Of a DNA stretch of 64,000 bases, positions 1-64,000 are shown piece by piece. Location of the stretch: contig JAJFLR010000096.1 in NCBI GenBank assembly GCA_021772565.1, positions 5,266-69,265 of the forward strand, written 5' to 3'. The notes under the pieces are model-generated. The model saw only the letters and a list, made by a program, of their open reading frames with translations. It had not been told where the DNA came from and did not search any database. Origin of the DNA: Opitutales bacterium. Its GTDB lineage: Bacteria > Verrucomicrobiota > Verrucomicrobiia > Opitutales > JAJFLR01. How positions within the stretch are numbered: position 1 is the first letter of the stretch; each line of letters begins with the position of its first letter. A program made the position numbers and the translations under genes.

Positions 1-101
1 CTTTGGATAATTTGGTATTGGTGCCTGAGGCTGCAGCAGTCAGCAAAATTTTTGGGATAGTTGCCTTAGTTTGGAGTTTTATCAAACGCAGAAATTTTTG
101 A
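1..101 (+). CDS. 3' end of a gene for a PEP-CTERM-type exported protein (partial; start outside the window)
   Basis: Frame 3 reads ...LDNLVLVPEAAAVSKIFGIVALVWSFIKRRNF*. This is a VPE motif, a hydrophobic helix and a KRR basic tail, the architecture of a PEP-CTERM/exosortase sorting signal. TGA at 99-101. Confidence 0.5.
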   Translation, partial: LDNLVLVPEAAAVSKIFGIVALVWSFIKRRNF

Positions 102-182
102 GTCAAAATGATTTCTGTCAGACTAATATTGGTTTCACCTTCACTATCGAGATCGGTATCGCCATCGCCTTCGATTTTTTTC

Positions 183-201
183 GATACTGATAACGACTGC
201 G
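183..201. promoter_or_regulatory. candidate Fur-like operator upstream of the TonB-dependent receptor
   Basis: gatactgataacgactgcg matches the first 12 nt of the classical Fur box GATAATGATAATCATTATC at 10/12 positions, then diverges. It lies 28 nt upstream of the receptor ATG. Confidence 0.2.
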
Positions 202-228
202 TTACCGATTTACGTTAAAGAATAATTC

Positions 229-2232
229 ATGCAACGCTGTATAATATTTTATTATCTCAACTTTCAAACATTACTTATTTGTCTGGCTAATGACACAATT
301 TTATCACTCCCCCCTTACACAGTCACTGCCTATCGCTATGACGATATTCCGGAAAATATTCCATCAAACATTACAATCATAAATAGTAACGACATTGAAA
401 AAATGGGCGCATTAACAGTTGTTGAAGTATTGGAAAAAGAAGCAGGCATTCATTTCAGATCTTTATCTGGCAATGCATCACTGTCTGAAATTGGTATGCG
501 AGGTTTCGGATCAAACAGTGGATTGAGAACGCTGGTAATTGTCGATGGCCAAAAGCTGAATAGGCTTGATATTGGAAATTTTGACTGGTTGCAAATTCCA
601 GTTTCAAATATCGAAAAGATCGAAGTGCTGCATGGGACACAATCTGTTTTGTATGGTAACCATGCAGTTGGTGGTGTGATAAAAATTTCTACTCGTATTC
701 CAGATTCAAATAAAGGCTCAATCTCCTCAATCCTTGGCAGTTATGGCTTAAATAATTTAAAACTAAATTATTCCGGCGTGCAAAAAAAATTACGCTATGA
801 CTTTAGTTACAATAATAATAAAATTGAAGGGTACCGAGATCGCACTGGCTATAAATCAAAATCGGCAACAATAAATTTTAGCTACAGTTTATCAGATCAA
901 CTAAATTTACGAGTTGGCACTTCATATCTTGATAATTTTTATGAGCTACCAGGAGCACTGCCAATAATTCCTGGTCAAGCACTCGACCGCAAATCTTCCC
1001 TGAATACCGGCCTAACGGCAATTGAAGATAATACTGATATCAAAAAAAATATTAATCTACTTCTCGATTTCCAAATAAATGAACAGAACAGATTTGAAGT
1101 AGTTTCAGCATTCAGTCGAAGAAATTTTTTGTGGAACATCGGCAATGATCATTCACAAAATATAATGGATAATATAATTTTTTCACCGAAATATATTTTT
1201 CAAAATGAGCGATCAAAAATAATTTTCGGCATTGATGAGAATTTGGATACTCTGGATTTGGATAGATATAATTTTGAAGATTTATTGGGTGTAGCGGCAA
1301 TTGAAAGAAATTCTATTGGAAGTTATATTCACGTGAGCCACTCAATGCAAGAAGACTGGAAAATATCAGGTGGTCTACGTTTGGAAAAATCAAAAATTGA
1401 AACTCGAAATTTTGAAAATACGCAACCAGCTACCCCTGGCAGTGGAATATTAGTAGAGAATTTTAACGAGAATAAATCAGATGATGGTATAGCGATGAAT
1501 TTAGGTTTAGTTTACAACGTATCGAAAAATGTGCGTATCTGGTCGCGCCTTGATCGTCTCTATCGCTATGCGGCAGCCGACGAACTCGCTTCATATCAAG
1601 GTGGGTTTTTAGCTGTGCCATTTAATCAATCATTGGATCCAGAAACGGGTTACAGTCTGGAGTTCGGTACTGAATTCAAATCCAACGATTCAAAAATTAA
1701 TATAAATATTAATCTCTATGCTACTTATCTAGAGGGAGAAATTGATTTTATCAGTGGTGTGACGATTAACGGGCAACAAAACCTAAATATAAATCTTCCT
1801 GAGACCAGGCAGTTGGGCGTAGAATTTTCAACCAGCTACCAAACAAATTTTTGGAGCTATCATATTAACTATAGCGGGGTTCAATCAATATTTATTGATG
1901 GCCCGTTTAAAGGTAATGATCGGTTCCTTGTTCCCAATCATAAATTAAATACTCAACTGGAAATTATACCATGGGAAAAATGGTTACTCCGTTTGGAATA
2001 TATTTTTACAAGCGAACAATTTCAAGGTAATGACTATAATAATACTTTAGGTAAATTAGAATCTTATGAATTGGTCAATCTACTCGTTCGATACAGCCCA
2101 ATGAAAAACTTATCTCTCTTTGCCAGTATCGATAATATTTTTGCAGAAGAATATTCCACCGTCAAAGTTGTCGATAGTATTTACCCCGAACCGGAACGAA
2201 CCGGAAGATTAGGAGTAACAGTAAATTTTTAA
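229..2232 (+). CDS. TonB-dependent outer-membrane receptor
   Basis: 667 aa with a signal-like N-terminus and plug-domain motifs (IEKIEVLHGTQSVLYGNHAVGGVIKI). A long Y/N/G/S-rich barrel region ends ...RLGVTVNF (terminal aromatic). It heads an ABC uptake operon. Confidence 0.9.
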   Translation: MQRCIIFYYLNFQTLLICLANDTILSLPPYTVTAYRYDDIPENIPSNITIINSNDIEKMGALTVVEVLEKEAGIHFRSLSGNASLSEIGMRGFGSNSGLRTLVIVDGQKLNRLDIGNFDWLQIPVSNIEKIEVLHGTQSVLYGNHAVGGVIKISTRIPDSNKGSISSILGSYGLNNLKLNYSGVQKKLRYDFSYNNNKIEGYRDRTGYKSKSATINFSYSLSDQLNLRVGTSYLDNFYELPGALPIIPGQALDRKSSLNTGLTAIEDNTDIKKNINLLLDFQINEQNRFEVVSAFSRRNFLWNIGNDHSQNIMDNIIFSPKYIFQNERSKIIFGIDENLDTLDLDRYNFEDLLGVAAIERNSIGSYIHVSHSMQEDWKISGGLRLEKSKIETRNFENTQPATPGSGILVENFNENKSDDGIAMNLGLVYNVSKNVRIWSRLDRLYRYAAADELASYQGGFLAVPFNQSLDPETGYSLEFGTEFKSNDSKINININLYATYLEGEIDFISGVTINGQQNLNINLPETRQLGVEFSTSYQTNFWSYHINYSGVQSIFIDGPFKGNDRFLVPNHKLNTQLEIIPWEKWLLRLEYIFTSEQFQGNDYNNTLGKLESYELVNLLVRYSPMKNLSLFASIDNIFAEEYSTVKVVDSIYPEPERTGRLGVTVNF

Positions 2233-2244
2233 CAACAAAGAACA

Positions 2245-3177
2245 ATGGACATCTTAAAACAGTTAGGCATTATACAACTATCCTTAATTTTTGTTTATAA
2301 CATATTAATTGCCGGTCTGTATGAGCCCAAAGCTGGCGTTGATGGATCAAACGCAATTATCTCTAGTGATTCTAAAATTGTAAGTTGGGCAACAAATATT
2401 GAGCAGGTAAATTATGGCGACAATGTTGTTTCAATATTTAGAACTCCGGAAAAAGCTCTAGGCCAAGCGGAACTGCCAGGTGGTGATACTGGTAGTATTG
2501 TTTCACTGGGTAGCGGTGGTTCAATAGTTTTAACTTTCAACGATGGTATCGGCAACGAACCTGGACCGGATTTTGCAGTTTTTGAAAATGGATTTTCAGA
2601 TTTTTTTATCGAACTGGCTTTTGTAGAAGTTTCATCAGATGGAATAAACTTTTTTAGATTTCCCAACGACTCTTTGACTGAAAGATCTGTTGGCCCATTT
2701 GGATTAATTGAACCGAGTAATTTAAACGGTCTAGCCGGAAAATATCGAATTGGCTATGGAACACCTTTTGATTTGGATGACTTGGCAGATAACGTAAATC
2801 TCAATAAACATAATATCAGATTTGTTCGAATTATTGATATTATTGGGGATGGATTAACTAGTGATAGCCAGGGTGATCCAATATACGATCCCTATCCTAC
2901 TGCTGCATCTGCTGGTTTTGATCTCGATGCTGTCGGCGTCATCAATATTGGCGAAAATGAAAATAATCTGCAGCTGATAAATTTCGAGCGAATTGATAAC
3001 AATATCTATGTTAGCTGGAAAAGTAATTCATGGAAAAAATATGATTTGCTAGCTTCTGAAAATTTAAATAATTGGAATCCACTTTTCCAGATAACTGGCA
3101 AACGAGATGTAACTGATAAATTAGTTCCAATCAATCAAAGTGAGAAACTGTTTATCGTAATCCGGGAAGTGAATTAG
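2245..3177 (+). CDS. hypothetical exported protein, co-operonic with the uptake system
   Basis: 310 aa with an N-terminal hydrophobic helix. Conserved-looking core GPDFAVFENGFSDFFIELAFVEVSSDGINFFRFP. 12-nt and 3-nt gaps to the neighbouring genes. I cannot name a family. Confidence 0.6.
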   Translation: MDILKQLGIIQLSLIFVYNILIAGLYEPKAGVDGSNAIISSDSKIVSWATNIEQVNYGDNVVSIFRTPEKALGQAELPGGDTGSIVSLGSGGSIVLTFNDGIGNEPGPDFAVFENGFSDFFIELAFVEVSSDGINFFRFPNDSLTERSVGPFGLIEPSNLNGLAGKYRIGYGTPFDLDDLADNVNLNKHNIRFVRIIDIIGDGLTSDSQGDPIYDPYPTAASAGFDLDAVGVINIGENENNLQLINFERIDNNIYVSWKSNSWKKYDLLASENLNNWNPLFQITGKRDVTDKLVPINQSEKLFIVIREVN

Positions 3178-3180
3178 ATC

Positions 3181-4149
3181 ATGAAAAATTTTTACTTCCT
3201 AGCTCTATTTATAATAATTGTCATCGGTCTTGTTCTATATTCCATTCAAAAATCAGACGATATTAAGAAAAATGAAAATTTAGCATCGATTGATTCTAGC
3301 ACCTATCCTTTAAGCGTTAAGGACGTTCGTGGGTTAACAATCCATATTCCAGTTAGACCTAAACGAGTCATTTCATTTGCTCCAAGTATAACAGAAATAA
3401 TTTACGCAATGTCAGGAGAAAAAAATTTAATAGCTAACACAGAGTATTGTAACTATCCAGAAGATGCTAAACTAAAAGCTAAAGTAGGTGGTATAAGTAA
3501 TCCTGAAATTGAAAAATTGATATCGCTCAAACCTGATCTTGTTCTCAGCTCCACATTAACTCCATTAGATGCTGTCAAACAAATAGAATTATTAAAAATT
3601 CCAATCGTCGTTTTTAATCATTCTAGTCTCAATCAAATTTTTAATGACATTGATGTTATCTCAAAAATAATTGGCTATAGTGATTACGGGAAAGATCTGT
3701 TAAGTGACTTAAAAAATAGAAGGAAATCATTGAATGAAAAATTTTCTGATAATACTGATATAGATAAAATCAAAACACTCGTCTTATTTGGCACTAATGG
3801 ATTGTTTAGCTGTGGCAAGGGATCCTATATCAACGAAATAATTGATTTAGCCGGTGGTGTAAACGTTGCTCAGTCAATCAATTCTCCATGGCCACAAATC
3901 TCATTTGAAAGTATTTTAAATTGGAATCCTGATGTCATTTTTGTCACTTCTACTGAATCTCAAAATATTAGTGCTAGCGCTAATGTAATATCTACATGGA
4001 AGAATGATAAACGCTGGAAAAAGATTGATGCAGTTAAAAATGATCGGATAAAAATTATTGGCGATTCAATGTTAACTGTTCCCGGGCCACGATTGATTGA
4101 AGCTGCGCAAATAATGAATGATTTTTTGCATAGTAGTGATATGAATTAA
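3181..4149 (+). CDS. periplasmic substrate-binding protein, BtuF/FhuD/HmuT type (cobalamin, heme or Fe-siderophore class)
   Basis: 322 aa with an N-terminal anchor helix. RVISFAPSITEIIYAMSGEKNLIANTEYCNYP...LKPDLVL is typical of class III binding proteins. Confidence 0.85.
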   Translation: MKNFYFLALFIIIVIGLVLYSIQKSDDIKKNENLASIDSSTYPLSVKDVRGLTIHIPVRPKRVISFAPSITEIIYAMSGEKNLIANTEYCNYPEDAKLKAKVGGISNPEIEKLISLKPDLVLSSTLTPLDAVKQIELLKIPIVVFNHSSLNQIFNDIDVISKIIGYSDYGKDLLSDLKNRRKSLNEKFSDNTDIDKIKTLVLFGTNGLFSCGKGSYINEIIDLAGGVNVAQSINSPWPQISFESILNWNPDVIFVTSTESQNISASANVISTWKNDKRWKKIDAVKNDRIKIIGDSMLTVPGPRLIEAAQIMNDFLHSSDMN

Positions 4150-4233
4150 ATTTTAATTTTTATGGATGAACAAAAATATATGGGAGAGATCGAATACGAA
4201 GGCTGCACCGATACCGTAATTGATTATGATCAT

Positions 4234-4340
4234 TCTTGTAGGGCTCGAACTTGTTCGATGCCGTGTAAGGAGAACTCAGCACATATCGGCACTCCGACAA
4301 GACCATGGCGAGCTCAGTCGAGTCGCAGAGGCCCTACAAA
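4234..4340. repeat. G+C-rich palindromic MITE-like repeat, family A, copy 1
   Basis: Terminal inverted repeat ttgtagggc...gccctacaa. The core tcgatgcc...ggcactccgacaag is shared with the copy at 5250-5492. It sits in the gap between the binding-protein and ATPase genes. Confidence 0.7.
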
Positions 4341-4364
4341 TTTAACTAAAGTTGTTTTTGAATT

Positions 4365-5207
4365 ATGAGTGAGACATACAATATTGGGAAAGTGGATTAT
4401 GATCAGGATAAGGGTTATGATCAGGACTGTTTAGATGATTTATATACTGTAAAAAATCTATCGGCCGGCTACGGAGATAAAACTGTAATCGAAGATTTTA
4501 ACTTCAATCTTAAAGCTAGTGAGATCGTTGGAATTATTGGCCCTAATGGTTGCGGTAAGAGTACTCTTTTCAAAGCCATTACCGGATTACTACCGTTGAA
4601 TTCAGGCAATGTTTATATCAATGGAAAAGATCTAAAATCCTTATCGAGAAAAAAAGTCGCCAGCGATGTTTCTTATGTCTCTCAGATTAACTCATCCAAT
4701 TTTTCATTCACTGTTAGAGAAGTAATTGAGATGGGTCGTTATCCCCACTTAAATATCTGGGATAAATATAACCCAAATGACTATGCTATTATTGATGATG
4801 TCATTAAACAAACAGACTTAGAGTCTCATGTTGACAGTCCAATATCTGAACTGAGCGGTGGTGAGCAACAAAGAGTCTATCTCGCTCGTTCACTCGCACA
4901 GAACACGCAAATTCTTCTATTGGATGAACCGACATTGCACCTGGATATTTTTCATCAATTGAAAATTTTTAAAATACTTGAAAAGCTCTGCATTGAGAAA
5001 AAACCGGGTATTCTATGCATTCTGCACGATATCAATCTGGCTCTAAAATTTTGTCATCGTTTAATTGTAATCTCCAACGGTAAAATTTTAGCCCAAGGAC
5101 CGACTAACGTAGTTCTCAACGAAGAAATAATTGAGATAGCATTTAGCACTGAATCAAAAATCATTCAAGACCCGGAACAAAATTGTCCGACTGTAATTTT
5201 TAAATAA
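4365..5207 (+). CDS. ABC transporter ATP-binding protein (FecE/BtuD/HmuV type)
   Basis: Walker A GPNGCGKST, signature LSGGEQQRV, Walker B ILLLDEPT. It carries an unusual 26-aa D/Y-rich N-terminal leader. Confidence 0.9.
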   Translation: MSETYNIGKVDYDQDKGYDQDCLDDLYTVKNLSAGYGDKTVIEDFNFNLKASEIVGIIGPNGCGKSTLFKAITGLLPLNSGNVYINGKDLKSLSRKKVASDVSYVSQINSSNFSFTVREVIEMGRYPHLNIWDKYNPNDYAIIDDVIKQTDLESHVDSPISELSGGEQQRVYLARSLAQNTQILLLDEPTLHLDIFHQLKIFKILEKLCIEKKPGILCILHDINLALKFCHRLIVISNGKILAQGPTNVVLNEEIIEIAFSTESKIIQDPEQNCPTVIFK

Positions 5208-5249
5208 TGAATGGGAAAATAAATAAGTTTCTGTATCAGGAATCTATTA

Positions 5250-5492
5250 CTGTAGGACTCGAGCTAGCTCGATGCCATATTAGCGACTCTGAAACTATTG
5301 GCACTCCGACAAGGAGGCTGTTGAAAAACAGTAAGACTACGCAATTGTCATTGCGAGAAGCGAAGCGCCGCGGCAATCCAGATCGTGGAATGCTGATAGA
5401 TTGCCGCGCCATCATGCTGATGGCTCGCAATGACAAAAGTGTACAATATCTTTTGCTGTTTTTCAACAGCCTCCAAGTGGAGGCCCTACAAA
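5250..5492. repeat. family A repeat, copy 2, carrying a nested family B hairpin element
   Basis: ctgtaggactcgagctagctcgatgcc...ggcactccgacaagg [insert] ccaagtggaggccctacaa matches copy 1 on both sides of a 158-nt insert. Confidence 0.7.
5315..5472. repeat. family B nested palindromic element (gtcattgcgag...ctcgcaatgac type)
   Basis: Perfect 17-nt terminal inverted repeat aggctgttgaaaaacag / ctgtttttcaacagcct. Inner inverted repeats gtcattgcgag/ctcgcaatgac and gcgccgcggcaatc/gattgccgcgc. Confidence 0.75.
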
Positions 5493-5516
5493 TTTTTCTA
5501 TAATTTTATTTAAATA

Positions 5517-6560
5517 ATGAGGCAAAAATATATAAATCGATCGTTATTTAACTTATCCATCCTAATATTAATACTATTATGTTCTGCACTCTTCTATCTA
5601 AATTCCGGACAAGTAGAAAGTAACTCAGAGCAAAATTCTATTACTGTAATTTCCAAACTGATTTTTCAAAGTGAACTCACCGAATCAGATAGTAATTTAT
5701 TAGAAACGATACGGCTGCTTAGACTACCCCGTTTGATATTGGTAATTTTGGTTGGCGCAAATCTTGCAGTTGCCGGAGCCTTGCTACAGGCCTTATTTGG
5801 TAACCCATTAGCCGAACCATATGTTATTGGCATTTCTTCAGGTGCGGCATTTGGCGCTGTATTAGCCATATCTGTCGGATTCAGTAGTCAATTTCTTGGA
5901 CTCAATGGTATTGCAATATTTGCCTTTTTAGGTGCCTGTTTGACATCATTTATCGTATATACGATTGCAGAAAAATCCAGTAGCAATACAATAGCATCAC
6001 TGCTCCTAACCGGAATCGCCATGAGTGGATTGCTGCAATCGATCACATCATTGATGATACTAAATGGTGAACCGTGGTCGATAAGAAATGTTTTAATTTG
6101 GATAATGGGTAGCTTTGCTTATAGAGGCTGGAATTACGTTTGGGTCATTCTCCCCTGCTCAATGATTGGCTTGTTAATCTCGTTTCTCTATCATCGGTCA
6201 CTCAATGTATTATCAACCGGTGAAGAAGCTGCTTTCCATTTGGGATTTAATGTCAAACGGCTGAAAATTATATTATTTATCTTAGCTTCCCTGTTGGCTG
6301 CATCATCAGTAACGGTCTGTGGTATGATTCCATTTGTCGGACTTATTGTTCCGCACATTATGCGTTTGCTAACTGGATCAAACTATAAATCCTTAATTCC
6401 AACATCAATCCTCGGAGGAGCAATACTCCTCATCTGGTCAGACCTGGCAGCAAAGAATTTAGCAACAGGCCAGGAACTGCCGATAGGTATAATAACGGGA
6501 ATTATCGGCTGTCTGTTCTTTTTGTATTTGTTGCAGTCGAAAAGGCATCGGATATTTTAG
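5517..6560 (+). CDS. ABC transporter permease, FecCD/BtuC family
   Basis: 347 aa and multi-TM. LRLPRLILVILVGANLAVAGALLQALFGNPLAEPYVIGISSGA is typical of FecCD-family permeases. Confidence 0.9.
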   Translation: MRQKYINRSLFNLSILILILLCSALFYLNSGQVESNSEQNSITVISKLIFQSELTESDSNLLETIRLLRLPRLILVILVGANLAVAGALLQALFGNPLAEPYVIGISSGAAFGAVLAISVGFSSQFLGLNGIAIFAFLGACLTSFIVYTIAEKSSSNTIASLLLTGIAMSGLLQSITSLMILNGEPWSIRNVLIWIMGSFAYRGWNYVWVILPCSMIGLLISFLYHRSLNVLSTGEEAAFHLGFNVKRLKIILFILASLLAASSVTVCGMIPFVGLIVPHIMRLLTGSNYKSLIPTSILGGAILLIWSDLAAKNLATGQELPIGIITGIIGCLFFLYLLQSKRHRIF

Positions 6561-6583
6561 TGAGTTAAAATACCTCACTAAAA
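6555..6583 (+). terminator. perfect 10-bp hairpin overlapping the permease stop codon (terminator-like or recombination site)
   Basis: ttttagtgag-ttaaaatac-ctcactaaaa. No clear T-tract follows. A decayed copy recurs at 7757-7790 as part of the duplicated segment. Confidence 0.35.
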
Positions 6584-6961
6584 TCATTAATCACGCATCA
6601 ATTTTAGTGAGTCAGAAATAGTAAGTAAATATACAAAAAAACAGATAGTAAAATCACCGTAGATCCAGATAGAGTTTTTTAAACAAAATAAGAAGAATGC
6701 GAAAATCATTGCTTAAAACTTACGACACGGAAATAGATAAATGTAACAAATCGCAGGGAAATTGAATTAATGAATTACCAAAATTTTGTGAGTTAGTTCC
6801 TGGTAATATTTTAATTCGTAAATATCAACACGCAGAAGACAACATAGGTCAAAATTAAAACATCAACTGTTTATTGAAATCACTTTCCCTAATTGAAAAA
6901 GCAGTAATAACTAACTTGTGGGCTATTGACATGTAGTGCTTTATCGAAAGAGTTTTCCTCT

Positions 6962-7246
6962 GTGCACATAATAACCCGAAAGCGATTAAACGAGTTTATT
7001 GAGAAACATCCTGATGCTTGCAATGGATTGACACATTGGTACAAATTACTTAAAAACAATAGTTTCAGTAATTTCATACAATTAAAAAAATTAATAGGTA
7101 GTGTAGATCAGGTTGGAAATAAAACCGTATTTAACATAGGTGGAAACAAATATCGACTTATTGCAGCTATTCATTATAACAGAGGAAAAGTTTATATTCG
7201 AGCTATATTGACTCACAATGAGTATGATCAAAACAAGTGGAAATAG
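6962..7246 (+). CDS. higB: type II toxin HigB (RelE-fold mRNA interferase)
   Basis: From GTG 6962: VHIITRKRLNEFIEKHP...VFNIGGNKYRLIAAIHYNRGKVYIRAILTHNEYD. It aligns along its length with E. coli HigB (MHLITQKALKD...FNVGGNELRVVAMV...YIREVMTHKEYD). The ORF-track TTG start at 6926 is probably too far upstream. Confidence 0.8.
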   Translation: MHIITRKRLNEFIEKHPDACNGLTHWYKLLKNNSFSNFIQLKKLIGSVDQVGNKTVFNIGGNKYRLIAAIHYNRGKVYIRAILTHNEYDQNKWK

Positions 7247-7255
7247 GAGTAAAAA

Positions 7256-7483
7256 ATGACATTAACACAAATAGAAAAAACAAAAAGTGTGTGGCCTATA
7301 TTTTCCGACACATTGTATGTAGCTCATACCGAAGATGAATATAAGGAATTAGTATCGTTACTTGATACATTAATAGATGAAGTTGGTGAAGATGAGTCAC
7401 ATCCACTAGCATCATTGATGGAAGTATTAGGGGTATTAATTAAACGATATGAAGATGACAACGTGGAAGAATTAAGTGCCTGA
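7256..7483 (+). CDS. higA: HigA-like antitoxin, N-terminal domain only (no HTH domain)
   Basis: 75 aa, starting 9 nt after higB. TEDEYKELVSLLDTLIDEVGEDESHPLASLMEVLGVLIKRYE resembles the N-terminal half of E. coli HigA (NEEQYTQALELVDHLL..PENPLLDLV...I.AWE). The ORF stops where the HTH half should begin. Confidence 0.55.
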   Translation: MTLTQIEKTKSVWPIFSDTLYVAHTEDEYKELVSLLDTLIDEVGEDESHPLASLMEVLGVLIKRYEDDNVEELSA

Positions 7484-7499
7484 ATTTATTATAATTTCC

Positions 7500-7540
7500 T
7501 CGATAAATCTGAATATAGTATCTGTACAAAGGCATCTGGA
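7500..7540 (-). pseudogene. 41-nt relic of the 3' end of the MBL-fold hydrolase gene
   Basis: tcgataaatctgaatatagtatctgtacaaaggcatctgga matches 19815-19855 and 15216-15256 at about 90 percent by eye. Confidence 0.6.
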
Positions 7541-7646
7541 ATTTCATGATGGGGATATCGGTAATACTTGAATGCGGAACTGTTATCCCTTACTCTCATT
7601 CCAATATAATTATCCAATTCCTGATCGCCATCAATATAATCTAATA

Positions 7647-7794
7647 CCTGGCAGCAAAAAATTTAGCTTCAGGCCAGGAACTGCCGATTGGTATAATAAC
7701 GGGAATTATCGGTTGTCTGTTTTTTTGTATCTGTTACAGTCGAAGAGACATAGGATTTTTGCGTGAGTGATGCAAATACCTAACTAAAAATCAT
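7647..7794 (+). pseudogene. decayed duplicate of the last ~115 nt of the FecCD permease gene plus its hairpin
   Basis: cctggcagcaaaaaatttagcttcaggccaggaactgccgattggtataataacgggaattatcgg... matches 6443-6587 at about 85 percent by eye, with a 1-nt deletion. ORF-track ORF 7572-7766 ends LYLLQSKRHRIF like the permease. Confidence 0.75.
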
Positions 7795-7942
7795 GAAAAA
7801 CCTATGTATTTTCCTTCAATGAATTAGTAATCAGTTTATTTTGAATCGTTTATAGATTTGACAAATAAATATCCTGCTTTTCAAATCTAGCTGTAAATCT
7901 CTACAATTTTCCTACTCTCAAAAATAAAAGGATAAAACATAA

Positions 7943-9415
7943 ATGTTTGAACAGACTTTTAAAAATATTGATGATACTCTCTGGAAAGACGCCGGGTGTA
8001 GTAGTGAATTAGATTACGTAGAACAGACCTCGTGGGTACTGTTTCTGAAATATTTAGACGACTTAGAAAAAGACAAAGCCACAGAAGCTGAACTGATCGG
8101 GAAAACCTACACCAATATTATTGCTCCCAAATTTCAATGGACAACGTGGGCAGCTCCTAAATTAGAAAATGGAAAAATTGATCACAACGCTTTAACCGGT
8201 GATGACCTTGTCGACTTTGTAAACGGTAAACTTTTCCCCTATTTGAAAAAATTCAAAACCGATGCGGAACATGCAAATACCATCGAATACAAAATTGGTG
8301 AGATATTCACTGAACTGAAAAACAGAATTCAAAGCGGTTATAACCTGCGTGAAGTGGTAAACAATATTGATGAACTTCGTTTCAGAACTCACAAGGAAAA
8401 ACACGAGATGAGCCATCTGTACGAAGCGAAAATTAAGAATATGGGCAATGCCGGGCGTAATGGTGGCGAATATTACACACCTCGACCGTTAATTAAAACC
8501 ATTGTAAAAGTGGTGGCTCCTAAAATTGGCAACAAAATTTATGACGGTGCAGCTGGTTCAGCAGGTTTCTTGTGTGAAGCTTTTGAGTATTTAAAGAATC
8601 CTTCGACAAGCTCTGGACAAGGCAAAGGATTATCTACTGCCGATTCTGAAAAGTTGCAGAAAAACACTTTCTACGGTAAAGAAAAAAAATCGTTAGCTTA
8701 TATTATTGGCATTATGAATATGATACTGCACGGCGTTGAAGCCCCAAATATCATCCATACCAATACACTTGCTGAAAACCTTGCAGACATACAGGAAAAA
8801 GACCGTTACGATATAATTTTGGCAAATCCTCCTTTTGGTGGAAAAGAACGTGCCGAAGTACAACAAAATTTTCCCATAAAAACAGGCGAAACCGCTTCTC
8901 TATTTTTACAGCATTTTATTAAAATATTAAAAGCTGGTGGAAAAGCAGGCGTAGTTATTAAAAATACTTTTTTAAGTAATACCGACAATGCCTCTATCGC
9001 TTTGCGCAAAGAATTACTAAGTAGCTGTAACTTACATACGGTTTTGGATTTACCGGGAGGAACGTTTACCGGCGCCGGAGTTAAAACGGTTGTGCTGTTT
9101 TTCAACAAAGGTGTTTCAACTAAAAATGTATGGTTTTATCAACTTAACCTGGACAGGAATTTGGGAAAAACTAACCCGCTCACCGAAAAAGATTTGGCTG
9201 AATTTGTGGCGTTGCAAAAAACAAAAGCTGAGAGTGAAAATTCATGGACAGTAAATATAGCTTCGATAGACTCAGTTACCTTTGATCTTTCTGCTAAAAA
9301 TCCGAATACGCCTGAAGAAGCACAGCTTCGTAAGCCGAAAGATATCTTGAAAGAAATGGCGAAGTTAGATAAAGAAAGTGCAGATATTTTAGCGACAATT
9401 AATGAGTTATTGTGA
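7943..9415 (+). CDS. hsdM: type I restriction-modification system, DNA methyltransferase subunit M
   Basis: 490 aa. HsdM-type N-terminal domain (LWKDAGCSSELDYVEQTSWVLFLKYLDD), AdoMet motif DGAAGSAGFL, catalytic motif NPPFGG. Confidence 0.95.
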   Translation: MFEQTFKNIDDTLWKDAGCSSELDYVEQTSWVLFLKYLDDLEKDKATEAELIGKTYTNIIAPKFQWTTWAAPKLENGKIDHNALTGDDLVDFVNGKLFPYLKKFKTDAEHANTIEYKIGEIFTELKNRIQSGYNLREVVNNIDELRFRTHKEKHEMSHLYEAKIKNMGNAGRNGGEYYTPRPLIKTIVKVVAPKIGNKIYDGAAGSAGFLCEAFEYLKNPSTSSGQGKGLSTADSEKLQKNTFYGKEKKSLAYIIGIMNMILHGVEAPNIIHTNTLAENLADIQEKDRYDIILANPPFGGKERAEVQQNFPIKTGETASLFLQHFIKILKAGGKAGVVIKNTFLSNTDNASIALRKELLSSCNLHTVLDLPGGTFTGAGVKTVVLFFNKGVSTKNVWFYQLNLDRNLGKTNPLTEKDLAEFVALQKTKAESENSWTVNIASIDSVTFDLSAKNPNTPEEAQLRKPKDILKEMAKLDKESADILATINELL

Positions 9416-9837
9416 GTGAGCAACAAGATATTAGATGGGTACAACGATTAGACAACTATAAGAAAGCGCTAAAAAGTTTACTCAGTGACATAGAATTGGC
9501 AACAGCAAGAGAACTTTCTGATATTGAAAAAAGAGGTTTAATTCAAGCATTTAAATACACCTATGAACTAGCCTGGAACACGATCAAGGATTTTTATCAA
9601 TCAATAGGAGATGCTGAAATACAAGGCAGTCGAGATGCTTTTAGAATGGCATTTAATAGAGGTCTGGTTTCTAATGATACTTTATTACAAGCCGTAAAAA
9701 GTCGTCAACTCACCAGTCATACCTACAATGAAGAGACGGCCGACAAAATCTATCATGATGTCGTCAATAGTTATTATGATGCGTTACAGGAGTTAGCAGA
9801 CAATTTACAATCACAAAAAGAAAAAAGAATTTCTTGA
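9412..9837 (+). CDS. HEPN-domain protein, HI0074-type nucleotidyltransferase substrate-binding family (putative RNase toxin)
   Basis: 141 aa. GLIQAFKYTYELAWNTIKDF and R-x4-H motif RQLTSHTY. The GTG start overlaps the hsdM stop (GTGA). Confidence 0.85.
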   Translation: MSEQQDIRWVQRLDNYKKALKSLLSDIELATARELSDIEKRGLIQAFKYTYELAWNTIKDFYQSIGDAEIQGSRDAFRMAFNRGLVSNDTLLQAVKSRQLTSHTYNEETADKIYHDVVNSYYDALQELADNLQSQKEKRIS

Positions 9838-9840
9838 CCG

Positions 9841-11376
9841 ATGTTTGGATTGGACCCTGATACTTTACGAAATATAAGAGGCGTTTTTACAAAACTACCT
9901 CAAATAGAAAAGGTGCTTTTATATGGCTCACGAGCCAAAGGAAATTACCGTAATGGATCAGATATAGATATCACGCTTTTTGGTAATGAGCTAAATCTTA
10001 AAAATAGTGTTTATCCTCTCATGGATGAATTGGATGAACTCTATCTACCGTATACATTCGATATCTCAATTTTTGAGTATATCGATAACGAAAAATTGAT
10101 TGAGCATATTAATAGAGTAGGTAAACTGTTTTATGAAAAAGAAAAGACACTGCCTGTTGGATGGGAAGTGAAAAAGTTAGGGGAAGTTTATGATGTACGA
10201 GACGGAACACACGACTCACCTAAATACATTAATAATGGGCATGCATTAATTACGTCTAAAAATTTAAAGAATGACATTTTAAATTATGACAAAATAAATT
10301 ATATCACTGAGGAAGATTATATGAAAATCAATAAGAGAAGTAAGGTTGATGTAGGTGATGTTTTATTCGCAATGATAGGCACCATTGGGAATCCAATTGT
10401 GATAAAAGTTGAACCAGATTTTGCAATAAAAAATGTGGCTCTTTTTAAAGTTCCAGAAACCCAAGACAGTTATTTTTTGAAATACTATCTTGATTCGGAA
10501 ATTGTTATTGATAAAATGACTAAAGATGCAAAAGGAGCAACACAAAAATTTGTTGGCTTAGGGTACCTAAGAAATTTCAACATCCCTCTTCCCCCACTCT
10601 CCGAGCAAAAACGTATAGTAGCCATTTTAGACAAAGCCTTTGCCGCCATAGCCAAAGCAAAAGCCAATGCCGAACAAAACCTGAAAAACGCCAAAGAACT
10701 TTTTCAATCAAAAATACAAAGCATTTTTGATAATGGAAAATTAAAAATTAAAAATGGTGAATGGGAAGAAAAGCCGTTATGTGTAGTTTGTGAGATAAAA
10801 CCACCAAAGAAAGAAGCAAGGAACAAGTTAAAAAAGTCTGATCTAGTTACTTTCTTACCAATGAAAGATTTGAAAGTATTAAATAAAGAAATCATTGGAG
10901 TTAAAGAAAAACAATTTAAAGATGTAGCTGGCAGCTACACATATTTTGCTAATAATGATGTGCTATTAGCAAAGATAACTCCTTGTTTTGAAAATGGTAA
11001 AATTGGAGTCGCTCGAAAACTGAAAAATGGTATTGGCTTTGGGTCAAGCGAATATGTTGTATTTAGAACTAATGATAGTATAGTTCCTGATTTTTTGTAT
11101 TTCTTTTTATCCAGAAAACAATTCAGAGATGAAGGATGTAAAAAAATGACTGGTGCTGTTGGTCATAAAAGAGTATCAATGGAATGGATTGAAAATTATC
11201 TTTTCTCATTCCCAAAATCTAAAGTGAAACAACAAACCATAGTCCAAAAACTCGACCTACTTTCAGCCAAAACCAAAAAACTAGAAGCAATCTATCAGCA
11301 AAAACTAGAAGATTTGGAAGAACTGAAAAAGAGTGTATTACAAAAAGCGTTTAACGGAGAATTGGCATTGAAGTGA
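9841..11376 (+). CDS. hsdS: fusion protein: minimal nucleotidyltransferase (MNT) domain + type I R-M specificity subunit S
   Basis: Residues 1-100 carry LLYGSRAKGNYRNGSDIDITLFG (GS...DxD NTase motif). From residue 103, LPVGWEVKKLGEV starts a two-TRD HsdS with conserved repeats LPPLSEQKRIVAILDKAF and QKLEDLEELKKSVLQKAF. There is no stop codon between the two parts. Confidence 0.85.
   Translation: MFGLDPDTLRNIRGVFTKLPQIEKVLLYGSRAKGNYRNGSDIDITLFGNELNLKNSVYPLMDELDELYLPYTFDISIFEYIDNEKLIEHINRVGKLFYEKEKTLPVGWEVKKLGEVYDVRDGTHDSPKYINNGHALITSKNLKNDILNYDKINYITEEDYMKINKRSKVDVGDVLFAMIGTIGNPIVIKVEPDFAIKNVALFKVPETQDSYFLKYYLDSEIVIDKMTKDAKGATQKFVGLGYLRNFNIPLPPLSEQKRIVAILDKAFAAIAKAKANAEQNLKNAKELFQSKIQSIFDNGKLKIKNGEWEEKPLCVVCEIKPPKKEARNKLKKSDLVTFLPMKDLKVLNKEIIGVKEKQFKDVAGSYTYFANNDVLLAKITPCFENGKIGVARKLKNGIGFGSSEYVVFRTNDSIVPDFLYFFLSRKQFRDEGCKKMTGAVGHKRVSMEWIENYLFSFPKSKVKQQTIVQKLDLLSAKTKKLEAIYQQKLEDLEELKKSVLQKAFNGELALK
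10732..10764. repeat. half copy (one arm) of the heptamer hairpin element inside hsdS
   Basis: aatggaaaattaaaaattaaaaatgg versus the H4 left arm aatggaaaattgaaagttgaaaatg (about 22/25). It is translated as NGKLKIKNG at the junction of the central conserved region and TRD2. Confidence 0.5.
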
Positions 11377-11466
11377 ATAGTAATACTCTTAAAGCTGGAA
11401 AAGTAATTATGGATGTGCAGAAACAAACGCAAATATCAATAAATATTAATTCAATAGGAGGAGGAT

Positions 11467-11790
11467 GTGAAAAACAAGCAAAGCAATAAGGCAAACAAAC
11501 TCGTTATATTCCAAAGCAAAAACATTCGCAGAATATGGCACGAAGAAGCGTGGTTTTATTCCGTTGTGGATATTATTGAAGTGCTTACCGACAGCCCTAC
11601 GCCAAGGCAATATTGGGGGAAAGTAAAAGACAGGGAATTTACAAAACTTCAGTTGTCCCCAATTTGGCTACAACTGAAATTGCCATCAAAAGACGGTAAA
11701 AAATACAACACCGATTGCGTCAATACCAAGAATGCTTTCCGCCTAATCCAATCCATCCCCTCCAAAAAAGCCGAATCACTGGTTAATTGA
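11467..11790 (+). CDS. Bro-N domain protein, apparently 3'-truncated
   Basis: GTG start preceded by aggagg. IRRIWHEEAWFYSVVDIIEVLTDSPTPRQYW...FRLIQSIPSKKAE looks like a Bro-N/antirepressor-type N-domain. The ORF ends in a TGA supplied by repeat H1. Confidence 0.6.
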   Translation: MKNKQSNKANKLVIFQSKNIRRIWHEEAWFYSVVDIIEVLTDSPTPRQYWGKVKDREFTKLQLSPIWLQLKLPSKDGKKYNTDCVNTKNAFRLIQSIPSKKAESLVN

Positions 11791-11885
11791 AAAATGAAAA
11801 TTGAAAGTTGAAAATGAGTAAATAAATGAAAATCAAACATTAAAATGACAAATAACTTTCAATTTTCAACTTTCAATTTTCAATT
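11785..11885. repeat. heptamer hairpin element H1
   Basis: Left arm gaaaattgaaagttgaaaat, loop of about 40 nt, right arm ctttcaattttcaactttcaattttcaatt (inverted). Confidence 0.8.
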
Positions 11886-12245
11886 ATGAAAGAGAATATA
11901 ATAATGAATAAATCGTATGCTTTTGCATTACGAATAACTAAATTGTATAAATATCTAATTTCAGAACAAAAAGAGCATGTACTTTCCAAGCAGGTTTTAA
12001 GAAGTGGAACCAGTATAGGTGCATTGGTAAAAGAAGCTGAACATGCCCAATCAAAAGCCGATTTTATCAACAAAATGAATATTGCACTAAAAGAAGCTAA
12101 CGAAACAGAATATTGGTTGATGCTACTAAAAGACAGTAAATATATTGATGAAAATAGTTTTAATTCCATTCATCCCGAAAGTGTTGAACTCATAAAACTA
12201 TTAGCCAGTATCGTTAAGTCATCAAAGGGAAAAATTGAAAATTGA
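11886..12245 (+). CDS. four-helix-bundle protein (23S rRNA intervening-sequence protein / Avd-like family)
   Basis: 119 aa (alternative start at 11904). ...SKQVLRSGTSIGALVKEAEHAQSKADFINKMNIALKEANETEYWLMLL matches the signature of this family. Its ATG abuts H1 and its stop lies inside H2. Confidence 0.8.
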   Translation: MKENIIMNKSYAFALRITKLYKYLISEQKEHVLSKQVLRSGTSIGALVKEAEHAQSKADFINKMNIALKEANETEYWLMLLKDSKYIDENSFNSIHPESVELIKLLASIVKSSKGKIEN

Positions 12246-12347
12246 AAATTGAAAGTTGAAAGTTGAAAATGAGTAAATAATTGGAAATTAAACATTAAAA
12301 TGACAAAGAACTTTCCATTATCCATTTTCAACTTTCAATTTTCAATT
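12231..12347. repeat. heptamer hairpin element H2
   Basis: aaaattgaaaattgaaaattgaaagttgaaagttgaaaatgag ... ccattttcaactttcaattttcaatt. The loop is similar to that of H1 (gagtaaata...aaacattaaaatgacaaa). Confidence 0.8.
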
Positions 12348-12391
12348 AAAGCAACGCGCCTAATGAACGAAGTCGAAACCAGATCAAGGTT
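12348..12391 (+). pseudogene. orphan duplicate of the hsdR leader and first ~11 codons
   Basis: aaagcaacgcgcctaATGAACGAAGTCGAAACCAGATCAAGGTTAATT (MNEVETRSRLI) versus the real start aaagcaaagcgtATGAATGAAGCAGAAACCAGAGCAGAACTAATA (MNEAETRAELI). Confidence 0.7.
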
Positions 12392-12471
12392 AATTGAAAG
12401 TTGAAAATTGAAAATCAGTAAACAATTAAAATGACAAATAACTTTCAATTTTCAATTTTCAATTTTCAATT
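12392..12471. repeat. heptamer hairpin element H3
   Basis: aattgaaagttgaaaattgaaaatcag ... aactttcaattttcaattttcaattttcaatt. Confidence 0.8.
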
Positions 12472-12483
12472 AAAGCAAAGCGT

Positions 12484-15120
12484 ATGAATGAAGCAGAAAC
12501 CAGAGCAGAACTAATAGACCCAAAGCTCAAACAATGTGGTTGGGGGGTGGTTGACGGTTCTAAAATTCTGCGTGAGCGCCATGTTTGTAAAATTACAGAG
12601 GGACGATTACAAGTCGGTGGTGGCAGAAAAAAACCACTGATTGCCGATTATATTCTGGTTTACAAAGGCGTTAAACTAGCCGTAGTTGAAGCTAAAAGCA
12701 ATGAGCTTGAAGTTGGCGAAGGGGTGGTGCAGGCAAAACGTTATGCTGAAAAACTTAATTTAGAAACCACATACTCTTCAAACGGAAAAGAGATTTACCA
12801 AATCTGTATGAAAACCGGGACAGAGGGTTTGGTTACCAATTTTCTTTCGCCGCAAGAACTTTGGGATAAAACCTACCCTGCGACAGGCTCAGGGCAGGTG
12901 CATATTAATGACTGGCGAGATAAATTTGCAGACATTCCTTTTGAAGATAAAAGCGGAACCTGGCAATTACGTTACTATCAGGAAATTGCCATAAAAAATA
13001 CACTCGAAGCAGTGGCACAAAATAAAGACAGAATTTTATTAACCCTCGCCACAGGAACAGGAAAAACGGCAATTGCTTTTCAAATAGCCTGGAAACTTTT
13101 TCAAAGCCGCTGGAACCTTTCGGTAATTGAAAATGGAAAATTGAAAGTTGAAAATGACGAGAACTATAATTTTCAATTTTCAACTTTCAATTCTCCATTT
13201 TCAAGAAGGCCACGAATATTGTTCCTTGCCGATCGCAATTTTTTGGCTGACCAGGCATTTAACGCATTTTCAGCATTTCCCGAAGATGCTTTGGTTCGTA
13301 TAAAACCAAAAGAGATTAAGAAGAAAGGAAAAGTGCCAACTAACGGCAGTATCTTTTTTACCATTTTTCAATCCTTTATGTCAGAATCAATTGATAATGG
13401 AGAGGGGACAATTGAAAATGGAAAATTGAAAATTGAGAATGGGAAATTGAGAATTGATAAGATTGAAGCTGAACCTTTAATGGTTGCAGAACAACGAGCT
13501 AATTATCCATTATCCATTGTCAATTCTCAATTATCCACCGTCAATTCTCAATTAAACTTCGGACAGTACCCAAAAGACTATTTTGATTTTATTATAATTG
13601 ACGAGTGCCACCGTGGCGGAGCGAATGATGAGGGAAACTGGAGAGGTATTTTAGAATATTTTTCACCAGCCGTTCAATTGGGTCTTACTGCGACACCCAA
13701 ACGTAACGACAATGTTGATACCTATAAATATTTTGGTGAACCTGTTTTTATCTATTCGCTCAAAGAAGGTATAAACGATGGATTCCTTACGCCATTCAAG
13801 GTAAAGCGAATTAAAACAACACTAGACGATTATTTATACACCAGTGATGACGATGTTTTTGAAGGCGAGATTGAAGAAGGGAAAATATACGAAGAACAGG
13901 ACTTTAATAAAAAAATTAAAATAAAAGAGCGAGAGGCAAAGCGAGTTCAGATTTATATGGATGAGGCTAATCAACACGAAAAAACTATTATTTTCTGTGC
14001 CACGCAAATGCACGCTGCCGCAGTTCGAGATTTAGTAAATCAGTACAAAAAAAATAACGACCCGAACTATTGTGTTCGTGTAACTGCAAACGATGGCGAA
14101 ATAGGCGAACAATTTTTACGGGAATTTCAAGATAATGAGAAAACAATTCCAACGGTATTGACCACATCCCAAAAACTATCAACAGGTGTTAATGCCCGAA
14201 ATATTCGCAACATTGTTTTAATGCGACCAATAAATTCAATGATAGAATTCAAACAGATTATTGGACGTGGTACGCGATTATTTGAAGGTAAAGAGTTTTT
14301 CACTATTTACGATTTTGTGGATGCGTATCATCATTTTCAAGATGATGCCTGGGATGGTGAAGCCCTGCCGTGTGAGGTTTGTGGCAAAATAGTATGCGAG
14401 TGTATTGGAACACCCTCCCCTGAACCAAGACCGTGTCAAAAGTGCGGTAAAATTCCTTGTGAGTGTTCAGTCAATCCACCGCCAGTTTGCCCTAAGTGCT
14501 TTCAGAGTCCCTGTGTTTGTGATCGTAAACAAATGATTAAGGTTAAACTGCGAGATGGCAAAGAGAGAGAAATACAACACATGATTGCGACATCCTTCTG
14601 GAGTGCTGACGGTAAACCAATATCTGCAGAAGAATTTTTAGGTAATCTATTTGGCGAACTTCCTAATTTCTTTAAAGATGAGGATGAATTAAGAACTTTA
14701 TGGAGCAGCCCCATAACACGTAAGACTTTGCTCGAAAAATTAGACGAAGCAGGTTTTGGAAAAGAGGAATTAAAGACTTTGCAAAAACTAATTGAGGCAG
14801 AGAAAAGCGATTTATTCGATGTATTGGAATATGTGTTTAACAGCGACGTAAAACCAATAACAAGAGAAGAACGAGTAACAAGAAGCAAAGCAACAATTTT
14901 TGCTCTGCTTAACGACAAGCAAAAAGAATTCATAGAATTCGTATTGAGTAAATATATTGAAACAGGTGTTGAGGAACTATCCCAGGAAAAATTACCCATC
15001 TTACTGACCAATAAATATCAATCATTGGAAGATGCCAAAGAAATATTGGGTGATGCAGCAAAAATCAAATCGCTGTTTATAGAATTTCAGCAACATTTGT
15101 ATCTACAAAAAACAGCGTAG
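12484..15120 (+). CDS. hsdR: type I restriction enzyme, endonuclease/translocase subunit R
   Basis: 878 aa. N-terminus MNEAETRAELIDPKLKQCGW. Helicase motifs LATGTGKT, ILFLADRN, IIIDECHRG, LGLTATP, QIIGRGTRL. Helical C-terminal domain. Contains two in-frame repeat insertions and a Cys-rich triplet. Confidence 0.9.
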   Translation: MNEAETRAELIDPKLKQCGWGVVDGSKILRERHVCKITEGRLQVGGGRKKPLIADYILVYKGVKLAVVEAKSNELEVGEGVVQAKRYAEKLNLETTYSSNGKEIYQICMKTGTEGLVTNFLSPQELWDKTYPATGSGQVHINDWRDKFADIPFEDKSGTWQLRYYQEIAIKNTLEAVAQNKDRILLTLATGTGKTAIAFQIAWKLFQSRWNLSVIENGKLKVENDENYNFQFSTFNSPFSRRPRILFLADRNFLADQAFNAFSAFPEDALVRIKPKEIKKKGKVPTNGSIFFTIFQSFMSESIDNGEGTIENGKLKIENGKLRIDKIEAEPLMVAEQRANYPLSIVNSQLSTVNSQLNFGQYPKDYFDFIIIDECHRGGANDEGNWRGILEYFSPAVQLGLTATPKRNDNVDTYKYFGEPVFIYSLKEGINDGFLTPFKVKRIKTTLDDYLYTSDDDVFEGEIEEGKIYEEQDFNKKIKIKEREAKRVQIYMDEANQHEKTIIFCATQMHAAAVRDLVNQYKKNNDPNYCVRVTANDGEIGEQFLREFQDNEKTIPTVLTTSQKLSTGVNARNIRNIVLMRPINSMIEFKQIIGRGTRLFEGKEFFTIYDFVDAYHHFQDDAWDGEALPCEVCGKIVCECIGTPSPEPRPCQKCGKIPCECSVNPPPVCPKCFQSPCVCDRKQMIKVKLRDGKEREIQHMIATSFWSADGKPISAEEFLGNLFGELPNFFKDEDELRTLWSSPITRKTLLEKLDEAGFGKEELKTLQKLIEAEKSDLFDVLEYVFNSDVKPITREERVTRSKATIFALLNDKQKEFIEFVLSKYIETGVEELSQEKLPILLTNKYQSLEDAKEILGDAAKIKSLFIEFQQHLYLQKTA
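13125..13204. repeat. heptamer hairpin element H4, in frame inside hsdR
   Basis: The arms match 28/29 as an inverted repeat around a 13-nt loop. Translated as IENGKLKVENDENYNFQFSTFNSPFS. Confidence 0.8.
13410..13553. repeat. heptamer hairpin element H5, in frame inside hsdR
   Basis: 144 nt. Arms aattgaaaatggaaaattgaaaattgagaat... and ...caattctcaattatccaccgtcaattctcaatt. Translated as IENGKLKIENGKLRID...LSIVNSQLSTVNSQL. Confidence 0.75.
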
Positions 15121-15201
15121 AATATAACCTGCAACAATGATTATAGCTACATCAATTCACGTTTGTAGCAGGACATTATTTCTTAGCTAAACATTATTAT
15201 T

Positions 15202-15815
15202 CTATTTTTGTTTCATCGATAAATCAGAATACAATATCTGAACAAAGGCATCGGGGTTAATAAAACCGTTACCAAAATCTGCATCAAAATCTTTCGTTGG
15301 CTTGGATTTTTGAATTTGTTCTAAAGTTTTGCCCTCTTTAACTTGCTTAATGATATTGTCGCGAATCGTTTTCAGCATTTCAGTATACATTTGAAATTTT
15401 GCTCTACTATACTGATTCCAGGAATTAATTTTACAAAAAGTCAGCTGGATTGCCACATTCGACTAAAGTCGAATTCGCAATGACAAATGAAAACACCGTT
15501 GTCATTGCGAGGAGCAACGCGAGCCTACTCCGCCGTAGTAGCCTATTGCTACGACGGCTGGACGAAGTAATCTATGTAACTTGAGCCTTCATAACTTTTT
15601 CAAATCACTTTGTGAAATTATTTTCCAGAACCGGTATAGATAACGGTCCGTGTCCCGGAATAATTTTGTCTTATCATCTGCTAGTGAAAGTATTTTTTCA
15701 GCAGCTATTATCACTCCATTAATAGATCCATTTGAAGTGACATCGATGAAAGGATACATTCCTGAGAAATAGGTATCACCTGAATGAATGACGTTTGAAT
15801 TTTCAAAATAAATAA
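15202..15815 (-). pseudogene. MBL-fold hydrolase pseudogene (C-terminal ~40 percent), split by a ~235-nt insertion
   Basis: 15202-15403 and 15639-15815 align with 19811-20190 of the intact paralog. An unrelated insert containing family B repeat sequence separates them. There is no 5' half. Confidence 0.75.
15447..15572. repeat. family B repeat sequence (two abutting partial copies)
   Basis: ggattgcc...tcgcaatgac, then a 16-nt spacer, then gtcattgcgaggagcaacgcgagcc.... It shares the gtcattgcgag/tcgcaatgac cores with 5347-5434. Confidence 0.65.
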
Positions 15816-15882
15816 CGGATCAGACATCTGATGTATACCGTAAATGAAAATTAAATTTCCCTTGTGATTTTTTCTTATTAGC

Positions 15883-15906
15883 TATAACGATAGAAAATCT
15901 TATAAT
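15883..15906. promoter_or_regulatory. candidate -10 element with overlapping Fur-like half site upstream of the ferritin-like gene
   Basis: tataacgatagaaaatcttataat. ATAACGATA resembles ATAATGATA of the Fur box. TATAAT at 15901-15906. aaggaa RBS at 15930. Confidence 0.2.
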
Positions 15907-15944
15907 ATAAAGACGATTTACTAACTATAAAGGAATACTAAACA

Positions 15945-16370
15945 ATGGATAAAAAAGTGTTAATTAACCATCTAAATGCAGATCTCTCAGGAGAGCTTAC
16001 TGCAATAATTCAATATATAACTTATGCTGCCAAGGTTACTGGACCTTATCGACCTCAGTTGTCTCAGTTTTTTCTAGCAGAGGTTGCAGATGAACAACTT
16101 CATGCACAGTATTTAGCCAATAAAATTGTTTTTTTGGGAGGAGAGCCAACAACGCAGGCACGCTCAGTATCCCCTGCCAGTACTAATAAAGAGATGCTTG
16201 AAGCAGTATTGAAAGCTGAAAAACAGGCTACAGCAGACTACACTCAACGTGCTCAAGAAGCAGAACAATTCGGAGACAAAGGATTAGCCGTTCAACTTGA
16301 AGATATGATTCGAGATGAGAGCGGCCATGCTGAGGAGACAGAACGTATATTGCAAGATTGGCCGATATAA
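15945..16370 (+). CDS. ferritin-like / bacterioferritin-family protein
   Basis: 141 aa, predicted four-helix. E..H type ligand pairs (ADEQLHAQYL, RDESGHAEETE) and GELTAIIQY. Confidence 0.75.
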   Translation: MDKKVLINHLNADLSGELTAIIQYITYAAKVTGPYRPQLSQFFLAEVADEQLHAQYLANKIVFLGGEPTTQARSVSPASTNKEMLEAVLKAEKQATADYTQRAQEAEQFGDKGLAVQLEDMIRDESGHAEETERILQDWPI

Positions 16371-16574
16371 ATTGCGAATTGCAATAAGCCAATAGACTTC
16401 AGTTTTGCACACAGTAAAGCTTAGATTATGAAATATCTGATTCAACAAATATTTAAATTTATCTTTGCGTCGTATTTTTTGGTTGGTACTGCTCTATATT
16501 ATATATTCTAATGTTACCGGGGAAAATTGATAATATTCTAACGCGGTATATACAACCTGAAAGGAAACTGATCG

Positions 16575-17741
16575 ATGATTAAAAATTTTGGGTTAATCAG
16601 AGGTTATCTGATTAACGGTGTAAAACTATTTCTCCTCATAGCAATAATTACGGCCGCTATATATTGGTTTAAATTTGCACCCGTCTCAGTAGAAAAGTAT
16701 CAAGTAGAACGTGAAGAGATTATTGATGAAGTAATGGGGACTGGAACTTTGGATGCAAAAATAAAGATGATTATAAGCTCAAAGATTTCAGGTCGTATAA
16801 ATGAAGTTCTGGTTGACCAGGGTGATGAAGTCAGCGCCGATCAATTAGTGGTGACACTTGACAATGATCAACTCAAGTTACAAATGGATGTAGCAATAGC
16901 AAATATTGAAACTGTTGAATCAGGGGTTAGTAAAATCCAAAGAGAGTTGAAATATGCCGAGGAGGTATTAAGTAATGCCGTGATAACTTATACCCGGTAT
17001 AAAAAACTCATGCCGAATGCTATCAGTAAGGAGAAATTTGATAAAGCTGCTGAAGAACTGGGAACAGCAAGAGCAAAGTTTAGCTATTCGGAGGCGGCCA
17101 TCATCGAAGCAAAAAACAAAGTCATTGAAGCAAAAAAAATATTAGAATTACGAAAGGCACAACTTGACGACAGCCAAATTCGCGCCCCTTTTGATGGTAT
17201 AATTATCAGGAGGGAACGAGACCCGGGAAATATTGTGATTCCCGGAAGCGAAATTTTATCACTTATTTCGACTAAGGATCTCTGGGTTAGAGCTTGGGTT
17301 GATGAGACTAAACTGGCAAAAATAAAAGTAGGACAACTTGCCAGAATTATCTTTCGTAATGAACCGAAACAAACGTACCCGGGTGTAGTTGCTAGAATAG
17401 CCGTTGAAGTTGATGGAGAATCGCGAGAGTTTATTGTTGATGTAAATATTATAGGACTGCATTCGAATTGGGCCATAGGCCAAAGAGCCGAAGTTTATAT
17501 TGAAACAGAGAAAAAAGAAAATGTCCTTATCGTTCCTGAAAAATTTATAAAATGGAGAAATAATCTAGCCGGCGTTTTTATTGATAATGAAGGTGTTGCC
17601 TTATGGCAGCAAATCAAAATTGGTCTGCATAGCGGGAGTCTCATTGAAATTATAGAGGGATTGCAGGAACAAGATGTTGTCCTGAATCCAATAAATCCAA
17701 AAATCAATTTAACAGACCAAAAGAGGATAACGGTGAAGTGA
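16575..17741 (+). CDS. HlyD/MacA/DevB-family periplasmic adaptor (membrane fusion protein)
   Basis: 388 aa with an N-terminal TM anchor. Lipoyl-like segment ISSKISGRINEVLVDQGDEV, coiled-coil hairpin, IRAPFDGIII motif. Confidence 0.85.
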   Translation: MIKNFGLIRGYLINGVKLFLLIAIITAAIYWFKFAPVSVEKYQVEREEIIDEVMGTGTLDAKIKMIISSKISGRINEVLVDQGDEVSADQLVVTLDNDQLKLQMDVAIANIETVESGVSKIQRELKYAEEVLSNAVITYTRYKKLMPNAISKEKFDKAAEELGTARAKFSYSEAAIIEAKNKVIEAKKILELRKAQLDDSQIRAPFDGIIIRRERDPGNIVIPGSEILSLISTKDLWVRAWVDETKLAKIKVGQLARIIFRNEPKQTYPGVVARIAVEVDGESREFIVDVNIIGLHSNWAIGQRAEVYIETEKKENVLIVPEKFIKWRNNLAGVFIDNEGVALWQQIKIGLHSGSLIEIIEGLQEQDVVLNPINPKINLTDQKRITVK

Positions 17742-18952
17742 ATCTCGCGATTAAAGATATTCGACATAATCTGGGGCGTTTTGTTTTGACCGCTATCGGA
17801 ATTGGAATGCTTCTGATGATTGTGATGGGAATGGGTGGGATATACAGAGGGATATCAGATGATGCCACTTTGCTTATTGATAATATAGGGGCCGATATAT
17901 GGATTGTTCAGCACAACACGCGAGGGCCTTTTGCTGAACTTTCACGCATCCCGCAAAATCTTGTTTACAGAGCTATGGTTATTCCCGGAGTGGCAACTGC
18001 CCGAAGTTTTGTACAACACACAATTCAGCGTCAAAACAATATAGGCAAACAACTTCGTATGACTATAGTCGGTCTTGATTGGCCTATAGATAAAGGCGAA
18101 TGGGTAGTTTTGGAATCTGGAAGAATATTAAATCAAAACCATTATGAAATGATTGCAGACACGTCATTGGGGTTGAATCTCGGAGAGAAAATCAAGTTGG
18201 GAAAGAACACTTATACTGTAGTAGGAATTACTTCAAGTATGATTAGTTCAGGCGGCGATGGAATTGGTTTTTTCACAATTCAGGATGCCCTGGATATACA
18301 GTTAGACAAGACTGGAGAAGCGGTTCGACTTGATAGGGTTTCCCGAAGTAATCGGGTTAAAAAAAATGACCTCGGCTTAAAACAACCAAATTTAATCGAA
18401 CTAGCATCTCAAAAATCTTCTCAATTACCGGGACTTGCCAGGCCAGAGATAAGCTCCGTCATTCTTAAACTTAAGCCTGGAGCAAATCTAAAACAGGTTG
18501 AAAATATTATTGAGGGCTGGAAAGATGTATCCATATTTACAAGCAATGGCGAAAGACAATTATTGCTAAAGGGAACGGTTGAAAAAGTTCGAAAACAAAT
18601 TGGTCTTTTTCGCATACTTCTGACAATTATCTCCGCTATTATTATGGCGCTGATTCTTTATACACTGACTTTAGAGAAGCTTCACAGCATTGCTTTGCTA
18701 AAGCTTATAGGAGCATCTAACTGGGTTGTATTAAAACTCATTCTACAAGAGGCTCTAATTTTAGGTGTGTCAGGTTATTGTATAGCCTACATTTTAGGAA
18801 AAAAAATATTTCCCAACTTTCCCCGAAGGGTAATATTATCGAATGACGATCTTTTTCAACTTGCAATTATTGTCCTTATTATCTCCGTTATATCAAGCCT
18901 ACTCGGCGTTTGGAAAGCCATGCAGGTAACCCCTAATGAAGCATTAAACTAA
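17738..18952 (+). CDS. ABC exporter permease, FtsX/MacB/DevC type
   Basis: 404 aa. TM1, a large periplasmic domain and three C-terminal TM helices. 4-nt overlap with the adaptor gene. Confidence 0.85.
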   Translation: MNLAIKDIRHNLGRFVLTAIGIGMLLMIVMGMGGIYRGISDDATLLIDNIGADIWIVQHNTRGPFAELSRIPQNLVYRAMVIPGVATARSFVQHTIQRQNNIGKQLRMTIVGLDWPIDKGEWVVLESGRILNQNHYEMIADTSLGLNLGEKIKLGKNTYTVVGITSSMISSGGDGIGFFTIQDALDIQLDKTGEAVRLDRVSRSNRVKKNDLGLKQPNLIELASQKSSQLPGLARPEISSVILKLKPGANLKQVENIIEGWKDVSIFTSNGERQLLLKGTVEKVRKQIGLFRILLTIISAIIMALILYTLTLEKLHSIALLKLIGASNWVVLKLILQEALILGVSGYCIAYILGKKIFPNFPRRVILSNDDLFQLAIIVLIISVISSLLGVWKAMQVTPNEALN

Positions 18953-18959
18953 GTGAGTT

Positions 18960-19661
18960 ATGGCAGATAAACTTGCAATTCAAGCTGATAGTTTAAAAAA
19001 AATCTATGGGAAGGACAATACCGAAATCGTTGCGATGAAAGATGCAACAATGGATGTCGCTTATGGTGAAATAGTAGCTTTACTAGGACCCAGCGGTTCA
19101 GGTAAATCTACATTCCTTACAGCAGTTGGTCTAATCAATCCTCCAACATCAGGACAAATAAAAATCGGCGGCCAATTAGTGTTAAATGGATCACAACCGA
19201 TGGTGAATCTTAAATACTTCAGGAAAAAATATCTGGGATTCGTATTTCAGAAGTCAAACCTAATACCTTTTCTATCTGCGAGAGAGAATGTGCAGATTGC
19301 TCTGGAAATTAATGGCTATAGCCCACAAGATTCAAGTAAACGTGCATTGGAAATAATGAACGAATTGGCAATTGGGGATCGGGCCGACAATTTTCCTTCG
19401 ATGCTCTCTGGAGGGCAGCAACAACGCGTATCGATCTGTCGCGCACTATCTAATGAACCAGACGTTATACTTGCGGATGAACCGACTGCTGCATTGGATA
19501 GCCATCTTGGCCGTCAGGTTATGGAGTTGTTTCGAGATATTTCCCATAAACGTGGAACAGCTGTCATCGTTGTTACACATGATCAGCGTTCACTTGATGT
19601 GTTTGATACAGTCTACGAAATGGAAGACGGTGTTATTAAACTAAGGCAGGAGATTTCCTAA
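18960..19661 (+). CDS. ABC exporter ATP-binding protein, MacB/LolD/DevA type
   Basis: Walker A GPSGSGKST, signature LSGGQQQRV, Walker B ILADEPT. Confidence 0.9.
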   Translation: MADKLAIQADSLKKIYGKDNTEIVAMKDATMDVAYGEIVALLGPSGSGKSTFLTAVGLINPPTSGQIKIGGQLVLNGSQPMVNLKYFRKKYLGFVFQKSNLIPFLSARENVQIALEINGYSPQDSSKRALEIMNELAIGDRADNFPSMLSGGQQQRVSICRALSNEPDVILADEPTAALDSHLGRQVMELFRDISHKRGTAVIVVTHDQRSLDVFDTVYEMEDGVIKLRQEIS

Positions 19662-19810
19662 CAATAATTACTGGCACCAGAAAGAAAAAAAGAGTCAAAC
19701 GCAATATAATCAACCAATCAAATAACGTCTTCTAAATTGTTTGCTGATATTGCAGTTTGAGGATGCACTGGATATGTAACATTACCAAATCAGTTAAAAA
19801 AATAAATTTT

Positions 19811-20722
19811 TTATCTGGATAAATCTGAATACAATATCTGCACAAAGGCATCCGGATTTATGAAACCGTTACCAAAATCTGCATCAAAATTTTTCGTCGG
19901 TTTGGATTTTTGTATTTGTTCTAAAGTCTTGCCATCCTTAACTTGTTTACTGACTTCATCTCTAATACTGGTCAACATTTCAGTATATTTTTGAAATTTT
20001 GCTTTATTTGATAACGGTCCGTGTCCCGGAATAATTTTTGTCTTATCATCAGCCAGCGAAAGTATTTTATTGGCAGCTAATATTACTCCGTTAATTGATC
20101 CATTAGAAGTGACATCGATGAATGGATACATTCCTGAGAAATAGGTATCACCAGTATGAATGACGTTTGAATTTTTAAAATAAATTATAGCATCTCCGTC
20201 GGTATGGGCATTGCTGACATGTAAAGTTTCTATCTCGTCACCGTTTAAATAAAATTTTATTTGTTCTTTAAAAGTAATAACTGGTAGTGCAATTTTTGGT
20301 GAGGCTGGAACTTTTTTATTAAAAAATTTCACAAATTGATCAGTGCTCATACGAGTCCTTACATTTTCATGCGCAATTATGACAGCACCGTTGTTTCCCA
20401 AATTTTCATTGCCACCGACATGGTCAAAGTGCCAATGTGTATTGATGACAAAACGAATGTCCTTATCACTAATTTTCTTAACAGAGCTAATAATCTTATC
20501 AGTGAGTGGTGCAAATTGATCATCGATAAGAAATACTCCGTCATCGCCAACACAAACTCCAATATTACCGCCCTTCCCCATCAGCATATAAATACTGTCT
20601 GTCAGCTTGATAGTTTTTATTTGAACATCGGAATAATCCTCTTCAGCAATCAGAGATAAATTACCAGAGATGGTAACTAATAATGAATAGAAAAGAATAA
20701 TGCAGATATTTAATTTTTTCAT
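19811..20722 (-). CDS. secreted MBL-fold metallo-hydrolase
   Basis: 303 aa with a signal peptide. HxHxDH motif HWHFDHVGG and downstream H/D ligands. Confidence 0.85.
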   Translation of the reverse strand: MKKLNICIILFYSLLVTISGNLSLIAEEDYSDVQIKTIKLTDSIYMLMGKGGNIGVCVGDDGVFLIDDQFAPLTDKIISSVKKISDKDIRFVINTHWHFDHVGGNENLGNNGAVIIAHENVRTRMSTDQFVKFFNKKVPASPKIALPVITFKEQIKFYLNGDEIETLHVSNAHTDGDAIIYFKNSNVIHTGDTYFSGMYPFIDVTSNGSINGVILAANKILSLADDKTKIIPGHGPLSNKAKFQKYTEMLTSIRDEVSKQVKDGKTLEQIQKSKPTKNFDADFGNGFINPDAFVQILYSDLSR

Positions 20723-21082
20723 AATATAACTTTGATAGAGAAACAGGAAAATTGATCAAATAAAATAGTCGATAATAATTATTCTGGACTGGAAGTTAAG
20801 ATTGATGAGTTAGTGTTCTTAACCACTGGGCGTGAAAGTTGTTTATTTGAATTATTATAAGTAAAGTTTATAAAGTCCTATCTCGATCCTGAATTTCAGT
20901 TAATCAAATTGAAGTCATGGATCACCACGTCATTACATTCCTCTCGATGACAAAGTGGCAACTGCGACACTTCAAGTTGTGTATAGTATGGAGAAAACAT
21001 CATCATTTTTACTTCTCTATAATTTCTCATAAAAAAACTTGGCAAAGTGAGCGGATAAGTTAAGTTATAGCATTTTTATTCT

Positions 21083-21168
21083 GGTGGGATAACCAAGCGG
21101 CCAAAGGATGCTGACTGTAAATCAGCCGGGTTCGCCCTTCGCAGGTTCGAATCCTGCTCCCACCACCA
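21083..21168 (+). tRNA. tRNA-Tyr (anticodon GTA), long variable arm, CCA encoded
   Basis: ggtgggataaccaagcggccaaaggatgctgactGTAaatcagccgggttcgcccttcgcaggttcgaatcctgctcccaccacca is near-identical in design to E. coli tRNA-Tyr. Confidence 0.92.
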
Positions 21169-21219
21169 GTTTAATTTTTGGCATTTTAATTTAATCAGCT
21201 TCTAGTATTTAAAATTGTT

Positions 21220-22638
21220 ATGCGAATTTATTTTATCGGAATATGTGGTTCCGCAATGGGTAATGCAGCATTATTAATGCGTAAGTGTGGGCATCAAGTT
21301 CTGGGTTCAGACAATTCAGTTTACCCACCCATGTCAGATCTATTGAGCTCTTCAGGCATTAAAATCTTAAACGGATATAATGAAGCTCATTTAGAAAATG
21401 AACCCGTTGATTTAATTGTAATTGGCAATGTAGTATCGCGTGGAAACCCAGAAGTAGAATGGACGCTCAAAAAGAGAGCAACTCCATTTATATCAATGCC
21501 TGAATTGATTGGAAGTCAAATATTAAGCAACCGAAAAAATATTGTGATTTCAGGTACACATGGTAAAACGACAACGACAACTCTGACAGCATTTCTCCTT
21601 AAACATAACCGATTTGATAGTGGTTATTTAATTGGCGGTGTTCCAAATGATTTTCAAGATGGCGCAAATTTAGGTGACAAAAAATGCCCGTTTGTTATCG
21701 AAGGTGATGAGTATGACTGCGCTTTTTTTGATAAGAGAGCTAAATTCATCCACTACAAACCAAATATTCTAGTAATAAATAATTTGGATTTTGATCATGT
21801 AGATATTTATCGTGATTTAATTGATGTGCAAAGGAGTTTTAAACACCTACTCAACATTGTCCCTTCTGATGGTTATGTTTTAGTCAACGGTGATGATGAA
21901 AATCTTGCTGAATTACTTCCTACACCATGGACTCAAATAATAAAAGTTGGGACAGGAGAAAATAATGATTTAGTAATAAAAGAATTCGAAGAAAGTTCCA
22001 ATGAATCAAAATTCAAACTATACTGGAAAGCAAATTTTTGGACTGCAGTGAATTGGAAATTGCCCGGAATATTTAATGCCAGAAATGCATCGATGGCTGC
22101 TTTAGCTACAGGATTGGCAGTATCAGAAGATTCTCCTACTAAAATTGATCTTAGCAGTTTAAGTTATTTTAGCGGTGTAAAAAAGCGACTGGAGTTACTG
22201 TATTCTTCCGATTCGTTAATTGTCTTTGAAGATTTTGGTCATCATCCGACAGCCATAGAACAAACATTGAATTCATTAAGAACTCGTTACCCAGATTCAA
22301 TTATACATACCGCTATTGAACCGAGGAGTAATACGTCTCGGACAAACGTGCTTCAGAAAGATTTATTAAAATCATTGTCTCTAAGTAATTTTGTATATCT
22401 TGGTGCAATAAAAGGATCTAAATTTTCAAATAAAAATAATCTTTTGGATGTTAAACATATCACTGAACAGCTTGGGTCTCAAAATATAACTACTAAAAAT
22501 TTCTCTTCCAATAAAGAGCTTTTAGATAATTTAAGATTAAACCTAAGTGAAAGTAGAAATAAAAAGAACATAGTCTGTTTTTTTACCAACGGAACATTTG
22601 ATGGGATCATGAGTGAGTTCACTAATGATTTATGCTAA
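21220..22638 (+). CDS. mpl: UDP-N-acetylmuramate:L-alanyl-gamma-D-glutamyl-meso-DAP ligase (murein peptide ligase)
   Basis: MRIYFIGICGSAMG...VYPPMS... and GTHGKTTT match the Mpl N-terminus (E. coli MRIHILGICGTFMG...VYPPMS). Confidence 0.85.
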   Translation: MRIYFIGICGSAMGNAALLMRKCGHQVLGSDNSVYPPMSDLLSSSGIKILNGYNEAHLENEPVDLIVIGNVVSRGNPEVEWTLKKRATPFISMPELIGSQILSNRKNIVISGTHGKTTTTTLTAFLLKHNRFDSGYLIGGVPNDFQDGANLGDKKCPFVIEGDEYDCAFFDKRAKFIHYKPNILVINNLDFDHVDIYRDLIDVQRSFKHLLNIVPSDGYVLVNGDDENLAELLPTPWTQIIKVGTGENNDLVIKEFEESSNESKFKLYWKANFWTAVNWKLPGIFNARNASMAALATGLAVSEDSPTKIDLSSLSYFSGVKKRLELLYSSDSLIVFEDFGHHPTAIEQTLNSLRTRYPDSIIHTAIEPRSNTSRTNVLQKDLLKSLSLSNFVYLGAIKGSKFSNKNNLLDVKHITEQLGSQNITTKNFSSNKELLDNLRLNLSESRNKKNIVCFFTNGTFDGIMSEFTNDLC

Positions 22639-22752
22639 CAATCTAAATATTTTGCTTAACATTAAAATCATTAATAGATAGTATTATATTTATTCGAAAT
22701 TAATTTATTTAGAGTGTATCTAAATTAAAATCTCGGTTTTTAAAATTTACCT

Positions 22753-24288
22753 ATGAAAGAAAAAATTCCATTAAATCACTTTGCAGTATTGCGAAATTAT
22801 TATTTACATGAAGCTCACAAAAACCCTAACCCCTCCTTTGGTCATATAACTAAAATTGCCCAATCAATATTTAATGCTGATTTTTCATGTATTTCGATAA
22901 TAGATAAAGACAAAGTTTTAATTTTATCGAGTCAAGGATTTGAACTAAAAGAATTGCCTAAAGAACCCGGATTGTGTCTATCTGCAGTCGAACATGATGG
23001 CGTTTATCATTTACAGGACGCTTTAAAAGATTCAACCAATCCATCTAACTCATTTATTCAAAGTGGTATTCGATTTTATGCAGGTATGCCATTAATCACA
23101 GCTGACAATGAAAAAATAGGAACTATCTGTGTCTTTGGTAACAAACCTAGAGATATTACAGAAATGGAACGAAAATTATTGGTAAATTTATCAAGGCAAG
23201 TAATGCAGGAAATCGAGCGCCATCGAGATTCCATGGAGTTGGAAAAAATTCAAAATGAATTAATTATTAGTGAAGAAAGTAATGATTTCCAACGGCTAAT
23301 TATAGCTGAAAATGCAAGTAAAAGAGCTCGTGGCCTAACTCAACAGCTATTGACACTGTCGAAAGGTGGAGAACCATTAAAAAATAAAATTTCGATAGAG
23401 CAGCTGATACAAGAAACTGTTGAATTTGCACTGCATGGTTCTAATTCAAACTATAATTTTATATGTAATGATTTAATAGGCTCAATTGAAGTAGATAAAG
23501 GACAAATCAGTCAAGTCATACAAAATTTAGTCATCAATGCTGATCAAGCGATGCCAAAAGGTGGAACTATTTTTGTTAAGGCAGAAAATTATACTGCTAC
23601 AAAATTGGATACGCCATTAATTGAAAGTGAATTATATATTAAAATTAGCATTAAAGATCATGGAGTTGGAATTCTTAAAGATAATTTAGAAAGAATATTT
23701 GATCCTTTTTATTCCACAAAAAAAAATGGACATGGGTTAGGATTAGCAACCTCCTTTTCTATAATTCGAAAACACGAGGGATTTTTAACAGTAGAATCAA
23801 GACTAAAAGTCGGGTCTACATTTAATGTATTTCTACCAGTATCTGATTCTGAAGAATTAATTCATAAAAAAAGTAAAAGAAAACCAACTGATTTTAATGG
23901 CAAAGTTTTACTTATGGATGATGAACCTGCAATTTTAGATACAACAGGTGAGATGCTTAGCCTGATTGGGTTTGATGTAGATACAGCGCTAAATGGAGAA
24001 GATGCAGTTGAACTTTACAAAGCGGCTTTAAATATCGGCAAACCATATAATCTGGTAATTTTAGATTTAACGATTCCAGGCAACATGGGGGGAGAAGAAG
24101 CCGTTGGAGAAATATTAAAACTAGACTCACGAGCTAATGTAATCGTATCCAGTGGATATTCCAATAATCCGGTTATGTCAAACTTTAGCAAATATGGATT
24201 TAACGGCGTTATTGCCAAACCATTTACGATGGAGGAATTAAGGGAAGTTATCTCTAATAACTTGAAAAAACTAAATTCAAAATCATAG
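22753..24288 (+). CDS. hybrid sensor kinase-like protein (GAF - degenerate DHp - HATPase_c - receiver)
   Basis: GAF-like N-domain. ATPase boxes QNLVINADQAM, DHGVGI, GHGLGL. Receiver domain LLMDDEP...ILDLTIPG...KPF. The H-box position reads SNDFQRL. Confidence 0.8.
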   Translation: MKEKIPLNHFAVLRNYYLHEAHKNPNPSFGHITKIAQSIFNADFSCISIIDKDKVLILSSQGFELKELPKEPGLCLSAVEHDGVYHLQDALKDSTNPSNSFIQSGIRFYAGMPLITADNEKIGTICVFGNKPRDITEMERKLLVNLSRQVMQEIERHRDSMELEKIQNELIISEESNDFQRLIIAENASKRARGLTQQLLTLSKGGEPLKNKISIEQLIQETVEFALHGSNSNYNFICNDLIGSIEVDKGQISQVIQNLVINADQAMPKGGTIFVKAENYTATKLDTPLIESELYIKISIKDHGVGILKDNLERIFDPFYSTKKNGHGLGLATSFSIIRKHEGFLTVESRLKVGSTFNVFLPVSDSEELIHKKSKRKPTDFNGKVLLMDDEPAILDTTGEMLSLIGFDVDTALNGEDAVELYKAALNIGKPYNLVILDLTIPGNMGGEEAVGEILKLDSRANVIVSSGYSNNPVMSNFSKYGFNGVIAKPFTMEELREVISNNLKKLNSKS

Positions 24289-24307
24289 TAATAACATAAA
24301 GTTATCA

Positions 24308-24973
24308 TCATGACAATTCACCAAAAATTGTGGTAATTATCTTATCGCCTTCAAACAAATAACGTCCTTTTAAAAAGGAGCCATATTTTATTTGTGTCAA
24401 ATTTTCATGAAGTACAGTGAGAGTAAAATTTAAATTTTTCTTGTCCAGTTCTACTTCCACATCTTGAAAACCAACCCAAGACTTTGTGATTGGATATTGA
24501 TACTTAAAAAAACTCTCTTTAGCACTAAATATTAATGTAGCAAAATCTTGCCTTTCATTTTCATGATATTGATTCAGCTGATTTTTTTCATTTTCATTAA
24601 ATAATATTCTCCATAAACTTTTCTTTAATCGATAGCGTTGTTCAACATCTATACCGATTGAATAAATTTCATGCTTTCTTCCCAGTGCAACTAAACAAAA
24701 GTCTGCGGTGTGTGAGATACTTCCCGCTATTTCTCTTGGCCAAATGGGTGAACGATCTTTTCCGGATAATATTGGGAAATCAAAATACCCAAAATCATTT
24801 AATAGTTGTCTCGCAGAAACTCTCCCAGCAGTAAATTCACATATTCTTTTAGATACTGCTTTCTCGACAATTACTTTCTCTTCTTCCAATAAAATTCCAT
24901 CTATATCTGAAATTTTTGAGGCTTTAAATTTTATATTTTTGTTAAAGAGAACTTTAAGATAATCATCTGACAT
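24308..24973 (-). CDS. 4'-phosphopantetheinyl transferase (Sfp/EntD type)
   Basis: 221 aa. GSISHTADF, IGIDVE and FSAKESFFK motifs. Confidence 0.75.
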   Translation of the reverse strand: MSDDYLKVLFNKNIKFKASKISDIDGILLEEEKVIVEKAVSKRICEFTAGRVSARQLLNDFGYFDFPILSGKDRSPIWPREIAGSISHTADFCLVALGRKHEIYSIGIDVEQRYRLKKSLWRILFNENEKNQLNQYHENERQDFATLIFSAKESFFKYQYPITKSWVGFQDVEVELDKKNLNFTLTVLHENLTQIKYGSFLKGRYLFEGDKIITTIFGELS

Positions 24974-24977
24974 ATTT

Positions 24978-25730
24978 TCAAAATCGCATATGTCCCAGCT
25001 TTAATATTTCTGACGATACTTGATCAATCTCGTACTCATGCTCATACGACATAGCATTGAAAGAGTTTAGTAATTCGTGAAATGCTTCTGAATGATCGAA
25101 ATGGGTTAAATGAGCGAGCTCATGATAAATTATATGATCCAATAATTCTGGCTTCAAAAGAATTAATCTCCAGTTAAATGTAATATTACGTTTATTATTA
25201 CATGATCCCCATTTGTTAAATTGATCATTGATAGATATTCTTTTAACATCTAATTTCAATTTACCAATTAGTCTAAATGTTCTTTCAAAAACTGACATTT
25301 TTGCAAATCTCTTTAATAATTCAAGTAATTGAATTTCTGATCCAATATATGGATTAATTTTAAATTTCACTTCATCGTATTGAGGTCTATATTCAAAACG
25401 AGGCTCACCGTTATGAAATATCATTTCTATTTTTACTTTTTTTCCATATGCTGATAAAAAAGGTTCGTCCATTAAATACTCATAAAGACTTCTCAAATTT
25501 TTAATTTCACATGATCTTTCCATGATCCACTTTTGGCTTTTTAAAAATTTTACAATATTTTTTTCTGTTTCCCATAAAGGCGCTTTTAAAACTAGATATT
25601 TAGAATCAATTAAGCAGACTTCCAAGTTACGACGCCGTCTTGATTGAATAAACTCATAGGATACTGATTGTCTACCGGCAGGAGTCTCCAATTCAAAATA
25701 CCGTATATGACTTTCGTTATTAGAATTCAT
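24978..25730 (-). CDS. YgjP/DUF45-family (M48-like) zinc metallopeptidase
   Basis: 250 aa. C-terminal HELAHLTHFDHS motif. Confidence 0.75.
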   Translation of the reverse strand: MNSNNESHIRYFELETPAGRQSVSYEFIQSRRRRNLEVCLIDSKYLVLKAPLWETEKNIVKFLKSQKWIMERSCEIKNLRSLYEYLMDEPFLSAYGKKVKIEMIFHNGEPRFEYRPQYDEVKFKINPYIGSEIQLLELLKRFAKMSVFERTFRLIGKLKLDVKRISINDQFNKWGSCNNKRNITFNWRLILLKPELLDHIIYHELAHLTHFDHSEAFHELLNSFNAMSYEHEYEIDQVSSEILKLGHMRF

Positions 25731-25731
25731 T

Positions 25732-26370
25732 CTAAATTTTTTTCATTAATCTATTAGTGTACTTCCTCAAGGCGGATTCTGGATCAATTTTCGATAATCT
25801 ACATGCGGCTGTAATTTCAAATAAAAGCTCCCCTGCTCTATCTTCATCTAATCGGTCGCTAGTTTTTTCAATATTTTCCATATTTAGATTTGACGTTGGA
25901 TAATCAATATTTTTCTGAATTTGCTTAAAAACCTCTCGGGCATATAGTAAAGCAGGAAGTCGAGGAGGCAGGGATTTCCATGCTGTGTCATCAAGGGATT
26001 GATTTTTTTCTCCCGCTTTAATTTCATTCCACTGTAGTAGTACTTCATCAGTGCTGCTTAATTTCTTGTTTCCAAAAACATGAGGATGTCGACGAACTAG
26101 TTTATCATTTATTTCATTTGCAACTTTTTCAAGATTAAAATGACCTGATTCTTCAGCCATTTGTGCGTGCATAACCACCTGTAATAATACATCTCCCAGC
26201 TCCTCCAACATTAAATCAAAATTCAGATCGTCAATTGACTCCAGCAACTCGCTGCATTCTTCAATGAGACAATCAGCAATAGTTTGATGAGATTGTTCAA
26301 TGTCCCAAGGACAGCCTCCTAGTGAACGCAGTCGAGAAACTGTTTCCTTTAATTCTTGAATCGCCTTCAT
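25732..26370 (-). CDS. mazG: MazG nucleoside triphosphate pyrophosphohydrolase
   Basis: 212 aa. GGCPWDIEQSHQTI, EECSELLESI, ELGDVLLQV, RRHPHVFG. Confidence 0.85.
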   Translation of the reverse strand: MKAIQELKETVSRLRSLGGCPWDIEQSHQTIADCLIEECSELLESIDDLNFDLMLEELGDVLLQVVMHAQMAEESGHFNLEKVANEINDKLVRRHPHVFGNKKLSSTDEVLLQWNEIKAGEKNQSLDDTAWKSLPPRLPALLYAREVFKQIQKNIDYPTSNLNMENIEKTSDRLDEDRAGELLFEITAACRLSKIDPESALRKYTNRLMKKI

Positions 26371-26451
26371 AATTAAAATTTTTTAATTTAAAAAAATCAT
26401 TTGTAAATTAAAATCAAGTAATCTTATCCCCTTCATATTAACAAAATTATA

Positions 26452-27249
26452 ATGAACAAATTATCGGAAATAATTAATTGGAAAAGAAAAGAAATTGCAG
26501 AACGATCACGTCCGATAAATGAGAATGAATTATTGCGATTTGGGGACTTAAATTCTACTAAATCAAAATTCAGTGAAAATATTCGAGCTAAAAATAATTT
26601 AAGCCTAATCGCTGAAATAAAAAGGCAATCACCTTCAGCTGGTACTATTTCTAATTTGGAAAATGCCATTGATCAGGCTAGAAAATATTATAATGCAAAT
26701 ACAGATGCAATTTCAGTTCTCACTGATAATAAATATTTTGGAGGTAACATAAAAGATTTATGGGAAGTGACAGATTTTATTAATTCCAGGGAGGATTCGA
26801 TACCCATATTAAGAAAAGATTTTTTTATTGATCCAATACAAATTTTGGAGACTGCAGAATCCGGTGCATCTTTAATTTTAATAATTGTCAGTGCATTAAA
26901 TGATGAAGAAATAAATCGACTTTACCAATCAGCGAATATGGCGGGCATGGAAGCTCTTTTTGAAATACACGATGAATTTGAGCTAGAAAAAGCAGTTGAA
27001 GCGGATGCAAAAATTATTGGTGTTAATAATAGAAATTTAAAAGATTTTTCAATCGATCTATCAGTCTCCGAAAATTTATTACCAAAAATTCCTGAAGACA
27101 TAATAAAAATTAGCGAAAGTGGTATCAAGAATTTTGAAGATGCAAAACGAGTATTTGATTCTGGTGCTCAAGCTGTACTTGTCGGCCAGGCATTAATGGA
27201 AGCAGATGATCCAGCTAAATTAATTATGGATATTCAAAATATTATTTAA
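26452..27249 (+). CDS. trpC: indole-3-glycerol phosphate synthase
   Basis: 265 aa. LIAEIKRQSPSAG, ILRKDFFIDPIQI, IGVNNRNL, ISESGI. Confidence 0.9.
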   Translation: MNKLSEIINWKRKEIAERSRPINENELLRFGDLNSTKSKFSENIRAKNNLSLIAEIKRQSPSAGTISNLENAIDQARKYYNANTDAISVLTDNKYFGGNIKDLWEVTDFINSREDSIPILRKDFFIDPIQILETAESGASLILIIVSALNDEEINRLYQSANMAGMEALFEIHDEFELEKAVEADAKIIGVNNRNLKDFSIDLSVSENLLPKIPEDIIKISESGIKNFEDAKRVFDSGAQAVLVGQALMEADDPAKLIMDIQNII

Positions 27250-27268
27250 AGTGAACATGAATTAATCC

Positions 27269-28087
27269 ATGCTGACACTAACGCAAACTAAAGCACTATT
27301 AAATAAATTAAACTTAAAACCTAGCAAAAAATTTGGTCAAAATTTTTTGGTAGACGGTAATATTGTTCGAAAATCAATCAAATTAGCAGAGATAAAACCT
27401 AATGAAAATATTGTAGAAATAGGTTCTGGCCTAGGCACTCTCACAACAGGACTGCTCACATCACAAGCTACTGTTTTTGCAATAGAAATTGAAAATGATT
27501 TGGTAGTTAACTTACAAAATACACTGCTAAAACAATACCAAAATACTTTCCATATCATTCATGGTGATGCAGTAAAATCACCTTTAGCAAGCCTTGTCCC
27601 AAAAAAAAATGAATTATTTAAAATTGTGGCCAACTTGCCCTATTCAATAACTACTCCATGGCTGGATGCAGTTTTAAATAATAGACTACCGATTAAGTTG
27701 GTATTAATGGTTCAAAAAGAAGCCGCAGACAGGATTATATCGAAAGTAGGTTGTAAAAGCTTTTGCCCAATATCAATTTTTTCACAGGCATCTTATGAAA
27801 TTAAAATTGCCCATCGAGTTTCTCGAAGATGTTTTTACCCTGAACCAAAAATAGATTCTGTTGTAATAGAATTAAATTTAAAAACTCATCCTGTAGTATT
27901 TAGTTTAACATCAAAGGAAATGATTAGAGATATTTTTAAATATCGCAGGAAACAAATTGGAACAATTATTCGTCAGCTATCCAATTACAATTTTCTTATC
28001 CCAATAATGAGAGATAATGGTATAGACCTAAAATGCCGACCAGAAAATATTCCCAATAAATTTTGGCATAAGTTATACAACTTCTAG
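27269..28087 (+). CDS. rsmA: 16S rRNA (adenine1518/1519-N6)-dimethyltransferase
   Basis: 272 aa. KKFGQNFLVD, EIGSGLGTLT, ANLPYSITTP. Confidence 0.9.
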   Translation: MLTLTQTKALLNKLNLKPSKKFGQNFLVDGNIVRKSIKLAEIKPNENIVEIGSGLGTLTTGLLTSQATVFAIEIENDLVVNLQNTLLKQYQNTFHIIHGDAVKSPLASLVPKKNELFKIVANLPYSITTPWLDAVLNNRLPIKLVLMVQKEAADRIISKVGCKSFCPISIFSQASYEIKIAHRVSRRCFYPEPKIDSVVIELNLKTHPVVFSLTSKEMIRDIFKYRRKQIGTIIRQLSNYNFLIPIMRDNGIDLKCRPENIPNKFWHKLYNF

Positions 28088-28096
28088 GAAAAGCAG

Positions 28097-29398
28097 TTAG
28101 TTACTATCTAATCTAATATTAAGTGAGTTTCCATGAGCATCTAATTTTTCCAATTCACTAAACATATCGACTATTGGCTTAGCGTTTTTTATACTCTCAC
28201 GGTCATATTGAACAATACTTGAACGTCGAAAAAAATCTGTAATTCTTAATCCACTTGAAAATCTCCCACTACATCCGGTTGGCAGTGTATGACTGGGACC
28301 TGCTGTAAAATCACCCAAGACTACAGGCGAATAAGCTCCAAGCATAATTGCGCCCGCAGTTGTAATATTTTCAACATAAGTTTCGTAAAATGCTTCTTTT
28401 ACATGCAGACCTAAATGTTCAGGTGCTATGGAATTTGCCACGATGATTGATTCATCGATAGTATCTGTTTTAATAACTAAATACCCACTTTCAATCACTG
28501 AATTAATTGTCTCTCTGTGTGTTAAATTTTTCACCTGTTGATTAAGCTCTATATTTACACCATCAATCAATTTATTATCAGAGCAAACTAAATATATTTT
28601 TTCCTTTCCACTCCCATGCTCAGCTTGAGCCAGGAGATCTGCAGCAATGAAATCTGCTCTGGCAGACTCATCGGCAATTACCATAATTTCACTTGGGCCA
28701 GGAAGTAAATCAATTCCGACTTCACCAAAAACCTGTCGCTTAGCTTCTACTACAAACGCATTACCGGGTCCAAATATTTTGTCCACCGGTTTTATTGATT
28801 CAGTGCCAAACGCAAGAGCAGCTATAGCCTGAGCTCCACCTACTTGATATACTTCATTAACACCACACATTTGTATTGCGGCTAATATTTCACTACTAAC
28901 AGATCCATTTTTTTGAGGTGGCGTACAAACTGCAATTTCATTTACACCGGCTAGCTGAGCGAGAGGGATAGTCATGATTACTGTAGAAATTAATGGAACT
29001 GAACCACCAGGGATATATATTCCAACGCGATTTATAGGATAATATTTTTCCCCGACAGTTGCACCTTGATTATTTTCTTTTTTCCATGACTGAGGCAGGC
29101 ATTCTTTATGATAGTCATCAATAGATGATTTTGCTTTTTCGATTAACTCTTTGTTAATTACAGAAATTGATTCAGCAGACTTATCCAATTGTCTCTGAGG
29201 TATTTTTATACACTCCTTTGAAATATTTACGTGATCGAATTTTTTTGAAAAAGCCAATAAAGCATCATCACCGTTTGCCCTTACTTCATTAAGTATTTCA
29301 GAAACCCTTATTGAGATATTAGAATCGTAAATTTCTAACTTACAAAATTGAGATAACTTCTCATTATAATCAGTATCACAATAATTTAATATCAACAT
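28097..29398 (-). CDS. hisD: histidinol dehydrogenase
   Basis: 433 aa. GGAQAIAALAFGTESI, DKIFGPGNAFV, LAQAEHG, APEHL. Confidence 0.95.
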   Translation of the reverse strand: MLILNYCDTDYNEKLSQFCKLEIYDSNISIRVSEILNEVRANGDDALLAFSKKFDHVNISKECIKIPQRQLDKSAESISVINKELIEKAKSSIDDYHKECLPQSWKKENNQGATVGEKYYPINRVGIYIPGGSVPLISTVIMTIPLAQLAGVNEIAVCTPPQKNGSVSSEILAAIQMCGVNEVYQVGGAQAIAALAFGTESIKPVDKIFGPGNAFVVEAKRQVFGEVGIDLLPGPSEIMVIADESARADFIAADLLAQAEHGSGKEKIYLVCSDNKLIDGVNIELNQQVKNLTHRETINSVIESGYLVIKTDTIDESIIVANSIAPEHLGLHVKEAFYETYVENITTAGAIMLGAYSPVVLGDFTAGPSHTLPTGCSGRFSSGLRITDFFRRSSIVQYDRESIKNAKPIVDMFSELEKLDAHGNSLNIRLDSN

Positions 29399-29401
29399 GT
29401 T

Positions 29402-30133
29402 CTATTTTGGCTCAGTAAATAACTCTTCATCAAATTGTTCGTTAATTCGAATATCTTTAAAAGTCATGCTGTTAATAACTTTATCGTCTTTATAGGTAAA
29501 TATAGAGGTAGGAAATAAAATACCGTTAATTTTTTGTTCACCAATTTCCTTTAACATGATTCCGAGATCGCTAGCAGTTTGCATTAATCTTCCCGTTTGT
29601 TTATTGAAATAGCGTTTAAAATATATATCATCCCCATAATCAAATTTTATTAAAACTGCATCTTGATTTTCTATTTTTACTTCTCCCTGATAGATCACAG
29701 TTCCTCTCAACATATCCAAATTAGTAAAAAAATTTAAATTTTCCCAAACTGTTGCACGTGTTCGTTTTAAATCTTTACCGGAAAAAACAAACGCTAAGCT
29801 TTTAGTTTTTGTTTTTTTATCAAATGTCTGACTCCAACCATCATAGTCATTAACAACAATTATTTGCTTAATATTCTGTGTCTCTGAAACCATTCGGTAT
29901 TTCAATGGTTTTTCCAACCAAATTTTCATAGTTCCACCATCACCCGATAAAACATTTTCAAATTCTCCTTCATAGTAAATTGTCTTAATATTTAAAAGAA
30001 CTTCATCTCCACCAAGATATTCTCTAGCTTTAGAAACGATATCCTCAGTAGCTTTTTCTCCGTAAATATTTATTGTCAGGAGAGCATATGTAATAATTAA
30101 CAAAGATTTAAATTTCATACTAATAATTTTCAA
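29402..30133 (-). CDS. hypothetical secreted protein (LolA-like impression only)
   Basis: 243 aa with a signal peptide. The gene starts 3 nt after the hisD stop. No diagnostic motif recognised. Confidence 0.5.
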   Translation of the reverse strand: MKIISMKFKSLLIITYALLTINIYGEKATEDIVSKAREYLGGDEVLLNIKTIYYEGEFENVLSGDGGTMKIWLEKPLKYRMVSETQNIKQIIVVNDYDGWSQTFDKKTKTKSLAFVFSGKDLKRTRATVWENLNFFTNLDMLRGTVIYQGEVKIENQDAVLIKFDYGDDIYFKRYFNKQTGRLMQTASDLGIMLKEIGEQKINGILFPTSIFTYKDDKVINSMTFKDIRINEQFDEELFTEPK

Positions 30134-30540
30134 AAAAATTGATGTTATTTATAAACAAATTATAATACCTAAGCAACGACACAGTTATCATTTAATTGTG
30201 CCAAAATAAGTTTAATATTTAGGTATCTCAATTCTAAAGTCCTGATATATATAGCAAGGAAATTTTAGTAATTTTTTGTCTTTGCAAGGAATAATATAAG
30301 GCGGTGATGCATGACTTTTCTTGTATCTACATAAAATTGCCACGCTCACATCCATTGGCTCGCTACCGAGTCCCGATTTATCGGAACGACATGATCACTA
30401 CCGAATCCGAAGGATGACACCTCAACGAGTGAGGCGAGTTCCGAACGCAGTGACATGTGAAACCATAACAGAAAACATAACATCTATTTTTAATTCTTTA
30501 GATTCCGACTTAGCCGGATTAGGGATTACCAGAAAAATAG

Positions 30541-32079
30541 CTATTCCCATTCAATTGTTCCAGGAGGTTTGGAACTTATATCCAGGCAAACTCGATTCAC
30601 ACCTCTAACCTCATTGATTATGCGATTAGAAATTCTCTTCAAAAGGTCTTGTGGTAGATTGGCCCAATCCGCAGTCATCGCGTCACAACTTTCAACAATT
30701 CTTAATGCAACAACATTTTCATATGTTCGTTTATCACCCATGACACCAACTGACTTTACCGGAAGTAAGACTGCAAATGATTGCCATACTTTATAATAAA
30801 ATTTACTTTTTTTCATTTCATCCAAAAGTATAGAGTCAGCTTTACGTAATATATTTAACTTGTGTCTAGTCACATCGCTAATAACTCTAATACTTAATCC
30901 AGGACCGGGAAATGGTTGTCTCCAGAGCACTTCTTTTGGCAAACCTAGTTCGCTACCCAACGCTCTCACCTCATCCTTGAATAGTTCTCTTAACGGCTCT
31001 AGTAATTTTAATCTCATTCTTTTAGGCAAGCCCCCGACATTATGATGACTCTTAATTAATGAAGATGGATTTCCATCAATAGGAACACTTTCAATTACAT
31101 CAGGATATAAAGTACCTTGAGCAAGAAACGAAACATCTTTAATTGATTTTATTGAATCCTCAAATACCTCAATAAAAACTTTACCAATTATCTTTCTCTT
31201 ACGTTCAGGGTCTTTTACTCCTTTTAATTTTACTAGAAATTTTGCACTAGCATTAACGACTTTTAAATTTAATTGAAAATTCTTTTTATATAATTGTTCA
31301 ACTGTCACTCTTTCGTTTAAACGCAATAAACCATTATCAACAAAAATACAGGTTAACTGATTGCCAATAGCTTTATGTATTAATGCTGCAGCAACAGAAG
31401 AATCAACACCTCCACTCAATCCAAGAATTACATGTTTAGATCCTACAATTTCTCGAATTCCTTGTACTGTAGATTCAATATATGCAGACATCGACCAATT
31501 TTTTTCACACTTACAAATTTTAAATAAAAAGTTTTTATAAATTTCGCTACCCTGCTCAGTGTGTGAAACTTCAGGATGAAATTGTAAGCCGTAAAAGTCT
31601 TTTTTTTCGTTTTGGATTACTGCAAAATCAGAATTTTCTGTAGATGCTAATGGCTCAAATCCTCTTGGCAATTTTATCAATTTATCACCATGTGAATTCC
31701 AAACATTAATTTTATTTTTAATACCATGGAGAAGCTTACTTTTTTTATTAATCAATAAACAAGTTCGTCCATATTCATGGTGATCACTTGATGCAACCTT
31801 ACCATTTAACAGATATGCAATCAATTGTAAACCGTAACAAATTCCAAGGACTGGAATACCTAGCTTAAAAATTTGTTTATCAGGTAGAGGAGCTTTTGAT
31901 TTTAATACACTGGATGGACCACCCGATAATATAATTCCACAAACATTTTCTTTAAGTAACTGTTTTGCAGTAATCGAATATGGATATATTTTTGAGTAAA
32001 CATTACATTCTCTAATTCGACGTGCAATTACCTGTGTATATTGTGAACCAAAATCGAGCACTGCAATTGTTCGAGTCAT
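30541..32079 (-). CDS. guaA: GMP synthase (glutamine-hydrolysing)
   Basis: 512 aa. GATase domain ([13 protein letters not shown]), PP-loop SGGVDSSV, C-terminus PPGTIEWE. Confidence 0.95.
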
Positions 32080-32080
32080 T

Positions 32081-32314
32081 TTAAAACTTTAGTCTTGAAT
32101 TTTCAAATTCACAATTTTGACAAGATTTAAACTCTTCAGTATTATCTCCTGTATATAAATGTCCACATTTGACACAATGAAATATTATTTTTTTTCGTAT
32201 TCTTCCTACGAATCGTTGATCGCGAGCATCGTAATAAAACCAGAGACTAAATATTACACTAATACCCAAGAATAAAATTAATAGTAAAAAAGATTCTAAA
32301 TTTAATGATATCAA
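32081..32314 (-). CDS. small membrane-anchored zinc-ribbon protein
   Basis: 77 aa. An N-terminal TM helix followed by CVKCG...CQNC. It abuts guaA. Confidence 0.5.
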
Positions 32315-32415
32315 ATTAGGTAGTAAATAAAGCCATTAATTATTTTATCCAATTATATTTTACTCAAAATAAGTGTATCAGAATAATTTCAGATAAAAAA
32401 CACTACCTACTAACT

Positions 32416-32940
32416 TTATTCTGCTGCTTTAGTTTCAGAAATTTCCTCAACAGGGTTAGTTGCTTCTGCATTATCTGTCTTCTCTTCTTTTACGGATATT
32501 TTTTTGTTTTGTTCTTTTATACTTACTTTCTTTTTCCGTTTATTAGAACTATATCCTTCATCATCAGCAGAGATTAATTGTATTAATGCCATTTCAGCAG
32601 CGTCACCAATACGTGTTCCAAGTTTATAAATACGGGTGTAGCCTCCTTGCCTGTTGGTAAATTCAGATACCTTATCATTAAATAACACCTTTACAGCATT
32701 TTTATTTCTCAATCGAGCCATCGCCAATCGACTGTAATGTAATGCAACTTCCGGTTTTGCACCCTCTGATTTTTTGGCAAATGTAATAATTTTTTCAACA
32801 AACGGTCTTACTGCTTTCGCCTTAGCCAAAGTTGTACTTATTTGACCATGTATAATCAATGCTGATCCGATATTAGCTAAGAGAGCACTACGGTGTTGTT
32901 TTTTAACACCTAATAAATGATTATGTTTTAAATGACGCAT
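32416..32940 (-). CDS. rplQ: 50S ribosomal protein L17 (with ~50-aa K/E-rich C-terminal tail)
   Basis: MRHLKHNHLLGVKKQHRSALLANI... Positioned after rpoA. Confidence 0.95.
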   Translation of the reverse strand: MRHLKHNHLLGVKKQHRSALLANIGSALIIHGQISTTLAKAKAVRPFVEKIITFAKKSEGAKPEVALHYSRLAMARLRNKNAVKVLFNDKVSEFTNRQGGYTRIYKLGTRIGDAAEMALIQLISADDEGYSSNKRKKKVSIKEQNKKISVKEEKTDNAEATNPVEEISETKAAE

Positions 32941-32959
32941 GAATTAATTAGTTAGATGA

Positions 32960-33961
32960 TTACTCTTCGCCTCTATTATCAATTAGTCGCTCATCAATAT
33001 TCATACCCAGTGACAAGCCAAGCTGCTCTAATTTATCTTTAATTTCGTTCAATGATTTTTTACCAAAATTACGGTATTTCAACATTTCATTTTCAGATTT
33101 CAAAGCAAGCTCACCAACAGTTGTAATGTTTGCATTGTTAAGGCAATTGGCAGCACGTACAGAGAGCTCTATTTCATTTACACTCATATTTAGCAACTTA
33201 CGTAGTTTATTTTGCTCTTCACTGACCTCAGCTTGATCACTTTCAAACTCGACATGATCTTTATCCATATAATCAAAGACATCCAGATGATGTTTGAAAA
33301 TTGCGGCAGCTTGTTTTAGAGCTTCATCAGGTGTAATTCGTCCATCAGTCCAAATTTCTAAAATAAGCTTATCATAATCAGTCATCTGCCCGACTCTGGT
33401 ACTTTCAATGCTATATGTAACAAGTAAAACTGGACTAAAAAGTGAGTCAATGGCAATCACACCAATTGGCTGATCTACTGTTTTATTGTCTTCACCTGTG
33501 CAAAATCCTCTACCAACTTTTATTTCTAGCTCAGCTAAAAAACGTTGTTCTTTGTCTAAGGTACAAATTATTTGTTCAGGATTAACGATTTCAATATTAG
33601 CATCCGGTTGAATATCGGCAGCTGTAACTGTTCCAGATTTATTGACATCAATCAACAATTTTAATGTTTCTCTCTTATGAGAAATTATGAGTATCTTTTT
33701 TAAATTTAGAACTATGTCAGTTACATCTTCAACTATACCATCAACGCACTGAAACTCATGTTGAACGTTATCTATTTTTATAGACGTTATTGCAGCACCT
33801 TCGATAGAACTTAATAAAATTCTTCTCAGTGAATTACCAATTGTATGACCGTAGCCAGTTTCAAACGGTTCAGCAATGAATTTAGTATAAGTATCCGTCA
33901 TCGTCTCTTCATCTTTAACGAGACGGTTTGGTAGTTGGAATTGTCCTAATCTTATTGGCAT
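32960..33961 (-). CDS. rpoA: DNA-directed RNA polymerase subunit alpha
   Basis: 333 aa. GYGHTIGNSLRRILLSS and C-terminal domain ELSVRAANCLNNANI. Confidence 0.95.
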   Translation of the reverse strand: MPIRLGQFQLPNRLVKDEETMTDTYTKFIAEPFETGYGHTIGNSLRRILLSSIEGAAITSIKIDNVQHEFQCVDGIVEDVTDIVLNLKKILIISHKRETLKLLIDVNKSGTVTAADIQPDANIEIVNPEQIICTLDKEQRFLAELEIKVGRGFCTGEDNKTVDQPIGVIAIDSLFSPVLLVTYSIESTRVGQMTDYDKLILEIWTDGRITPDEALKQAAAIFKHHLDVFDYMDKDHVEFESDQAEVSEEQNKLRKLLNMSVNEIELSVRAANCLNNANITTVGELALKSENEMLKYRNFGKKSLNEIKDKLEQLGLSLGMNIDERLIDNRGEE

Positions 33962-34034
33962 GCTATATAATTGTATAAGTTTATGATACTAATTAACTCG
34001 AATTAAAATTATTAATGTTGTTGGTAAAATTAAA

Positions 34035-34643
34035 TTACCGGCTGTAAAATTCTACTATTAATTGTTCGTTAATACCTGGTTCAATTTCACTGCGTTCAGG
34101 CAAACGATTTATTACTGCTCGTAATGTTTCATCATATCGAGTCATCCACACAGGTGGTATTCTCATACGAGTATCATCAACGGCGCGAGTTGCCAGTTGT
34201 CTGGATGAGGTACTTGCTTTTACTTCAATTTCATCACCTGGACTAACTTGGTAACTAGAAATATCAACCTTGTGTCCATTTACTTTTATATGTCCGTGAT
34301 TTACAATCTGTCGTGCTTGTCGTCTAGTTTTAGCAAAGCCTGACAAATAAACCACACTATCAAGTCTAATCTCAAGCAGTTGCAAAAATACTTCTCCTGT
34401 TACACCCCTAATATTTTTTGCACGCTCGAAAGTAAGTCTAAACTGTTTTTCTGTCAGACCATACATATATCTTAATTTTTGTTTCTCATTTAAACCAATT
34501 GCGTATTCGCTATATTTTCGCCGTAAGCGTGGGCCATGAATACCAGGCAAATGAGGTTTTCTTTCAAACGCTTTATTAGCGGGGAAAACCGCCATTCCAA
34601 ATCTTCGATTAATTCTAGTAATTGGTCCTGTATAACGTGCCAT
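34035..34643 (-). CDS. rpsD: 30S ribosomal protein S4
   Basis: MARYTGPITRINRRFG...; S4 domain. Confidence 0.95.
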   Translation of the reverse strand: MARYTGPITRINRRFGMAVFPANKAFERKPHLPGIHGPRLRRKYSEYAIGLNEKQKLRYMYGLTEKQFRLTFERAKNIRGVTGEVFLQLLEIRLDSVVYLSGFAKTRRQARQIVNHGHIKVNGHKVDISSYQVSPGDEIEVKASTSSRQLATRAVDDTRMRIPPVWMTRYDETLRAVINRLPERSEIEPGINEQLIVEFYSR

Positions 34644-34669
34644 AATAAATTCTGTTTAAATTTTAAAGT

Positions 34670-35401
34670 CTATACTCTTCTACGTTTGGGTGGTCTACAT
34701 CCATTATGAGGAACTGGTGTAATATCTTCAATTGATGAAATCATCAATCCTAGTGACTGTAGAGCTCTTACTGCTGAATCACGTCCCATTCCAGGCCCTT
34801 TAATACGGATTACCACTTCTTTAATTCCATGAGACATCGCTCTTCGTGTTGCATCCTGAGTTACTACTTGAGCTGCATAGGCAGTTGATTTTCTCGATCC
34901 TCTAAAATTACATTTACCTGCACTTGACCATGAAATAACATTTCCCTGTCTGTCTGTAATAGTAACTTTAGTGTTATTAAATGTAGCGACGATGTGAACT
35001 ATTCCAGAAGTGATATTTTTACTTCCCTTAGCTTTTCTTATTTTTAATGCACCAATTTCATCGCTTAAAAGATCTTTAGCAGTAGGAGCCTCTTTTTTAG
35101 GTTGTTCCTGATCCTTAGTCCCAGATTCTGTTGATGCTGGAGATTTTTCTGTATTTTCCACAGAAGGATCATCTTTTCCAGAAGTTGCCTTTTTCTTGGC
35201 AACTGTTTTCTTTTTAACAGCTTTATTTGATTCAGAATCTATACTATTTATATTTTCTTTTTCAGTTGCTGATTTGGTAATTTCTGGTGAAATATCAGAG
35301 ATTTTAGTTTTAGAATCAGCTTTCTTCTCCGCAGTTTTTTTCACGGCCTTTTTCGATTCTGAATCTACGTTAGCTTCATTTTTATTAATATCTTCGCTCA
35401 T
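34670..35401 (-). CDS. rpsK: 30S ribosomal protein S11 with ~110-aa low-complexity N-terminal extension
   Basis: The C-terminal 130 aa ([18 protein letters not shown]...[13 protein letters not shown]) are canonical S11. There is no internal ATG, and the ATG lies 17 nt after the rpsM stop. Confidence 0.9.
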
Positions 35402-35418
35402 TTTAAAATTTTTATGTT

Positions 35419-35793
35419 TTAACCTTTACGTTGTATGCCAACTGTTTTTCTTTTACCTTTTCGAGTGCGAGCATTGCACTGTGTGCGTTGGCCACGTACA
35501 GGAAGACCGCGCCTGTGACGCAACCCGCGATTACAATTAATAGCTTGTAAACGCTTCAAGTTAGCTGAAAGATCCCTACGCAAATCCCCCTCTATCATAA
35601 AGTTATTTTCGTTAATAACTGCAGAGATTTTTGTTAATTGTGCTTCAGATAGTGTACTAGCTCTGGCGTCAGGATCCAGTTCCGTGGCACGAATAATTTC
35701 ACCTGCACGGTGTGCCCCAATACCATAAATATATCTCAAAGAATACAGTAATTTTTTATTACCTGGAATATCGACTCCTAATAAACGTGGCAT
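35419..35793 (-). CDS. rpsM: 30S ribosomal protein S13
   Basis: [26 protein letters not shown]... Confidence 0.95.
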
Positions 35794-35941
35794 AATAAAA
35801 TTGTTAGAATTTCAATAAAAAAGTTAGAAAATAAATTATTTCGAGCTATTATTCATAGCCGATCGTGTTATAATAAGCATAATATTAGCCAATAAATTGC
35901 TAATAAACATAATAATACATAAAAAAGTAGTCATAAGAAAA

Positions 35942-36787
35942 TTATTTTTCTGCTGTTGTCAAGATTTCCGCATTTTCTTTTGTTATTAGTATAGTATGTT
36001 CGAAATGAGCAGAAGGTTTATGATCTTTAGTTATAGCAGTCCATCCATCATTAGCAATTTCAATTTCTGCATTTCCCATATTAATCATAGGTTCAATTGC
36101 CAATGTCATACCTGGAACTAATTTAATACCTGTATTTCTTTTACCAAAATTAGGAATTTGAGGATCTTCATGCATTGACCGACCAACACCATGGCCGACA
36201 AAATCCTTAACAACAGAAAAATTTCTTGATTCAGTAAATATTTGGATAGCATTTGAAATATCACCTACTCGATTTCCAGCCCTTGCTTTATCAATACCTC
36301 TGTATAGTGCTTCTTCTGTAGTTTCCAGTAGAAATTGTACCTCTTCACTGATTTCCCCTACTGCGACAGTCTTTGCATTATCACCAATATATCCATTATA
36401 GTGTACAACAACATCAACAGTTACAATGTCACCTGAATTAATTACACGATCCAGACGACCAATACCATGAACTACCTCATCATTTATTGATATACAAGTA
36501 TAAGCTGGAAATCTATGGTTCCGTGCAAAATAATTATAACAGGCACTACTTGCTTTACACTCTTCAATTAAACGCCTTCCTTCTTGATCTAAATCGTAAG
36601 TATTTACGCCGGCAGAAACTTTAGTAATTAGCTGATCCAATACAAATGCTGCAATTTTACACGATTCACGAACAGCATTAATTTCATTATCATTTTTCAC
36701 TAATTTAGATTTTTTTTTAATTTTATCCAGGTTATGTGATTTTTTATTGAGTTTCATATTACAAAATCCTGTAAAAACAGATTTCAA
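35942..36787 (-). CDS. map: type I methionine aminopeptidase (start uncertain; ~30-aa N-terminal extension in the longest ORF)
   Basis: VHGIG, DVVVHYNGYIGD, FVGHGVGRSMHE, LAIEPM, HFEHTILIT metal-ligand motifs. Confidence 0.9.
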   Translation of the reverse strand: MKSVFTGFCNMKLNKKSHNLDKIKKKSKLVKNDNEINAVRESCKIAAFVLDQLITKVSAGVNTYDLDQEGRRLIEECKASSACYNYFARNHRFPAYTCISINDEVVHGIGRLDRVINSGDIVTVDVVVHYNGYIGDNAKTVAVGEISEEVQFLLETTEEALYRGIDKARAGNRVGDISNAIQIFTESRNFSVVKDFVGHGVGRSMHEDPQIPNFGKRNTGIKLVPGMTLAIEPMINMGNAEIEIANDGWTAITKDHKPSAHFEHTILITKENAEILTTAEK

Positions 36788-36836
36788 CTATCTTTGTTAT
36801 TGTTATTTTTTCCAAGTGAGCAATTCGATCAAGAAA

Positions 36837-38348
36837 CTAAGAAAAATAGATAATATTCAAAATCCATGCAACAAAACCGAATAGCAACATAGCAGTACAG
36901 GAAATAATCAGTGTTTTCATATTTCTAACCTCAGGTGCTTCAATTAACTGATGCTTTGTTCGACCAACACTTCGACCTTTTATTCGACCTTTTTTCAAGA
37001 AACCATCATAATGCCTCTGTAATAAAAATGTTTCGATTTGACGCATTGTATCAAGTAAAACACCCACTGAAATTAGCATACCCGTGCCACCAAAGAATTG
37101 AGCTGCCTGATAAGGTACTCCATATGTAAACAATAATAAATCTGGTAACACAGCTATAAGCGTTAGAAATATTGCACCGGCTAAAGTTAATCGAGTCATG
37201 ACAAAATCTAGGAACTTTGCTGTCGGTTCCCCCGGTTTAACTGCAGGAATATATCCTCCATGCTTTTTCAGATCATCAGCTACCTGGATTGGTTTAAACA
37301 TAACTGAAACCCAAAAATAACTAAAACAAAGAATTAAGGTTCCATAGACCATGTAATAAAACCATTCTCCTCTACTAAAAATGTTACTAAAATTCACTAA
37401 ATAGCGCAATTGCAAGGCACCGCCTAACCATTGTGAAATCTGTTGAAAGAACAATAAAATAGCACTTGCAAATATGATTGGCATTACACCTGAATAATTC
37501 ACACGTAGTGGTAAAAATGAACTTTGTCCGCCATAAACTTTACGACCAACAATTCTTTTTGCATATTGTACGGGTATTTTTCGTTGAGCCTGAGTCACAG
37601 CAATAATACCAGCAGTGACAATAAACAACATAAGAAGCATAAGAATGCCGTGCGGTAGACCAAGCGAAGTTGTATCAGAGCCAATTGGCGCGGAAAATAA
37701 TTTATAAGTCAATGTAACTGCTGCAGGTAAATCAGCAATAATCCCAACAGTGATTAAAAGTGATATACCATTACCTATACCATTTTGAGTAATTTGTTCA
37801 CCCAGCCACATTAACAGAATTGTTCCGGCTGTTAAAAAGATAACTGATGTAAAGAAAAACCACCCGTGCTGAACTAGAACAATCGGTCCATACTCAAGCT
37901 GGCTGAAACCTCTAAATAAAAATTCCGGATTCTCTAAAGCTCTTATAAGCAGAGATGATTGTATTAAACAGATCAATACAGTTGCATACCGAGTGTACTG
38001 AGAAATTTTTTGTCTTCCAACTTCCCCTTCCTGTTGGAGACGTGCCAACTGTGGAACTACAGCTGTCATAAGTTGAAAAACAATCGATGAACTGATATAT
38101 GGCATGATTCCCAGTGCAAAAACAGCCCCCCTTAATAAGGCACCACCGGTGAACATGTTGTATAGACCCAATATATTGCCACCACCTGAAGCACTTTGAT
38201 CTTTGAAAAAGTTTTGCAGCGGTGTCGGATCAAGACCAGGCAATGGTATATTGGCCCCAACACGCGCAATAAACAATAACGACAATGTTAAGAATATTCT
38301 TTGCCTTAACTCAGGAATTTTTAAACAGTTAGTAAACGCTGATATCAT
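36837..38348 (-). CDS. secY: preprotein translocase subunit SecY (with 44-aa C-terminal extension containing an extra hydrophobic helix)
   Basis: 503 aa. LMWLGEQITQNGIGNGISL. The canonical end ...HYDGFLKKGRIKGR is followed by SVGRTKHQLIEAPEVRNMKTLIISCTAMLLFGFVAWILNIIYFS. Confidence 0.93.
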   Translation of the reverse strand: MISAFTNCLKIPELRQRIFLTLSLLFIARVGANIPLPGLDPTPLQNFFKDQSASGGGNILGLYNMFTGGALLRGAVFALGIMPYISSSIVFQLMTAVVPQLARLQQEGEVGRQKISQYTRYATVLICLIQSSLLIRALENPEFLFRGFSQLEYGPIVLVQHGWFFFTSVIFLTAGTILLMWLGEQITQNGIGNGISLLITVGIIADLPAAVTLTYKLFSAPIGSDTTSLGLPHGILMLLMLFIVTAGIIAVTQAQRKIPVQYAKRIVGRKVYGGQSSFLPLRVNYSGVMPIIFASAILLFFQQISQWLGGALQLRYLVNFSNIFSRGEWFYYMVYGTLILCFSYFWVSVMFKPIQVADDLKKHGGYIPAVKPGEPTAKFLDFVMTRLTLAGAIFLTLIAVLPDLLLFTYGVPYQAAQFFGGTGMLISVGVLLDTMRQIETFLLQRHYDGFLKKGRIKGRSVGRTKHQLIEAPEVRNMKTLIISCTAMLLFGFVAWILNIIYFS

Positions 38349-38384
38349 TTTTGCAACCCGCTATAATAAAGCTAGGATTAGTGT

Positions 38385-38885
38385 TTACTTATCACTCTGC
38401 TCATCAGAGGTATTTTTATTTGTCGAGTTTGATTCTATTTTCATAGTCTCGATTGCTTCACCACCGAATTTATTAATTTTCTCCTTAGCAGACTCAGAAA
38501 ATTTATCAGCTTTTATTTTATACGGTTTATCAATATCACCAAATGCTAAAATTTTAATTAGTTTGGAATTTGCTCGAACTAAACCATTTTTCACCAAAAC
38601 ATCTCTATCAATTACTGCAGAATTATCAAGTTGTGAGATCGATTTCAAGTTTACTACTGAATACTCAGTCCTAAAATTATAATTATTAAAACCGCGACGA
38701 GGCAATTTACGATACAATGGCATTTGACCACCTTCAAAACCAATTCTTATTGAACCGCCCGATCTAGATTTCTGACCGTTATGACCACTGCCAGATGTTT
38801 TACCATGACCTGATCCACGACCACGCCCTACTCTTTTCCGCGCTTTTCTTTCTCCTTTATTCGGTACTATATTATGTAAACGCAT
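38385..38885 (-). CDS. rplO: 50S ribosomal protein L15
   Basis: MRLHNIVPNKGERKARKRVGRGRGSGHGKTSG... Confidence 0.95.
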   Translation of the reverse strand: MRLHNIVPNKGERKARKRVGRGRGSGHGKTSGSGHNGQKSRSGGSIRIGFEGGQMPLYRKLPRRGFNNYNFRTEYSVVNLKSISQLDNSAVIDRDVLVKNGLVRANSKLIKILAFGDIDKPYKIKADKFSESAKEKINKFGGEAIETMKIESNSTNKNTSDEQSDK

Positions 38886-38910
38886 TTTTATTTAATGTTT
38901 TTCAAGCTTA

Positions 38911-39393
38911 TTAAGCATTTCTTAAACTTTTAATTGATTCTTCTGTTCGTAATTGTTTCAAAGCATCCATTGTTGCACCTACGATAGCCAAGTGATTATT
39001 CGATCCCATACTTTTTGACAGAACATTTTTAATACCACATGCTTCCAAAACTGCACGTACTCCGCCACCTGCGATTACACCCGTTCCTTGACTAGCAGGA
39101 CGAAGTAATACTTTACCACCATCATACTTACCTTTTACTTCATGTGGTATTGTATCCCCTTTAAGTGAAATATTTGTCATATTACCATGAGCGCGTTCAG
39201 TTCCTTTTCTTATAGATTCTGGCACTTCTTTAGCTTTTCCAAAACCGACACCTACATTTCCTTTCTGGTCACCTACTACAACAAGCGCGGAAAAACTAAA
39301 ACGCCTTCCACCTTTGACAACTTTAGCACATCGATTGATAAATACCACTTTTTCAAAAAACTCTGGCGCTTCTTGTTCTTCGTTAGCTTTCAT
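38911..39393 (-). CDS. rpsE: 30S ribosomal protein S5
   Basis: [30 protein letters not shown]... Confidence 0.95.
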
Positions 39394-39405
39394 TATTAAT
39401 ATAAT

Positions 39406-39768
39406 TTAAAATTTTAATCCCGCAGATCTTGATGCATCAGCAAATGATTTTACAACTCCATGATAACGTCTACCATTTCGATCAAAGACAACTTTTTCAA
39501 TGCCAATTTTTTTGGCACTTTCGCCAAATATCTTACCTATTCGATCCGCGCTTTCTTTATTTGCAGTCAATTTCTGCTCTCTTAGATCTTTGCTTAATGT
39601 GGAAGTAGTAAGTAATGTTTTGCCTTCAAAATCATCTATTGCCTGAACATAAATATGTTTGTTGCTAACATGCAAACAGAGTCTAGGACATTCAGAAGTC
39701 CCACTCACTTTTTTACGAATTCTCCAAACTCGTTTTTGTCTTAAATCAATTTTCTTTTTTAAATCCAT
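39406..39768 (-). CDS. rplR: 50S ribosomal protein L18
   Basis: ...[19 protein letters not shown]...[27 protein letters not shown]. Confidence 0.95.
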
Positions 39769-39789
39769 AATAAATTAATTTTATGCAAA

Positions 39790-40326
39790 TCAACCTGCTT
39801 TCTTACCTTCCTTACGTCTGACATAATCACCAACTATCCTTACACCTTTGGCTTTGTATGGTTCAACAGGGTAATATTTTTTAATTTCTGCTGCAACTTG
39901 CCCAACTAGTTGTTTATCTAAACCATCGACTTTTAATTTAGTATTTTCGGTAACAGTAACTGTAATTCCTACTGGTATAGAATATTTAATAGGGTGAGAA
40001 TAACCTAAGTTTAAATCCAATATGCTTCCATTGACAACAGCTCTAAATCCAACTCCACTTATTATAAGTGATTTACTGTATCCATCAACAACCCCTGTTA
40101 CCATATTGTTTATTATAGATCGACCCGTGCCATACATAGCTTTTGCCAATCGACTTCTATTCGCTGGCGATACAACAATCGAATCATTTTCTACTTTAAT
40201 ATCAATTGATGAATTAAATACTTTCTCGAGTGATCCTTTAGGACCATCAACTTTAACAATATTATTCTCAACCGATACTTTAACTTTATCGGGTATAATT
40301 ACTGGCAGTTTTCCTATTCTACTCAT
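39790..40326 (-). CDS. rplF: 50S ribosomal protein L6
   Basis: Start taken at MSRIGKLPVIIP (canonical L6 start). The longer ORF-track start at 40353 would overlap rpsH. Confidence 0.93.
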   Translation of the reverse strand: MSRIGKLPVIIPDKVKVSVENNIVKVDGPKGSLEKVFNSSIDIKVENDSIVVSPANRSRLAKAMYGTGRSIINNMVTGVVDGYSKSLIISGVGFRAVVNGSILDLNLGYSHPIKYSIPVGITVTVTENTKLKVDGLDKQLVGQVAAEIKKYYPVEPYKAKGVRIVGDYVRRKEGKKAG

Positions 40327-40337
40327 AAATTTTATAA

Positions 40338-40730
40338 TTACCAAACAGTGCAAATTAATTCACCACCAATTTTTTTCTTACGGGCTTCACGATCTATCAT
40401 TAGGCCATTTGATGTAGTTAATATCCCAATACCTAATCCACCCAATACACGAGGTATATCATTGTATCCAAAATAACTACGACATCCTGATTTACTATAT
40501 CTTTGAATACCAGTCAACGCTGGTGTCTCATTTACATATTTTAATTTAATAACAATATTTTTGTGTCCATTTTTATCAACATCGTTACTAAACTCTCTGA
40601 TATAACCTTCTTTCTTTAAAATTTCCGCAATACTCTGATGTAACTTGGAATAACGAGCCACAGAAAATTCCTTTCCTGCACGACTCGCATTACGAATTAT
40701 TGTAATAAAATTACTAATTGAATCTGACAT
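40338..40730 (-). CDS. rpsH: 30S ribosomal protein S8
   Basis: MSDSISNFITIIRNASRAGKEF...GGELICTVW. Confidence 0.95.
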   Translation of the reverse strand: MSDSISNFITIIRNASRAGKEFSVARYSKLHQSIAEILKKEGYIREFSNDVDKNGHKNIVIKLKYVNETPALTGIQRYSKSGCRSYFGYNDIPRVLGGLGIGILTTSNGLMIDREARKKKIGGELICTVW

Positions 40731-40741
40731 GATGATTTAAT

Positions 40742-41047
40742 TTACCAGGATGATTTAGTAACACCAGGAATTTGGCCATTTGATGCAAGTTCTCTAAAAG
40801 TTATACGCGAAACACCAAATTTTCTCAAAAAAGCTCTAGGTCTACCTGTTATGCTGCATCTATTTCTCAAACGTACTGCGGATGAGTTTCTGGGTAGTTT
40901 AGTTAATTTTCTTTGTGCAATATAAAATTCCTCATCAGAAATTTCAGGACTTGTCATAATCTGCTTTAAATCAGCACGTTTACTCGCATACTTTTCCACC
41001 ATTTTAATGCGTTTTAAATTCCTTTGAATCATAGATTTTTTTGCCAT
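40742..41047 (-). CDS. rpsN: 30S ribosomal protein S14 (long form)
   Basis: [13 protein letters not shown]...[28 protein letters not shown]...W. Confidence 0.95.
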
Positions 41048-41070
41048 ACTTATATAAAATTTATAAATTT

Positions 41071-41613
41071 TTATTTCTTTCTAAAAGGCATACCGAGTAA
41101 TGTTAATAATTCGAGACCTAAATCATCAGTAGCAGCAGAAGTAACGATTGTAACATCCATTCCAATTATACGCTTGTTACTGTCCATGTTTATTTCAGGA
41201 AATATTGTGTGATCCTTTATACCCAAAGTATAATTTCCATTACCATCTAATTTTGGCTGAATACCACGAAAATCACGGATTCCAGGTAAAACTATGCTGA
41301 TAAACTTGTGAAGGAAATCATACATTTTGTTTCCTCTCAAAGTAACCTTAACACCTAAGGGCATTCCCTCTCTTACTTTAAAATTAGAAATACTAGTCCT
41401 AGCCTTAGTAACAATTGGTTTTTGTCCTGATATTCTAGTAATGTCTTTGATCGTTTCTTCTAATCCCCCTTTATCTAGAGTGGCACTTATACCTGTATTA
41501 ATGACCATTTTTTCAATAGCTGGAGCTTGATGCTTATTTTTATAAGCTCTACTCTTTACCATCTGAGGTATAACATTATTAACATAATGTGATTTTAAAA
41601 ATAGTGTAGTCAT
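41071..41613 (-). CDS. rplE: 50S ribosomal protein L5
   Basis: ...[27 protein letters not shown]...MDVTIVTSA. Confidence 0.95.
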
Positions 41614-41726
41614 TTATCTTTATAAAGATGTATAATATTATTCTGATTTATTGAAAAATGTTGGGGATATTCGATATTTGAATGAATTATTTCAAGTTAA
41701 TTCTTATCAAATCTATTTAGTCTAAT

Positions 41727-42023
41727 TTATTTTTGTGCTTTCCCCTTTTTCTTCTGTCTAGATTCCCAACGTTCTAGCTTCATAACATTGGATATGTGAA
41801 TCGCTGATTCCCTCTCTATAATTCCACCTTCCGGCAATTCCTCAGACTTTTTTTGATGTTTCTTAATTGTGTTTATAGAACGTTTACCTTCAGCATCATC
41901 TTCAAGTGCTTCAAGTAAGACTCGGTTATTTTTTGGTAATACTTGCATAATACGACCATGCTTACCCATCGCATTACCAGCAATAACAACAACAACATCT
42001 CCAGCTTTTACATGAGTTTTCAT
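41727..42023 (-). CDS. rplX: 50S ribosomal protein L24
   Basis: MKTHVKAGDVVVVIAGNAMGKHGRI (KOW motif). Confidence 0.93.
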   Translation of the reverse strand: MKTHVKAGDVVVVIAGNAMGKHGRIMQVLPKNNRVLLEALEDDAEGKRSINTIKKHQKKSEELPEGGIIERESAIHISNVMKLERWESRQKKKGKAQK

Positions 42024-42025
42024 AG

Positions 42026-42391
42026 TTATAATACTTCAGGAGCCAGCGATATAATTTTCATAAAATTTTTCTGCCTTAATTCTCTAGCTACCGGTCCAAA
42101 AATACGAGTTCCTTTAGGATTATTAGCTGCATCTATAATTACGACTGCATTACTATCAAATCGCAGATAGCTACCATCACTTCTACGAATAGGTGCTTTT
42201 GTGCGTACTACAACTGCTCTGGCTACTGTGCCTTTTTTTACAGCAGCTTCTGGAGTACTCTCCTTTATATTGACAACGATTATATCACCAATCGATGCAG
42301 TTTTTTTACTCTGCCCGATACGACGAATCATTTTAGCCGTTTTTGCTCCTGTATTATCGGCAACTTTTACTGAGCTAAGTAATTGTAACAT
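42026..42391 (-). CDS. rplN: 50S ribosomal protein L14
   Basis: [17 protein letters not shown]...[10 protein letters not shown]. Confidence 0.95.
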
Positions 42392-42421
42392 ATTTTAATT
42401 ATTAAATTTAGTTTCGATTTT

Positions 42422-42694
42422 TTAAATCTCTAGTGCTTTTTCTACGACATTGACAACTCTCCAACGTTTGAGCTTACTCAAAGGCCTAGTTTCCATAATA
42501 TCTACTCTATCACCAATATTACATTCATTTTTTTCATCATGAACGTGAACAACAGTTCTACGACTTACTTCTTTACGATACCTAGGATGTTGAATTTTAT
42601 AAGAATAAGTTACTTTTATCGACTTACTACCCGATCTACTAGTAACAATACCACTTATAGTTTTTCTACGATTTCTATCTGTCTCAATCATCAA
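42422..42694 (-). CDS. rpsQ: 30S ribosomal protein S17
   Basis: ...GIVTSRSGSKSIKVTYSYKIQHPRYRK...HVHDEKNECNIGDRV. Confidence 0.95.
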   Translation of the reverse strand: MMIETDRNRRKTISGIVTSRSGSKSIKVTYSYKIQHPRYRKEVSRRTVVHVHDEKNECNIGDRVDIMETRPLSKLKRWRVVNVVEKALEI

Positions 42695-42721
42695 TAATTA
42701 TGTATAAATTAATTTAGTTTG

Positions 42722-42922
42722 TTAGTTAGTTATTTCCACTTTATTCTTTATGTTTATTATAGTTTCCAACCGTGCAATGTCTTTTCTTAGTGTTCTGAAT
42801 AAATGAGGTTTATCATTTGTTGAGCTTTTATTCATGCGCAAGTTTAATAATTCAGCACGAGTCTCACGTAGTTTTTTGCCCAACTCATTTACAGAAAGTT
42901 CAATTAAAGATTTTTTTTTCAT
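42722..42922 (-). CDS. rpmC: 50S ribosomal protein L29
   Basis: 66 aa. ELGKKLRETRAELLNLRMNK. Positioned between rplP and rpsQ. Confidence 0.9.
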   Translation of the reverse strand: MKKKSLIELSVNELGKKLRETRAELLNLRMNKSSTNDKPHLFRTLRKDIARLETIINIKNKVEITN

Positions 42923-42932
42923 AATAACTCAA

Positions 42933-43352
42933 CTAAATATTATCACGTGAAATAAATCTACAGTGCACAGGTAATTTTCCATCAGCCAAACGCATAGCCT
43001 CTCTGGCAGCATTGACTCCAACACCAGATAGCTCAAACAAAATTGTTCCTGGTTTAACTACGGCTACCCAAAATTCAGTAGGACCTTTCCCCTTACCTTG
43101 TCTAGTTTCAGCTGGTTTTTTTGAAACTGGTTTATGAGGGAAAATACGAATCAATAATTTCCCTTTACGTTTTATATGTCTATTTATTGCAATACGTGCA
43201 GCTTCAATTTGAGCCGCTGTAATCCAGTGTCTCTCTAGAGTTTGAATTCCAAAATCACCAAATGCTAACGTTGATCCGCCTTTTGCTCTTTTTCCTCTAA
43301 CGCGTCCTCTTTGGCTCTTTCTATATTTGGTTCTGGATGGCAATAATGACAT
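42933..43352 (-). CDS. rplP: 50S ribosomal protein L16
   Basis: [20 protein letters not shown]... Confidence 0.95.
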
Positions 43353-43374
43353 ATTAAAAAATAAGTTTAAAAAA

Positions 43375-44016
43375 TTAATAATTTATTTGAATATCTTCTT
43401 TTAAAAGGCAGAGCCAACATTTAACACCAATAATTCCATAAATTGTTCGCGCCTCCACAAATCCATAATCTATATATTCTCTTAATGTGTGTAATGGTAC
43501 TCGACCTGCTCTCATTGTTTCAGTTCGGGCAATATCAGCACCGCCCAATCGACCAGCTACTTGAATTTTTATACCTTGAACATTCATAGTCATGCTAGTT
43601 TGAATCGCCTTTTTCATTGCGCGACGAAATGAAATACGTCTCTCTAATTGAAGAGCTACATTTTCTGCAACCAACTTGGCCACCATGTCTGGTTTTTTAA
43701 CATCTTGTATATCTAACAAGACTTCCGAATTGATAATATTACTCAATTCTTGTTTAACTTTTTCAAGTTCTTGTCCTCTTCTACCTATTACCACACCTGG
43801 TCGAGCTGTAAAAATTTTAACCCTGACTCTACTACCAGCCCTTTCAATAAAAATTTTGGGGATAGATGCATAACGAAGCTTATCTGTAATATGTTTTCTA
43901 ATTTGGTAATCCTCTTTAACGAATTTTCCAAAATTAGATTTTGTTGCATACCACCTTGATTCCCAGTTTTTTCTAACTGAAAGCCTAAAGCTTACCGGAT
44001 TTACTTTTTGTCCCAT
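43375..44016 (-). CDS. rpsC: 30S ribosomal protein S3
   Basis: [24 protein letters not shown]...; KH domain. Confidence 0.95.
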
Positions 44017-44031
44017 ATTCTTTTTTTTAAA

Positions 44032-44364
44032 TTAAGTTTCAGATAGTACAATGTGAAAATGACTCATACGTTTACAAATTGGTTTTGGCGAACCTCTTGC
44101 ACCTGCCCTCCAACGTTTCATTGTAGGTCCCTCTTCAACAATTGCTTTAGAAATAATTAGTTCATCAGAAGACAAATCGTGATTATTTTCTGCATTTGCT
44201 ATAGCAGATTTCAAAGTCTTCCTTAAAAGTCTGGCAGCCTTTCTTGGTATAAAAGACAGGAGAGCCTCAGCTTCAGTAGCCGGTAGTCCTTGAATTTCAC
44301 GGGAAACCTCTCTCGCTTTTTTTGGCGAAATCCTAACATACTTTGTTCTAGCTTCTACTTCCAT
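44032..44364 (-). CDS. rplV: 50S ribosomal protein L22
   Basis: MEVEARTKYVRISPKKAREVSREIQG... Confidence 0.95.
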   Translation of the reverse strand: MEVEARTKYVRISPKKAREVSREIQGLPATEAEALLSFIPRKAARLLRKTLKSAIANAENNHDLSSDELIISKAIVEEGPTMKRWRAGARGSPKPICKRMSHFHIVLSET

Positions 44365-44377
44365 TTAATTATCCTGA

Positions 44378-44767
44378 TTAAACTGACAAGCTGACTTTAA
44401 TCTTAGCCAGATCATTATCTTTTATAATTTTATTATTTGATAATTCCAAAATTAATCCAACTGAACTTTCGAGCTCAACTGCAACTAATATTATTTCACC
44501 AACGTAATTATTCTGATTAAAAATTTTGCAAACCATACCAATACGGAATCCCTGATCAAATCCATTTTTTAAAACAACTAGATCTTTATCATTTAATTCT
44601 ACAATTTTCTCAACACGGCTCAATCCGTTTGTGTAAATTGGTTCATTAATAAATGCAGGCCTACTTCTAATAGTTTGTGCAGCATTAACAGCATTCCACA
44701 TCACACAAACCAATATTAATAATATTGTCTGAAAATATTTTTTACTGTTAATATTACTGATCATCAA
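44378..44767 (-). CDS. hypothetical secreted protein inserted between rpsS and rplV
   Basis: 129 aa. Signal-peptide-like N-terminus MMISNINSKKYFQTILLILVCVMWNAVNAAQT. Same strand as its neighbours, with 9-nt and 13-nt gaps to rpsS and rplV. Confidence 0.6.
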   Translation of the reverse strand: MMISNINSKKYFQTILLILVCVMWNAVNAAQTIRSRPAFINEPIYTNGLSRVEKIVELNDKDLVVLKNGFDQGFRIGMVCKIFNQNNYVGEIILVAVELESSVGLILELSNNKIIKDNDLAKIKVSLSV

Positions 44768-44776
44768 TTTTATATT

Positions 44777-45049
44777 CTACTTTTTCTGAGTGTGCGGATT
44801 ATGTGTTCTAAATGAGCGTGTTGGAGAAAACTCACCCAATTTATGTCCTACCATATTTTCAGTGACATAAAGTGGAATAAAATTTTTACCATTATGAATT
44901 TCAAAATTAAGATTTACAAATTCTGGTGTAATTGTCGATCTACGTGACCAAGTTTTTATCGGTTTCCTATCATCTCTACTCTGTGCTACCTCAACTTTTT
45001 TCCAAAGTCCAGGATCAACAAAAAAACCTTTTTTTAATGAACGTCCCAT
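44777..45049 (-). CDS. rpsS: 30S ribosomal protein S19
   Basis: [12 protein letters not shown]...[23 protein letters not shown]. Confidence 0.95.
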
Positions 45050-45066
45050 ATTAAAATATTATTAAA

Positions 45067-45909
45067 TTAATGTTTAACCTTTCTGCCATTCCTTCGTACC
45101 AGTATCATTTTATTAGATGGTTTTGATCGCGAACGAGTTGGAAATCCTTTAGATAATTGTCCCCAAGGTGAAACCGGATGTCCTCCACCAGAGGTACGCC
45201 CTTCACCACCGCCCATAGGATGGTCAACAGGATTCATCGCAACACCCCGAACTCTAGGCCGTTTGCCCTTCCATCTATTTCTACCAGCTTTTCCTATCGT
45301 TTGTTTTTGATGACTAGAGTTTCCCACTTCGCCATATGTTGCCCGACATCTGGCATTTACATATCGAATTTCGCCACTAGGCATTTTAATTGTAGCTTTT
45401 TCACCTTCGATTGCAACTAACTGAGCAGCAATACCAGCAGACCTAGCAATCTGTGCGCCTTTTCCCGGTTCAAGTTCAATACCATGTATTTTTGATGCGG
45501 GAGGTATTTCTTTAAGTGGCATATTATTACCGGGTTTAAATTCTGCTTTATCTAATGTGCTTATTAGAATATCACCAATTGAAACGTTGTTGGGTGCAAT
45601 TATATATCTTTTCTCACCATCTTCATATTTTAGAAGTGCAATATTCGCAGAACGGTTTGGATCATATTCGATACCTTCAACTGTTGCAGGAACATCAAAC
45701 TTTTTTCTTGAAAAATCAATAATCCTATAAAGACGTTTGTGTGCACCCCCTCGCCGACGTGATGTTATGCGTCCATAACAATTACGTCCCCCAGTATTAT
45801 AGTTTATTTCAGTTAGTTTTTTTACAGGACGTTTTTTTGATAACTCCTGTTTATTTCTAACTAGATATCTGAAAGTTGGTGTAACTGGCTTATGTTCAAT
45901 TAATGGCAT
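45067..45909 (-). CDS. rplB: 50S ribosomal protein L2
   Basis: ...[19 protein letters not shown]...[18 protein letters not shown]. Confidence 0.95.
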
Positions 45910-45921
45910 TATATTTTAAAT

Positions 45922-46212
45922 TTATATGAGTTCAATTGATTCACCCTGTTTTAATCTGACAAATGCTTTTTTATAGCCTGGTATATGGCCTTTTTGCACT
46001 CTTTTACTTCTGAGAACTTTAGCTTTTGGTTTTACATTAAGAGTATTCACTCTAACCACCTTAACACCGAAATTACTTTCTACAGCCATAGCTACAGTTT
46101 TTCTAGTACTATCCTTACTCACTTTAAAAACGTACTGATTACTATTTGAAGACAGTTGGTTTGTCTTCTCAGTCAATATCAATTCTTGTAATATTTTATC
46201 TGATTTAATCAT
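45922..46212 (-). CDS. rplW: 50S ribosomal protein L23
   Basis: 96 aa. ...LTEKTNQLSSNSNQYVFKVSKDSTRKTV... Positioned between rplD and rplB. Confidence 0.9.
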   Translation of the reverse strand: MIKSDKILQELILTEKTNQLSSNSNQYVFKVSKDSTRKTVAMAVESNFGVKVVRVNTLNVKPKAKVLRSKRVQKGHIPGYKKAFVRLKQGESIELI

Positions 46213-46840
46213 TATTATTTTCTGATATTCTGGATAGTATTTTATTCATACCGCTCTCACTACAAACAATTTTATCGTATCGACATAAATCATATGCACT
46301 CACATTTGCTGCTTCGCTTAAATCAAATCTTTCAATATTTCTAGCAGAAAGAAGGACATTATCATTCCATTTGTCATCAATAATTAATACTTTTCCTTTT
46401 GGAACAACGCGATTAATAATTTTATTAAAAATATTAGTTTGTGGAGAATCCATTTCAAACTGCTGAATTAAATCAATATCTCCGGCAACTGCGCGATCAA
46501 ACAACGCACGACTGTAAGCAAGCCGTTTGACTTTGCGATTAATTTTTTGGCTATAATCTCTCGGTTTTGGACCAAAGACGATACCACCACCACGCCACTG
46601 TGAAACACGACGACTCCCGGCCCTGGCATTTCCTGTCCCTTTTTGTCGATAAGCCTTTTTGCCGGTCCCACTTACTTCTGCACGTGTTTTAGTTGATGCA
46701 TTGCCTTGTCTTTGGTTGGCCATATAAGCCAAGAGAACTTGTTTTAAAGCATAAATCCCTTTATCCCCTTCAAATTCTTGAACAGCATAATCTTTTTCTT
46801 CACACTTAGTACCGTCTGATATATATACTTTTAACTTCAT
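46205..46840 (-). CDS. rplD: 50S ribosomal protein L4
   Basis: ...GTGKKAYRQKGTGNARAGSRRVSQWRGGGIVFGPKPRDY. Confidence 0.95.
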   Translation of the reverse strand: MKLKVYISDGTKCEEKDYAVQEFEGDKGIYALKQVLLAYMANQRQGNASTKTRAEVSGTGKKAYRQKGTGNARAGSRRVSQWRGGGIVFGPKPRDYSQKINRKVKRLAYSRALFDRAVAGDIDLIQQFEMDSPQTNIFNKIINRVVPKGKVLIIDDKWNDNVLLSARNIERFDLSEAANVSAYDLCRYDKIVCSESGMNKILSRISENNND

Positions 46841-47481
46841 GCTGCTTTCTTCTTAACTTTTTTGGCACTTCTTACAAGCAACTCACTTCCAGTAGGACCT
46901 GGGATACTTCCTTTAACCAATATTAAATTTTTATCTTCAATTATAGTTACAATTTTTAGATTTTGCACTGTACGACTAACGTTACCCATATGTCCCGGCA
47001 TCTTGCGGTTTTTCTCAATATGTCCGGGCCATTGACACTGACCGAATGAACCACCGCGCCGATGGAACATTGATCCATGGGATGCTGGACCTCCACTAAA
47101 ATTGTATCTTTTAACTACTCCCTGAAAACCACGTCCTTTAGTAACAGCGACAATATCAACTTTTGGCGTATCTTTAAACCCAGTTACTGTCATAACATCA
47201 CCTAATTTAGCTTCCGGTTTGGAGTTAGTTCTAACTTCTTTTAAAGTTACAGCAGGATCGACTTTTGCCTTATTAAAATGACCCGTTAGAGGTTTATTTA
47301 CTAATTTCGATCTCTTTACACCGATTCCAATTTGAATAGCATTATAACCGTCTGTTTCATCAGTTTTTACCTGAGTCACTCGACATGGACCAGCCTCAAT
47401 AATTGTAACTGAAACAAGTGCATTATTTTCATCAAACACCTGTGTCATTCCAATTTTTTTTCCTAATAATGTGTAGAGCAT
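46837..47481 (-). CDS. rplC: 50S ribosomal protein L3
   Basis: ...LLGKKIGMTQVFDENNALVSVTIIEAGPC...TKGRGFQGVVKRYNF. Confidence 0.95.
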   Translation of the reverse strand: MLYTLLGKKIGMTQVFDENNALVSVTIIEAGPCRVTQVKTDETDGYNAIQIGIGVKRSKLVNKPLTGHFNKAKVDPAVTLKEVRTNSKPEAKLGDVMTVTGFKDTPKVDIVAVTKGRGFQGVVKRYNFSGGPASHGSMFHRRGGSFGQCQWPGHIEKNRKMPGHMGNVSRTVQNLKIVTIIEDKNLILVKGSIPGPTGSELLVRSAKKVKKKAA

Positions 47482-47511
47482 GGTTTTTAAAACTAGTAAT
47501 TTATAAAAGAA

Positions 47512-47820
47512 TCAAACATTAATAATTATATCGACTCCGGCAGGCAAATTAAGCTTCTTTAACTCATCGACTGTCTGTGCTGTTGGATCAACTATATCAA
47601 TCAATCTTTTATGAGTTCTGATTTCAAATTGTTCCATTGACTTTTTATCCACATGGGGCGACTGATTTACCGTATATTTTTCAATTCTCGTGGGAAGTGG
47701 AATCGGACCAGAAACCCTAGCACCCGAACGCTTTGCAGTATCAACAATGTCAGTGGTGCTCTGATCAACAACTCTAAAGTCGTAGCCTCTTAATTTAATT
47801 CTTATTTTCGGAGATTTCAT
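47512..47820 (-). CDS. rpsJ: 30S ribosomal protein S10
   Basis: [22 protein letters not shown]...[12 protein letters not shown]. Confidence 0.95.
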
Positions 47821-47825
47821 ATTAA

Positions 47826-49982
<2,157 letters not shown>

Positions 49983-50022
49983 CTTAATTATAATTTGAAA
50001 ATAATTTGAATGAGTTTCTCAA

Positions 50023-50493
50023 TTACCAACGTAAATGAGCAAAAGCACGATTTGACTGAGCCATTTTATGTGCTTCTTCTTTTTTCCTCACTACAGTACC
50101 TCTATTGTTGTAGGCTTCAATAATTTCTTGTGCTAATGCTTCCTTCATTGGTTCTCTACGTTTACGAGCAGCATCACGTAACCACCGAAAAGCTAAACTT
50201 TGTTGCCTCTCATGAGGTAGTTCAACAGGAACTTGGTATGTAGTACCACCTACCCTTCGACTTTTAACTTCTAATTTAGGCCTGATATTTTCCAATGCTC
50301 CTAAAATGAGATCTATAGGATCACCTTTACCCAATTCTTCACTTACTCTCTCAAATGCCCCATAAACGACTCCTTGAGCAACACTCTTCTTCCCACCAAT
50401 CATGAGAGAATTGATCAATTGACTAACCAATTGGCTATTATATCTAGTATCCGGCAAATGTTGCCGTTTTTCTGCTTTTCGTCTGCGTGACAT
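50023..50493 (-). CDS. rpsG: 30S ribosomal protein S7
   Basis: MSRRRKAEKRQHLPDTRYNS...AHKMAQSNRAFAHLRW. Confidence 0.95.
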   Translation of the reverse strand: MSRRRKAEKRQHLPDTRYNSQLVSQLINSLMIGGKKSVAQGVVYGAFERVSEELGKGDPIDLILGALENIRPKLEVKSRRVGGTTYQVPVELPHERQQSLAFRWLRDAARKRREPMKEALAQEIIEAYNNRGTVVRKKEEAHKMAQSNRAFAHLRW

Positions 50494-50513
50494 TTTTTAA
50501 AATCTTATTTTTA

Positions 50514-50897
50514 TTATTTTTTGCTCTCTTTGGGTCTTTTTACTCCATATTTTGAGCGACTGCGTCGTCTTTTCTCAACACCCATACAATCTAAAGTTCC
50601 TCTAACAGTATGATAACGCACACCTGGTAAATCTTTAACACGACCACCTCGAATTAATACAACACTATGCTCCTGTAAATTGTGGCCTTCATCTGGAATA
50701 TAAGAAATGACTTCATATCCATTTGTTAAACGCACTTTTGCAACCTTACGAATAGCAGAATTAGGTTTTTTAGGTGTTCGTGTCATCACCTGTACACATA
50801 CTCCCCTACGAAAAGGACTAGATCCAAGTGCTGGAGACTTGCTCTTACTCGTTACTTTACGGCGCGGTTTGCGCACTAATTGATTAATTGTTGGCAT
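50514..50897 (-). CDS. rpsL: 30S ribosomal protein S12
   Basis: Start taken at [12 protein letters not shown] (canonical). The ORF-track start at 50954 adds 19 non-homologous residues. Confidence 0.95.
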
Positions 50898-51115
50898 AAA
50901 ATTATTTTTAATAAGGAGGGGAAAAGCGTGGAAGCTACATTTTCTTAGAAACAAATCAAGTAAGAATTTTTTTTTTTTAATTATATCAGTAAAATTTGAT
51001 AAATTAGCACATTAATTGCTTTAAAAATTATACTAACAATAGAATGAAATAGATTTTTTTAAATCTGTTACAATTTTTAATCAAAAAATTAATTCTTTTT
51101 ATTATTATTTATTAA

Positions 51116-54100
51116 TCACACAACTTCATCTACCTCCATAGTTTCTTCATCAATTTCAGCACCCAAAGTTTTGATGCGTAATCGACGATATTTAGGAAGT
51201 CCAGTACCAGCAGGAATAAGATGTCCCATAATAACATTTTCTTTAAAGCCTGTTAGTTTATCTACTTTACCTAAAGTGGATGCATCTGTCAAAACACGAG
51301 TTGTTTCCTGAAATGATGCTGCAGAAATAAAACTTTCGGTTTCTAATGAAGCTTTAGTAATTCCAAGTAAAATTGGATCACCTTCAGCAGGTTTACCACC
51401 CGCTTCAACAATACGTTCGTTTTCTGTCATAAATTTTTCTTTGTCTATTTGCTCTCCCCAGAAAAATTCGGTATCTCCTGGATCAGTAATACGAACTTTA
51501 CATAACATCTGACTAATTATGAGCTCAATATGTTTATCATTAATGGTCACACCTTGTAAGCGATAAACTTTTTGAATTTCAGATAAAAGATATTCCTGCA
51601 CTGGATTTGGCCCGAGTATTTCCAATATTTCATGTGGATCTGCTGCACCCTCAGTTAATGGCTGACCTTTATAAACAAAATCTCCAGGTTGCACAATTAT
51701 GTGTTTACCGTGAGGAATAAGATGTTCACCTTCACTACCATCATTTTCGTTAGTAACGATTAAACGTTTTTTGCCTCTAATAGTTCCTCCTATTGAAACT
51801 ATACCGTCCAACTTAGCCATTTCATTTGCTTCTTTGGGTCGACGTGCTTCAAACAGTTCAGCAACACGTGGCAAACCACCTGTAATGTCTTGTGTTTTAG
51901 AGGCAGAACGAGGAGTTTTAGCAAGTAGTGCACCTGGATGAATTATATCACCTTCACTGACCTGAACTTGTGCTCCGGTAGGAATTGAATATGTAGCAAT
52001 TGTTTTAGTTTTGATTTGAGATTTTGTTTTACTCGTATCATAACCCTTTGGTGTCTCGTGAATCTCAACTATCGGATTTAAATCTTCTTTATGTTCAATT
52101 ACAACTGTTGCAATTCGACCTGTTGTTGGGTCAACTTCTCGTTTAACAGTTACACCAGGAATCATATCCTTAAATTTAATAACACCTCCTTTTTCAGAAA
52201 GAATTGGAACATTATGTGGATCCCACTGCGCTAATATTTGATCTTTTTCTATAACAGCACCGTCATCCAAATTCAAAATAGCACCAGAAGGCATCTTGTA
52301 ATTTTCAAGTTCCCTCTCGTTATCACCCAATATGATAATAGCACCTGTTTTGTTGACAACCACATTGATACCCTCACCAGTTTTAACTAAACGTAGGCCT
52401 TTATATTTTACTAAACCATGATTTCTTACTTTAATCTCTGAACTTTTTGAGATCTGGCTGGCAATACCACCAATGTGAAAAGTACGCATTGTTAATTGCG
52501 TCCCTGGCTCACCAATCGACTGTGCAGCTATGATACCGACAGCTGTTCCTGATTCTACTATTCTATTTGTTGATGGATCAAGACCATAAGCACGAGCCGT
52601 TAGACTATCTCTTCTTATATGAGTTAGTGGAGACATTACTTTTACCCTCTCAACTCCAAGGTCTTCAATCTTTCTTGCTAAGACTTCGGTAATCAATTCA
52701 CCATTTCCAACAAGTATTTCATCAGGATTTGTTGGATTATAAACATCTTCACTTGAACACCTACCTACTATTCTATCATAAAGACTAACTATCTCATCGT
52801 CACCCTCGTGAATAGCAAACTTCCATATTCCATCACGATTTCCATCATCATCAGAGGTAATGATAATATCCATCGCAACATCACAAAGTTTTCTTGTTAA
52901 ATAACCGGCATCAGCAGTCTTTAAAGCAGTATCAGCCAGTCCCTTTCGAGCACCATGTGTAGAAATAAAATACTCTAATACAGTTAGTCCCTCTCTAAAC
53001 GATGATAATATTGGTCTTTCAATAATTTCACCAGATGGTTTCGCCATTAGACCACGAGTTCCACAAAGTTGTCTGACTTGCTGTCTATTACCACGAGCAC
53101 CAGAATCCATCATCAAAAAGATTGGGTTTACTTCGTCACTATTTTGATTAGAATCAAGACAATGAAACACACTTTTAGCAATGTCGTCTGTTGCAGTTGT
53201 CCAGATATCAATTATTTTATTATACCTCTCGCCTTGTGTGATAATACCCTTACGATACTGCGCCTCAACTTCCTCGATTCTATTGCGCGCAGCAGCAACT
53301 ATACTTGGCTTATCATCAGGTATTATCATATCCTCCATACCAATTGATAGACCCGCTTTAGTTGCTGTGTTAAAACCAAGTTTCTTGAGCTCATCCAAAA
53401 CAATAACAAGTTTTTCTTTACCAGTTATTTTATAAGATTGTAATATGAGATCTCCAAGCTTTGCTTTAGCTACTGGAAAATCAATAAACCCTAACTCATC
53501 CGGCCATATAAGACTGAATAAAACTCGGCCTACTGTTGTTTGAAGAATTTTCTTATCTGGTTTACCATATACAGTTTCTTTTCCAAAATCAGGATTCACA
53601 AATCGTATATGATCATGAGTTTTAACAACACCATCACCATTTGCTAATATTACTTCATTTGTGTTAGCGAATAACGGTATGTGATTATTTGGTTTACTGG
53701 TTGTCTTAGGTTCTAATGTTAAATAATAGGCACCTAATACAATATCTTGTGAAGGTGTTAATATTGGCTTACCACTTGATGGTGAAAAAATATTATGAAC
53801 ACTCATCATCAATAATTTTGTTTCAAGTATGGCTTCCAGAGAAAGCGGAACGTGAACCGCCATTTGATCTCCATCAAAATCAGCATTATAAGCAGTACAA
53901 ACCAAAGGATGAACTCGAATTGCATCACCCTCAATTAAAACAGGTTCAAAGGCTTGAATTGAAAGTCGATGCAAAGTTGGAGCTCGATTAAGTAAAACTG
54001 GATGCCCTTTTGTCACTTCTTCTAAAATATCCCAAACCTCAGGTGACCTCTTCTCAATCATTTTCCGAGCACCTCTGACAGTGTGAACAAAACCTAATTC

Positions 54101-55273
54101 TTTAAGTCTTCTGATAATAAAAGGCTCAAATAAAACCAATGCCATCTTTTTAGGTAATCCGCACTGATGTAATTTTAAATCCGGCCCAATAACTATAACT
54201 GATCTACCGCTATAGTCTACACGTTTGCCAAGCAAATTTTGACGGAATCGACCTTGCTTACCTTTTAGCATATCACTCATTGATTTCAATGGTCTGTTAC
54301 CGGCACCAGTAACTGCACGACCACGTCGGCCGTTATCAAATAATGCATCAACCGCCTCTTGTAACATACGTTTTTCATTGTGTATGATAACGGCAGGTGT
54401 TTTAAGTTGAAGTAAATTTTTAAGTCGATTGTTTCGATTAATGACACGTCTATAAAGATCATTGAGATCACTCGTTGCAAATCGTCCACCTTCCAAAGGA
54501 ACTAATGGTCTTAGATCCGGTGGAATGACTGGTAAAGATTCTAGAACCATCCACGATGGCAATGTATTAGAATTTATAAATCCTTGAATAACTTTCAATC
54601 GTTTGGACAACTTCTTTTTTATCTGTTTGGAACGCGTATTATGTAACTGCTCCTGCAATTCATCTACAAGAGATTCCAAGTCTAGTCTTGCTAAATTTTC
54701 CTGTAAAGCAATTGCTCCCATTTTTGCTTCAAATGAATCAAAGCCATACTCTTCAATTGCAGTCTGATATTCCTGTTCTGTAAGTAACTGTTTTTCTTCT
54801 AACGGAGTTTTACCTGGATCTGTAACCATATAATTTTCATAATATATGACACGCTCCAAATTCCGCGCAGTTATATCTAGTAATAACCCCAGTCTGCTAG
54901 GCATACTTTTTAAAAACCAAATATGTGTAACTGGAACTGCTAGTTCAATATGCCCCATACGTTCACGTCGAACTCTAGACACAGTTACTTCTACACCACA
55001 ACGGTCACAAACAACACCTTTAAATTTAATTCTTTTATATTTACCACAGGCACATTCATAGTCTCTAACGGGTCCAAAAATTCGTTGGCAAAACAAACCA
55101 CCAGGCTCAGGTTTAAATGTACGGTAATTAATCGTCTCCGGATTTTTAACTTCACCTCTAGACCAAGAACGTATTGTATCAGGGGAAGCAACCGTAATGG
55201 ATACTTGATCAAATGATTGTTCCTTATCAAAACCAAGAAACTCTTTTACTTCGCGAATATCAGTACTACTCAT
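51116..55273 (-). CDS. rpoC: DNA-directed RNA polymerase subunit beta'
   Basis: 1385 aa. Zn finger CACGKYKR...CDRCGVEV. Catalytic [13 protein letters not shown]. Confidence 0.97.
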
Positions 55274-55313
55274 TTTTTTCCTTTTTTAAACGATTGAAAA
55301 AATTTAAATATTA

Positions 55314-58300
55314 TTAATTTGAAAATGCTTCTACTTCATTTTCACTAGTCAACCTTATATCAAGACAAAGACTTTGCATCTCTTTCATCAAAACATTAAA
55401 TGATTGTGGTGTACCAGCTTGTAAACTGTTATCACCCTTAACTAATGATTCATAGATCTTGGTACGACCACTCACATCATCACTTTTAACAGTAAGTAGT
55501 TCCTGCAAAGTGTAGGCAGCACCATATGCTTCTAAAGCCCAAACCTCCATCTCACCAAAACGTTGTCCACCGTATTGTGCCTTGCCCCCTAACGGCTGTT
55601 GTGTTATGAGTGAATAAGGCCCTACGGCTCTAGCGTGAATCTTATCAGCTACCAAGTGATTAAGTTTAATCATATAAACATAACCAACAACAACTTTTTG
55701 ATCAAACTGTTCTCCAGATCGACCATCAAAAAGAATGCTTTTACCCGCTACAGGCAATTTTGCCTGTTTGAGATAATCCTTAATCTTATCTTCAGAAATT
55801 CCATCAAATACAGGTGTCGCTACTTTGATACCAAGAACTTGGCACGCCCATCCTAAATGGGTTTCTAATACTTGCCCTACATTCATTCGACTCGGAACTC
55901 CAAGTGGATTTAAAACAATTTGAATAGGCGTTCCATCCGGTAAAAATGGCATATCTTCTTCTGGAAGTATTCTAGCCACAACCCCTTTATTTCCATGGCG
56001 ACCAGCCATTTTATCACCAACTTGAATCTTGCGCTTGGTTGCAACATAAACTTTTACATTTTTAATTACACCTTGATCAATATCATCGCCAGATTCAATG
56101 GATTCTATCTTTCGGCCGCGATCACCATCAAGTTCATCAAATTTAGATTCAAACGTTTTAATTATCTCCATAATTTTAATTTTAATTGGAGATGGATCAA
56201 TTTCGATAGTTTTGTAAACGGCCGCTAAACGCCTAAGTAACGTTTTTGTTATTTTGCGATTTGCAGGTATTATTACTTCGCCTGTCTCACAATTATTTAC
56301 ATCTAACGGGATTTTTTCACCCAGCAGAATATTCGACAAAGATTCGGTTAGATTCTCTCGAATTTTATCGGTTTGTGAACGATATTCCTCATTTATCTTT
56401 TTAACCTGACGACGTCTGTCTGACGGACTCATCTGTTCTTTGTCTGCATCAACTCTACTCGACACTTTGACATCCATGACAATTCCATAAACTCCTGATG
56501 GTACCATCAATGATGTATCTTTTACATCAGCTGCTTTTTCACCGAAAATTGCTCTTAGTAATTTTTCTTCCGGTGCCAATTCGGTTTCACTTTTTGGTGT
56601 AATTTTTCCAACTAAAATATCACCGGGTTTAACTTCCGCACCTACTCTAATAACACCATCGTGATTTAAATTTTTAAGTGCTTCCTCTCCAACATTTGGA
56701 ATATCACGGGTAATTTCTTCTGCACCTAATTTTGTATCACGAGCAGTTACGTCAAATTCTTCAATATGTATAGATGTGTAAATATCATCTTTAATTAACT
56801 TTTCACTCAGTAAAATTGCGTCTTCAAAATTATACCCATTCCAAGGCATAAATGCTACGAGAACATTTCGTCCAAGCGCTAGTTCTCCACTTTCAGTAGC
56901 AGCACCATCAGCTATGACTTCACCTACTTTTACTTTTTGCCCTTTGGATACAATTGGGTTCTGATTAAAACAAGTACCTGCATTAGATCGCATGAATTTT
57001 CTTAATTCATAAACATAAATTGAGGCTTTTGTATCAGTTGTTCGACTACGATTAAATTTAGCTGGCAATGTTCCATCTGGACTGATTACTATCATCTTGG
57101 CATCAACACTGGCAACAATTCCATCAGATTCAGATACCTCAATTGTCTTTGAATCCTTAGCAACTCGATGTTCAATACCAGTACCTACAAAAGGAGCTTC
57201 AGTTCGCAAAAGTGGCACCCCCTGACGTTGCATATTTGAACCCATCAGTGCACGATTAGCGTCATCGTGCTCGAGAAAAGGAATTAATCCAGCAGCAACT
57301 GATATTAATTGCTTGGGAGAAACATCCATGTATTCTACATCGTTTGCATCGAGTTCTAAAAAGTTATCGGCTTTTCTTACTGTAATTTTTCCAACTAGAT
57401 TACTGTCTACATCTAATTCTGAGTTTGCTTGAGCAATTATATGACCCTCTTCCTGATCGGCTGTCAGATATAATATTTCATCAGTAACCTTCCCCTCTTT
57501 TACTACACGATAAGGTGTTTCAATAAACCCAAATTCATTTACTCTGGCATATGTACTCAATGAGTTTATAAGACCAATATTTGGACCTTCAGGTGTTTCA
57601 ATAGGACAAATACGACCGTAGTGCGAAGGATGTACATCGCGCACTTCAAATCCTGCTCTTTCACGATTTAGTCCACCGGGTCCTAGTGCTGAAAGTCGAC
57701 GTTTATGTGTTAGCTCAGCTAAAGGATTAATTTGATCCATGAATTGGCTTAATTGACTTCGTGCAAAAAAGTCCCGAATGACAGTACTAAGTGCTTTTGG
57801 ATTAATTAATTTTTGTGGGCTAATTGTGTCTACACTTTGATCGTAAAGAGTCATACGCTCTTTCACCAATCTTTCAGTTCTAGCAAGTCCAATACGGCAT
57901 TGATTCATCAATAATTCACCAACTGTTCGAACTCGTCGACTTCCAAGATGATCAATATCATCGACAACGCCAGTACCTGATTTTAATCGAATAACATAAT
58001 TTGTTGCTTCAACTATATCTTCTGCGTTTAAAATTCTAACATCCAGATCAGTTTCTAAATTTAATTTTTGATTAATTTTATAACGCCCAACTCTTCCTAA
58101 ATCATACCGTTTTGTATCTTGAAATAATCTTTTTAGTAATGCTTTTGCGTTGGATACTGTTGGGGGCTCACCAGGACGAAGTCTTTTATAAATATCTTTG
58201 AGTGCCTCTTCCTCGTTTCGAGCAGGGTCTTTTTTCAAACATCTAATTATAACGCCTTCGTCCTCTTGTGTATCAATAACACGAACAGTTGTAATGGATG

Positions 58301-59096
58301 CTTTTAAAAATCCACGAACTATAGTTTTTGTTAGCGGCTCAAATGATCTTGCTATAACAACACCACGTTCGGCATCGACAATATCCTCCACCAATACCAA
58401 GCGACTTACGTTTTCCATTTCAAGAGCATCGCTAACTGTTAGATCAATGATATCGTAAAACAGATTTAGAATATCAAAATCACTGCTGTACCCCATGGCA
58501 CGTAATAAAGTAGTAATGAGGAACTTCCTACGACGTCGACGTCTATCTAAATAGACATACAATAAATCATTTTGATCAAACTGCACCTCTAGCCATGTGC
58601 CACGATCCGGTATTATTCTAAAGCTAAATAATAATTTTCCACTTGTATGCGGTGTGACTTCAAAGCAAATACCAGGAGAACGATGTAATTGACTGACCAC
58701 AACTCTTTCTGCACCATTTATGATAAAAGATCCCCGTTCTGTGATCATTGGAATTTCACCTAAATAAATCTCCTCATCCAAAATATTATCTTCTTCCTTC
58801 AAACGAAGTTTTACATAAAGCAAAATAGAATAAGTAACACCCTCACGAATGCATTCCATTTCAGTAAATTTAGGACCACTTAATTTGTAGGAAACATACT
58901 CTAAATGACAACGTCCATCATAACTTTCAATCGGAAAAATTTCCCTAAAAACTGCCTCTAGTCCCAATGCTTTTCTGCCTTCACTTGGATAATTTTCCTG
59001 AATAAATTCTTTGAATGAATTTATCTGATTTTCGATTAAATTTGGAGGTTGAATCACCTCTCTAAGTTTGCCAAAATTTTGTCGTTCTTTAATCAT
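55314..59096 (-). CDS. rpoB: DNA-directed RNA polymerase subunit beta
   Basis: 1260 aa. ...[34 protein letters not shown]... (rifampicin-region consensus). Confidence 0.97.
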
Positions 59097-59226
59097 AGTT
59101 AGTCAATTATCTGGTTTTTAAAATATCGTTAGAAAAAATATAAACAGAAATAGAACGGACATCTGAAATATCCGCTCTACAATTGAATCGTTAATTTAAA
59201 ATTAATTGGTTTGATAAACCAGTGAA

Positions 59227-59610
59227 TTATTTAATTTCTACTTCAGCTCCAACAGCTTCAAGCTTCTTTTTAATCTCCTCAGAATCTTCTTTGCTAACAC
59301 CTTCCTTGACAGGTTTAGGTGCACTTTCAACAAGTTCCTTTGCTTCCTTTAATCCTAACCCGGTAATTGCTCTAACTTCTTTAATTACAGCAATTTTGTT
59401 GCTACCAAAAGCTTTGAGAACTACGTCAAACTCAGTCTTTTCTTCAGCTTGCGGTGCAGCTTCTCCACCACCACCGGCAACTGCAACTGCAACAGGAGCT
59501 GCCGCACTGACACCCCATTTATCCTCGAGCTCTTTAACTAGTCCAGCTATCTCGAGAACAGTTTGATTACTAAGCCATTCCACTACTTGATCTTTATTTA
59601 TATCTGCCAT
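59227..59610 (-). CDS. rplL: 50S ribosomal protein L7/L12
   Basis: ...[53 protein letters not shown]. Confidence 0.95.
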
Positions 59611-59781
59611 TTTTAACCTCCTTGTTGATTAGCGCAACTTCTCTCAGAAGCAACATTTAAGGGAAACTGTTCCCCTAATCTTTTTATTTAAGTCAATGTA
59701 AATTTGTAATGTTATTAAGTATGTAAACTTTCAACTAAAAAATTAATAATTTATTAAATTCAACAAAATTATCCTCTAAAA

Positions 59782-60282
59782 TTAAACTTTTGCTGTTAGA
59801 ACGTTTAATAATCCTTGAGGTACAGCTTGCAAAATTGAAGCCATGCGCTGAGCGGGTGCCATAAGAACACCGAGAAATTGTGCTTTTAAAACTTCTTCAC
59901 TTGGCAATGATGCCAACGTATTGACTTCATCTTCGTTAATTGCAATTTTGTTTAAAAATCCTCCTTTTATCTTTACTTTATCATTTGCTTTATAAAATTT
60001 ATTTATAGCTTTTGCGACTCCAGGAGGATTATTACCTCCAGTTACAACTGCGTTTTGTCCTAGTAAATATTCATTGAGTTCAGGCAAATTTCTTTCTTTA
60101 ATAGCTGCTCCAAGCATTCTATTTTTTATCACATGAAACTCTGCATCATGTTCGGCTAAACTTTTACGTAAAGTTGCAGTTTCTAAAACTGTTAGGCCAT
60201 GATAATCTGCCACATATAAATAATCAGAATTATCCAAATAACCCCCAATTTCGTCAACATAGTATTTTTTTTCAGGCCTCAT
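59782..60282 (-). CDS. rplJ: 50S ribosomal protein L10
   Basis: Start taken at MRPEKKYYVDEIGGYL. The ORF-track start at 60306 would overlap rplA by 14 nt. Confidence 0.9.
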   Translation of the reverse strand: MRPEKKYYVDEIGGYLDNSDYLYVADYHGLTVLETATLRKSLAEHDAEFHVIKNRMLGAAIKERNLPELNEYLLGQNAVVTGGNNPPGVAKAINKFYKANDKVKIKGGFLNKIAINEDEVNTLASLPSEEVLKAQFLGVLMAPAQRMASILQAVPQGLLNVLTAKV

Positions 60283-60292
60283 AATAAAATTC

Positions 60293-60988
60293 CTATAATT
60301 TTGCAAATAAATCAGATTCGAGTTTAATCCCAGGACTCATTGTAGAAGTTAATGCCATATTCAAGATAAATTTTCCTTTTATATCAGTAGGACGCGACCG
60401 ACCAATTGCTTCAATCACAGATTTTATATTTTCGTTTAACTGTTGCTCATTAAATGAACGTTTTCCTACTACAATACCTAAATTAGCAGTTTTATCCATT
60501 TTGTACTCAATTCTACCTCCTAATTTAATTGCATTAATAGCTTCTTCAACATCTTCCGAAACTGTACCTGATTTAGGGTTAGGCATTAATCCTCTAGGTC
60601 CTAAAATTCTAGCAATTTTACGAACTTCTTTCATTGCCGTTGGAGTACTAACGGCGACTGTAAACCCAAGCCAACCATCTTGAATTTTCTTAATTAAATC
60701 GTCCAGTCCAGCAAAATCTGCACCCGCATCAAGTGCAACCTGTGGTGTTTCTGTAAATACAATAATTGTAACTTTTTTTCCGCTGCCATGAGGTAAGTTT
60801 ACAGAGCCTCTAACCATTTGATCACTCTTTTTTGGATCAACACCTAGATGAACAGACAATTCGACAGTTTCATCAAACTTTGCCGGAGACATTTTTTTGA
60901 GGAGCATTATTGCCTCATCTAATGAATACGGCTTACTCAATTCCGCCGATTCAGTAGCTGTACGATATCGTTTACTAATTTTAACCAT
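60293..60988 (-). CDS. rplA: 50S ribosomal protein L1
   Basis: ...FDETVELSVHLGVDPKKSDQMVRGSVNLPHGSGK... Confidence 0.95.
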   Translation of the reverse strand: MVKISKRYRTATESAELSKPYSLDEAIMLLKKMSPAKFDETVELSVHLGVDPKKSDQMVRGSVNLPHGSGKKVTIIVFTETPQVALDAGADFAGLDDLIKKIQDGWLGFTVAVSTPTAMKEVRKIARILGPRGLMPNPKSGTVSEDVEEAINAIKLGGRIEYKMDKTANLGIVVGKRSFNEQQLNENIKSVIEAIGRSRPTDIKGKFILNMALTSTMSPGIKLESDLFAKL

Positions 60989-60999
60989 TTTATATTTAA

Positions 61000-61422
61000 C
61001 TATATTATTTCTATTCCCATTGATCTTGCCGTCCCTGCTATAATTTCTATAGCAGCATCTTCGCTACCAGAATTAAGATCCTTTACTTTAGTTTTAGCAA
61101 TTTCAGCTAACTGCTTACGTGTAACTTTACCAACTTTATCACGATTTGGTATACCAGAACCCTTTGCAATACCAGCGGCTTTTTTTAGAAGCACTGCAGC
61201 TGGTGGTGACTTTAATACAAATGAAAATGATCGATCCTGATAAACTTCAATTACTACTGGCAATATTAAGCCTGCTTGATCTTTAGTTCTGGCATTATAT
61301 TCTTTACAAAATGCCATGATATTTACTCCTTGTGCACCGAGTGCAGGGCCGACTGGTGGTGCCGGATTGGCTGCACCTGCCGGGAGTTGAAGTCTAATAA
61401 TTCCTGTTACTTTTTTTGCCAT
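61000..61422 (-). CDS. rplK: 50S ribosomal protein L11
   Basis: [43 protein letters not shown]... Confidence 0.95.
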
Positions 61423-61432
61423 TTTTTATTAT

Positions 61433-62035
61433 CTATTCTGTGATATGCTCAACTTGCCAAAATTCTAACTCAACTGGTGTGAATCGTCCAAATATTGATA
61501 CAGATACTTTAAGTTTTCCTTTTTCAATATCTATTTCATCAATCCGTCCATTCAGGTTAAGAAATGGTCCATCATTAATTTTTACATCTTCACCAACTAC
61601 AAAATTAATTTTTGGAACTTCTTTACCAACTGAATCCTTAACCTGTTCCAAAATACGATCAATTTCATCTTTTCTGAGTGGAATAGGATTTTTTCCACCC
61701 ACAATAGATATAACTCCATCAATGCCATTTACATAATACCAAGGTCGATCCAATACTGCCCCATTTTCATCAAATAACCTCATGTGAATAAAAAGATAAT
61801 TCACATATAGTTTGCGGACTTTTTGAATTTTTTTACCACCTTTTATTTCTGTAACTGTTTCTGTTGGCATCAGTACTTCGTAAATAAAGTCATCCATTTC
61901 TTCAGCTGCCAAATACCTCTCAATATGCTTTTTTACTGTACTTTCTTTATTAGAAAGTGTCTGTACAGCATACCAGTTTCCATCCTTCTTTACAGAAGTT
62001 TCATTCTCTATCGACTCTCCTTCTTGTACTGACAT
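61433..62035 (-). CDS. nusG: transcription termination/antitermination factor NusG
   Basis: 200 aa. NGN domain (WYAVQTLSNKE). KOW motif (GEDVKINDGPFLNLNGRIDEID). Confidence 0.9.
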   Translation of the reverse strand: MSVQEGESIENETSVKKDGNWYAVQTLSNKESTVKKHIERYLAAEEMDDFIYEVLMPTETVTEIKGGKKIQKVRKLYVNYLFIHMRLFDENGAVLDRPWYYVNGIDGVISIVGGKNPIPLRKDEIDRILEQVKDSVGKEVPKINFVVGEDVKINDGPFLNLNGRIDEIDIEKGKLKVSVSIFGRFTPVELEFWQVEHITE

Positions 62036-62054
62036 TATTTTAATTTTTTAAGTA

Positions 62055-62267
62055 TCAAACTCCACCTCGAACCCATTTAGTTAATAAAGTAACCCAATTA
62101 TATACTGAAAAATCTGCTAAAGTAATGTATATTCCTAATATAATTATTGCAATTAATACGACAACAGTTGATTCACGCAACTCTTTACGAGTAGGCCAAG
62201 TAGCTTTTTTCAGCTCGGTTAGCGTTTCGTTAAAAAAGAGTCTTACTCTGTTAAATGGATTTGCCAT
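62055..62267 (-). CDS. secE: preprotein translocase subunit SecE
   Basis: 70 aa. ...LKKATWPTRKEL... followed by a single TM helix. Sits between tRNA-Trp and nusG. Confidence 0.85.
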   Translation of the reverse strand: MANPFNRVRLFFNETLTELKKATWPTRKELRESTVVVLIAIIILGIYITLADFSVYNWVTLLTKWVRGGV

Positions 62268-62289
62268 TAATTTTTTAATTTTTAAAATC

Positions 62290-62365
62290 TGGCAGGGCAG
62301 GAGGGGCTCGAACCCCCAACTTGCGGTTTTGGAGACCGCTGCTCTACCAATTGAACTACTGCCCT
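62290..62365 (-). tRNA. tRNA-Trp (anticodon CCA), CCA end encoded
   Basis: The reverse complement agggcagtagttcaattggtagagcagcggtctCCAaaaccgcaagttgggggttcgagcccctcctgccctgcca folds as a cloverleaf. Confidence 0.92.
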
Positions 62366-62478
62366 AGGCATATAATCAATTTTTTTATTTTTGGTTATAT
62401 ATCTCTCTTTGATTTTTAAATGAAGAAGCCGAGGACTAATTATTCAAGTCCTCGGCATTAACAAATTATTTCTTAAAT

Positions 62479-63669
62479 TTACTCAACTATATCAGTTATT
62501 CTACCTGCTCCAATTGTTCGTCCACCTTCTCTTATAGCAAATCTTTGACCTTTCTCCATAGCAATTGCCTTCTGGAGTGATAGGCTAACACCTAGATTAT
62601 CTCCCGGCATTACCATTTCTACCCCTTCAGGTAGATCAACTACACCGGTTACATCAGTTGTTCGAAAATAAAATTGTGGTCGATAACCATTAAAAAATGG
62701 CGTATGTCTACCACCTTCGTCTTTAGTTAGAACATAAACTTCAGCTTTGGCTTTAATATGAGGTGTTATTGTTCCAGGTTTCGCTAATACATGACCACGT
62801 TCAATTTGATCCTTCTCAACACCACGAAGAAGTACACCTACATTATCACCTGCTCTACCTTCATCTAATGTTTTTCTAAACATCTCGACACCTGTAACAA
62901 CTGCTGTAATTGTATCAGTAAGTCCAACTATTTCTATATTTTCACCCACCTTAACTATTCCACGCTCAATTCTCCCAGTTGCTACTGTACCGCGTCCAGT
63001 TATTGAAAATACATCTTCAACAGACATAAGAAATGGCTGATCAATTTCACGAACAGGTTCTGGTATATCTTTGTCAACAGCTTCAAGTAATTTTGCTATG
63101 CACTCTAGGCCTTCTGGTTTCCCTTCAATTGCTGCAAGTGCTGAACCTCTAATAACTGATATATTGTCTCCATCAAATTCATATTTTGAAAGCAACTCGC
63201 GCACTTCCATCTCGACCAATTCCAATAGTTCTTCATCATCCAATAAATCTACTTTATTAAGAAAAACTACTATATTTGGAACTCCCACCTGTCTAGCTAG
63301 CAATATGTGCTCTCTAGTTTGAGGCATAGGACCATCTGCTGCACTAACTACTAAAATTGCCCCGTCCATTTGGGCTGCTCCAGTAATCATATTTTTAACA
63401 AAATCCGCGTGACCTGGACAGTCAACGTGTGCATAGTGCCTATTATCTGACTCATACTCTACGTGAGCAACAGCTATTGTGACTATTTTAGAGGCATCAC
63501 GTACTGTTCCACCTTTAGCAATATCAGCATATGACTTAAACTCTGCCATCCCTTTGTCACTCTGAACTTTTAGTAATGCAGTTGTAAGAGTAGTTTTACC
63601 ATGGTCCACGTGACCGATAGTTCCTACATTAACATGAGGTTTTGACCTTTCGAATACTTCCTTAGCCAT
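62479..63669 (-). CDS. tuf: elongation factor Tu
   Basis: 396 aa. [21 protein letters not shown]. Confidence 0.97.
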
Positions 63670-63743
63670 TGATCAATATTTTAAGTGTTATATTTTTAGT
63701 GTTATAATATTATAAAAAAATAATTAATTTCTCATTATTTATA

Positions 63744-63819
<76 letters not shown>

Positions 63820-64000
63820 ACTTATCGAAATGCCTTTGGTCATCGTAAGAACATGCATAAAAATAAAAAGAAGCGCGCACTTTGATGTTTTGAAACAATG
63901 CCGTCAACACTTTTTCTAAAAAAAACTAGAAAACAATTACTAGTGATAAAAAATCTAGAATGCACTTAGCTATTTAATGATAATTTTTCAGAATGGGCTT

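Follow-up and report, generated by a model that had tools for sequence, protein, structure and literature searches.

Analysis of the window, the whole stretch of 64,000 nucleotides from an Opitutales bacterium, indicates that its predicted type I R-M operon encodes a specificity subunit with an MNT nucleotidyltransferase as N-terminal domain, preceded by a gene for a candidate HEPN toxin. The MNT-HsdS fusion is genuine at the sequence level and both of its halves are complete, namely a minimal nucleotidyltransferase with intact catalytic residues and a two-TRD HsdS. The author of an earlier sequence-only reading of this DNA knew of no described fusion of this kind, and our full-text literature search found no publication describing it; it is, however, not unique to the window, since we collected about 87 distinct fused proteins, and HsdR fusions occur too. 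The MNT-HsdS fusion is therefore an undescribed yet common architecture.

The ORFs and profile searches gave the gene order hsdM, HEPN, MNT-hsdS, Bro-N fragment, 23S rRNA-IVS-family gene and hsdR (Table 1). With HsdM, a two-TRD HsdS and an EcoAI/EcoEI-type HsdR all present, the locus is a predicted type I R-M system of the EcoAI (type IB) family. The HEPN gene starts at the GTG at 9412, which forms a GTGA overlap with the hsdM stop codon, and ends at 9837; a 3-nt spacer (CCG) separates it from the ATG at 9841, which opens a single frame of 511 aa running to 11376 with no stop inside. The coordinates given in the sequence-only reading were confirmed, and so were the overlap, the spacer and the uninterrupted ORF that it described. 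The hsdR gene contains two in-frame palindromic repeat insertions, at 13124-13204 and 13395-13553, and its ORF stays open. Among the passenger genes, the Bro-N ORF matches just the first 102 of the 286 positions of PADLOC PDC-S13, and heptamer palindromes border the 23S rRNA-IVS-family gene.

Table 1. Features of the R-M locus, in positions of the window.
Feature	Position	Strand	Evidence or remark
hsdM, type I N6-adenine DNA methyltransferase subunit, 490 aa	7943..9415	+	Pfam N6_Mtase E 4e-61, HsdM_N; PADLOC MTase_I E 2.5e-162
HEPN candidate toxin gene, 141 aa, Lpg2920/HI0074 class	9412..9837	+	Pfam PF08780 (NTase_sub_bind) E 3.6e-34; NCBIfam TIGR01987 (HI0074 family) 67 bits (cutoff 55.8 bits)
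Codon 48 of HEPN, AAA (Lys)	9553..9555	+	position of Legionella HEPN Glu47, metal-site residue
RX4HXY motif of HEPN, R98 QLTS H103 T Y105 (RQLTSHTY, residues 98-105)	9703..9726	+	HEPN alignments
MNT antitoxin domain, fusion residues 1-102, without own stop codon	9841..10146	+	PF18765 E 8e-16
MNT catalytic motif G29-S30...D41-I-D43	9925..9969	+	GS..DxD
HsdS part, fusion residues 103-511: LPVGWEVKKLGEV, TRD1, central helix, TRD2, C-terminal helix	10147..11376	+	two PF01420; PADLOC Specificity_I E 2e-85
In-frame GTG (Val110), once proposed as internal start	10168..10170	+	present in the sequence; start role unsupported
Bro-N ORF, truncated, 107 aa, passenger between hsdS and hsdR	11467..11790	+	PF02498 E 5e-6
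Four-helix-bundle passenger gene (23S rRNA-IVS protein family)	11886..12245	+	PF05635 E 3e-28, TIGR02436
hsdR, EcoAI-family (type IB) restriction subunit, 878 aa	12484..15120	+	NF046051 763 bits (cutoff 550 bits); ResIII, EcoEI_R_C

The assignments to HEPN, MNT and two-TRD HsdS, first made from the letters alone, were borne out by HMM searches and, for the fusion protein, by AlphaFold and Foldseek. Profile search of the fusion ORF revealed a Polbeta/NTP_transf_2 match at residues 11-102 (E 8e-16) and two Methylase_S matches at residues 105-509. In the AlphaFold model of the fusion (mean pLDDT 86.9) the NTase fold is complete, and a short linker leads from it to two TRDs and two long helices, in the order TRD1 (109-252), helix (253-301), TRD2 (308-460) and helix (461-504), and Foldseek matched it to the HsdS structures 1yf2, 3okg and 5ybb_D. 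The MNT part aligned with the Legionella MNT 8XEO with a TM of 0.88 and an rmsd of 1.7 A, was matched to 8XEH/8XEO in the PDB sequence search (E 2e-22), and keeps the GSX10DXD-type motif (G29-S30...D41-x-D43) plus D74. The terminus of the Legionella MNT (...LFYTKE) aligns with ...LFYEKEK of the window, where the window protein runs on into HsdS. The toxin and antitoxin genes are adjacent as in type VII pairs, but the antitoxin is here the N-terminal domain of HsdS and not a separate protein. An in-frame GTG at 10168 had been proposed as a source of free HsdS; the codon exists, but it lies downstream of the invariant Trp108, and no conserved start codon was found at the MNT/HsdS junction in five other fusion genes (L001, L002, L003, L016 and L079), so that free HsdS is unsupported.

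The exact sequence is carried by one genome only, with no sister locus found, as would be expected if an assembly or sequencing error had made a false fusion. We regard such an error as extremely improbable, given that an independent Logan assembly, made from run SRR15505518, matches positions 6841-11868 of the window, junction included, with 100% identity, and that the same junction occurs in dozens of other proteins. In addition, the C-terminal consensus of MNT (FYEKEK) and the N-terminal consensus of HsdS (LPVGWEVKKLGEV) share one frame with a single residue between them, which leaves no room for a hidden frameshift.

Searches in other genomes detected 10 further fusions among the best 120 HsdS matches, with different TRDs and the same junction, and MNT plus HsdS accounted for 68 of the top 150 cluster representatives matching the MNT domain. 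The GS..DxD motif and D74 are kept in all fused MNT domains (87/87) and in 245 of the 246 standalone ones, and the catalytic residues are still kept where pairwise identity among fused domains is as low as 33%. This conservation despite divergence, together with HEPN partners that keep RX4HXY (invariant at 12/12 type-I-context loci examined), argues that the fused MNT domains are under purifying selection. At each of four further fusion loci analysed over their full extent (L001, L002, L003 and L016) HEPN lies upstream, and counting one locus truncated by a contig end makes this 5/5. Loci L002 and L003 contain hsdM, HEPN, MNT-hsdS and an EcoEI_R_C-type hsdR; L001 has an hsdR of this type and no identified hsdM, and L016 has hsdM and lacks hsdR within the flank. 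At L001 and L016, HEPN is retained upstream though another gene sits between HEPN and the fusion. The same MNT class is fused independently to the HsdR N-terminus (L031 and L035) and is also joined to EcoR124_C fragments, DUF1016 and UDG. The survey of fused versus separate genes that the sequence-only reading had called for thus found both states, since L040 and L046 have unfused hsdM-HEPN-MNT-hsdS genes with ATGA overlaps, the MNT stop overlapping the hsdS ATG. Type I neighbours were present at about 10 of 80 related HEPN loci, and the closest MNT relatives of the window (up to 85% identical) belong to standalone pairs in housekeeping contexts; to call HEPN/MNT pairs frequent passengers of type I operons was too strong.

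The tree contains two clades that retain the fusion, one in 45 of its 51 tips and the other in 22 of 24, and it implies about 30 changes of fusion state, gains and losses together. Decayed fusions with junction scars were found outside R-M operons (P0276/L088, P0281 and P0282), and these, with the unfused precursors, indicate that fusion and fission recur. In modules of the Lpg2920/Lpg2921 class the toxin gene precedes the MNT gene, whose stop codon normally overlaps the start of the gene that follows, and the most likely origin of the fusion is a small indel at such an ATGA-type overlap. As MNTs of this class are monomeric and without a C-terminal alpha4 helix, their free C-terminus can accommodate an extension, and the joining to unrelated downstream genes (DUF1016 and UDG) points to read-through driven by adjacency and not to a specific partnership. 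The fusion is evolutionarily labile, and its gain, loss and decay fit a tolerated accident equally as a selected device. Neutral read-through of this kind, with a selfish TA passenger whose tether adds no function, is a possibility that we entertain tentatively. It agrees with the MNT stop overlapping the hsdS ATG in unfused loci, with an MNT class joined to whichever gene lies downstream (HsdS, HsdR, EcoR124_C fragments, DUF1016 or UDG), with the many state changes and decayed fusions, with the free-standing nearest relatives and with an MNT that is catalytic and monomeric; it agrees less well with two sizeable clades in which the fusion has outlasted deep divergence and swaps of TRDs, with catalytic residues invariant in every one of the 87 fusions, and with an upstream HEPN at each examined fusion locus, even behind an inserted gene. 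If the fusion is neutral, it still illustrates clearly how chimeric genes arise from modules in which the toxin gene leads and stop and start codons overlap.

Comparison of the HEPN protein with the PDB gave the Legionella HEPN toxin (8XDJ/8XEM, E 1e-38). With Lpg2920/Lpg2921 as closest solved homologues, the pair is assigned by homology to the AMPylating (type VII) toxin-antitoxin kind, as had been proposed. Residues R98, H103 and Y105 do not vary across the alignments; since Y105 of the Legionella homologue is AMPylated by MNT (PMC11586414), Tyr105 is the expected AMPylation site of the window HEPN by analogy. Position 48 is Glu in 82 of 84 homologues and Lys only in the window and in L014; of the two Legionella residues Gln44 and Glu47, on which RNase activity and toxicity depend there, the first has its equivalent in Gln45, which is kept, whereas the equivalent of Glu47 is Lys48. 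The Legionella E47A mutant loses RNase activity and toxicity, a role for Glu47 that comes from a single study whose active-site model differs from the usual Rx4H view (PMC11586414). The Glu48 to Lys change may therefore have crippled the toxin of the window copy, which may be attenuated or not fire. That the module is decaying, with a toxin already inactivated by E48K and an MNT domain that persists as a relic attached to a functional HsdS, is rather unlikely in our judgement: the Lys substitution, the decay products among relatives, the truncated Bro-N gene and the insertions in hsdR speak for it, but the HEPN ORF is full length with every other conserved residue intact, the MNT catalytic motif is intact, Lys differs from the Ala of the Legionella mutant, and the part ascribed to Glu47 depends on that one study and its divergent model.

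The explanation that we favour, at about even chances, is that a type VII module of the Lpg2920/Lpg2921 class sits between hsdM and hsdS, with an MNT that has no stop codon, and serves mainly the addiction or stabilisation of the hsdM-HEPN-hsdS unit. The MNT gene would have lost its stop codon and be translated as the N-terminal domain of HsdS, and this domain would AMPylate Tyr105 of HEPN and silence the RNase, as in the Legionella, Shewanella and Aphanizomenon systems. Because the antitoxin would be produced only within HsdS, the neutralisation of freshly synthesised HEPN would be tied to hsdS expression, and probably also to the stabilisation of HsdS by HsdM; judging from this architecture, the main role of the fusion would be that of an addiction or stabilisation device, and a guard fired by attack on the methylase complex would be a further, weaker possibility. 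Several observations count against addiction: a catalytic antitoxin needs no tether; for tvrAT, another TA pair in a type I locus, an addiction role was looked for without success (PMC6265443); the fusion is labile, the nearest MNT relatives are standalone and Lys48 possibly makes the toxin inert; and hsdR, a predicted restriction gene, carries two in-frame repeat insertions.

In a guard or abortive-infection system, HEPN would be silenced by the MNT on the R-M complex and released by a phage anti-restriction protein or by loss of the complex. The proposal that HEPN RNases near R-M genes serve as a second line of suicide effectors is an old one; to our knowledge, experimental support has come from PrrC and, recently, Ronin only. 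By analogy with these two, a guard coupling cell suicide to R-M is plausible as an idea, and PrrC, cited as precedent in the sequence-only reading, is a fair one; as an account of this locus we find it quite improbable. The PrrC-EcoprrI system (PMC3710099) and Ronin, in which HsdMS restrains RonA until ArdA or Ocr acts (bioRxiv 10.1101/2023.04.06.535777), favour it, as do the fusion of the antitoxin to two different type I subunits (HsdS and HsdR) and its retention in two clades. AMPylation is covalent, however, so that the device could fire only with newly made, unmodified toxin or after de-AMPylation; there is no evident sensor logic, none of the PADLOC models match HEPN or MNT, and the window HEPN has Lys48 at the catalytic Glu position. 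It is likewise unlikely, if a shade less so, that MNT-HsdS and MNT-HsdR form a distinct class of type I R-M with a built-in abortive-infection arm, in which the enzyme AMPylating HEPN would be physically part of the methylase/restriction complex, and the RNase would be set free once anti-restriction proteins, proteolysis or loss of the complex put an end to neutralisation. If the antitoxin enzyme is covalently tied to HsdS or HsdR, it would offer a simple, testable physical route for toxin/R-M coupling. With the fusion, the known repertoire of type I specificity subunits, which carry just the label "S subunit" in databases, also gains an N-terminal domain that recurs and has gone unannotated.

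Among known systems, Legionella Lpg2920/Lpg2921 (PDB 8XDJ, 8XEH, 8XEM and 8XEO) are the closest solved relatives of both HEPN (1e-38) and MNT (2e-22). In this type VII pair the HEPN gene comes first and a monomeric MNT without alpha4 AMPylates HEPN Tyr105 (PMC11586414). The window shares the gene order, with MNT close behind HEPN, the RX4HXY motif with Tyr105, and a short MNT with GSX10DXD and without alpha4, and the Legionella protein ends (...FY.KE) at the HsdS junction of the window. Unlike Lpg2921, a separate 108-aa protein, the window MNT is the N-terminal domain of HsdS, and unlike the Legionella pair the window locus lies inside a type I operon and has Lys at the catalytic Glu47 position of HEPN. 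HepT/MntA of Shewanella oneidensis (SO_3166/SO_3165), HEPN/MNT of Aphanizomenon flos-aquae and HI0074/HI0073 belong to the same superfamilies and share the same chemistry, the MNT (poly)AMPylating a Tyr beside the Rx4H of the HEPN RNase; however, their MNTs carry a C-terminal alpha4 that docks on HEPN, and these systems, all standalone two-gene modules, show less sequence similarity to the window pair (PDB E 5e-5 to 7e-3). In FhepTA (PMC13000451), too, an antitoxin domain of type VII works while joined covalently to a second polypeptide, but there MNT is fused to its own toxin, whereas in the window the toxin is separate and MNT is on an R-M subunit.

PrrC, the classical suicide RNase held latent by the restriction enzyme EcoprrI (PMC3710099), is likewise a HEPN-superfamily RNase whose gene lies within a type I hsd operon. 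This large ABC-ATPase-HEPN protein is kept silent by EcoprrI, which binds it directly, without a nucleotidyltransferase antitoxin or an HsdS fusion, whereas the window HEPN (141 aa, PF08780 only) lacks the ABC-ATPase N-domain. In the pneumococcal SpnIV locus, tvrAT (Phd-Doc) is also a TA pair between type I hsd genes, but of another TA family and unfused; an addiction phenotype was sought and not found, and the pair regulates locus rearrangement instead (PMC6265443). The nearest experimental analogue of the proposed toxin/R-M coupling is Ronin of E. coli ECOR55, in which HsdM-HsdS suppresses the lethality of RonA and ArdA and Aop1 release it, release by Ocr being seen in the native ECOR55 host only (bioRxiv 10.1101/2023.04.06.535777). 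RonA is a 61-aa membrane protein and Ronin has no hsdR, enzymatic antitoxin or fusion, whereas the window has an hsdR and, as candidate toxin, a soluble HEPN protein.

The gene layout described in the sequence-only reading, with its GTGA overlap, 3-nt gap and single ORF of 511 aa, proved exact when the coordinates were rechecked. Both PF08780 (NTase_sub_bind, E 3.6e-34) and TIGR01987, the HI0074 family, recognise the 141-aa protein, and the long ORF carries a Polbeta/NTP_transf_2 domain at residues 11-102 (E 8e-16) and two Methylase_S domains at residues 105-509, so that all the domain families expected from that reading were found. The AlphaFold model of the fusion protein, for which an alignment of fusions was the input, is confident (mean pLDDT 86.9) and contains, in order, a full NTase fold (1-99), a short linker, TRD1, a long helix, TRD2 and a second long helix; its pTM of 0.64 indicates that the relative position of the MNT and HsdS halves is not fixed by the model. 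A Foldseek search matched the front part to the Legionella MNT antitoxin 8XEO (TM 0.88, rmsd 1.7 A) and the back part to the HsdS structures 1yf2, 3okg and 5ybb_D. No PADLOC model exists for the HEPN or MNT parts, Rfam revealed only tRNAs over the window, and the promoter/terminator scan gave no informative signal above background.

Features of the operon and its surroundings, with fusion genes of homologous loci (locus handle before the coordinates)
Feature	Position	Strand	Remarks
HigB-like toxin gene	6926-7246		PF09907, E 6e-29
Small partner gene	7256-7483
hsdM	7943-9415	+	ORF
HEPN gene, 141 aa	9412-9837	+	GTG start, GTGA overlap with hsdM stop
HEPN codon 48, AAA (Lys)	9553-9555	+	Aligns with Legionella Glu47
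MNT-hsdS fusion ORF, 511 aa	9841-11376	+	Uninterrupted; ATG 9841, 3 nt past HEPN end
Degenerate half-copy of palindromic element	10713-10757
Bro-N ORF	11467-11790
Palindromic element, ~80-110 nt	11783-11890, 12231-12347, 12385-12473, 13124-13204, 13395-13553		TTGAAAA/TTGAAAG heptamers
hsdR	12484-15120	+	EcoAI-family (type IB); with hsdM completes operon
Putative rpoB/rpoC ORFs	51116-59096		By size and position; within 47826-63669
MNT-HsdS with repeated linker	L001:3783-5390, L016:9168-10730		Four tandem LPKGDALS
MNT-HsdR	L031:548-1826		Sulfurovum MAG; Polbeta + HSDR_N + ResIII
MNT-HsdR	L035:2055-3178		Pseudomonadales MAG; Polbeta + HSDR_N + ResIII

The solved structures nearest to the window proteins are those of a Legionella pneumophila pair, Lpg2920 for the HEPN toxin (E 1e-38) and Lpg2921 for the MNT antitoxin (E 2e-22). 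In this pair the HEPN gene comes first, a Mg site of Gln44 and Glu47 underlies HEPN RNase activity and toxicity, Tyr105 in the RX4HXY motif of the HEPN is poly-AMPylated by the MNT, and the MNT is a monomer without the C-terminal alpha4 helix seen in other MntA proteins (PMC11586414). The window HEPN retains R98, H103 and Y105, and the MNT domain retains G29-S30...D41-x-D43 and D74. The Legionella MNT terminates, with ...LFYTKE, precisely where the window ORF runs on into HsdS.

An assembly artefact was ruled out as the origin of the fusion, since window positions 6841-11868 are 100% identical in the Logan assembly of run SRR15505518 and the MNT C-terminal consensus (...GKLFYEKEK) and the HsdS N-terminal consensus (LPVGWEVKKLGEV) share one frame with 1 residue between them, which leaves no room for a hidden frameshift at the junction. 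The suggestion that GTG 10168 could additionally give free HsdS is unsupported: this sole candidate for an internal start lies 3' of the invariant Trp108, a residue within the HsdS N-terminal consensus, and no start is kept in 5 other fusion genes. These data show that the MNT, which is complete and looks catalytically competent, is produced solely as a part of HsdS, immediately 3' of the cognate HEPN gene. When metagenomes were scanned with the junction peptide, no close relative of the window fusion turned up, and tblastn of the first 140 aa against plasmids found no fusion and standalone MNTs only (<=40% identity). The HsdS proteins that share TRD1 with the window are all unfused.

The same architecture is present in 10 other proteins among the 120 best HsdS homologues, which are 35-55% identical overall and differ in their TRDs, with the junction in common. 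HEPN lies upstream of MNT-hsdS in all four further fusion loci seen in full (L001, L002, L003 and L016). The whole hsdM - HEPN - MNT-hsdS - passengers - hsdR order, with hsdR of the EcoEI_R_C type, occurs in L002 and L003; L001 has HEPN, MNT-hsdS and an EcoEI_R_C-type hsdR, with hsdM not identified, L016 has hsdM, HEPN and MNT-hsdS, with no hsdR within the flank, and a fifth fusion locus, L079, ends at a contig edge with hsdM and HEPN upstream. With the MNT domain alone as query, an exhaustive search yielded 3315 matches, and HMM analysis identified MNT + HsdS in 68 of the top 150 cluster representatives. The catalytic motif is intact in every distinct fused MNT domain collected (87/87), at pairwise identities as low as 33%. 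Fusions seem dominant in a 50%-identity representative library (35 of the top 40), which appears to favour long representatives, and a word-index search with the MNT domain lists only standalone MNTs of ~100 aa, <=85% identical to the window. As to how often the two genes are fused or separate, a question raised by the sequence-only reading, both states were found, and no fused-to-unfused ratio is given because these censuses are biased by representative choice and length. In the linker of the L001 and L016 fusions, as well as in that of P0009 and P0122, LPKGDALS is repeated four times in tandem (24-nt repeat), so that tether length varies. In L001 and L016 an inserted 23S-rRNA-IVS-type four-helix-bundle gene also separates HEPN from the fusion gene.

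Among the 80 best HEPN loci of species-representative genomes, ~70 are free-standing pairs, HEPN being first except in two and the overlap typically 4 nt, and roughly 10 have type I neighbours; the earlier description of such pairs as frequent passengers of type I operons was therefore too strong. Both L016 and L079 belong to this survey. In L031 and L035 the MNT is fused to the HsdR N-terminus (HSDR_N E 1e-43) in the order hsdM-hsdS-HEPN-MNT/hsdR, an independent fusion of the same antitoxin class to a different type I subunit. The unfused hsdM-HEPN-MNT-hsdS order of L040 and L046, where the stop of MNT and the ATG of hsdS overlap (ATGA), is the obvious precursor, a single indel away from the fusion, and L074 carries unfused HEPN-MNT-hsdR. 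The MNT class is also joined to EcoR124_C fragments, DUF1016_N and UDG: the cluster representatives P0172, P0252, P0216 and P0262 combine MNT with DUF1016_N (YhcG-like nuclease N-domain), a UDG-superfamily domain or C-terminal EcoR124-type HsdR fragments. Several 'standalone' MNT relatives bear junction scars (e.g. P0281, with ...FYEREKGLPEG..., and P0282), P0276 (locus L088) retains an HsdS stub outside any restriction-modification operon, and P0121 is an MNT with half an HsdS. Of three close MNT relatives inspected, L087 and L089 are free-standing HEPN-then-MNT pairs amid housekeeping genes and L088 is not free-standing. A neighbour-joining tree of 352 MNT domains (~100 aa each, without support values) implies ~30 state changes; two clades hold on to the fusion (45/51 and 22/24 tips), and the window domain groups among standalone sequences. 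The locus survey, the scars and the tree together indicate that the fusion was gained repeatedly, sometimes kept for long and sometimes lost.

Judging from its homologues, the MNT domain would AMPylate Tyr105 of the HEPN. The architecture suggests that antitoxin supply would be bound to hsdS expression, and probably to methylase assembly too, since HsdS is poorly soluble without HsdM; the hsdM-HEPN-hsdS block would thereby be addictive. Type I systems are otherwise not known to be addictive, owing to restriction alleviation. That it is the antitoxin which fuses, and to any gene that follows, would be explained by this short MNT class being monomeric, having its C-terminus free and lying 3' in the pair. 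Neutral read-through into hsdS is a strong rival to this addictive coupling, and tests of the pneumococcal tvrAT, a toxin-antitoxin pair likewise located within a type I locus, revealed no addiction phenotype (PMC6265443). The sequence-only reading had proposed a guard or addiction device triggered by loss of, or attack on, the restriction-modification system. For a guard in which anti-restriction proteins release the HEPN RNase, PrrC (PMC3710099) and Ronin (bioRxiv 10.1101/2023.04.06.535777) are real precedents; AMPylation is covalent, so the RNase could fire only after fresh toxin had been made or the modification removed, and nothing here supports the guard directly. The interpretation in the sequence-only reading as a whole is partly supported.

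The window HEPN has Lys at position 48, a position that is Glu in 82 of the 84 aligned homologues and in 7 of 8 HEPN partners from fusion loci. The E47A substitution in the Legionella HEPN abolished RNase activity and E. coli growth arrest (PMC11586414), and by analogy with this change, to Ala and not to Lys, the window toxin may be attenuated or dead. Interest in the locus is tempered by this possible inactivity and by the evolutionary lability of the fusion.

Directly 5' of hsdM, the HigB-like gene and its small partner, which match PADLOC PD-Lambda-2_A and, weakly, PD-Lambda-2_B, constitute another toxin-antitoxin-like pair, immediately adjoining this operon. Of the PADLOC candidate defence protein PDC-S13 (286 aa), the Bro-N ORF matches just the first third, and it appears to be cut short at the start of the first palindromic element; L002 and L088 have full-length Bro-N genes at similar positions. 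The palindromic element flanks a four-helix-bundle gene and forms two in-frame insertions inside hsdR, which encode ...IENGKLKVEN...NFQFSTFN... and ...ENGKLKIENGKLRI...SIVNSQLSTVNSQL. Its motif has 19 matches against 0.03 expected, all at 11.8-13.5 kb of the 64-kb window, and the hsdR insertions resemble the in-frame palindromic-element insertions known in Rickettsia. In the related type IB operons L001 and L004/L005, the hsdS-hsdR gap is occupied by SIR2_2 genes (plus DUF87 in L001 only) and the hsdM-hsdS gap by RhuM and ORF6N, and hsdR contains a GIY-YIG domain; these gaps are hot spots for passengers of the defence type. The window is chromosomal, as indicated by putative rpoB/rpoC and, near them, putative EF-G and EF-Tu ORFs with tRNA-Trp and tRNA-Thr. 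Clustering at 90% identity gave no named mates for the putative EF-Tu and EF-G, which points to a poorly sampled lineage (35% G+C), nor for HEPN and HsdM.

The 2013 HEPN census reported that MNT-associated HEPN genes cluster with restriction-modification operons and that HEPN itself is fused to nucleases and helicases, and did not describe an MNT-HsdS fusion (PMC3710099). The fusion is likewise absent from recent HEPN/MNT structural papers and from a 2026 paper on fused MNT-HEPN proteins (PMC13000451), and full-text literature searches returned no mention of it, in agreement with the earlier statement that none was known; databases name the fused proteins merely S subunits. Both the toxin-antitoxin and the restriction-modification family are known, as is their co-location; the covalent attachment of the antitoxin to HsdS, and elsewhere to HsdR, is a recurrent architecture that appears undescribed.

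Follow-up and report, generated by a model that had tools for sequence, protein, structure and literature searches.

Heptamer-arm hairpins around a PF05635 gene and in frame within hsdR at a type I restriction-modification locus

The locus and its five hairpins

We analysed a stretch of 64,000 nucleotides from an Opitutales bacterium (the window), in which an operon for type I restriction-modification (R-M) carries small additional genes and hairpins built of heptamer repeats (Table 1). The MNT-hsdS fusion ORF scored 31.8 bits against the NCBIfam model MntA_antitoxin, which is under the 60-bit cut-off, and the Bro-N ORF covers just positions 3-102 of the 286-position PADLOC profile PDC-S13. 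An Rfam search of the window returned three tRNAs and nothing else; as no rRNA was found at the locus, it does not lie within helix 25 or helix 45 of a 23S rRNA gene. A second small repeat, hinted at by an ATGSGQV insert specific to the window HsdR and an STSSGQG stretch in HsdM, was discarded as a candidate, ACAGGCTCAGGGCAGG being present just once.

Table 1. Genes and repeat features of the locus, in window coordinates
Feature	Position	Strand	Remarks
hsdM, type I methyltransferase	7943..9415	+	Pfam N6_Mtase 4e-61 and HsdM_N
HEPN-type nucleotidyltransferase substrate-binding protein	9412..9837	+	Pfam NTase_sub_bind 3.6e-34; between hsdM and hsdS
MNT nucleotidyltransferase domain fused in frame to hsdS	9841..11376	+	Pfam Polbeta (residues 11-102) and Methylase_S
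Heptamer array in hsdS (FDNGKLKIKNGEWEE)	10727..10768	+	Similar arrays in hsdS of L001 (position 649) and L002 (position 1877)
Bro-N fragment ORF, apparently truncated	11467..11790	+	Pfam Bro-N; TGA stop 11788-11790 within H1 left arm
H1, intergenic heptamer-arm hairpin without ORF	11785..11886		Arms 30 nt, 90% complementary, 43 nt apart; stops in six frames
PF05635/TIGR02436 four-helix-bundle gene ('23S rRNA-intervening sequence protein')	11886..12245	+	Pfam 2.6e-28, TIGR02436 4e-30; H1 and H2 on either side
H2, hairpin	12233..12349		Arms 32-36 nt, 83-91% complementary; left-arm TGA 12243-12245 is the four-helix-bundle stop
Imperfect duplicate of hsdR leader and first codons, reaching into H3	12349..12404	+	Mini-ORF MNEVETRSRLIES*, 12363-12404
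H3, intergenic hairpin	12390..12473		Arms 26 nt, 96% complementary; ends 10 nt 5' of hsdR start codon
hsdR, EcoAI/FtnUII family (type IB), intact, 878 aa	12484..15120	+	NCBIfam equivalog 763 bits (cut-off 550); Pfam ResIII, EcoEI_R_C
H4, in-frame hairpin at HsdR site 1 (aa 214-240), motif I to motif Ia	13125..13204	+	Arms 13127-13155 and 13176-13204
H5 left arm, TTGAnAA-type, with degenerate outer units (SIDNGEGTIENGKLKIENGKLRID)	13389..13460	+	Inverted-repeat part 13410-13460
H5 core (KIEAEPLMVAEQRAN), judged ancestral 'medium' linker of site 2, not repeat-derived	13461..13502	+	
H5 right arm (YPLSIVNSQLSTVNSQL)	13503..13553	+	51-nt arms, 75% complementary to 13410-13460

Five inverted repeats of TTGAAAR heptamers (H1-H5) span 11785-13553. 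When TTGAAARTTGAAAR was searched for with at most one mismatch, 27 matches were found compared to 1.0 expected from shuffles, and 25 of them lay within 11787-13439. Moreover, a scan of the whole 64-kb window placed heptamer-periodic hairpins and tandem heptamer 21-mers in 11.7-13.6 kb only. An earlier, sequence-only reading of this DNA had proposed two inverted heptamer repeats in frame inside hsdR, three further copies 5' of the gene and none elsewhere in the 64 kb. All of this was borne out: hsdR is one open frame, and the repeat search recovered H1, H2 and H3. That reading had also listed an arm in hsdS; the stretch is real, but it is common to the orthologous hsdS of two other loci and is not a stray arm. 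The inverted heptamer arms around the PF05635 gene scored 54, whereas the shuffle maximum was 23.

H1, H2 and H3 have stop codons in all six frames, and the left-arm TGA triplets of H1 and H2 end the Bro-N and four-helix-bundle ORFs, as had been noticed before. The three hairpins have one specific loop sequence in common (ATTAAAATGACAAAKAACTTTC), which had no match in the contigs of species-representative genomes. Global alignments of these loops as a collapsed PF05635 ORF were uninformative. At the loop/gene junction, TTGAAAATGAGTA matches the gene start in L004, and the AAATGA..ATAA-arm of H1-H3 resembles gene ends in L001, L002 and L006. The H3 flank is an imperfect duplicate (~40 nt) of the hsdR 5' end and not a typical target-site duplication; read by eye off the sequence, ~30 of 38 aligned bases are identical to 12470-12510. 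A RhuM gene 5' of hsdR in another locus (L005) also opens with hsdR-like codons (VNEAET).

H4 and H5 are open in the hsdR frame alone, with the other five frames stopped, which agrees with the earlier remark that the hsdR copies avoid stops. H4 is translated as IENGKLKVENDENYNFQFSTFNSPFS, and the H5 translation starts IENGKLKIENGKLRIDKIEAEPLMVAEQRANYPLSIVNSQLSTVNSQ. The left arm of H4 consists of the units TTGAAAA TGGAAAA TTGAAAG TTGAAAA. Its 29-nt arms are 97% complementary in the repeat search; the 28/29 pairing given from the sequence stood, but the loop of 13 nt did not, as the spacer of these arms is 20 nt. H5 comprises 144 nt, with 51-nt arms 42 nt apart. An independent assembly (L003, Logan SRR15505518) encodes an identical 878-aa HsdR, so the inserts are not an assembly artefact. 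No direct repeat (target-site duplication) was found beside H4 or H5. H4 shares 86% identity with H1-H3 and 79-83% with the closest orthologous site-1 inserts (L001, L002, L004, L006, L008), with an hsdR background of 73-84%; because this comparison does not discriminate, we dropped the claim that H4 was copied from H1.

Inserts at two sites of HsdR

A full-length HsdR model built from 18 near-identical sequences had a pLDDT of 41 and was unusable. We used in its place a model of aa 150-640, for which 65 sequences, some of them from a 47%-identical subfamily, were aligned (mean pLDDT 71.7). The only long low-confidence segments of this model are aa 214-237, which hold the H4 insert and have pLDDT <50, and aa 306-346; the inserts are thus predicted to fall in loops, as had been suggested. 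The best PDB match was the solved homologue HsdR 3H1T (E 1e-26), which has short connections at both sites, and 'NRDGx' occupies site 1 in most of the 120 closest orthologues, indicating that the segments are indeed extra compared to most of the family. Site 2 houses an entire GIY-YIG domain in P0012 and P0125.

At the H4 site, a peptide encoded by heptamers is present in about 20 of the 120 closest HsdR orthologues; these come from Gammaproteobacteria and Bacteroidota and are interspersed with relatives in which the site is empty. The carriers include Cand. Halobeggiatoa, a Methylococcales sponge symbiont, Crocinitomicaceae, Draconibacterium and Flavobacteriaceae, and inserts with common junctions (LSAM.../...YQL-RRPR) occur in at least 10 scattered clades. 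The description of the insertions as lineage-specific therefore fails at site 1: unrelated taxa carry homologous peptides there with common junctions, part of what the sequence-only reading itself had named as contrary evidence. Allele pairs that are 92-94% identical differ solely in whether they have the insert, and its flanks are clean. As far as these alleles tell, the scatter fits repeated gain and loss, or allele exchange, in a highly mobile R-M system. Filled site-1 alleles seem to replace NRDGx and not just to interrupt it, which counts against the explanation that we favour below.

H5 had been taken for one inserted element. Its middle (..EAEPLMVAEQRANY..), however, is the 'medium' linker, of which a homologous ..AAEPxxxY.. 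core is found in most orthologues and also in the 47%-identical subfamily. Judged from this homology, the H5 core is ancestral, and the arms alone would be repeat-derived.

In comparisons with the alleles of L002 and L001, which bear inserts at both sites, dN/dS of HsdR was 0.10-0.11 at a dS of 0.83, while pN/pS within the insert regions was ~0.65-0.75. HsdR is under purifying selection and the insert peptides are near-neutral. The pS inside the inserts (0.31-0.40) was lower than in the core (0.50); these small numbers hint at a constraint at the nucleotide level, which would speak against pure neutrality. Residues invariant across both HsdR subfamilies are present in the window HsdR, as are, by definition, the columns invariant across the aligned orthologues. 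Of the two fates considered in the earlier reading, a still functional or an inactivated enzyme, the first looks right on the dN/dS of ~0.1, and the window HsdR probably works.

A unit of seven nucleotides is not a multiple of three, and gain or loss of one unit would shift the hsdR frame and switch restriction off or on. Type I and type III R-M genes of Haemophilus and Neisseria are well-established cases of phase variation through repeats, and such heptamers vary in copy number among Coxiella strains. We nevertheless hold a switch of this kind to be very improbable here: the arrays are short (3-5 units) and imperfect, the independent assembly is identical in sequence, and all of the 120 closest orthologues are full-length ORFs, with no frameshifted variant seen.

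The hairpins could also be kept for work at the RNA level. The A-U-rich stems of H1-H5 would then be putative RNase III substrates or pause/stability elements that decouple HsdR from HsdM/HsdS and reduce its amount, which would make sense where methylation has to precede restriction. The heptamer stem of the Coxiella intervening sequence (IVS) is cut by RNase III (PMC4990558). The 29-bp stem of H4 folds as RNA with -33.5 kcal/mol (z = -3.4 compared to synonymous-codon shuffles) and is almost perfect despite the dS of 0.83 to the nearest insert-bearing allele; the lower pS in the inserts, the right arm just 5' of the hsdR start in several loci and the hairpins at cistron junctions in Bacteroidota operons also favour such a role. 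On the other hand, complementarity in the orthologous site-1 and site-2 hairpins is down to 75-88%, close to what the peptide sequence alone would lead one to expect (z -0.2 to -3.1), a decay that is hardly expected under selection on the stem. Most orthologues do without any insert, and the hairpins in the window showed neither a match to an Rfam family nor anything like an intrinsic terminator. We therefore regard an RNA role as unlikely. The H4 stem, with 27 of 28 positions paired in the comparison with orthologous stems, would still have been kept or renewed, by selection, concerted correction of the arms or recent re-acquisition, which pure neutrality does not predict.

PF05635 cassettes and gene-less hairpins in other genomes

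The element had been called specific to this defence locus, which is true within the 64 kb only. Inverted heptamer arrays with a lag-7 periodicity of >=0.6 in the arms flank 58 of 77 related PF05635/TIGR02436 genes from many phyla, compared to 3 of 311 control ORFs from the same loci, and the copies on viral contigs are flanked likewise (3/3). The cassettes are found in dozens of genomes, in R-M operons, ABC-transporter operons and viral contigs; none of 20 sampled PF05635 genes was inside a 23S gene by Rfam. The heptamer varies by locus (TTGACAA, which is commonest, TTGAAAA, TTGAGAG, TGGAGAA, TGGTTAG, and arms built on GGTGAAT), with the two arms of a locus changing in step. In L001, L002 and L006 the left arm, the PF05635 gene and the right arm are followed by hsdR or the next gene 40-53 nt past the stop, and in L001 and L006 the ORF is plainly inside the loop. 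In L004 an additional hairpin follows the cassette, and hsdR starts 145 nt on. The window cassette (11785-12349) has the ORF in its loop, yet a complete small hairpin stands at each gene end; H3, H4 and H5 have no PF05635 ORF.

ORF-less hairpins of a similar kind adjoin cassettes in many loci, and >120 metagenome stretches carry hairpins with TTGAAAR arms. Contrary to expectation, 0 of 120 such stretches had a PF05635 gene, indicating that ORF-less hairpins are far commoner than cassettes and that the parent-offspring relation could run the opposite way. In-frame copies occur elsewhere in a Nitrospira hsdM-like ORF (L064), at a third HsdR site (L071), in a carA-like ORF (L196; recognised by eye, solely by its conserved motifs) and in probable T9SS sorting domains (L156, L181; likewise by eye).

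The explanation that we favour, and consider probable, is that H1-H5 are hairpins of a widespread IVS-type cassette, and that the hsdR copies are stems without an ORF, translated and largely neutral, which a working HsdR tolerates in permissive loops. In the full form, a hairpin with arms of tandem heptamers (consensus T(T/G)GAnAr) would bracket a small PF05635/TIGR02436 four-helix-bundle gene, related to the DGR protein Avd. One such cassette (H1, gene, H2) would lie between hsdS and hsdR, with H3 as a copy without the ORF and with H4 and the H5 arms as ORF-less stems inside hsdR. The latter may persist because helicase domain 1 offers them two permissive surface connections, because their length and phase preserve the reading frame and because TGG stands where a TGA would be in frame at one left-arm unit of H4 and two of H5, the right arm being stop-free in every frame. 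The arms of H4 and H5 would yield floppy peptides of the type ..IENGKLK.. / ..FQFSTFNS... The site-1 insert is not new to the lineage, given the related inserts at the same site in alleles of unrelated phyla. We infer a cassette origin for the copies without an ORF, and that they hardly affect the protein. No target-site duplication or other sign of transposition was found, which counts against this explanation, and no transposase was seen among the window ORFs examined or in the related loci inspected.

An extension of this explanation, which we think rather doubtful, makes the PF05635/TIGR02436 (Avd-like) protein and the heptamer hairpin a two-part mobile system like RAYT/REPINs. The 23S rRNA IVS would be one landing site, and ORF-less hairpins would have spread to cistron junctions and, in frame, to permissive loops (HsdR, HsdM, CarA). 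If true, the HsdR hot spots record repeated, possibly sequence-guided, insertion. To our knowledge, PF05635 has no known catalytic activity.

Could the hsdR hairpins instead be born locally? A heptamer-like seed in loop-coding DNA would be expanded by slippage, and quasi-palindrome template switching would copy the inverted arm and keep the arms alike. Two empty site-1 alleles (L009, L210) do hold a heptamer-like unit, GATGGAAAA, but other empty alleles have no seed (GACGGACAG in L007, GATGGTTCA in L022), and all 120 members of the 47%-identical subfamily are short at site 1 despite a similar loop. The arms of H5 surround the ancestral core without a loop of their own, and those in the probable T9SS sorting domains surround native sequence. 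The loops of metagenome TTGAAAR hairpins are extremely diverse although their arms are alike, both arms co-vary between loci, and the heptamer count differs among Coxiella strains. Against this, the specific loop common to H1, H2 and H3 suggests copying of the whole unit, and the same AT-rich arms in genomes of 57-68% G+C argue for import. We thus consider local birth quite unlikely.

Comparison with known systems

The origin and mobility of the 23S rRNA IVS have been an open question since about 1990, and the locus shows the design of an ORF with a heptamer stem outside rRNA. This IVS-like design is found in many phyla, with candidate gene-less derivatives and with copies frozen in frame in a well-understood enzyme. 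Presence or absence at 92-94% allele identity, co-changing arms and recurring insertion hot spots give a comparative handle. The phenomenon known from Rickettsia palindromic elements (RPEs), i.e. selfish palindromes translated inside proteins, would extend well beyond Rickettsia, and scattered reports of 'heptamer repeats' (Beggiatoaceae, Cyanobacteria, Bacteroidetes) may be read in a unified way. The repeat also leaves footprints in annotation: peptides of the IENGKLK / NSQLSTVNSQL type and ORFs ending in ...IEN*. In the literature on PF05635/S23p/TIGR02436 in connection with type I restriction or heptamers, we found the Coxiella IVS paper and DGR/Avd papers only.

MacGregor 2015 (PMC4679880) described heptamer direct repeats of the TAACTGA/STRR type in Beggiatoaceae, Cyanobacteria and Bacteroidetes, mostly just 5' of start codons and with one inverted case in 170 sets. 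In forward orientation they put stops into every frame; read in reverse they are open and give LSVINYQLS-type peptides, which fall in variable surface loops. A connection with PF05635 genes or IVS is not drawn (PMC4679880). The 7-mers are related to those seen here (TAACTGA, TAATTGA, AAATTGA) and have the same unusual taxon spread, but the unit here is an inverted pair that forms a hairpin.

REP/REPIN sequences with RAYT, and MITEs, likewise combine one gene flanked by inverted short repeats with many gene-less, hairpin-forming copies, often at cistron junctions. Here, in contrast to REPIN/RAYT, the flanked gene is PF05635/TIGR02436, with no Y1 or other transposase seen among the ORFs examined, and the arms are periodic heptamers; unlike in a MITE, the inverted repeats come with no target-site duplication seen.

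RPEs, as Ogata et al. reportedly described in 2000, are short palindromes that lie in frame in protein genes and are read through at tolerant sites. The analogy with them, drawn in the sequence-only reading, is apt as a description of behaviour: H4 and H5 are read through in frame in loops of a conserved protein. The taxa are other ones, the arms consist of tandem heptamers compared to a fixed 100-150-bp consensus, and a protein-coding cassette is associated. Judged from the taxon and the heptamer-built arms, and set apart by description, H1-H5 are unlikely to be members of the RPE family.

The nearest described architecture is that of the S23p-type 23S rRNA IVS (Coxiella, Leptospira, Haemophilus and others). 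In Coxiella the IVS contains an S23p ORF together with tandem GACAGAT heptamers, whose number is strain-variable, and RNase III cuts its 28-bp terminal stem (PMC4990558). Similarly, though with a complete small hairpin at each gene end, the window cassette has a PF05635 four-helix-bundle ORF in the loop of a long stem of terminal inverted repeats, with tandem heptamers in the stem region beside the ORF start (GACAGAT of Coxiella and TTGACAA have a TGACA core in common), and both look selfish and tolerated at the insertion site. In contrast to the S23p-type IVS, the copies described here lie outside rRNA, in a type I R-M operon; H3, H4 and H5 are ORF-less, and two copies are translated in a protein gene, where excision by RNase III would destroy the mRNA and not rescue it.

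Heptamer hairpins in the type I R-M operon

We confirmed that five inverted repeats of TTGAAAR heptamers (H1-H5) lie next to and within hsdR, with the coordinates, arm identities, frames and stop codons that the sequence-only reading had assigned to them, and a scan of the entire window bore out its claim that such hairpins are absent elsewhere in the 64 kb. The heptamer pattern was above chance (27 occurrences vs 1 expected). The spacer of H4 had to be corrected from 13 nt to 20 nt between its 29-nt arms. The additional arm noted in hsdS is present, and it also occurs in the orthologous hsdS of two related loci (L001 and L002).

The claim that H4 and H5 leave the frame intact held as well: both are open in the hsdR frame only, while the intergenic H1-H3 are closed in all six frames. 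A perfect TTGAAAA array contains, in each frame, one TGA per 21 nt; (TTTTCAA)n, the right arm, is stop-free in all frames. Only one unit of the H4 left arm would place TGA in phase with hsdR, and it has TGG instead, with CC at the matching position of the right arm; the H5 left arm has TGG at two units of this kind. An identical HsdR is encoded by an independent assembly. H4 also holds a near-consensus σ70-like promoter (TTGAAA-18 nt-TATAAT, 11/12), with a 10/12 match on the opposite strand; heptamer arrays in general resemble promoters in their -35/-10 spacing, and 2.4 kb contained 21 promoter-like sites vs 7.3 expected.

Features of the type I R-M operon and its hairpins (window positions)
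Feature	Positions
hsdM	7943-9415
HEPN/MNT-like pair	9412-11376
HEPN-type gene	9412-9837
MNT domain fused to hsdS	9841-11376
Heptamer arm in hsdS	10727-10768
Bro-N fragment	11467-11790
Hairpins H1-H5	11785-13553
PF05635 four-helix-bundle gene	11886-12245
Imperfect copy of hsdR leader and first codons	12349-12404
hsdR	12484-15120
Third variable HsdR spot	~12874-12905
σ70-like promoter in H4	13141-13170 (+)
Opposite-strand promoter match in H4	13190-13163 (-)

The operon lies in DNA of ~35% G+C. Between hsdM and hsdS there is a HEPN/MNT-like pair, in which the MNT nucleotidyltransferase domain is joined in frame to the HsdS N-terminus in a single 511-aa ORF. The 107-aa Bro-N ORF aligns with no more than the first ~100 of 286 positions in the PADLOC candidate-defence profile PDC-S13, and its stop is a TGA within H1; it therefore has the appearance of a gene cut short when a hairpin or a cassette arrived, a cassette being a PF05635/TIGR02436 four-helix-bundle gene bracketed by inverted heptamer arms. 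An imperfect copy of the hsdR leader and first codons is located 5' of H3, with the mini-ORF MNEVETRSRLIES and its stop. In the related locus L005 (~1960-2010), a RhuM gene inserted upstream of hsdR starts with hsdR-like codons (VNEAET), and in L002 (~2950-3000) the repeat is limited to the ..AAAGCGAAGCG.. leader and RhuM starts MNKQPN. Such repeats suggest that cassettes may enter at the hsdR 5' end via recombination that duplicates it.

HsdR loops and their inserts

HsdR is a member of the EcoAI/FtnUII (type IB) family, scoring 763 bits against an NCBIfam equivalog with a cut-off of 550, and its closest named relative is that of Candidatus Halobeggiatoa sp. HSG11 (79% identity). At the position of H4 (site 1, aa 214-240), the majority of the 120 closest homologues show the six residues L-NRDGx, and only ~4 residues are present there in 3H1T, the solved HsdR fragment of Vibrio vulnificus. 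Heptamer-type peptides (for example LSAMQNAKLTIENDEGNNSQFSTVNYQL, LTAMENGELKSDNDDNSQFSTFNYQS and LSAMVNDKLSMVNEGNDNNSPLTIHNYIP) occur at exactly this site in ~20 of the 120, with common junctions; among the hosts are a Methylococcales sponge symbiont and Crocinitomicaceae, to which later loci added Draconibacterium and Flavobacteriaceae. In a neighbour-joining tree of conserved columns, filled alleles appeared at no fewer than 10 separate places among empty ones. Moreover, pairs of alleles that are 92-94% identical differ by the presence or absence of the insert, and identity is undiminished beside the site. In filled alleles, NRDGx seems to have been replaced or re-framed. The DNA of two empty alleles, L210 and L009, is ..AAT CGT GAT GGA AAA AGA AGA.. 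here and already contains the heptamer-like GATGGAAAA, which is missing from other empty alleles. In a second HsdR subfamily (47% identical), none of 120 proteins carried an insert at site 1.

At the position of H5 (site 2, aa 303-357) there are two old states, each found in both subfamilies: a short form (SGTDKDGNPEPY) and a medium form (~31-36 residues) whose core is ..(L/A)(M/I)AAEPxxxY..(Y/F)N. It is this medium core that forms the middle of H5 (EAEPLMVAEQRANY); the heptamer arms are confined to the flanking IDNGEGTIENGKLKIENGKLRID and YPLSIVNSQLSTVNSQL. Additional nested hairpins are present at this site in the Halobeggiatoa allele. A whole GIY-YIG nuclease domain is present in frame at site 2 in two homologues (P0012 and P0125, one per subfamily, 47% identical), so that this loop is a recurrent landing place for selfish inserts. 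Another homologue, P0133 (917 aa), also matches the GIY-YIG Pfam domain. A third spot of HsdR is also variable: here it has a unique 7-aa extra, ATGSGQV (aa 132-140), in P0051 it reads SIDNGKLTIE, and in L071 (4274-4346) a full in-frame heptamer hairpin, KLMDNGQWKIDNENGFGNNYPLSTDD, lies there (~aa 125-150).

We then modelled the structure of HsdR aa 150-640 from a 65-sequence alignment. The mean pLDDT was 71.7 (80-92 in the core), and the top PDB match was 3H1T (E 1e-26). The sole long low-confidence segments, residues 65-88 and 157-197 of the model, correspond to HsdR 214-237, which in the model connects the motif-I helix with the motif-Ia strand, and 306-346, placed between the IFFTIF strand and the helix preceding the motif-II strand. 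Compared with L002 and L001, both with inserts at both sites, the HsdR core had a dN/dS of 0.10-0.11 at dS 0.83, and the insert regions had pN 0.23-0.26 vs pS 0.31-0.40. The insert-bearing HsdR has thus been subject to purifying selection, and the insert peptides themselves drift almost freely.

The H4 stem still pairs at 27/28 positions. Orthologous stems are down to 75-88%, and the nearest allele with an insert is at dS 0.83. Selection on the RNA stem, which could for instance be an RNase III site lowering hsdR expression, may have kept the pairing, or the arms may have undergone concerted correction via template switching; alternatively, H4 may have been renewed recently from a neighbouring copy. 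H4 is 86% similar to H1-H3, which is not clearly above its similarity to the closest five orthologous inserts (79-83%), so similarity does not decide between these explanations. Slippage by 7 nt could in principle make hsdR phase-variable, but no observation here supports this.

PF05635 cassettes and ORF-less hairpins

A scan of species-representative genomes yielded 517 relatives of the PF05635 gene, the best 80 of which came from Gammaproteobacteria, Bacteroidota, Leptospirae, Nitrospira, Chlorobiota, Desulfobacterales, Acidobacteria, Planctomycetes and others. We compared the 110 nt upstream with the 110 nt downstream of each gene, requiring an inverted repeat that scored above all 50 shuffles and had 7-periodic arms of at least 18 nt. 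Such arms flanked 58/77 testable PF05635 genes vs 3/311 control ORFs in the same loci, and all three copies on viral contigs were flanked by inverted heptamer arms. In orthologous loci, a (+) heptamer array lies just before the gene start and a (-) array just after the stop, and in L001, L002 and L006 this stop is followed 40-53 nt later by the start of hsdR or of the next gene. The heptamer varies between loci (TTGACAA is commonest, followed by TTGAAAA, TTGAAAG, TTGAGAG, TTGATAA and TGGAGAA; TGGTTAG also occurs, and the arms of L081 are built on GGTGAAT), and both arms of a cassette always match each other, i.e. they covary as a stem would.

About 24 of the 80 best loci are type I R-M loci, and in several Bacteroidota loci the cassette lies within an ABC-transporter operon. 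Four of these (L032, L041, L051 and L070) have the order TolC-like, HlyD, two ATPases, cassette, two permeases, with heptamer hairpins at most cistron junctions. The arms overlap gene ends and starts, so the ORFs end in ...ELRIEN before the stop and begin M..NSQFSILNSQF..; the earlier proposal that arms supply stop codons thus extends to these operons. Two or three tandem cassettes, most with their own heptamer variant, were seen in L012, L013, L027 (TGGTTAG-type and TTGAAAG-type arms) and L042. In a Candidatus Ruthturnera MAG (L024, 3501-3854), a cassette adjoins the rRNA genes of an rrn operon and lies outside them, ~800 nt 5' of the 16S rRNA gene.

ORF-less hairpins are common beside cassettes. 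TTGAAAR-arm hairpins were found in at least 120 metagenome stretches, mostly just upstream of ORFs; among the matches listed, the loops were very diverse and no PF05635 gene was nearby. Within the metagenome contigs L090-L209, the AT-rich TTGAAAATTGAAAA arms are also shared by contigs of 57-68% G+C, where the loops are G+C-rich and an ORF usually follows directly; a few loop sequences, such as GAACTAGACCTATCGGCTCGCTAAT, recur across several contigs. In-frame hairpins were present in a Nitrospira hsdM-like ORF (L064 1740-1800, SGELKMKKKDTDHSQFSTFNS) and, identified by eye from conserved motifs, in a carA-like ORF (L196 1162-1218) and in probable T9SS C-terminal sorting domains (L156 and L181), where the arms flank native sequence.

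No transposase was present among the ORFs examined in the window or in the related loci looked at, and no target-site duplication was found. The hsdR hairpins are most likely translated, tolerated members of the hairpin family: they would be translated relics or ORF-less derivatives that persist because they sit in permissive loops and the reading frame is kept.

Relation to known repeat elements

The hairpins lack the marks of MITEs and REPINs. They resemble Rickettsia palindromic elements in behaviour, and overlap in unit sequence and taxon spread with TAACTGA/STRR heptamer repeats reported from Beggiatoaceae, Cyanobacteria and Bacteroidetes (PMC4679880). No paper found in the library searched connects PF05635 cassettes and heptamer stems with type I R-M operons and in-frame HsdR copies. 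Closest in architecture is the S23p-type intervening sequence (IVS). In the Coxiella 23S rRNA IVS, an S23p (PF05635) ORF lies within terminal inverted repeats that form a 28-bp stem cut inside by RNase III, and tandem GACAGAT heptamers, strain-variable in number, precede the ORF start (PMC4990558); this design matches the cassette. However, the IVS is defined by its location in 23S rRNA, and none of 20 sampled cassettes lay in a 23S gene, so that the cassettes are free-standing relatives of the IVS design.
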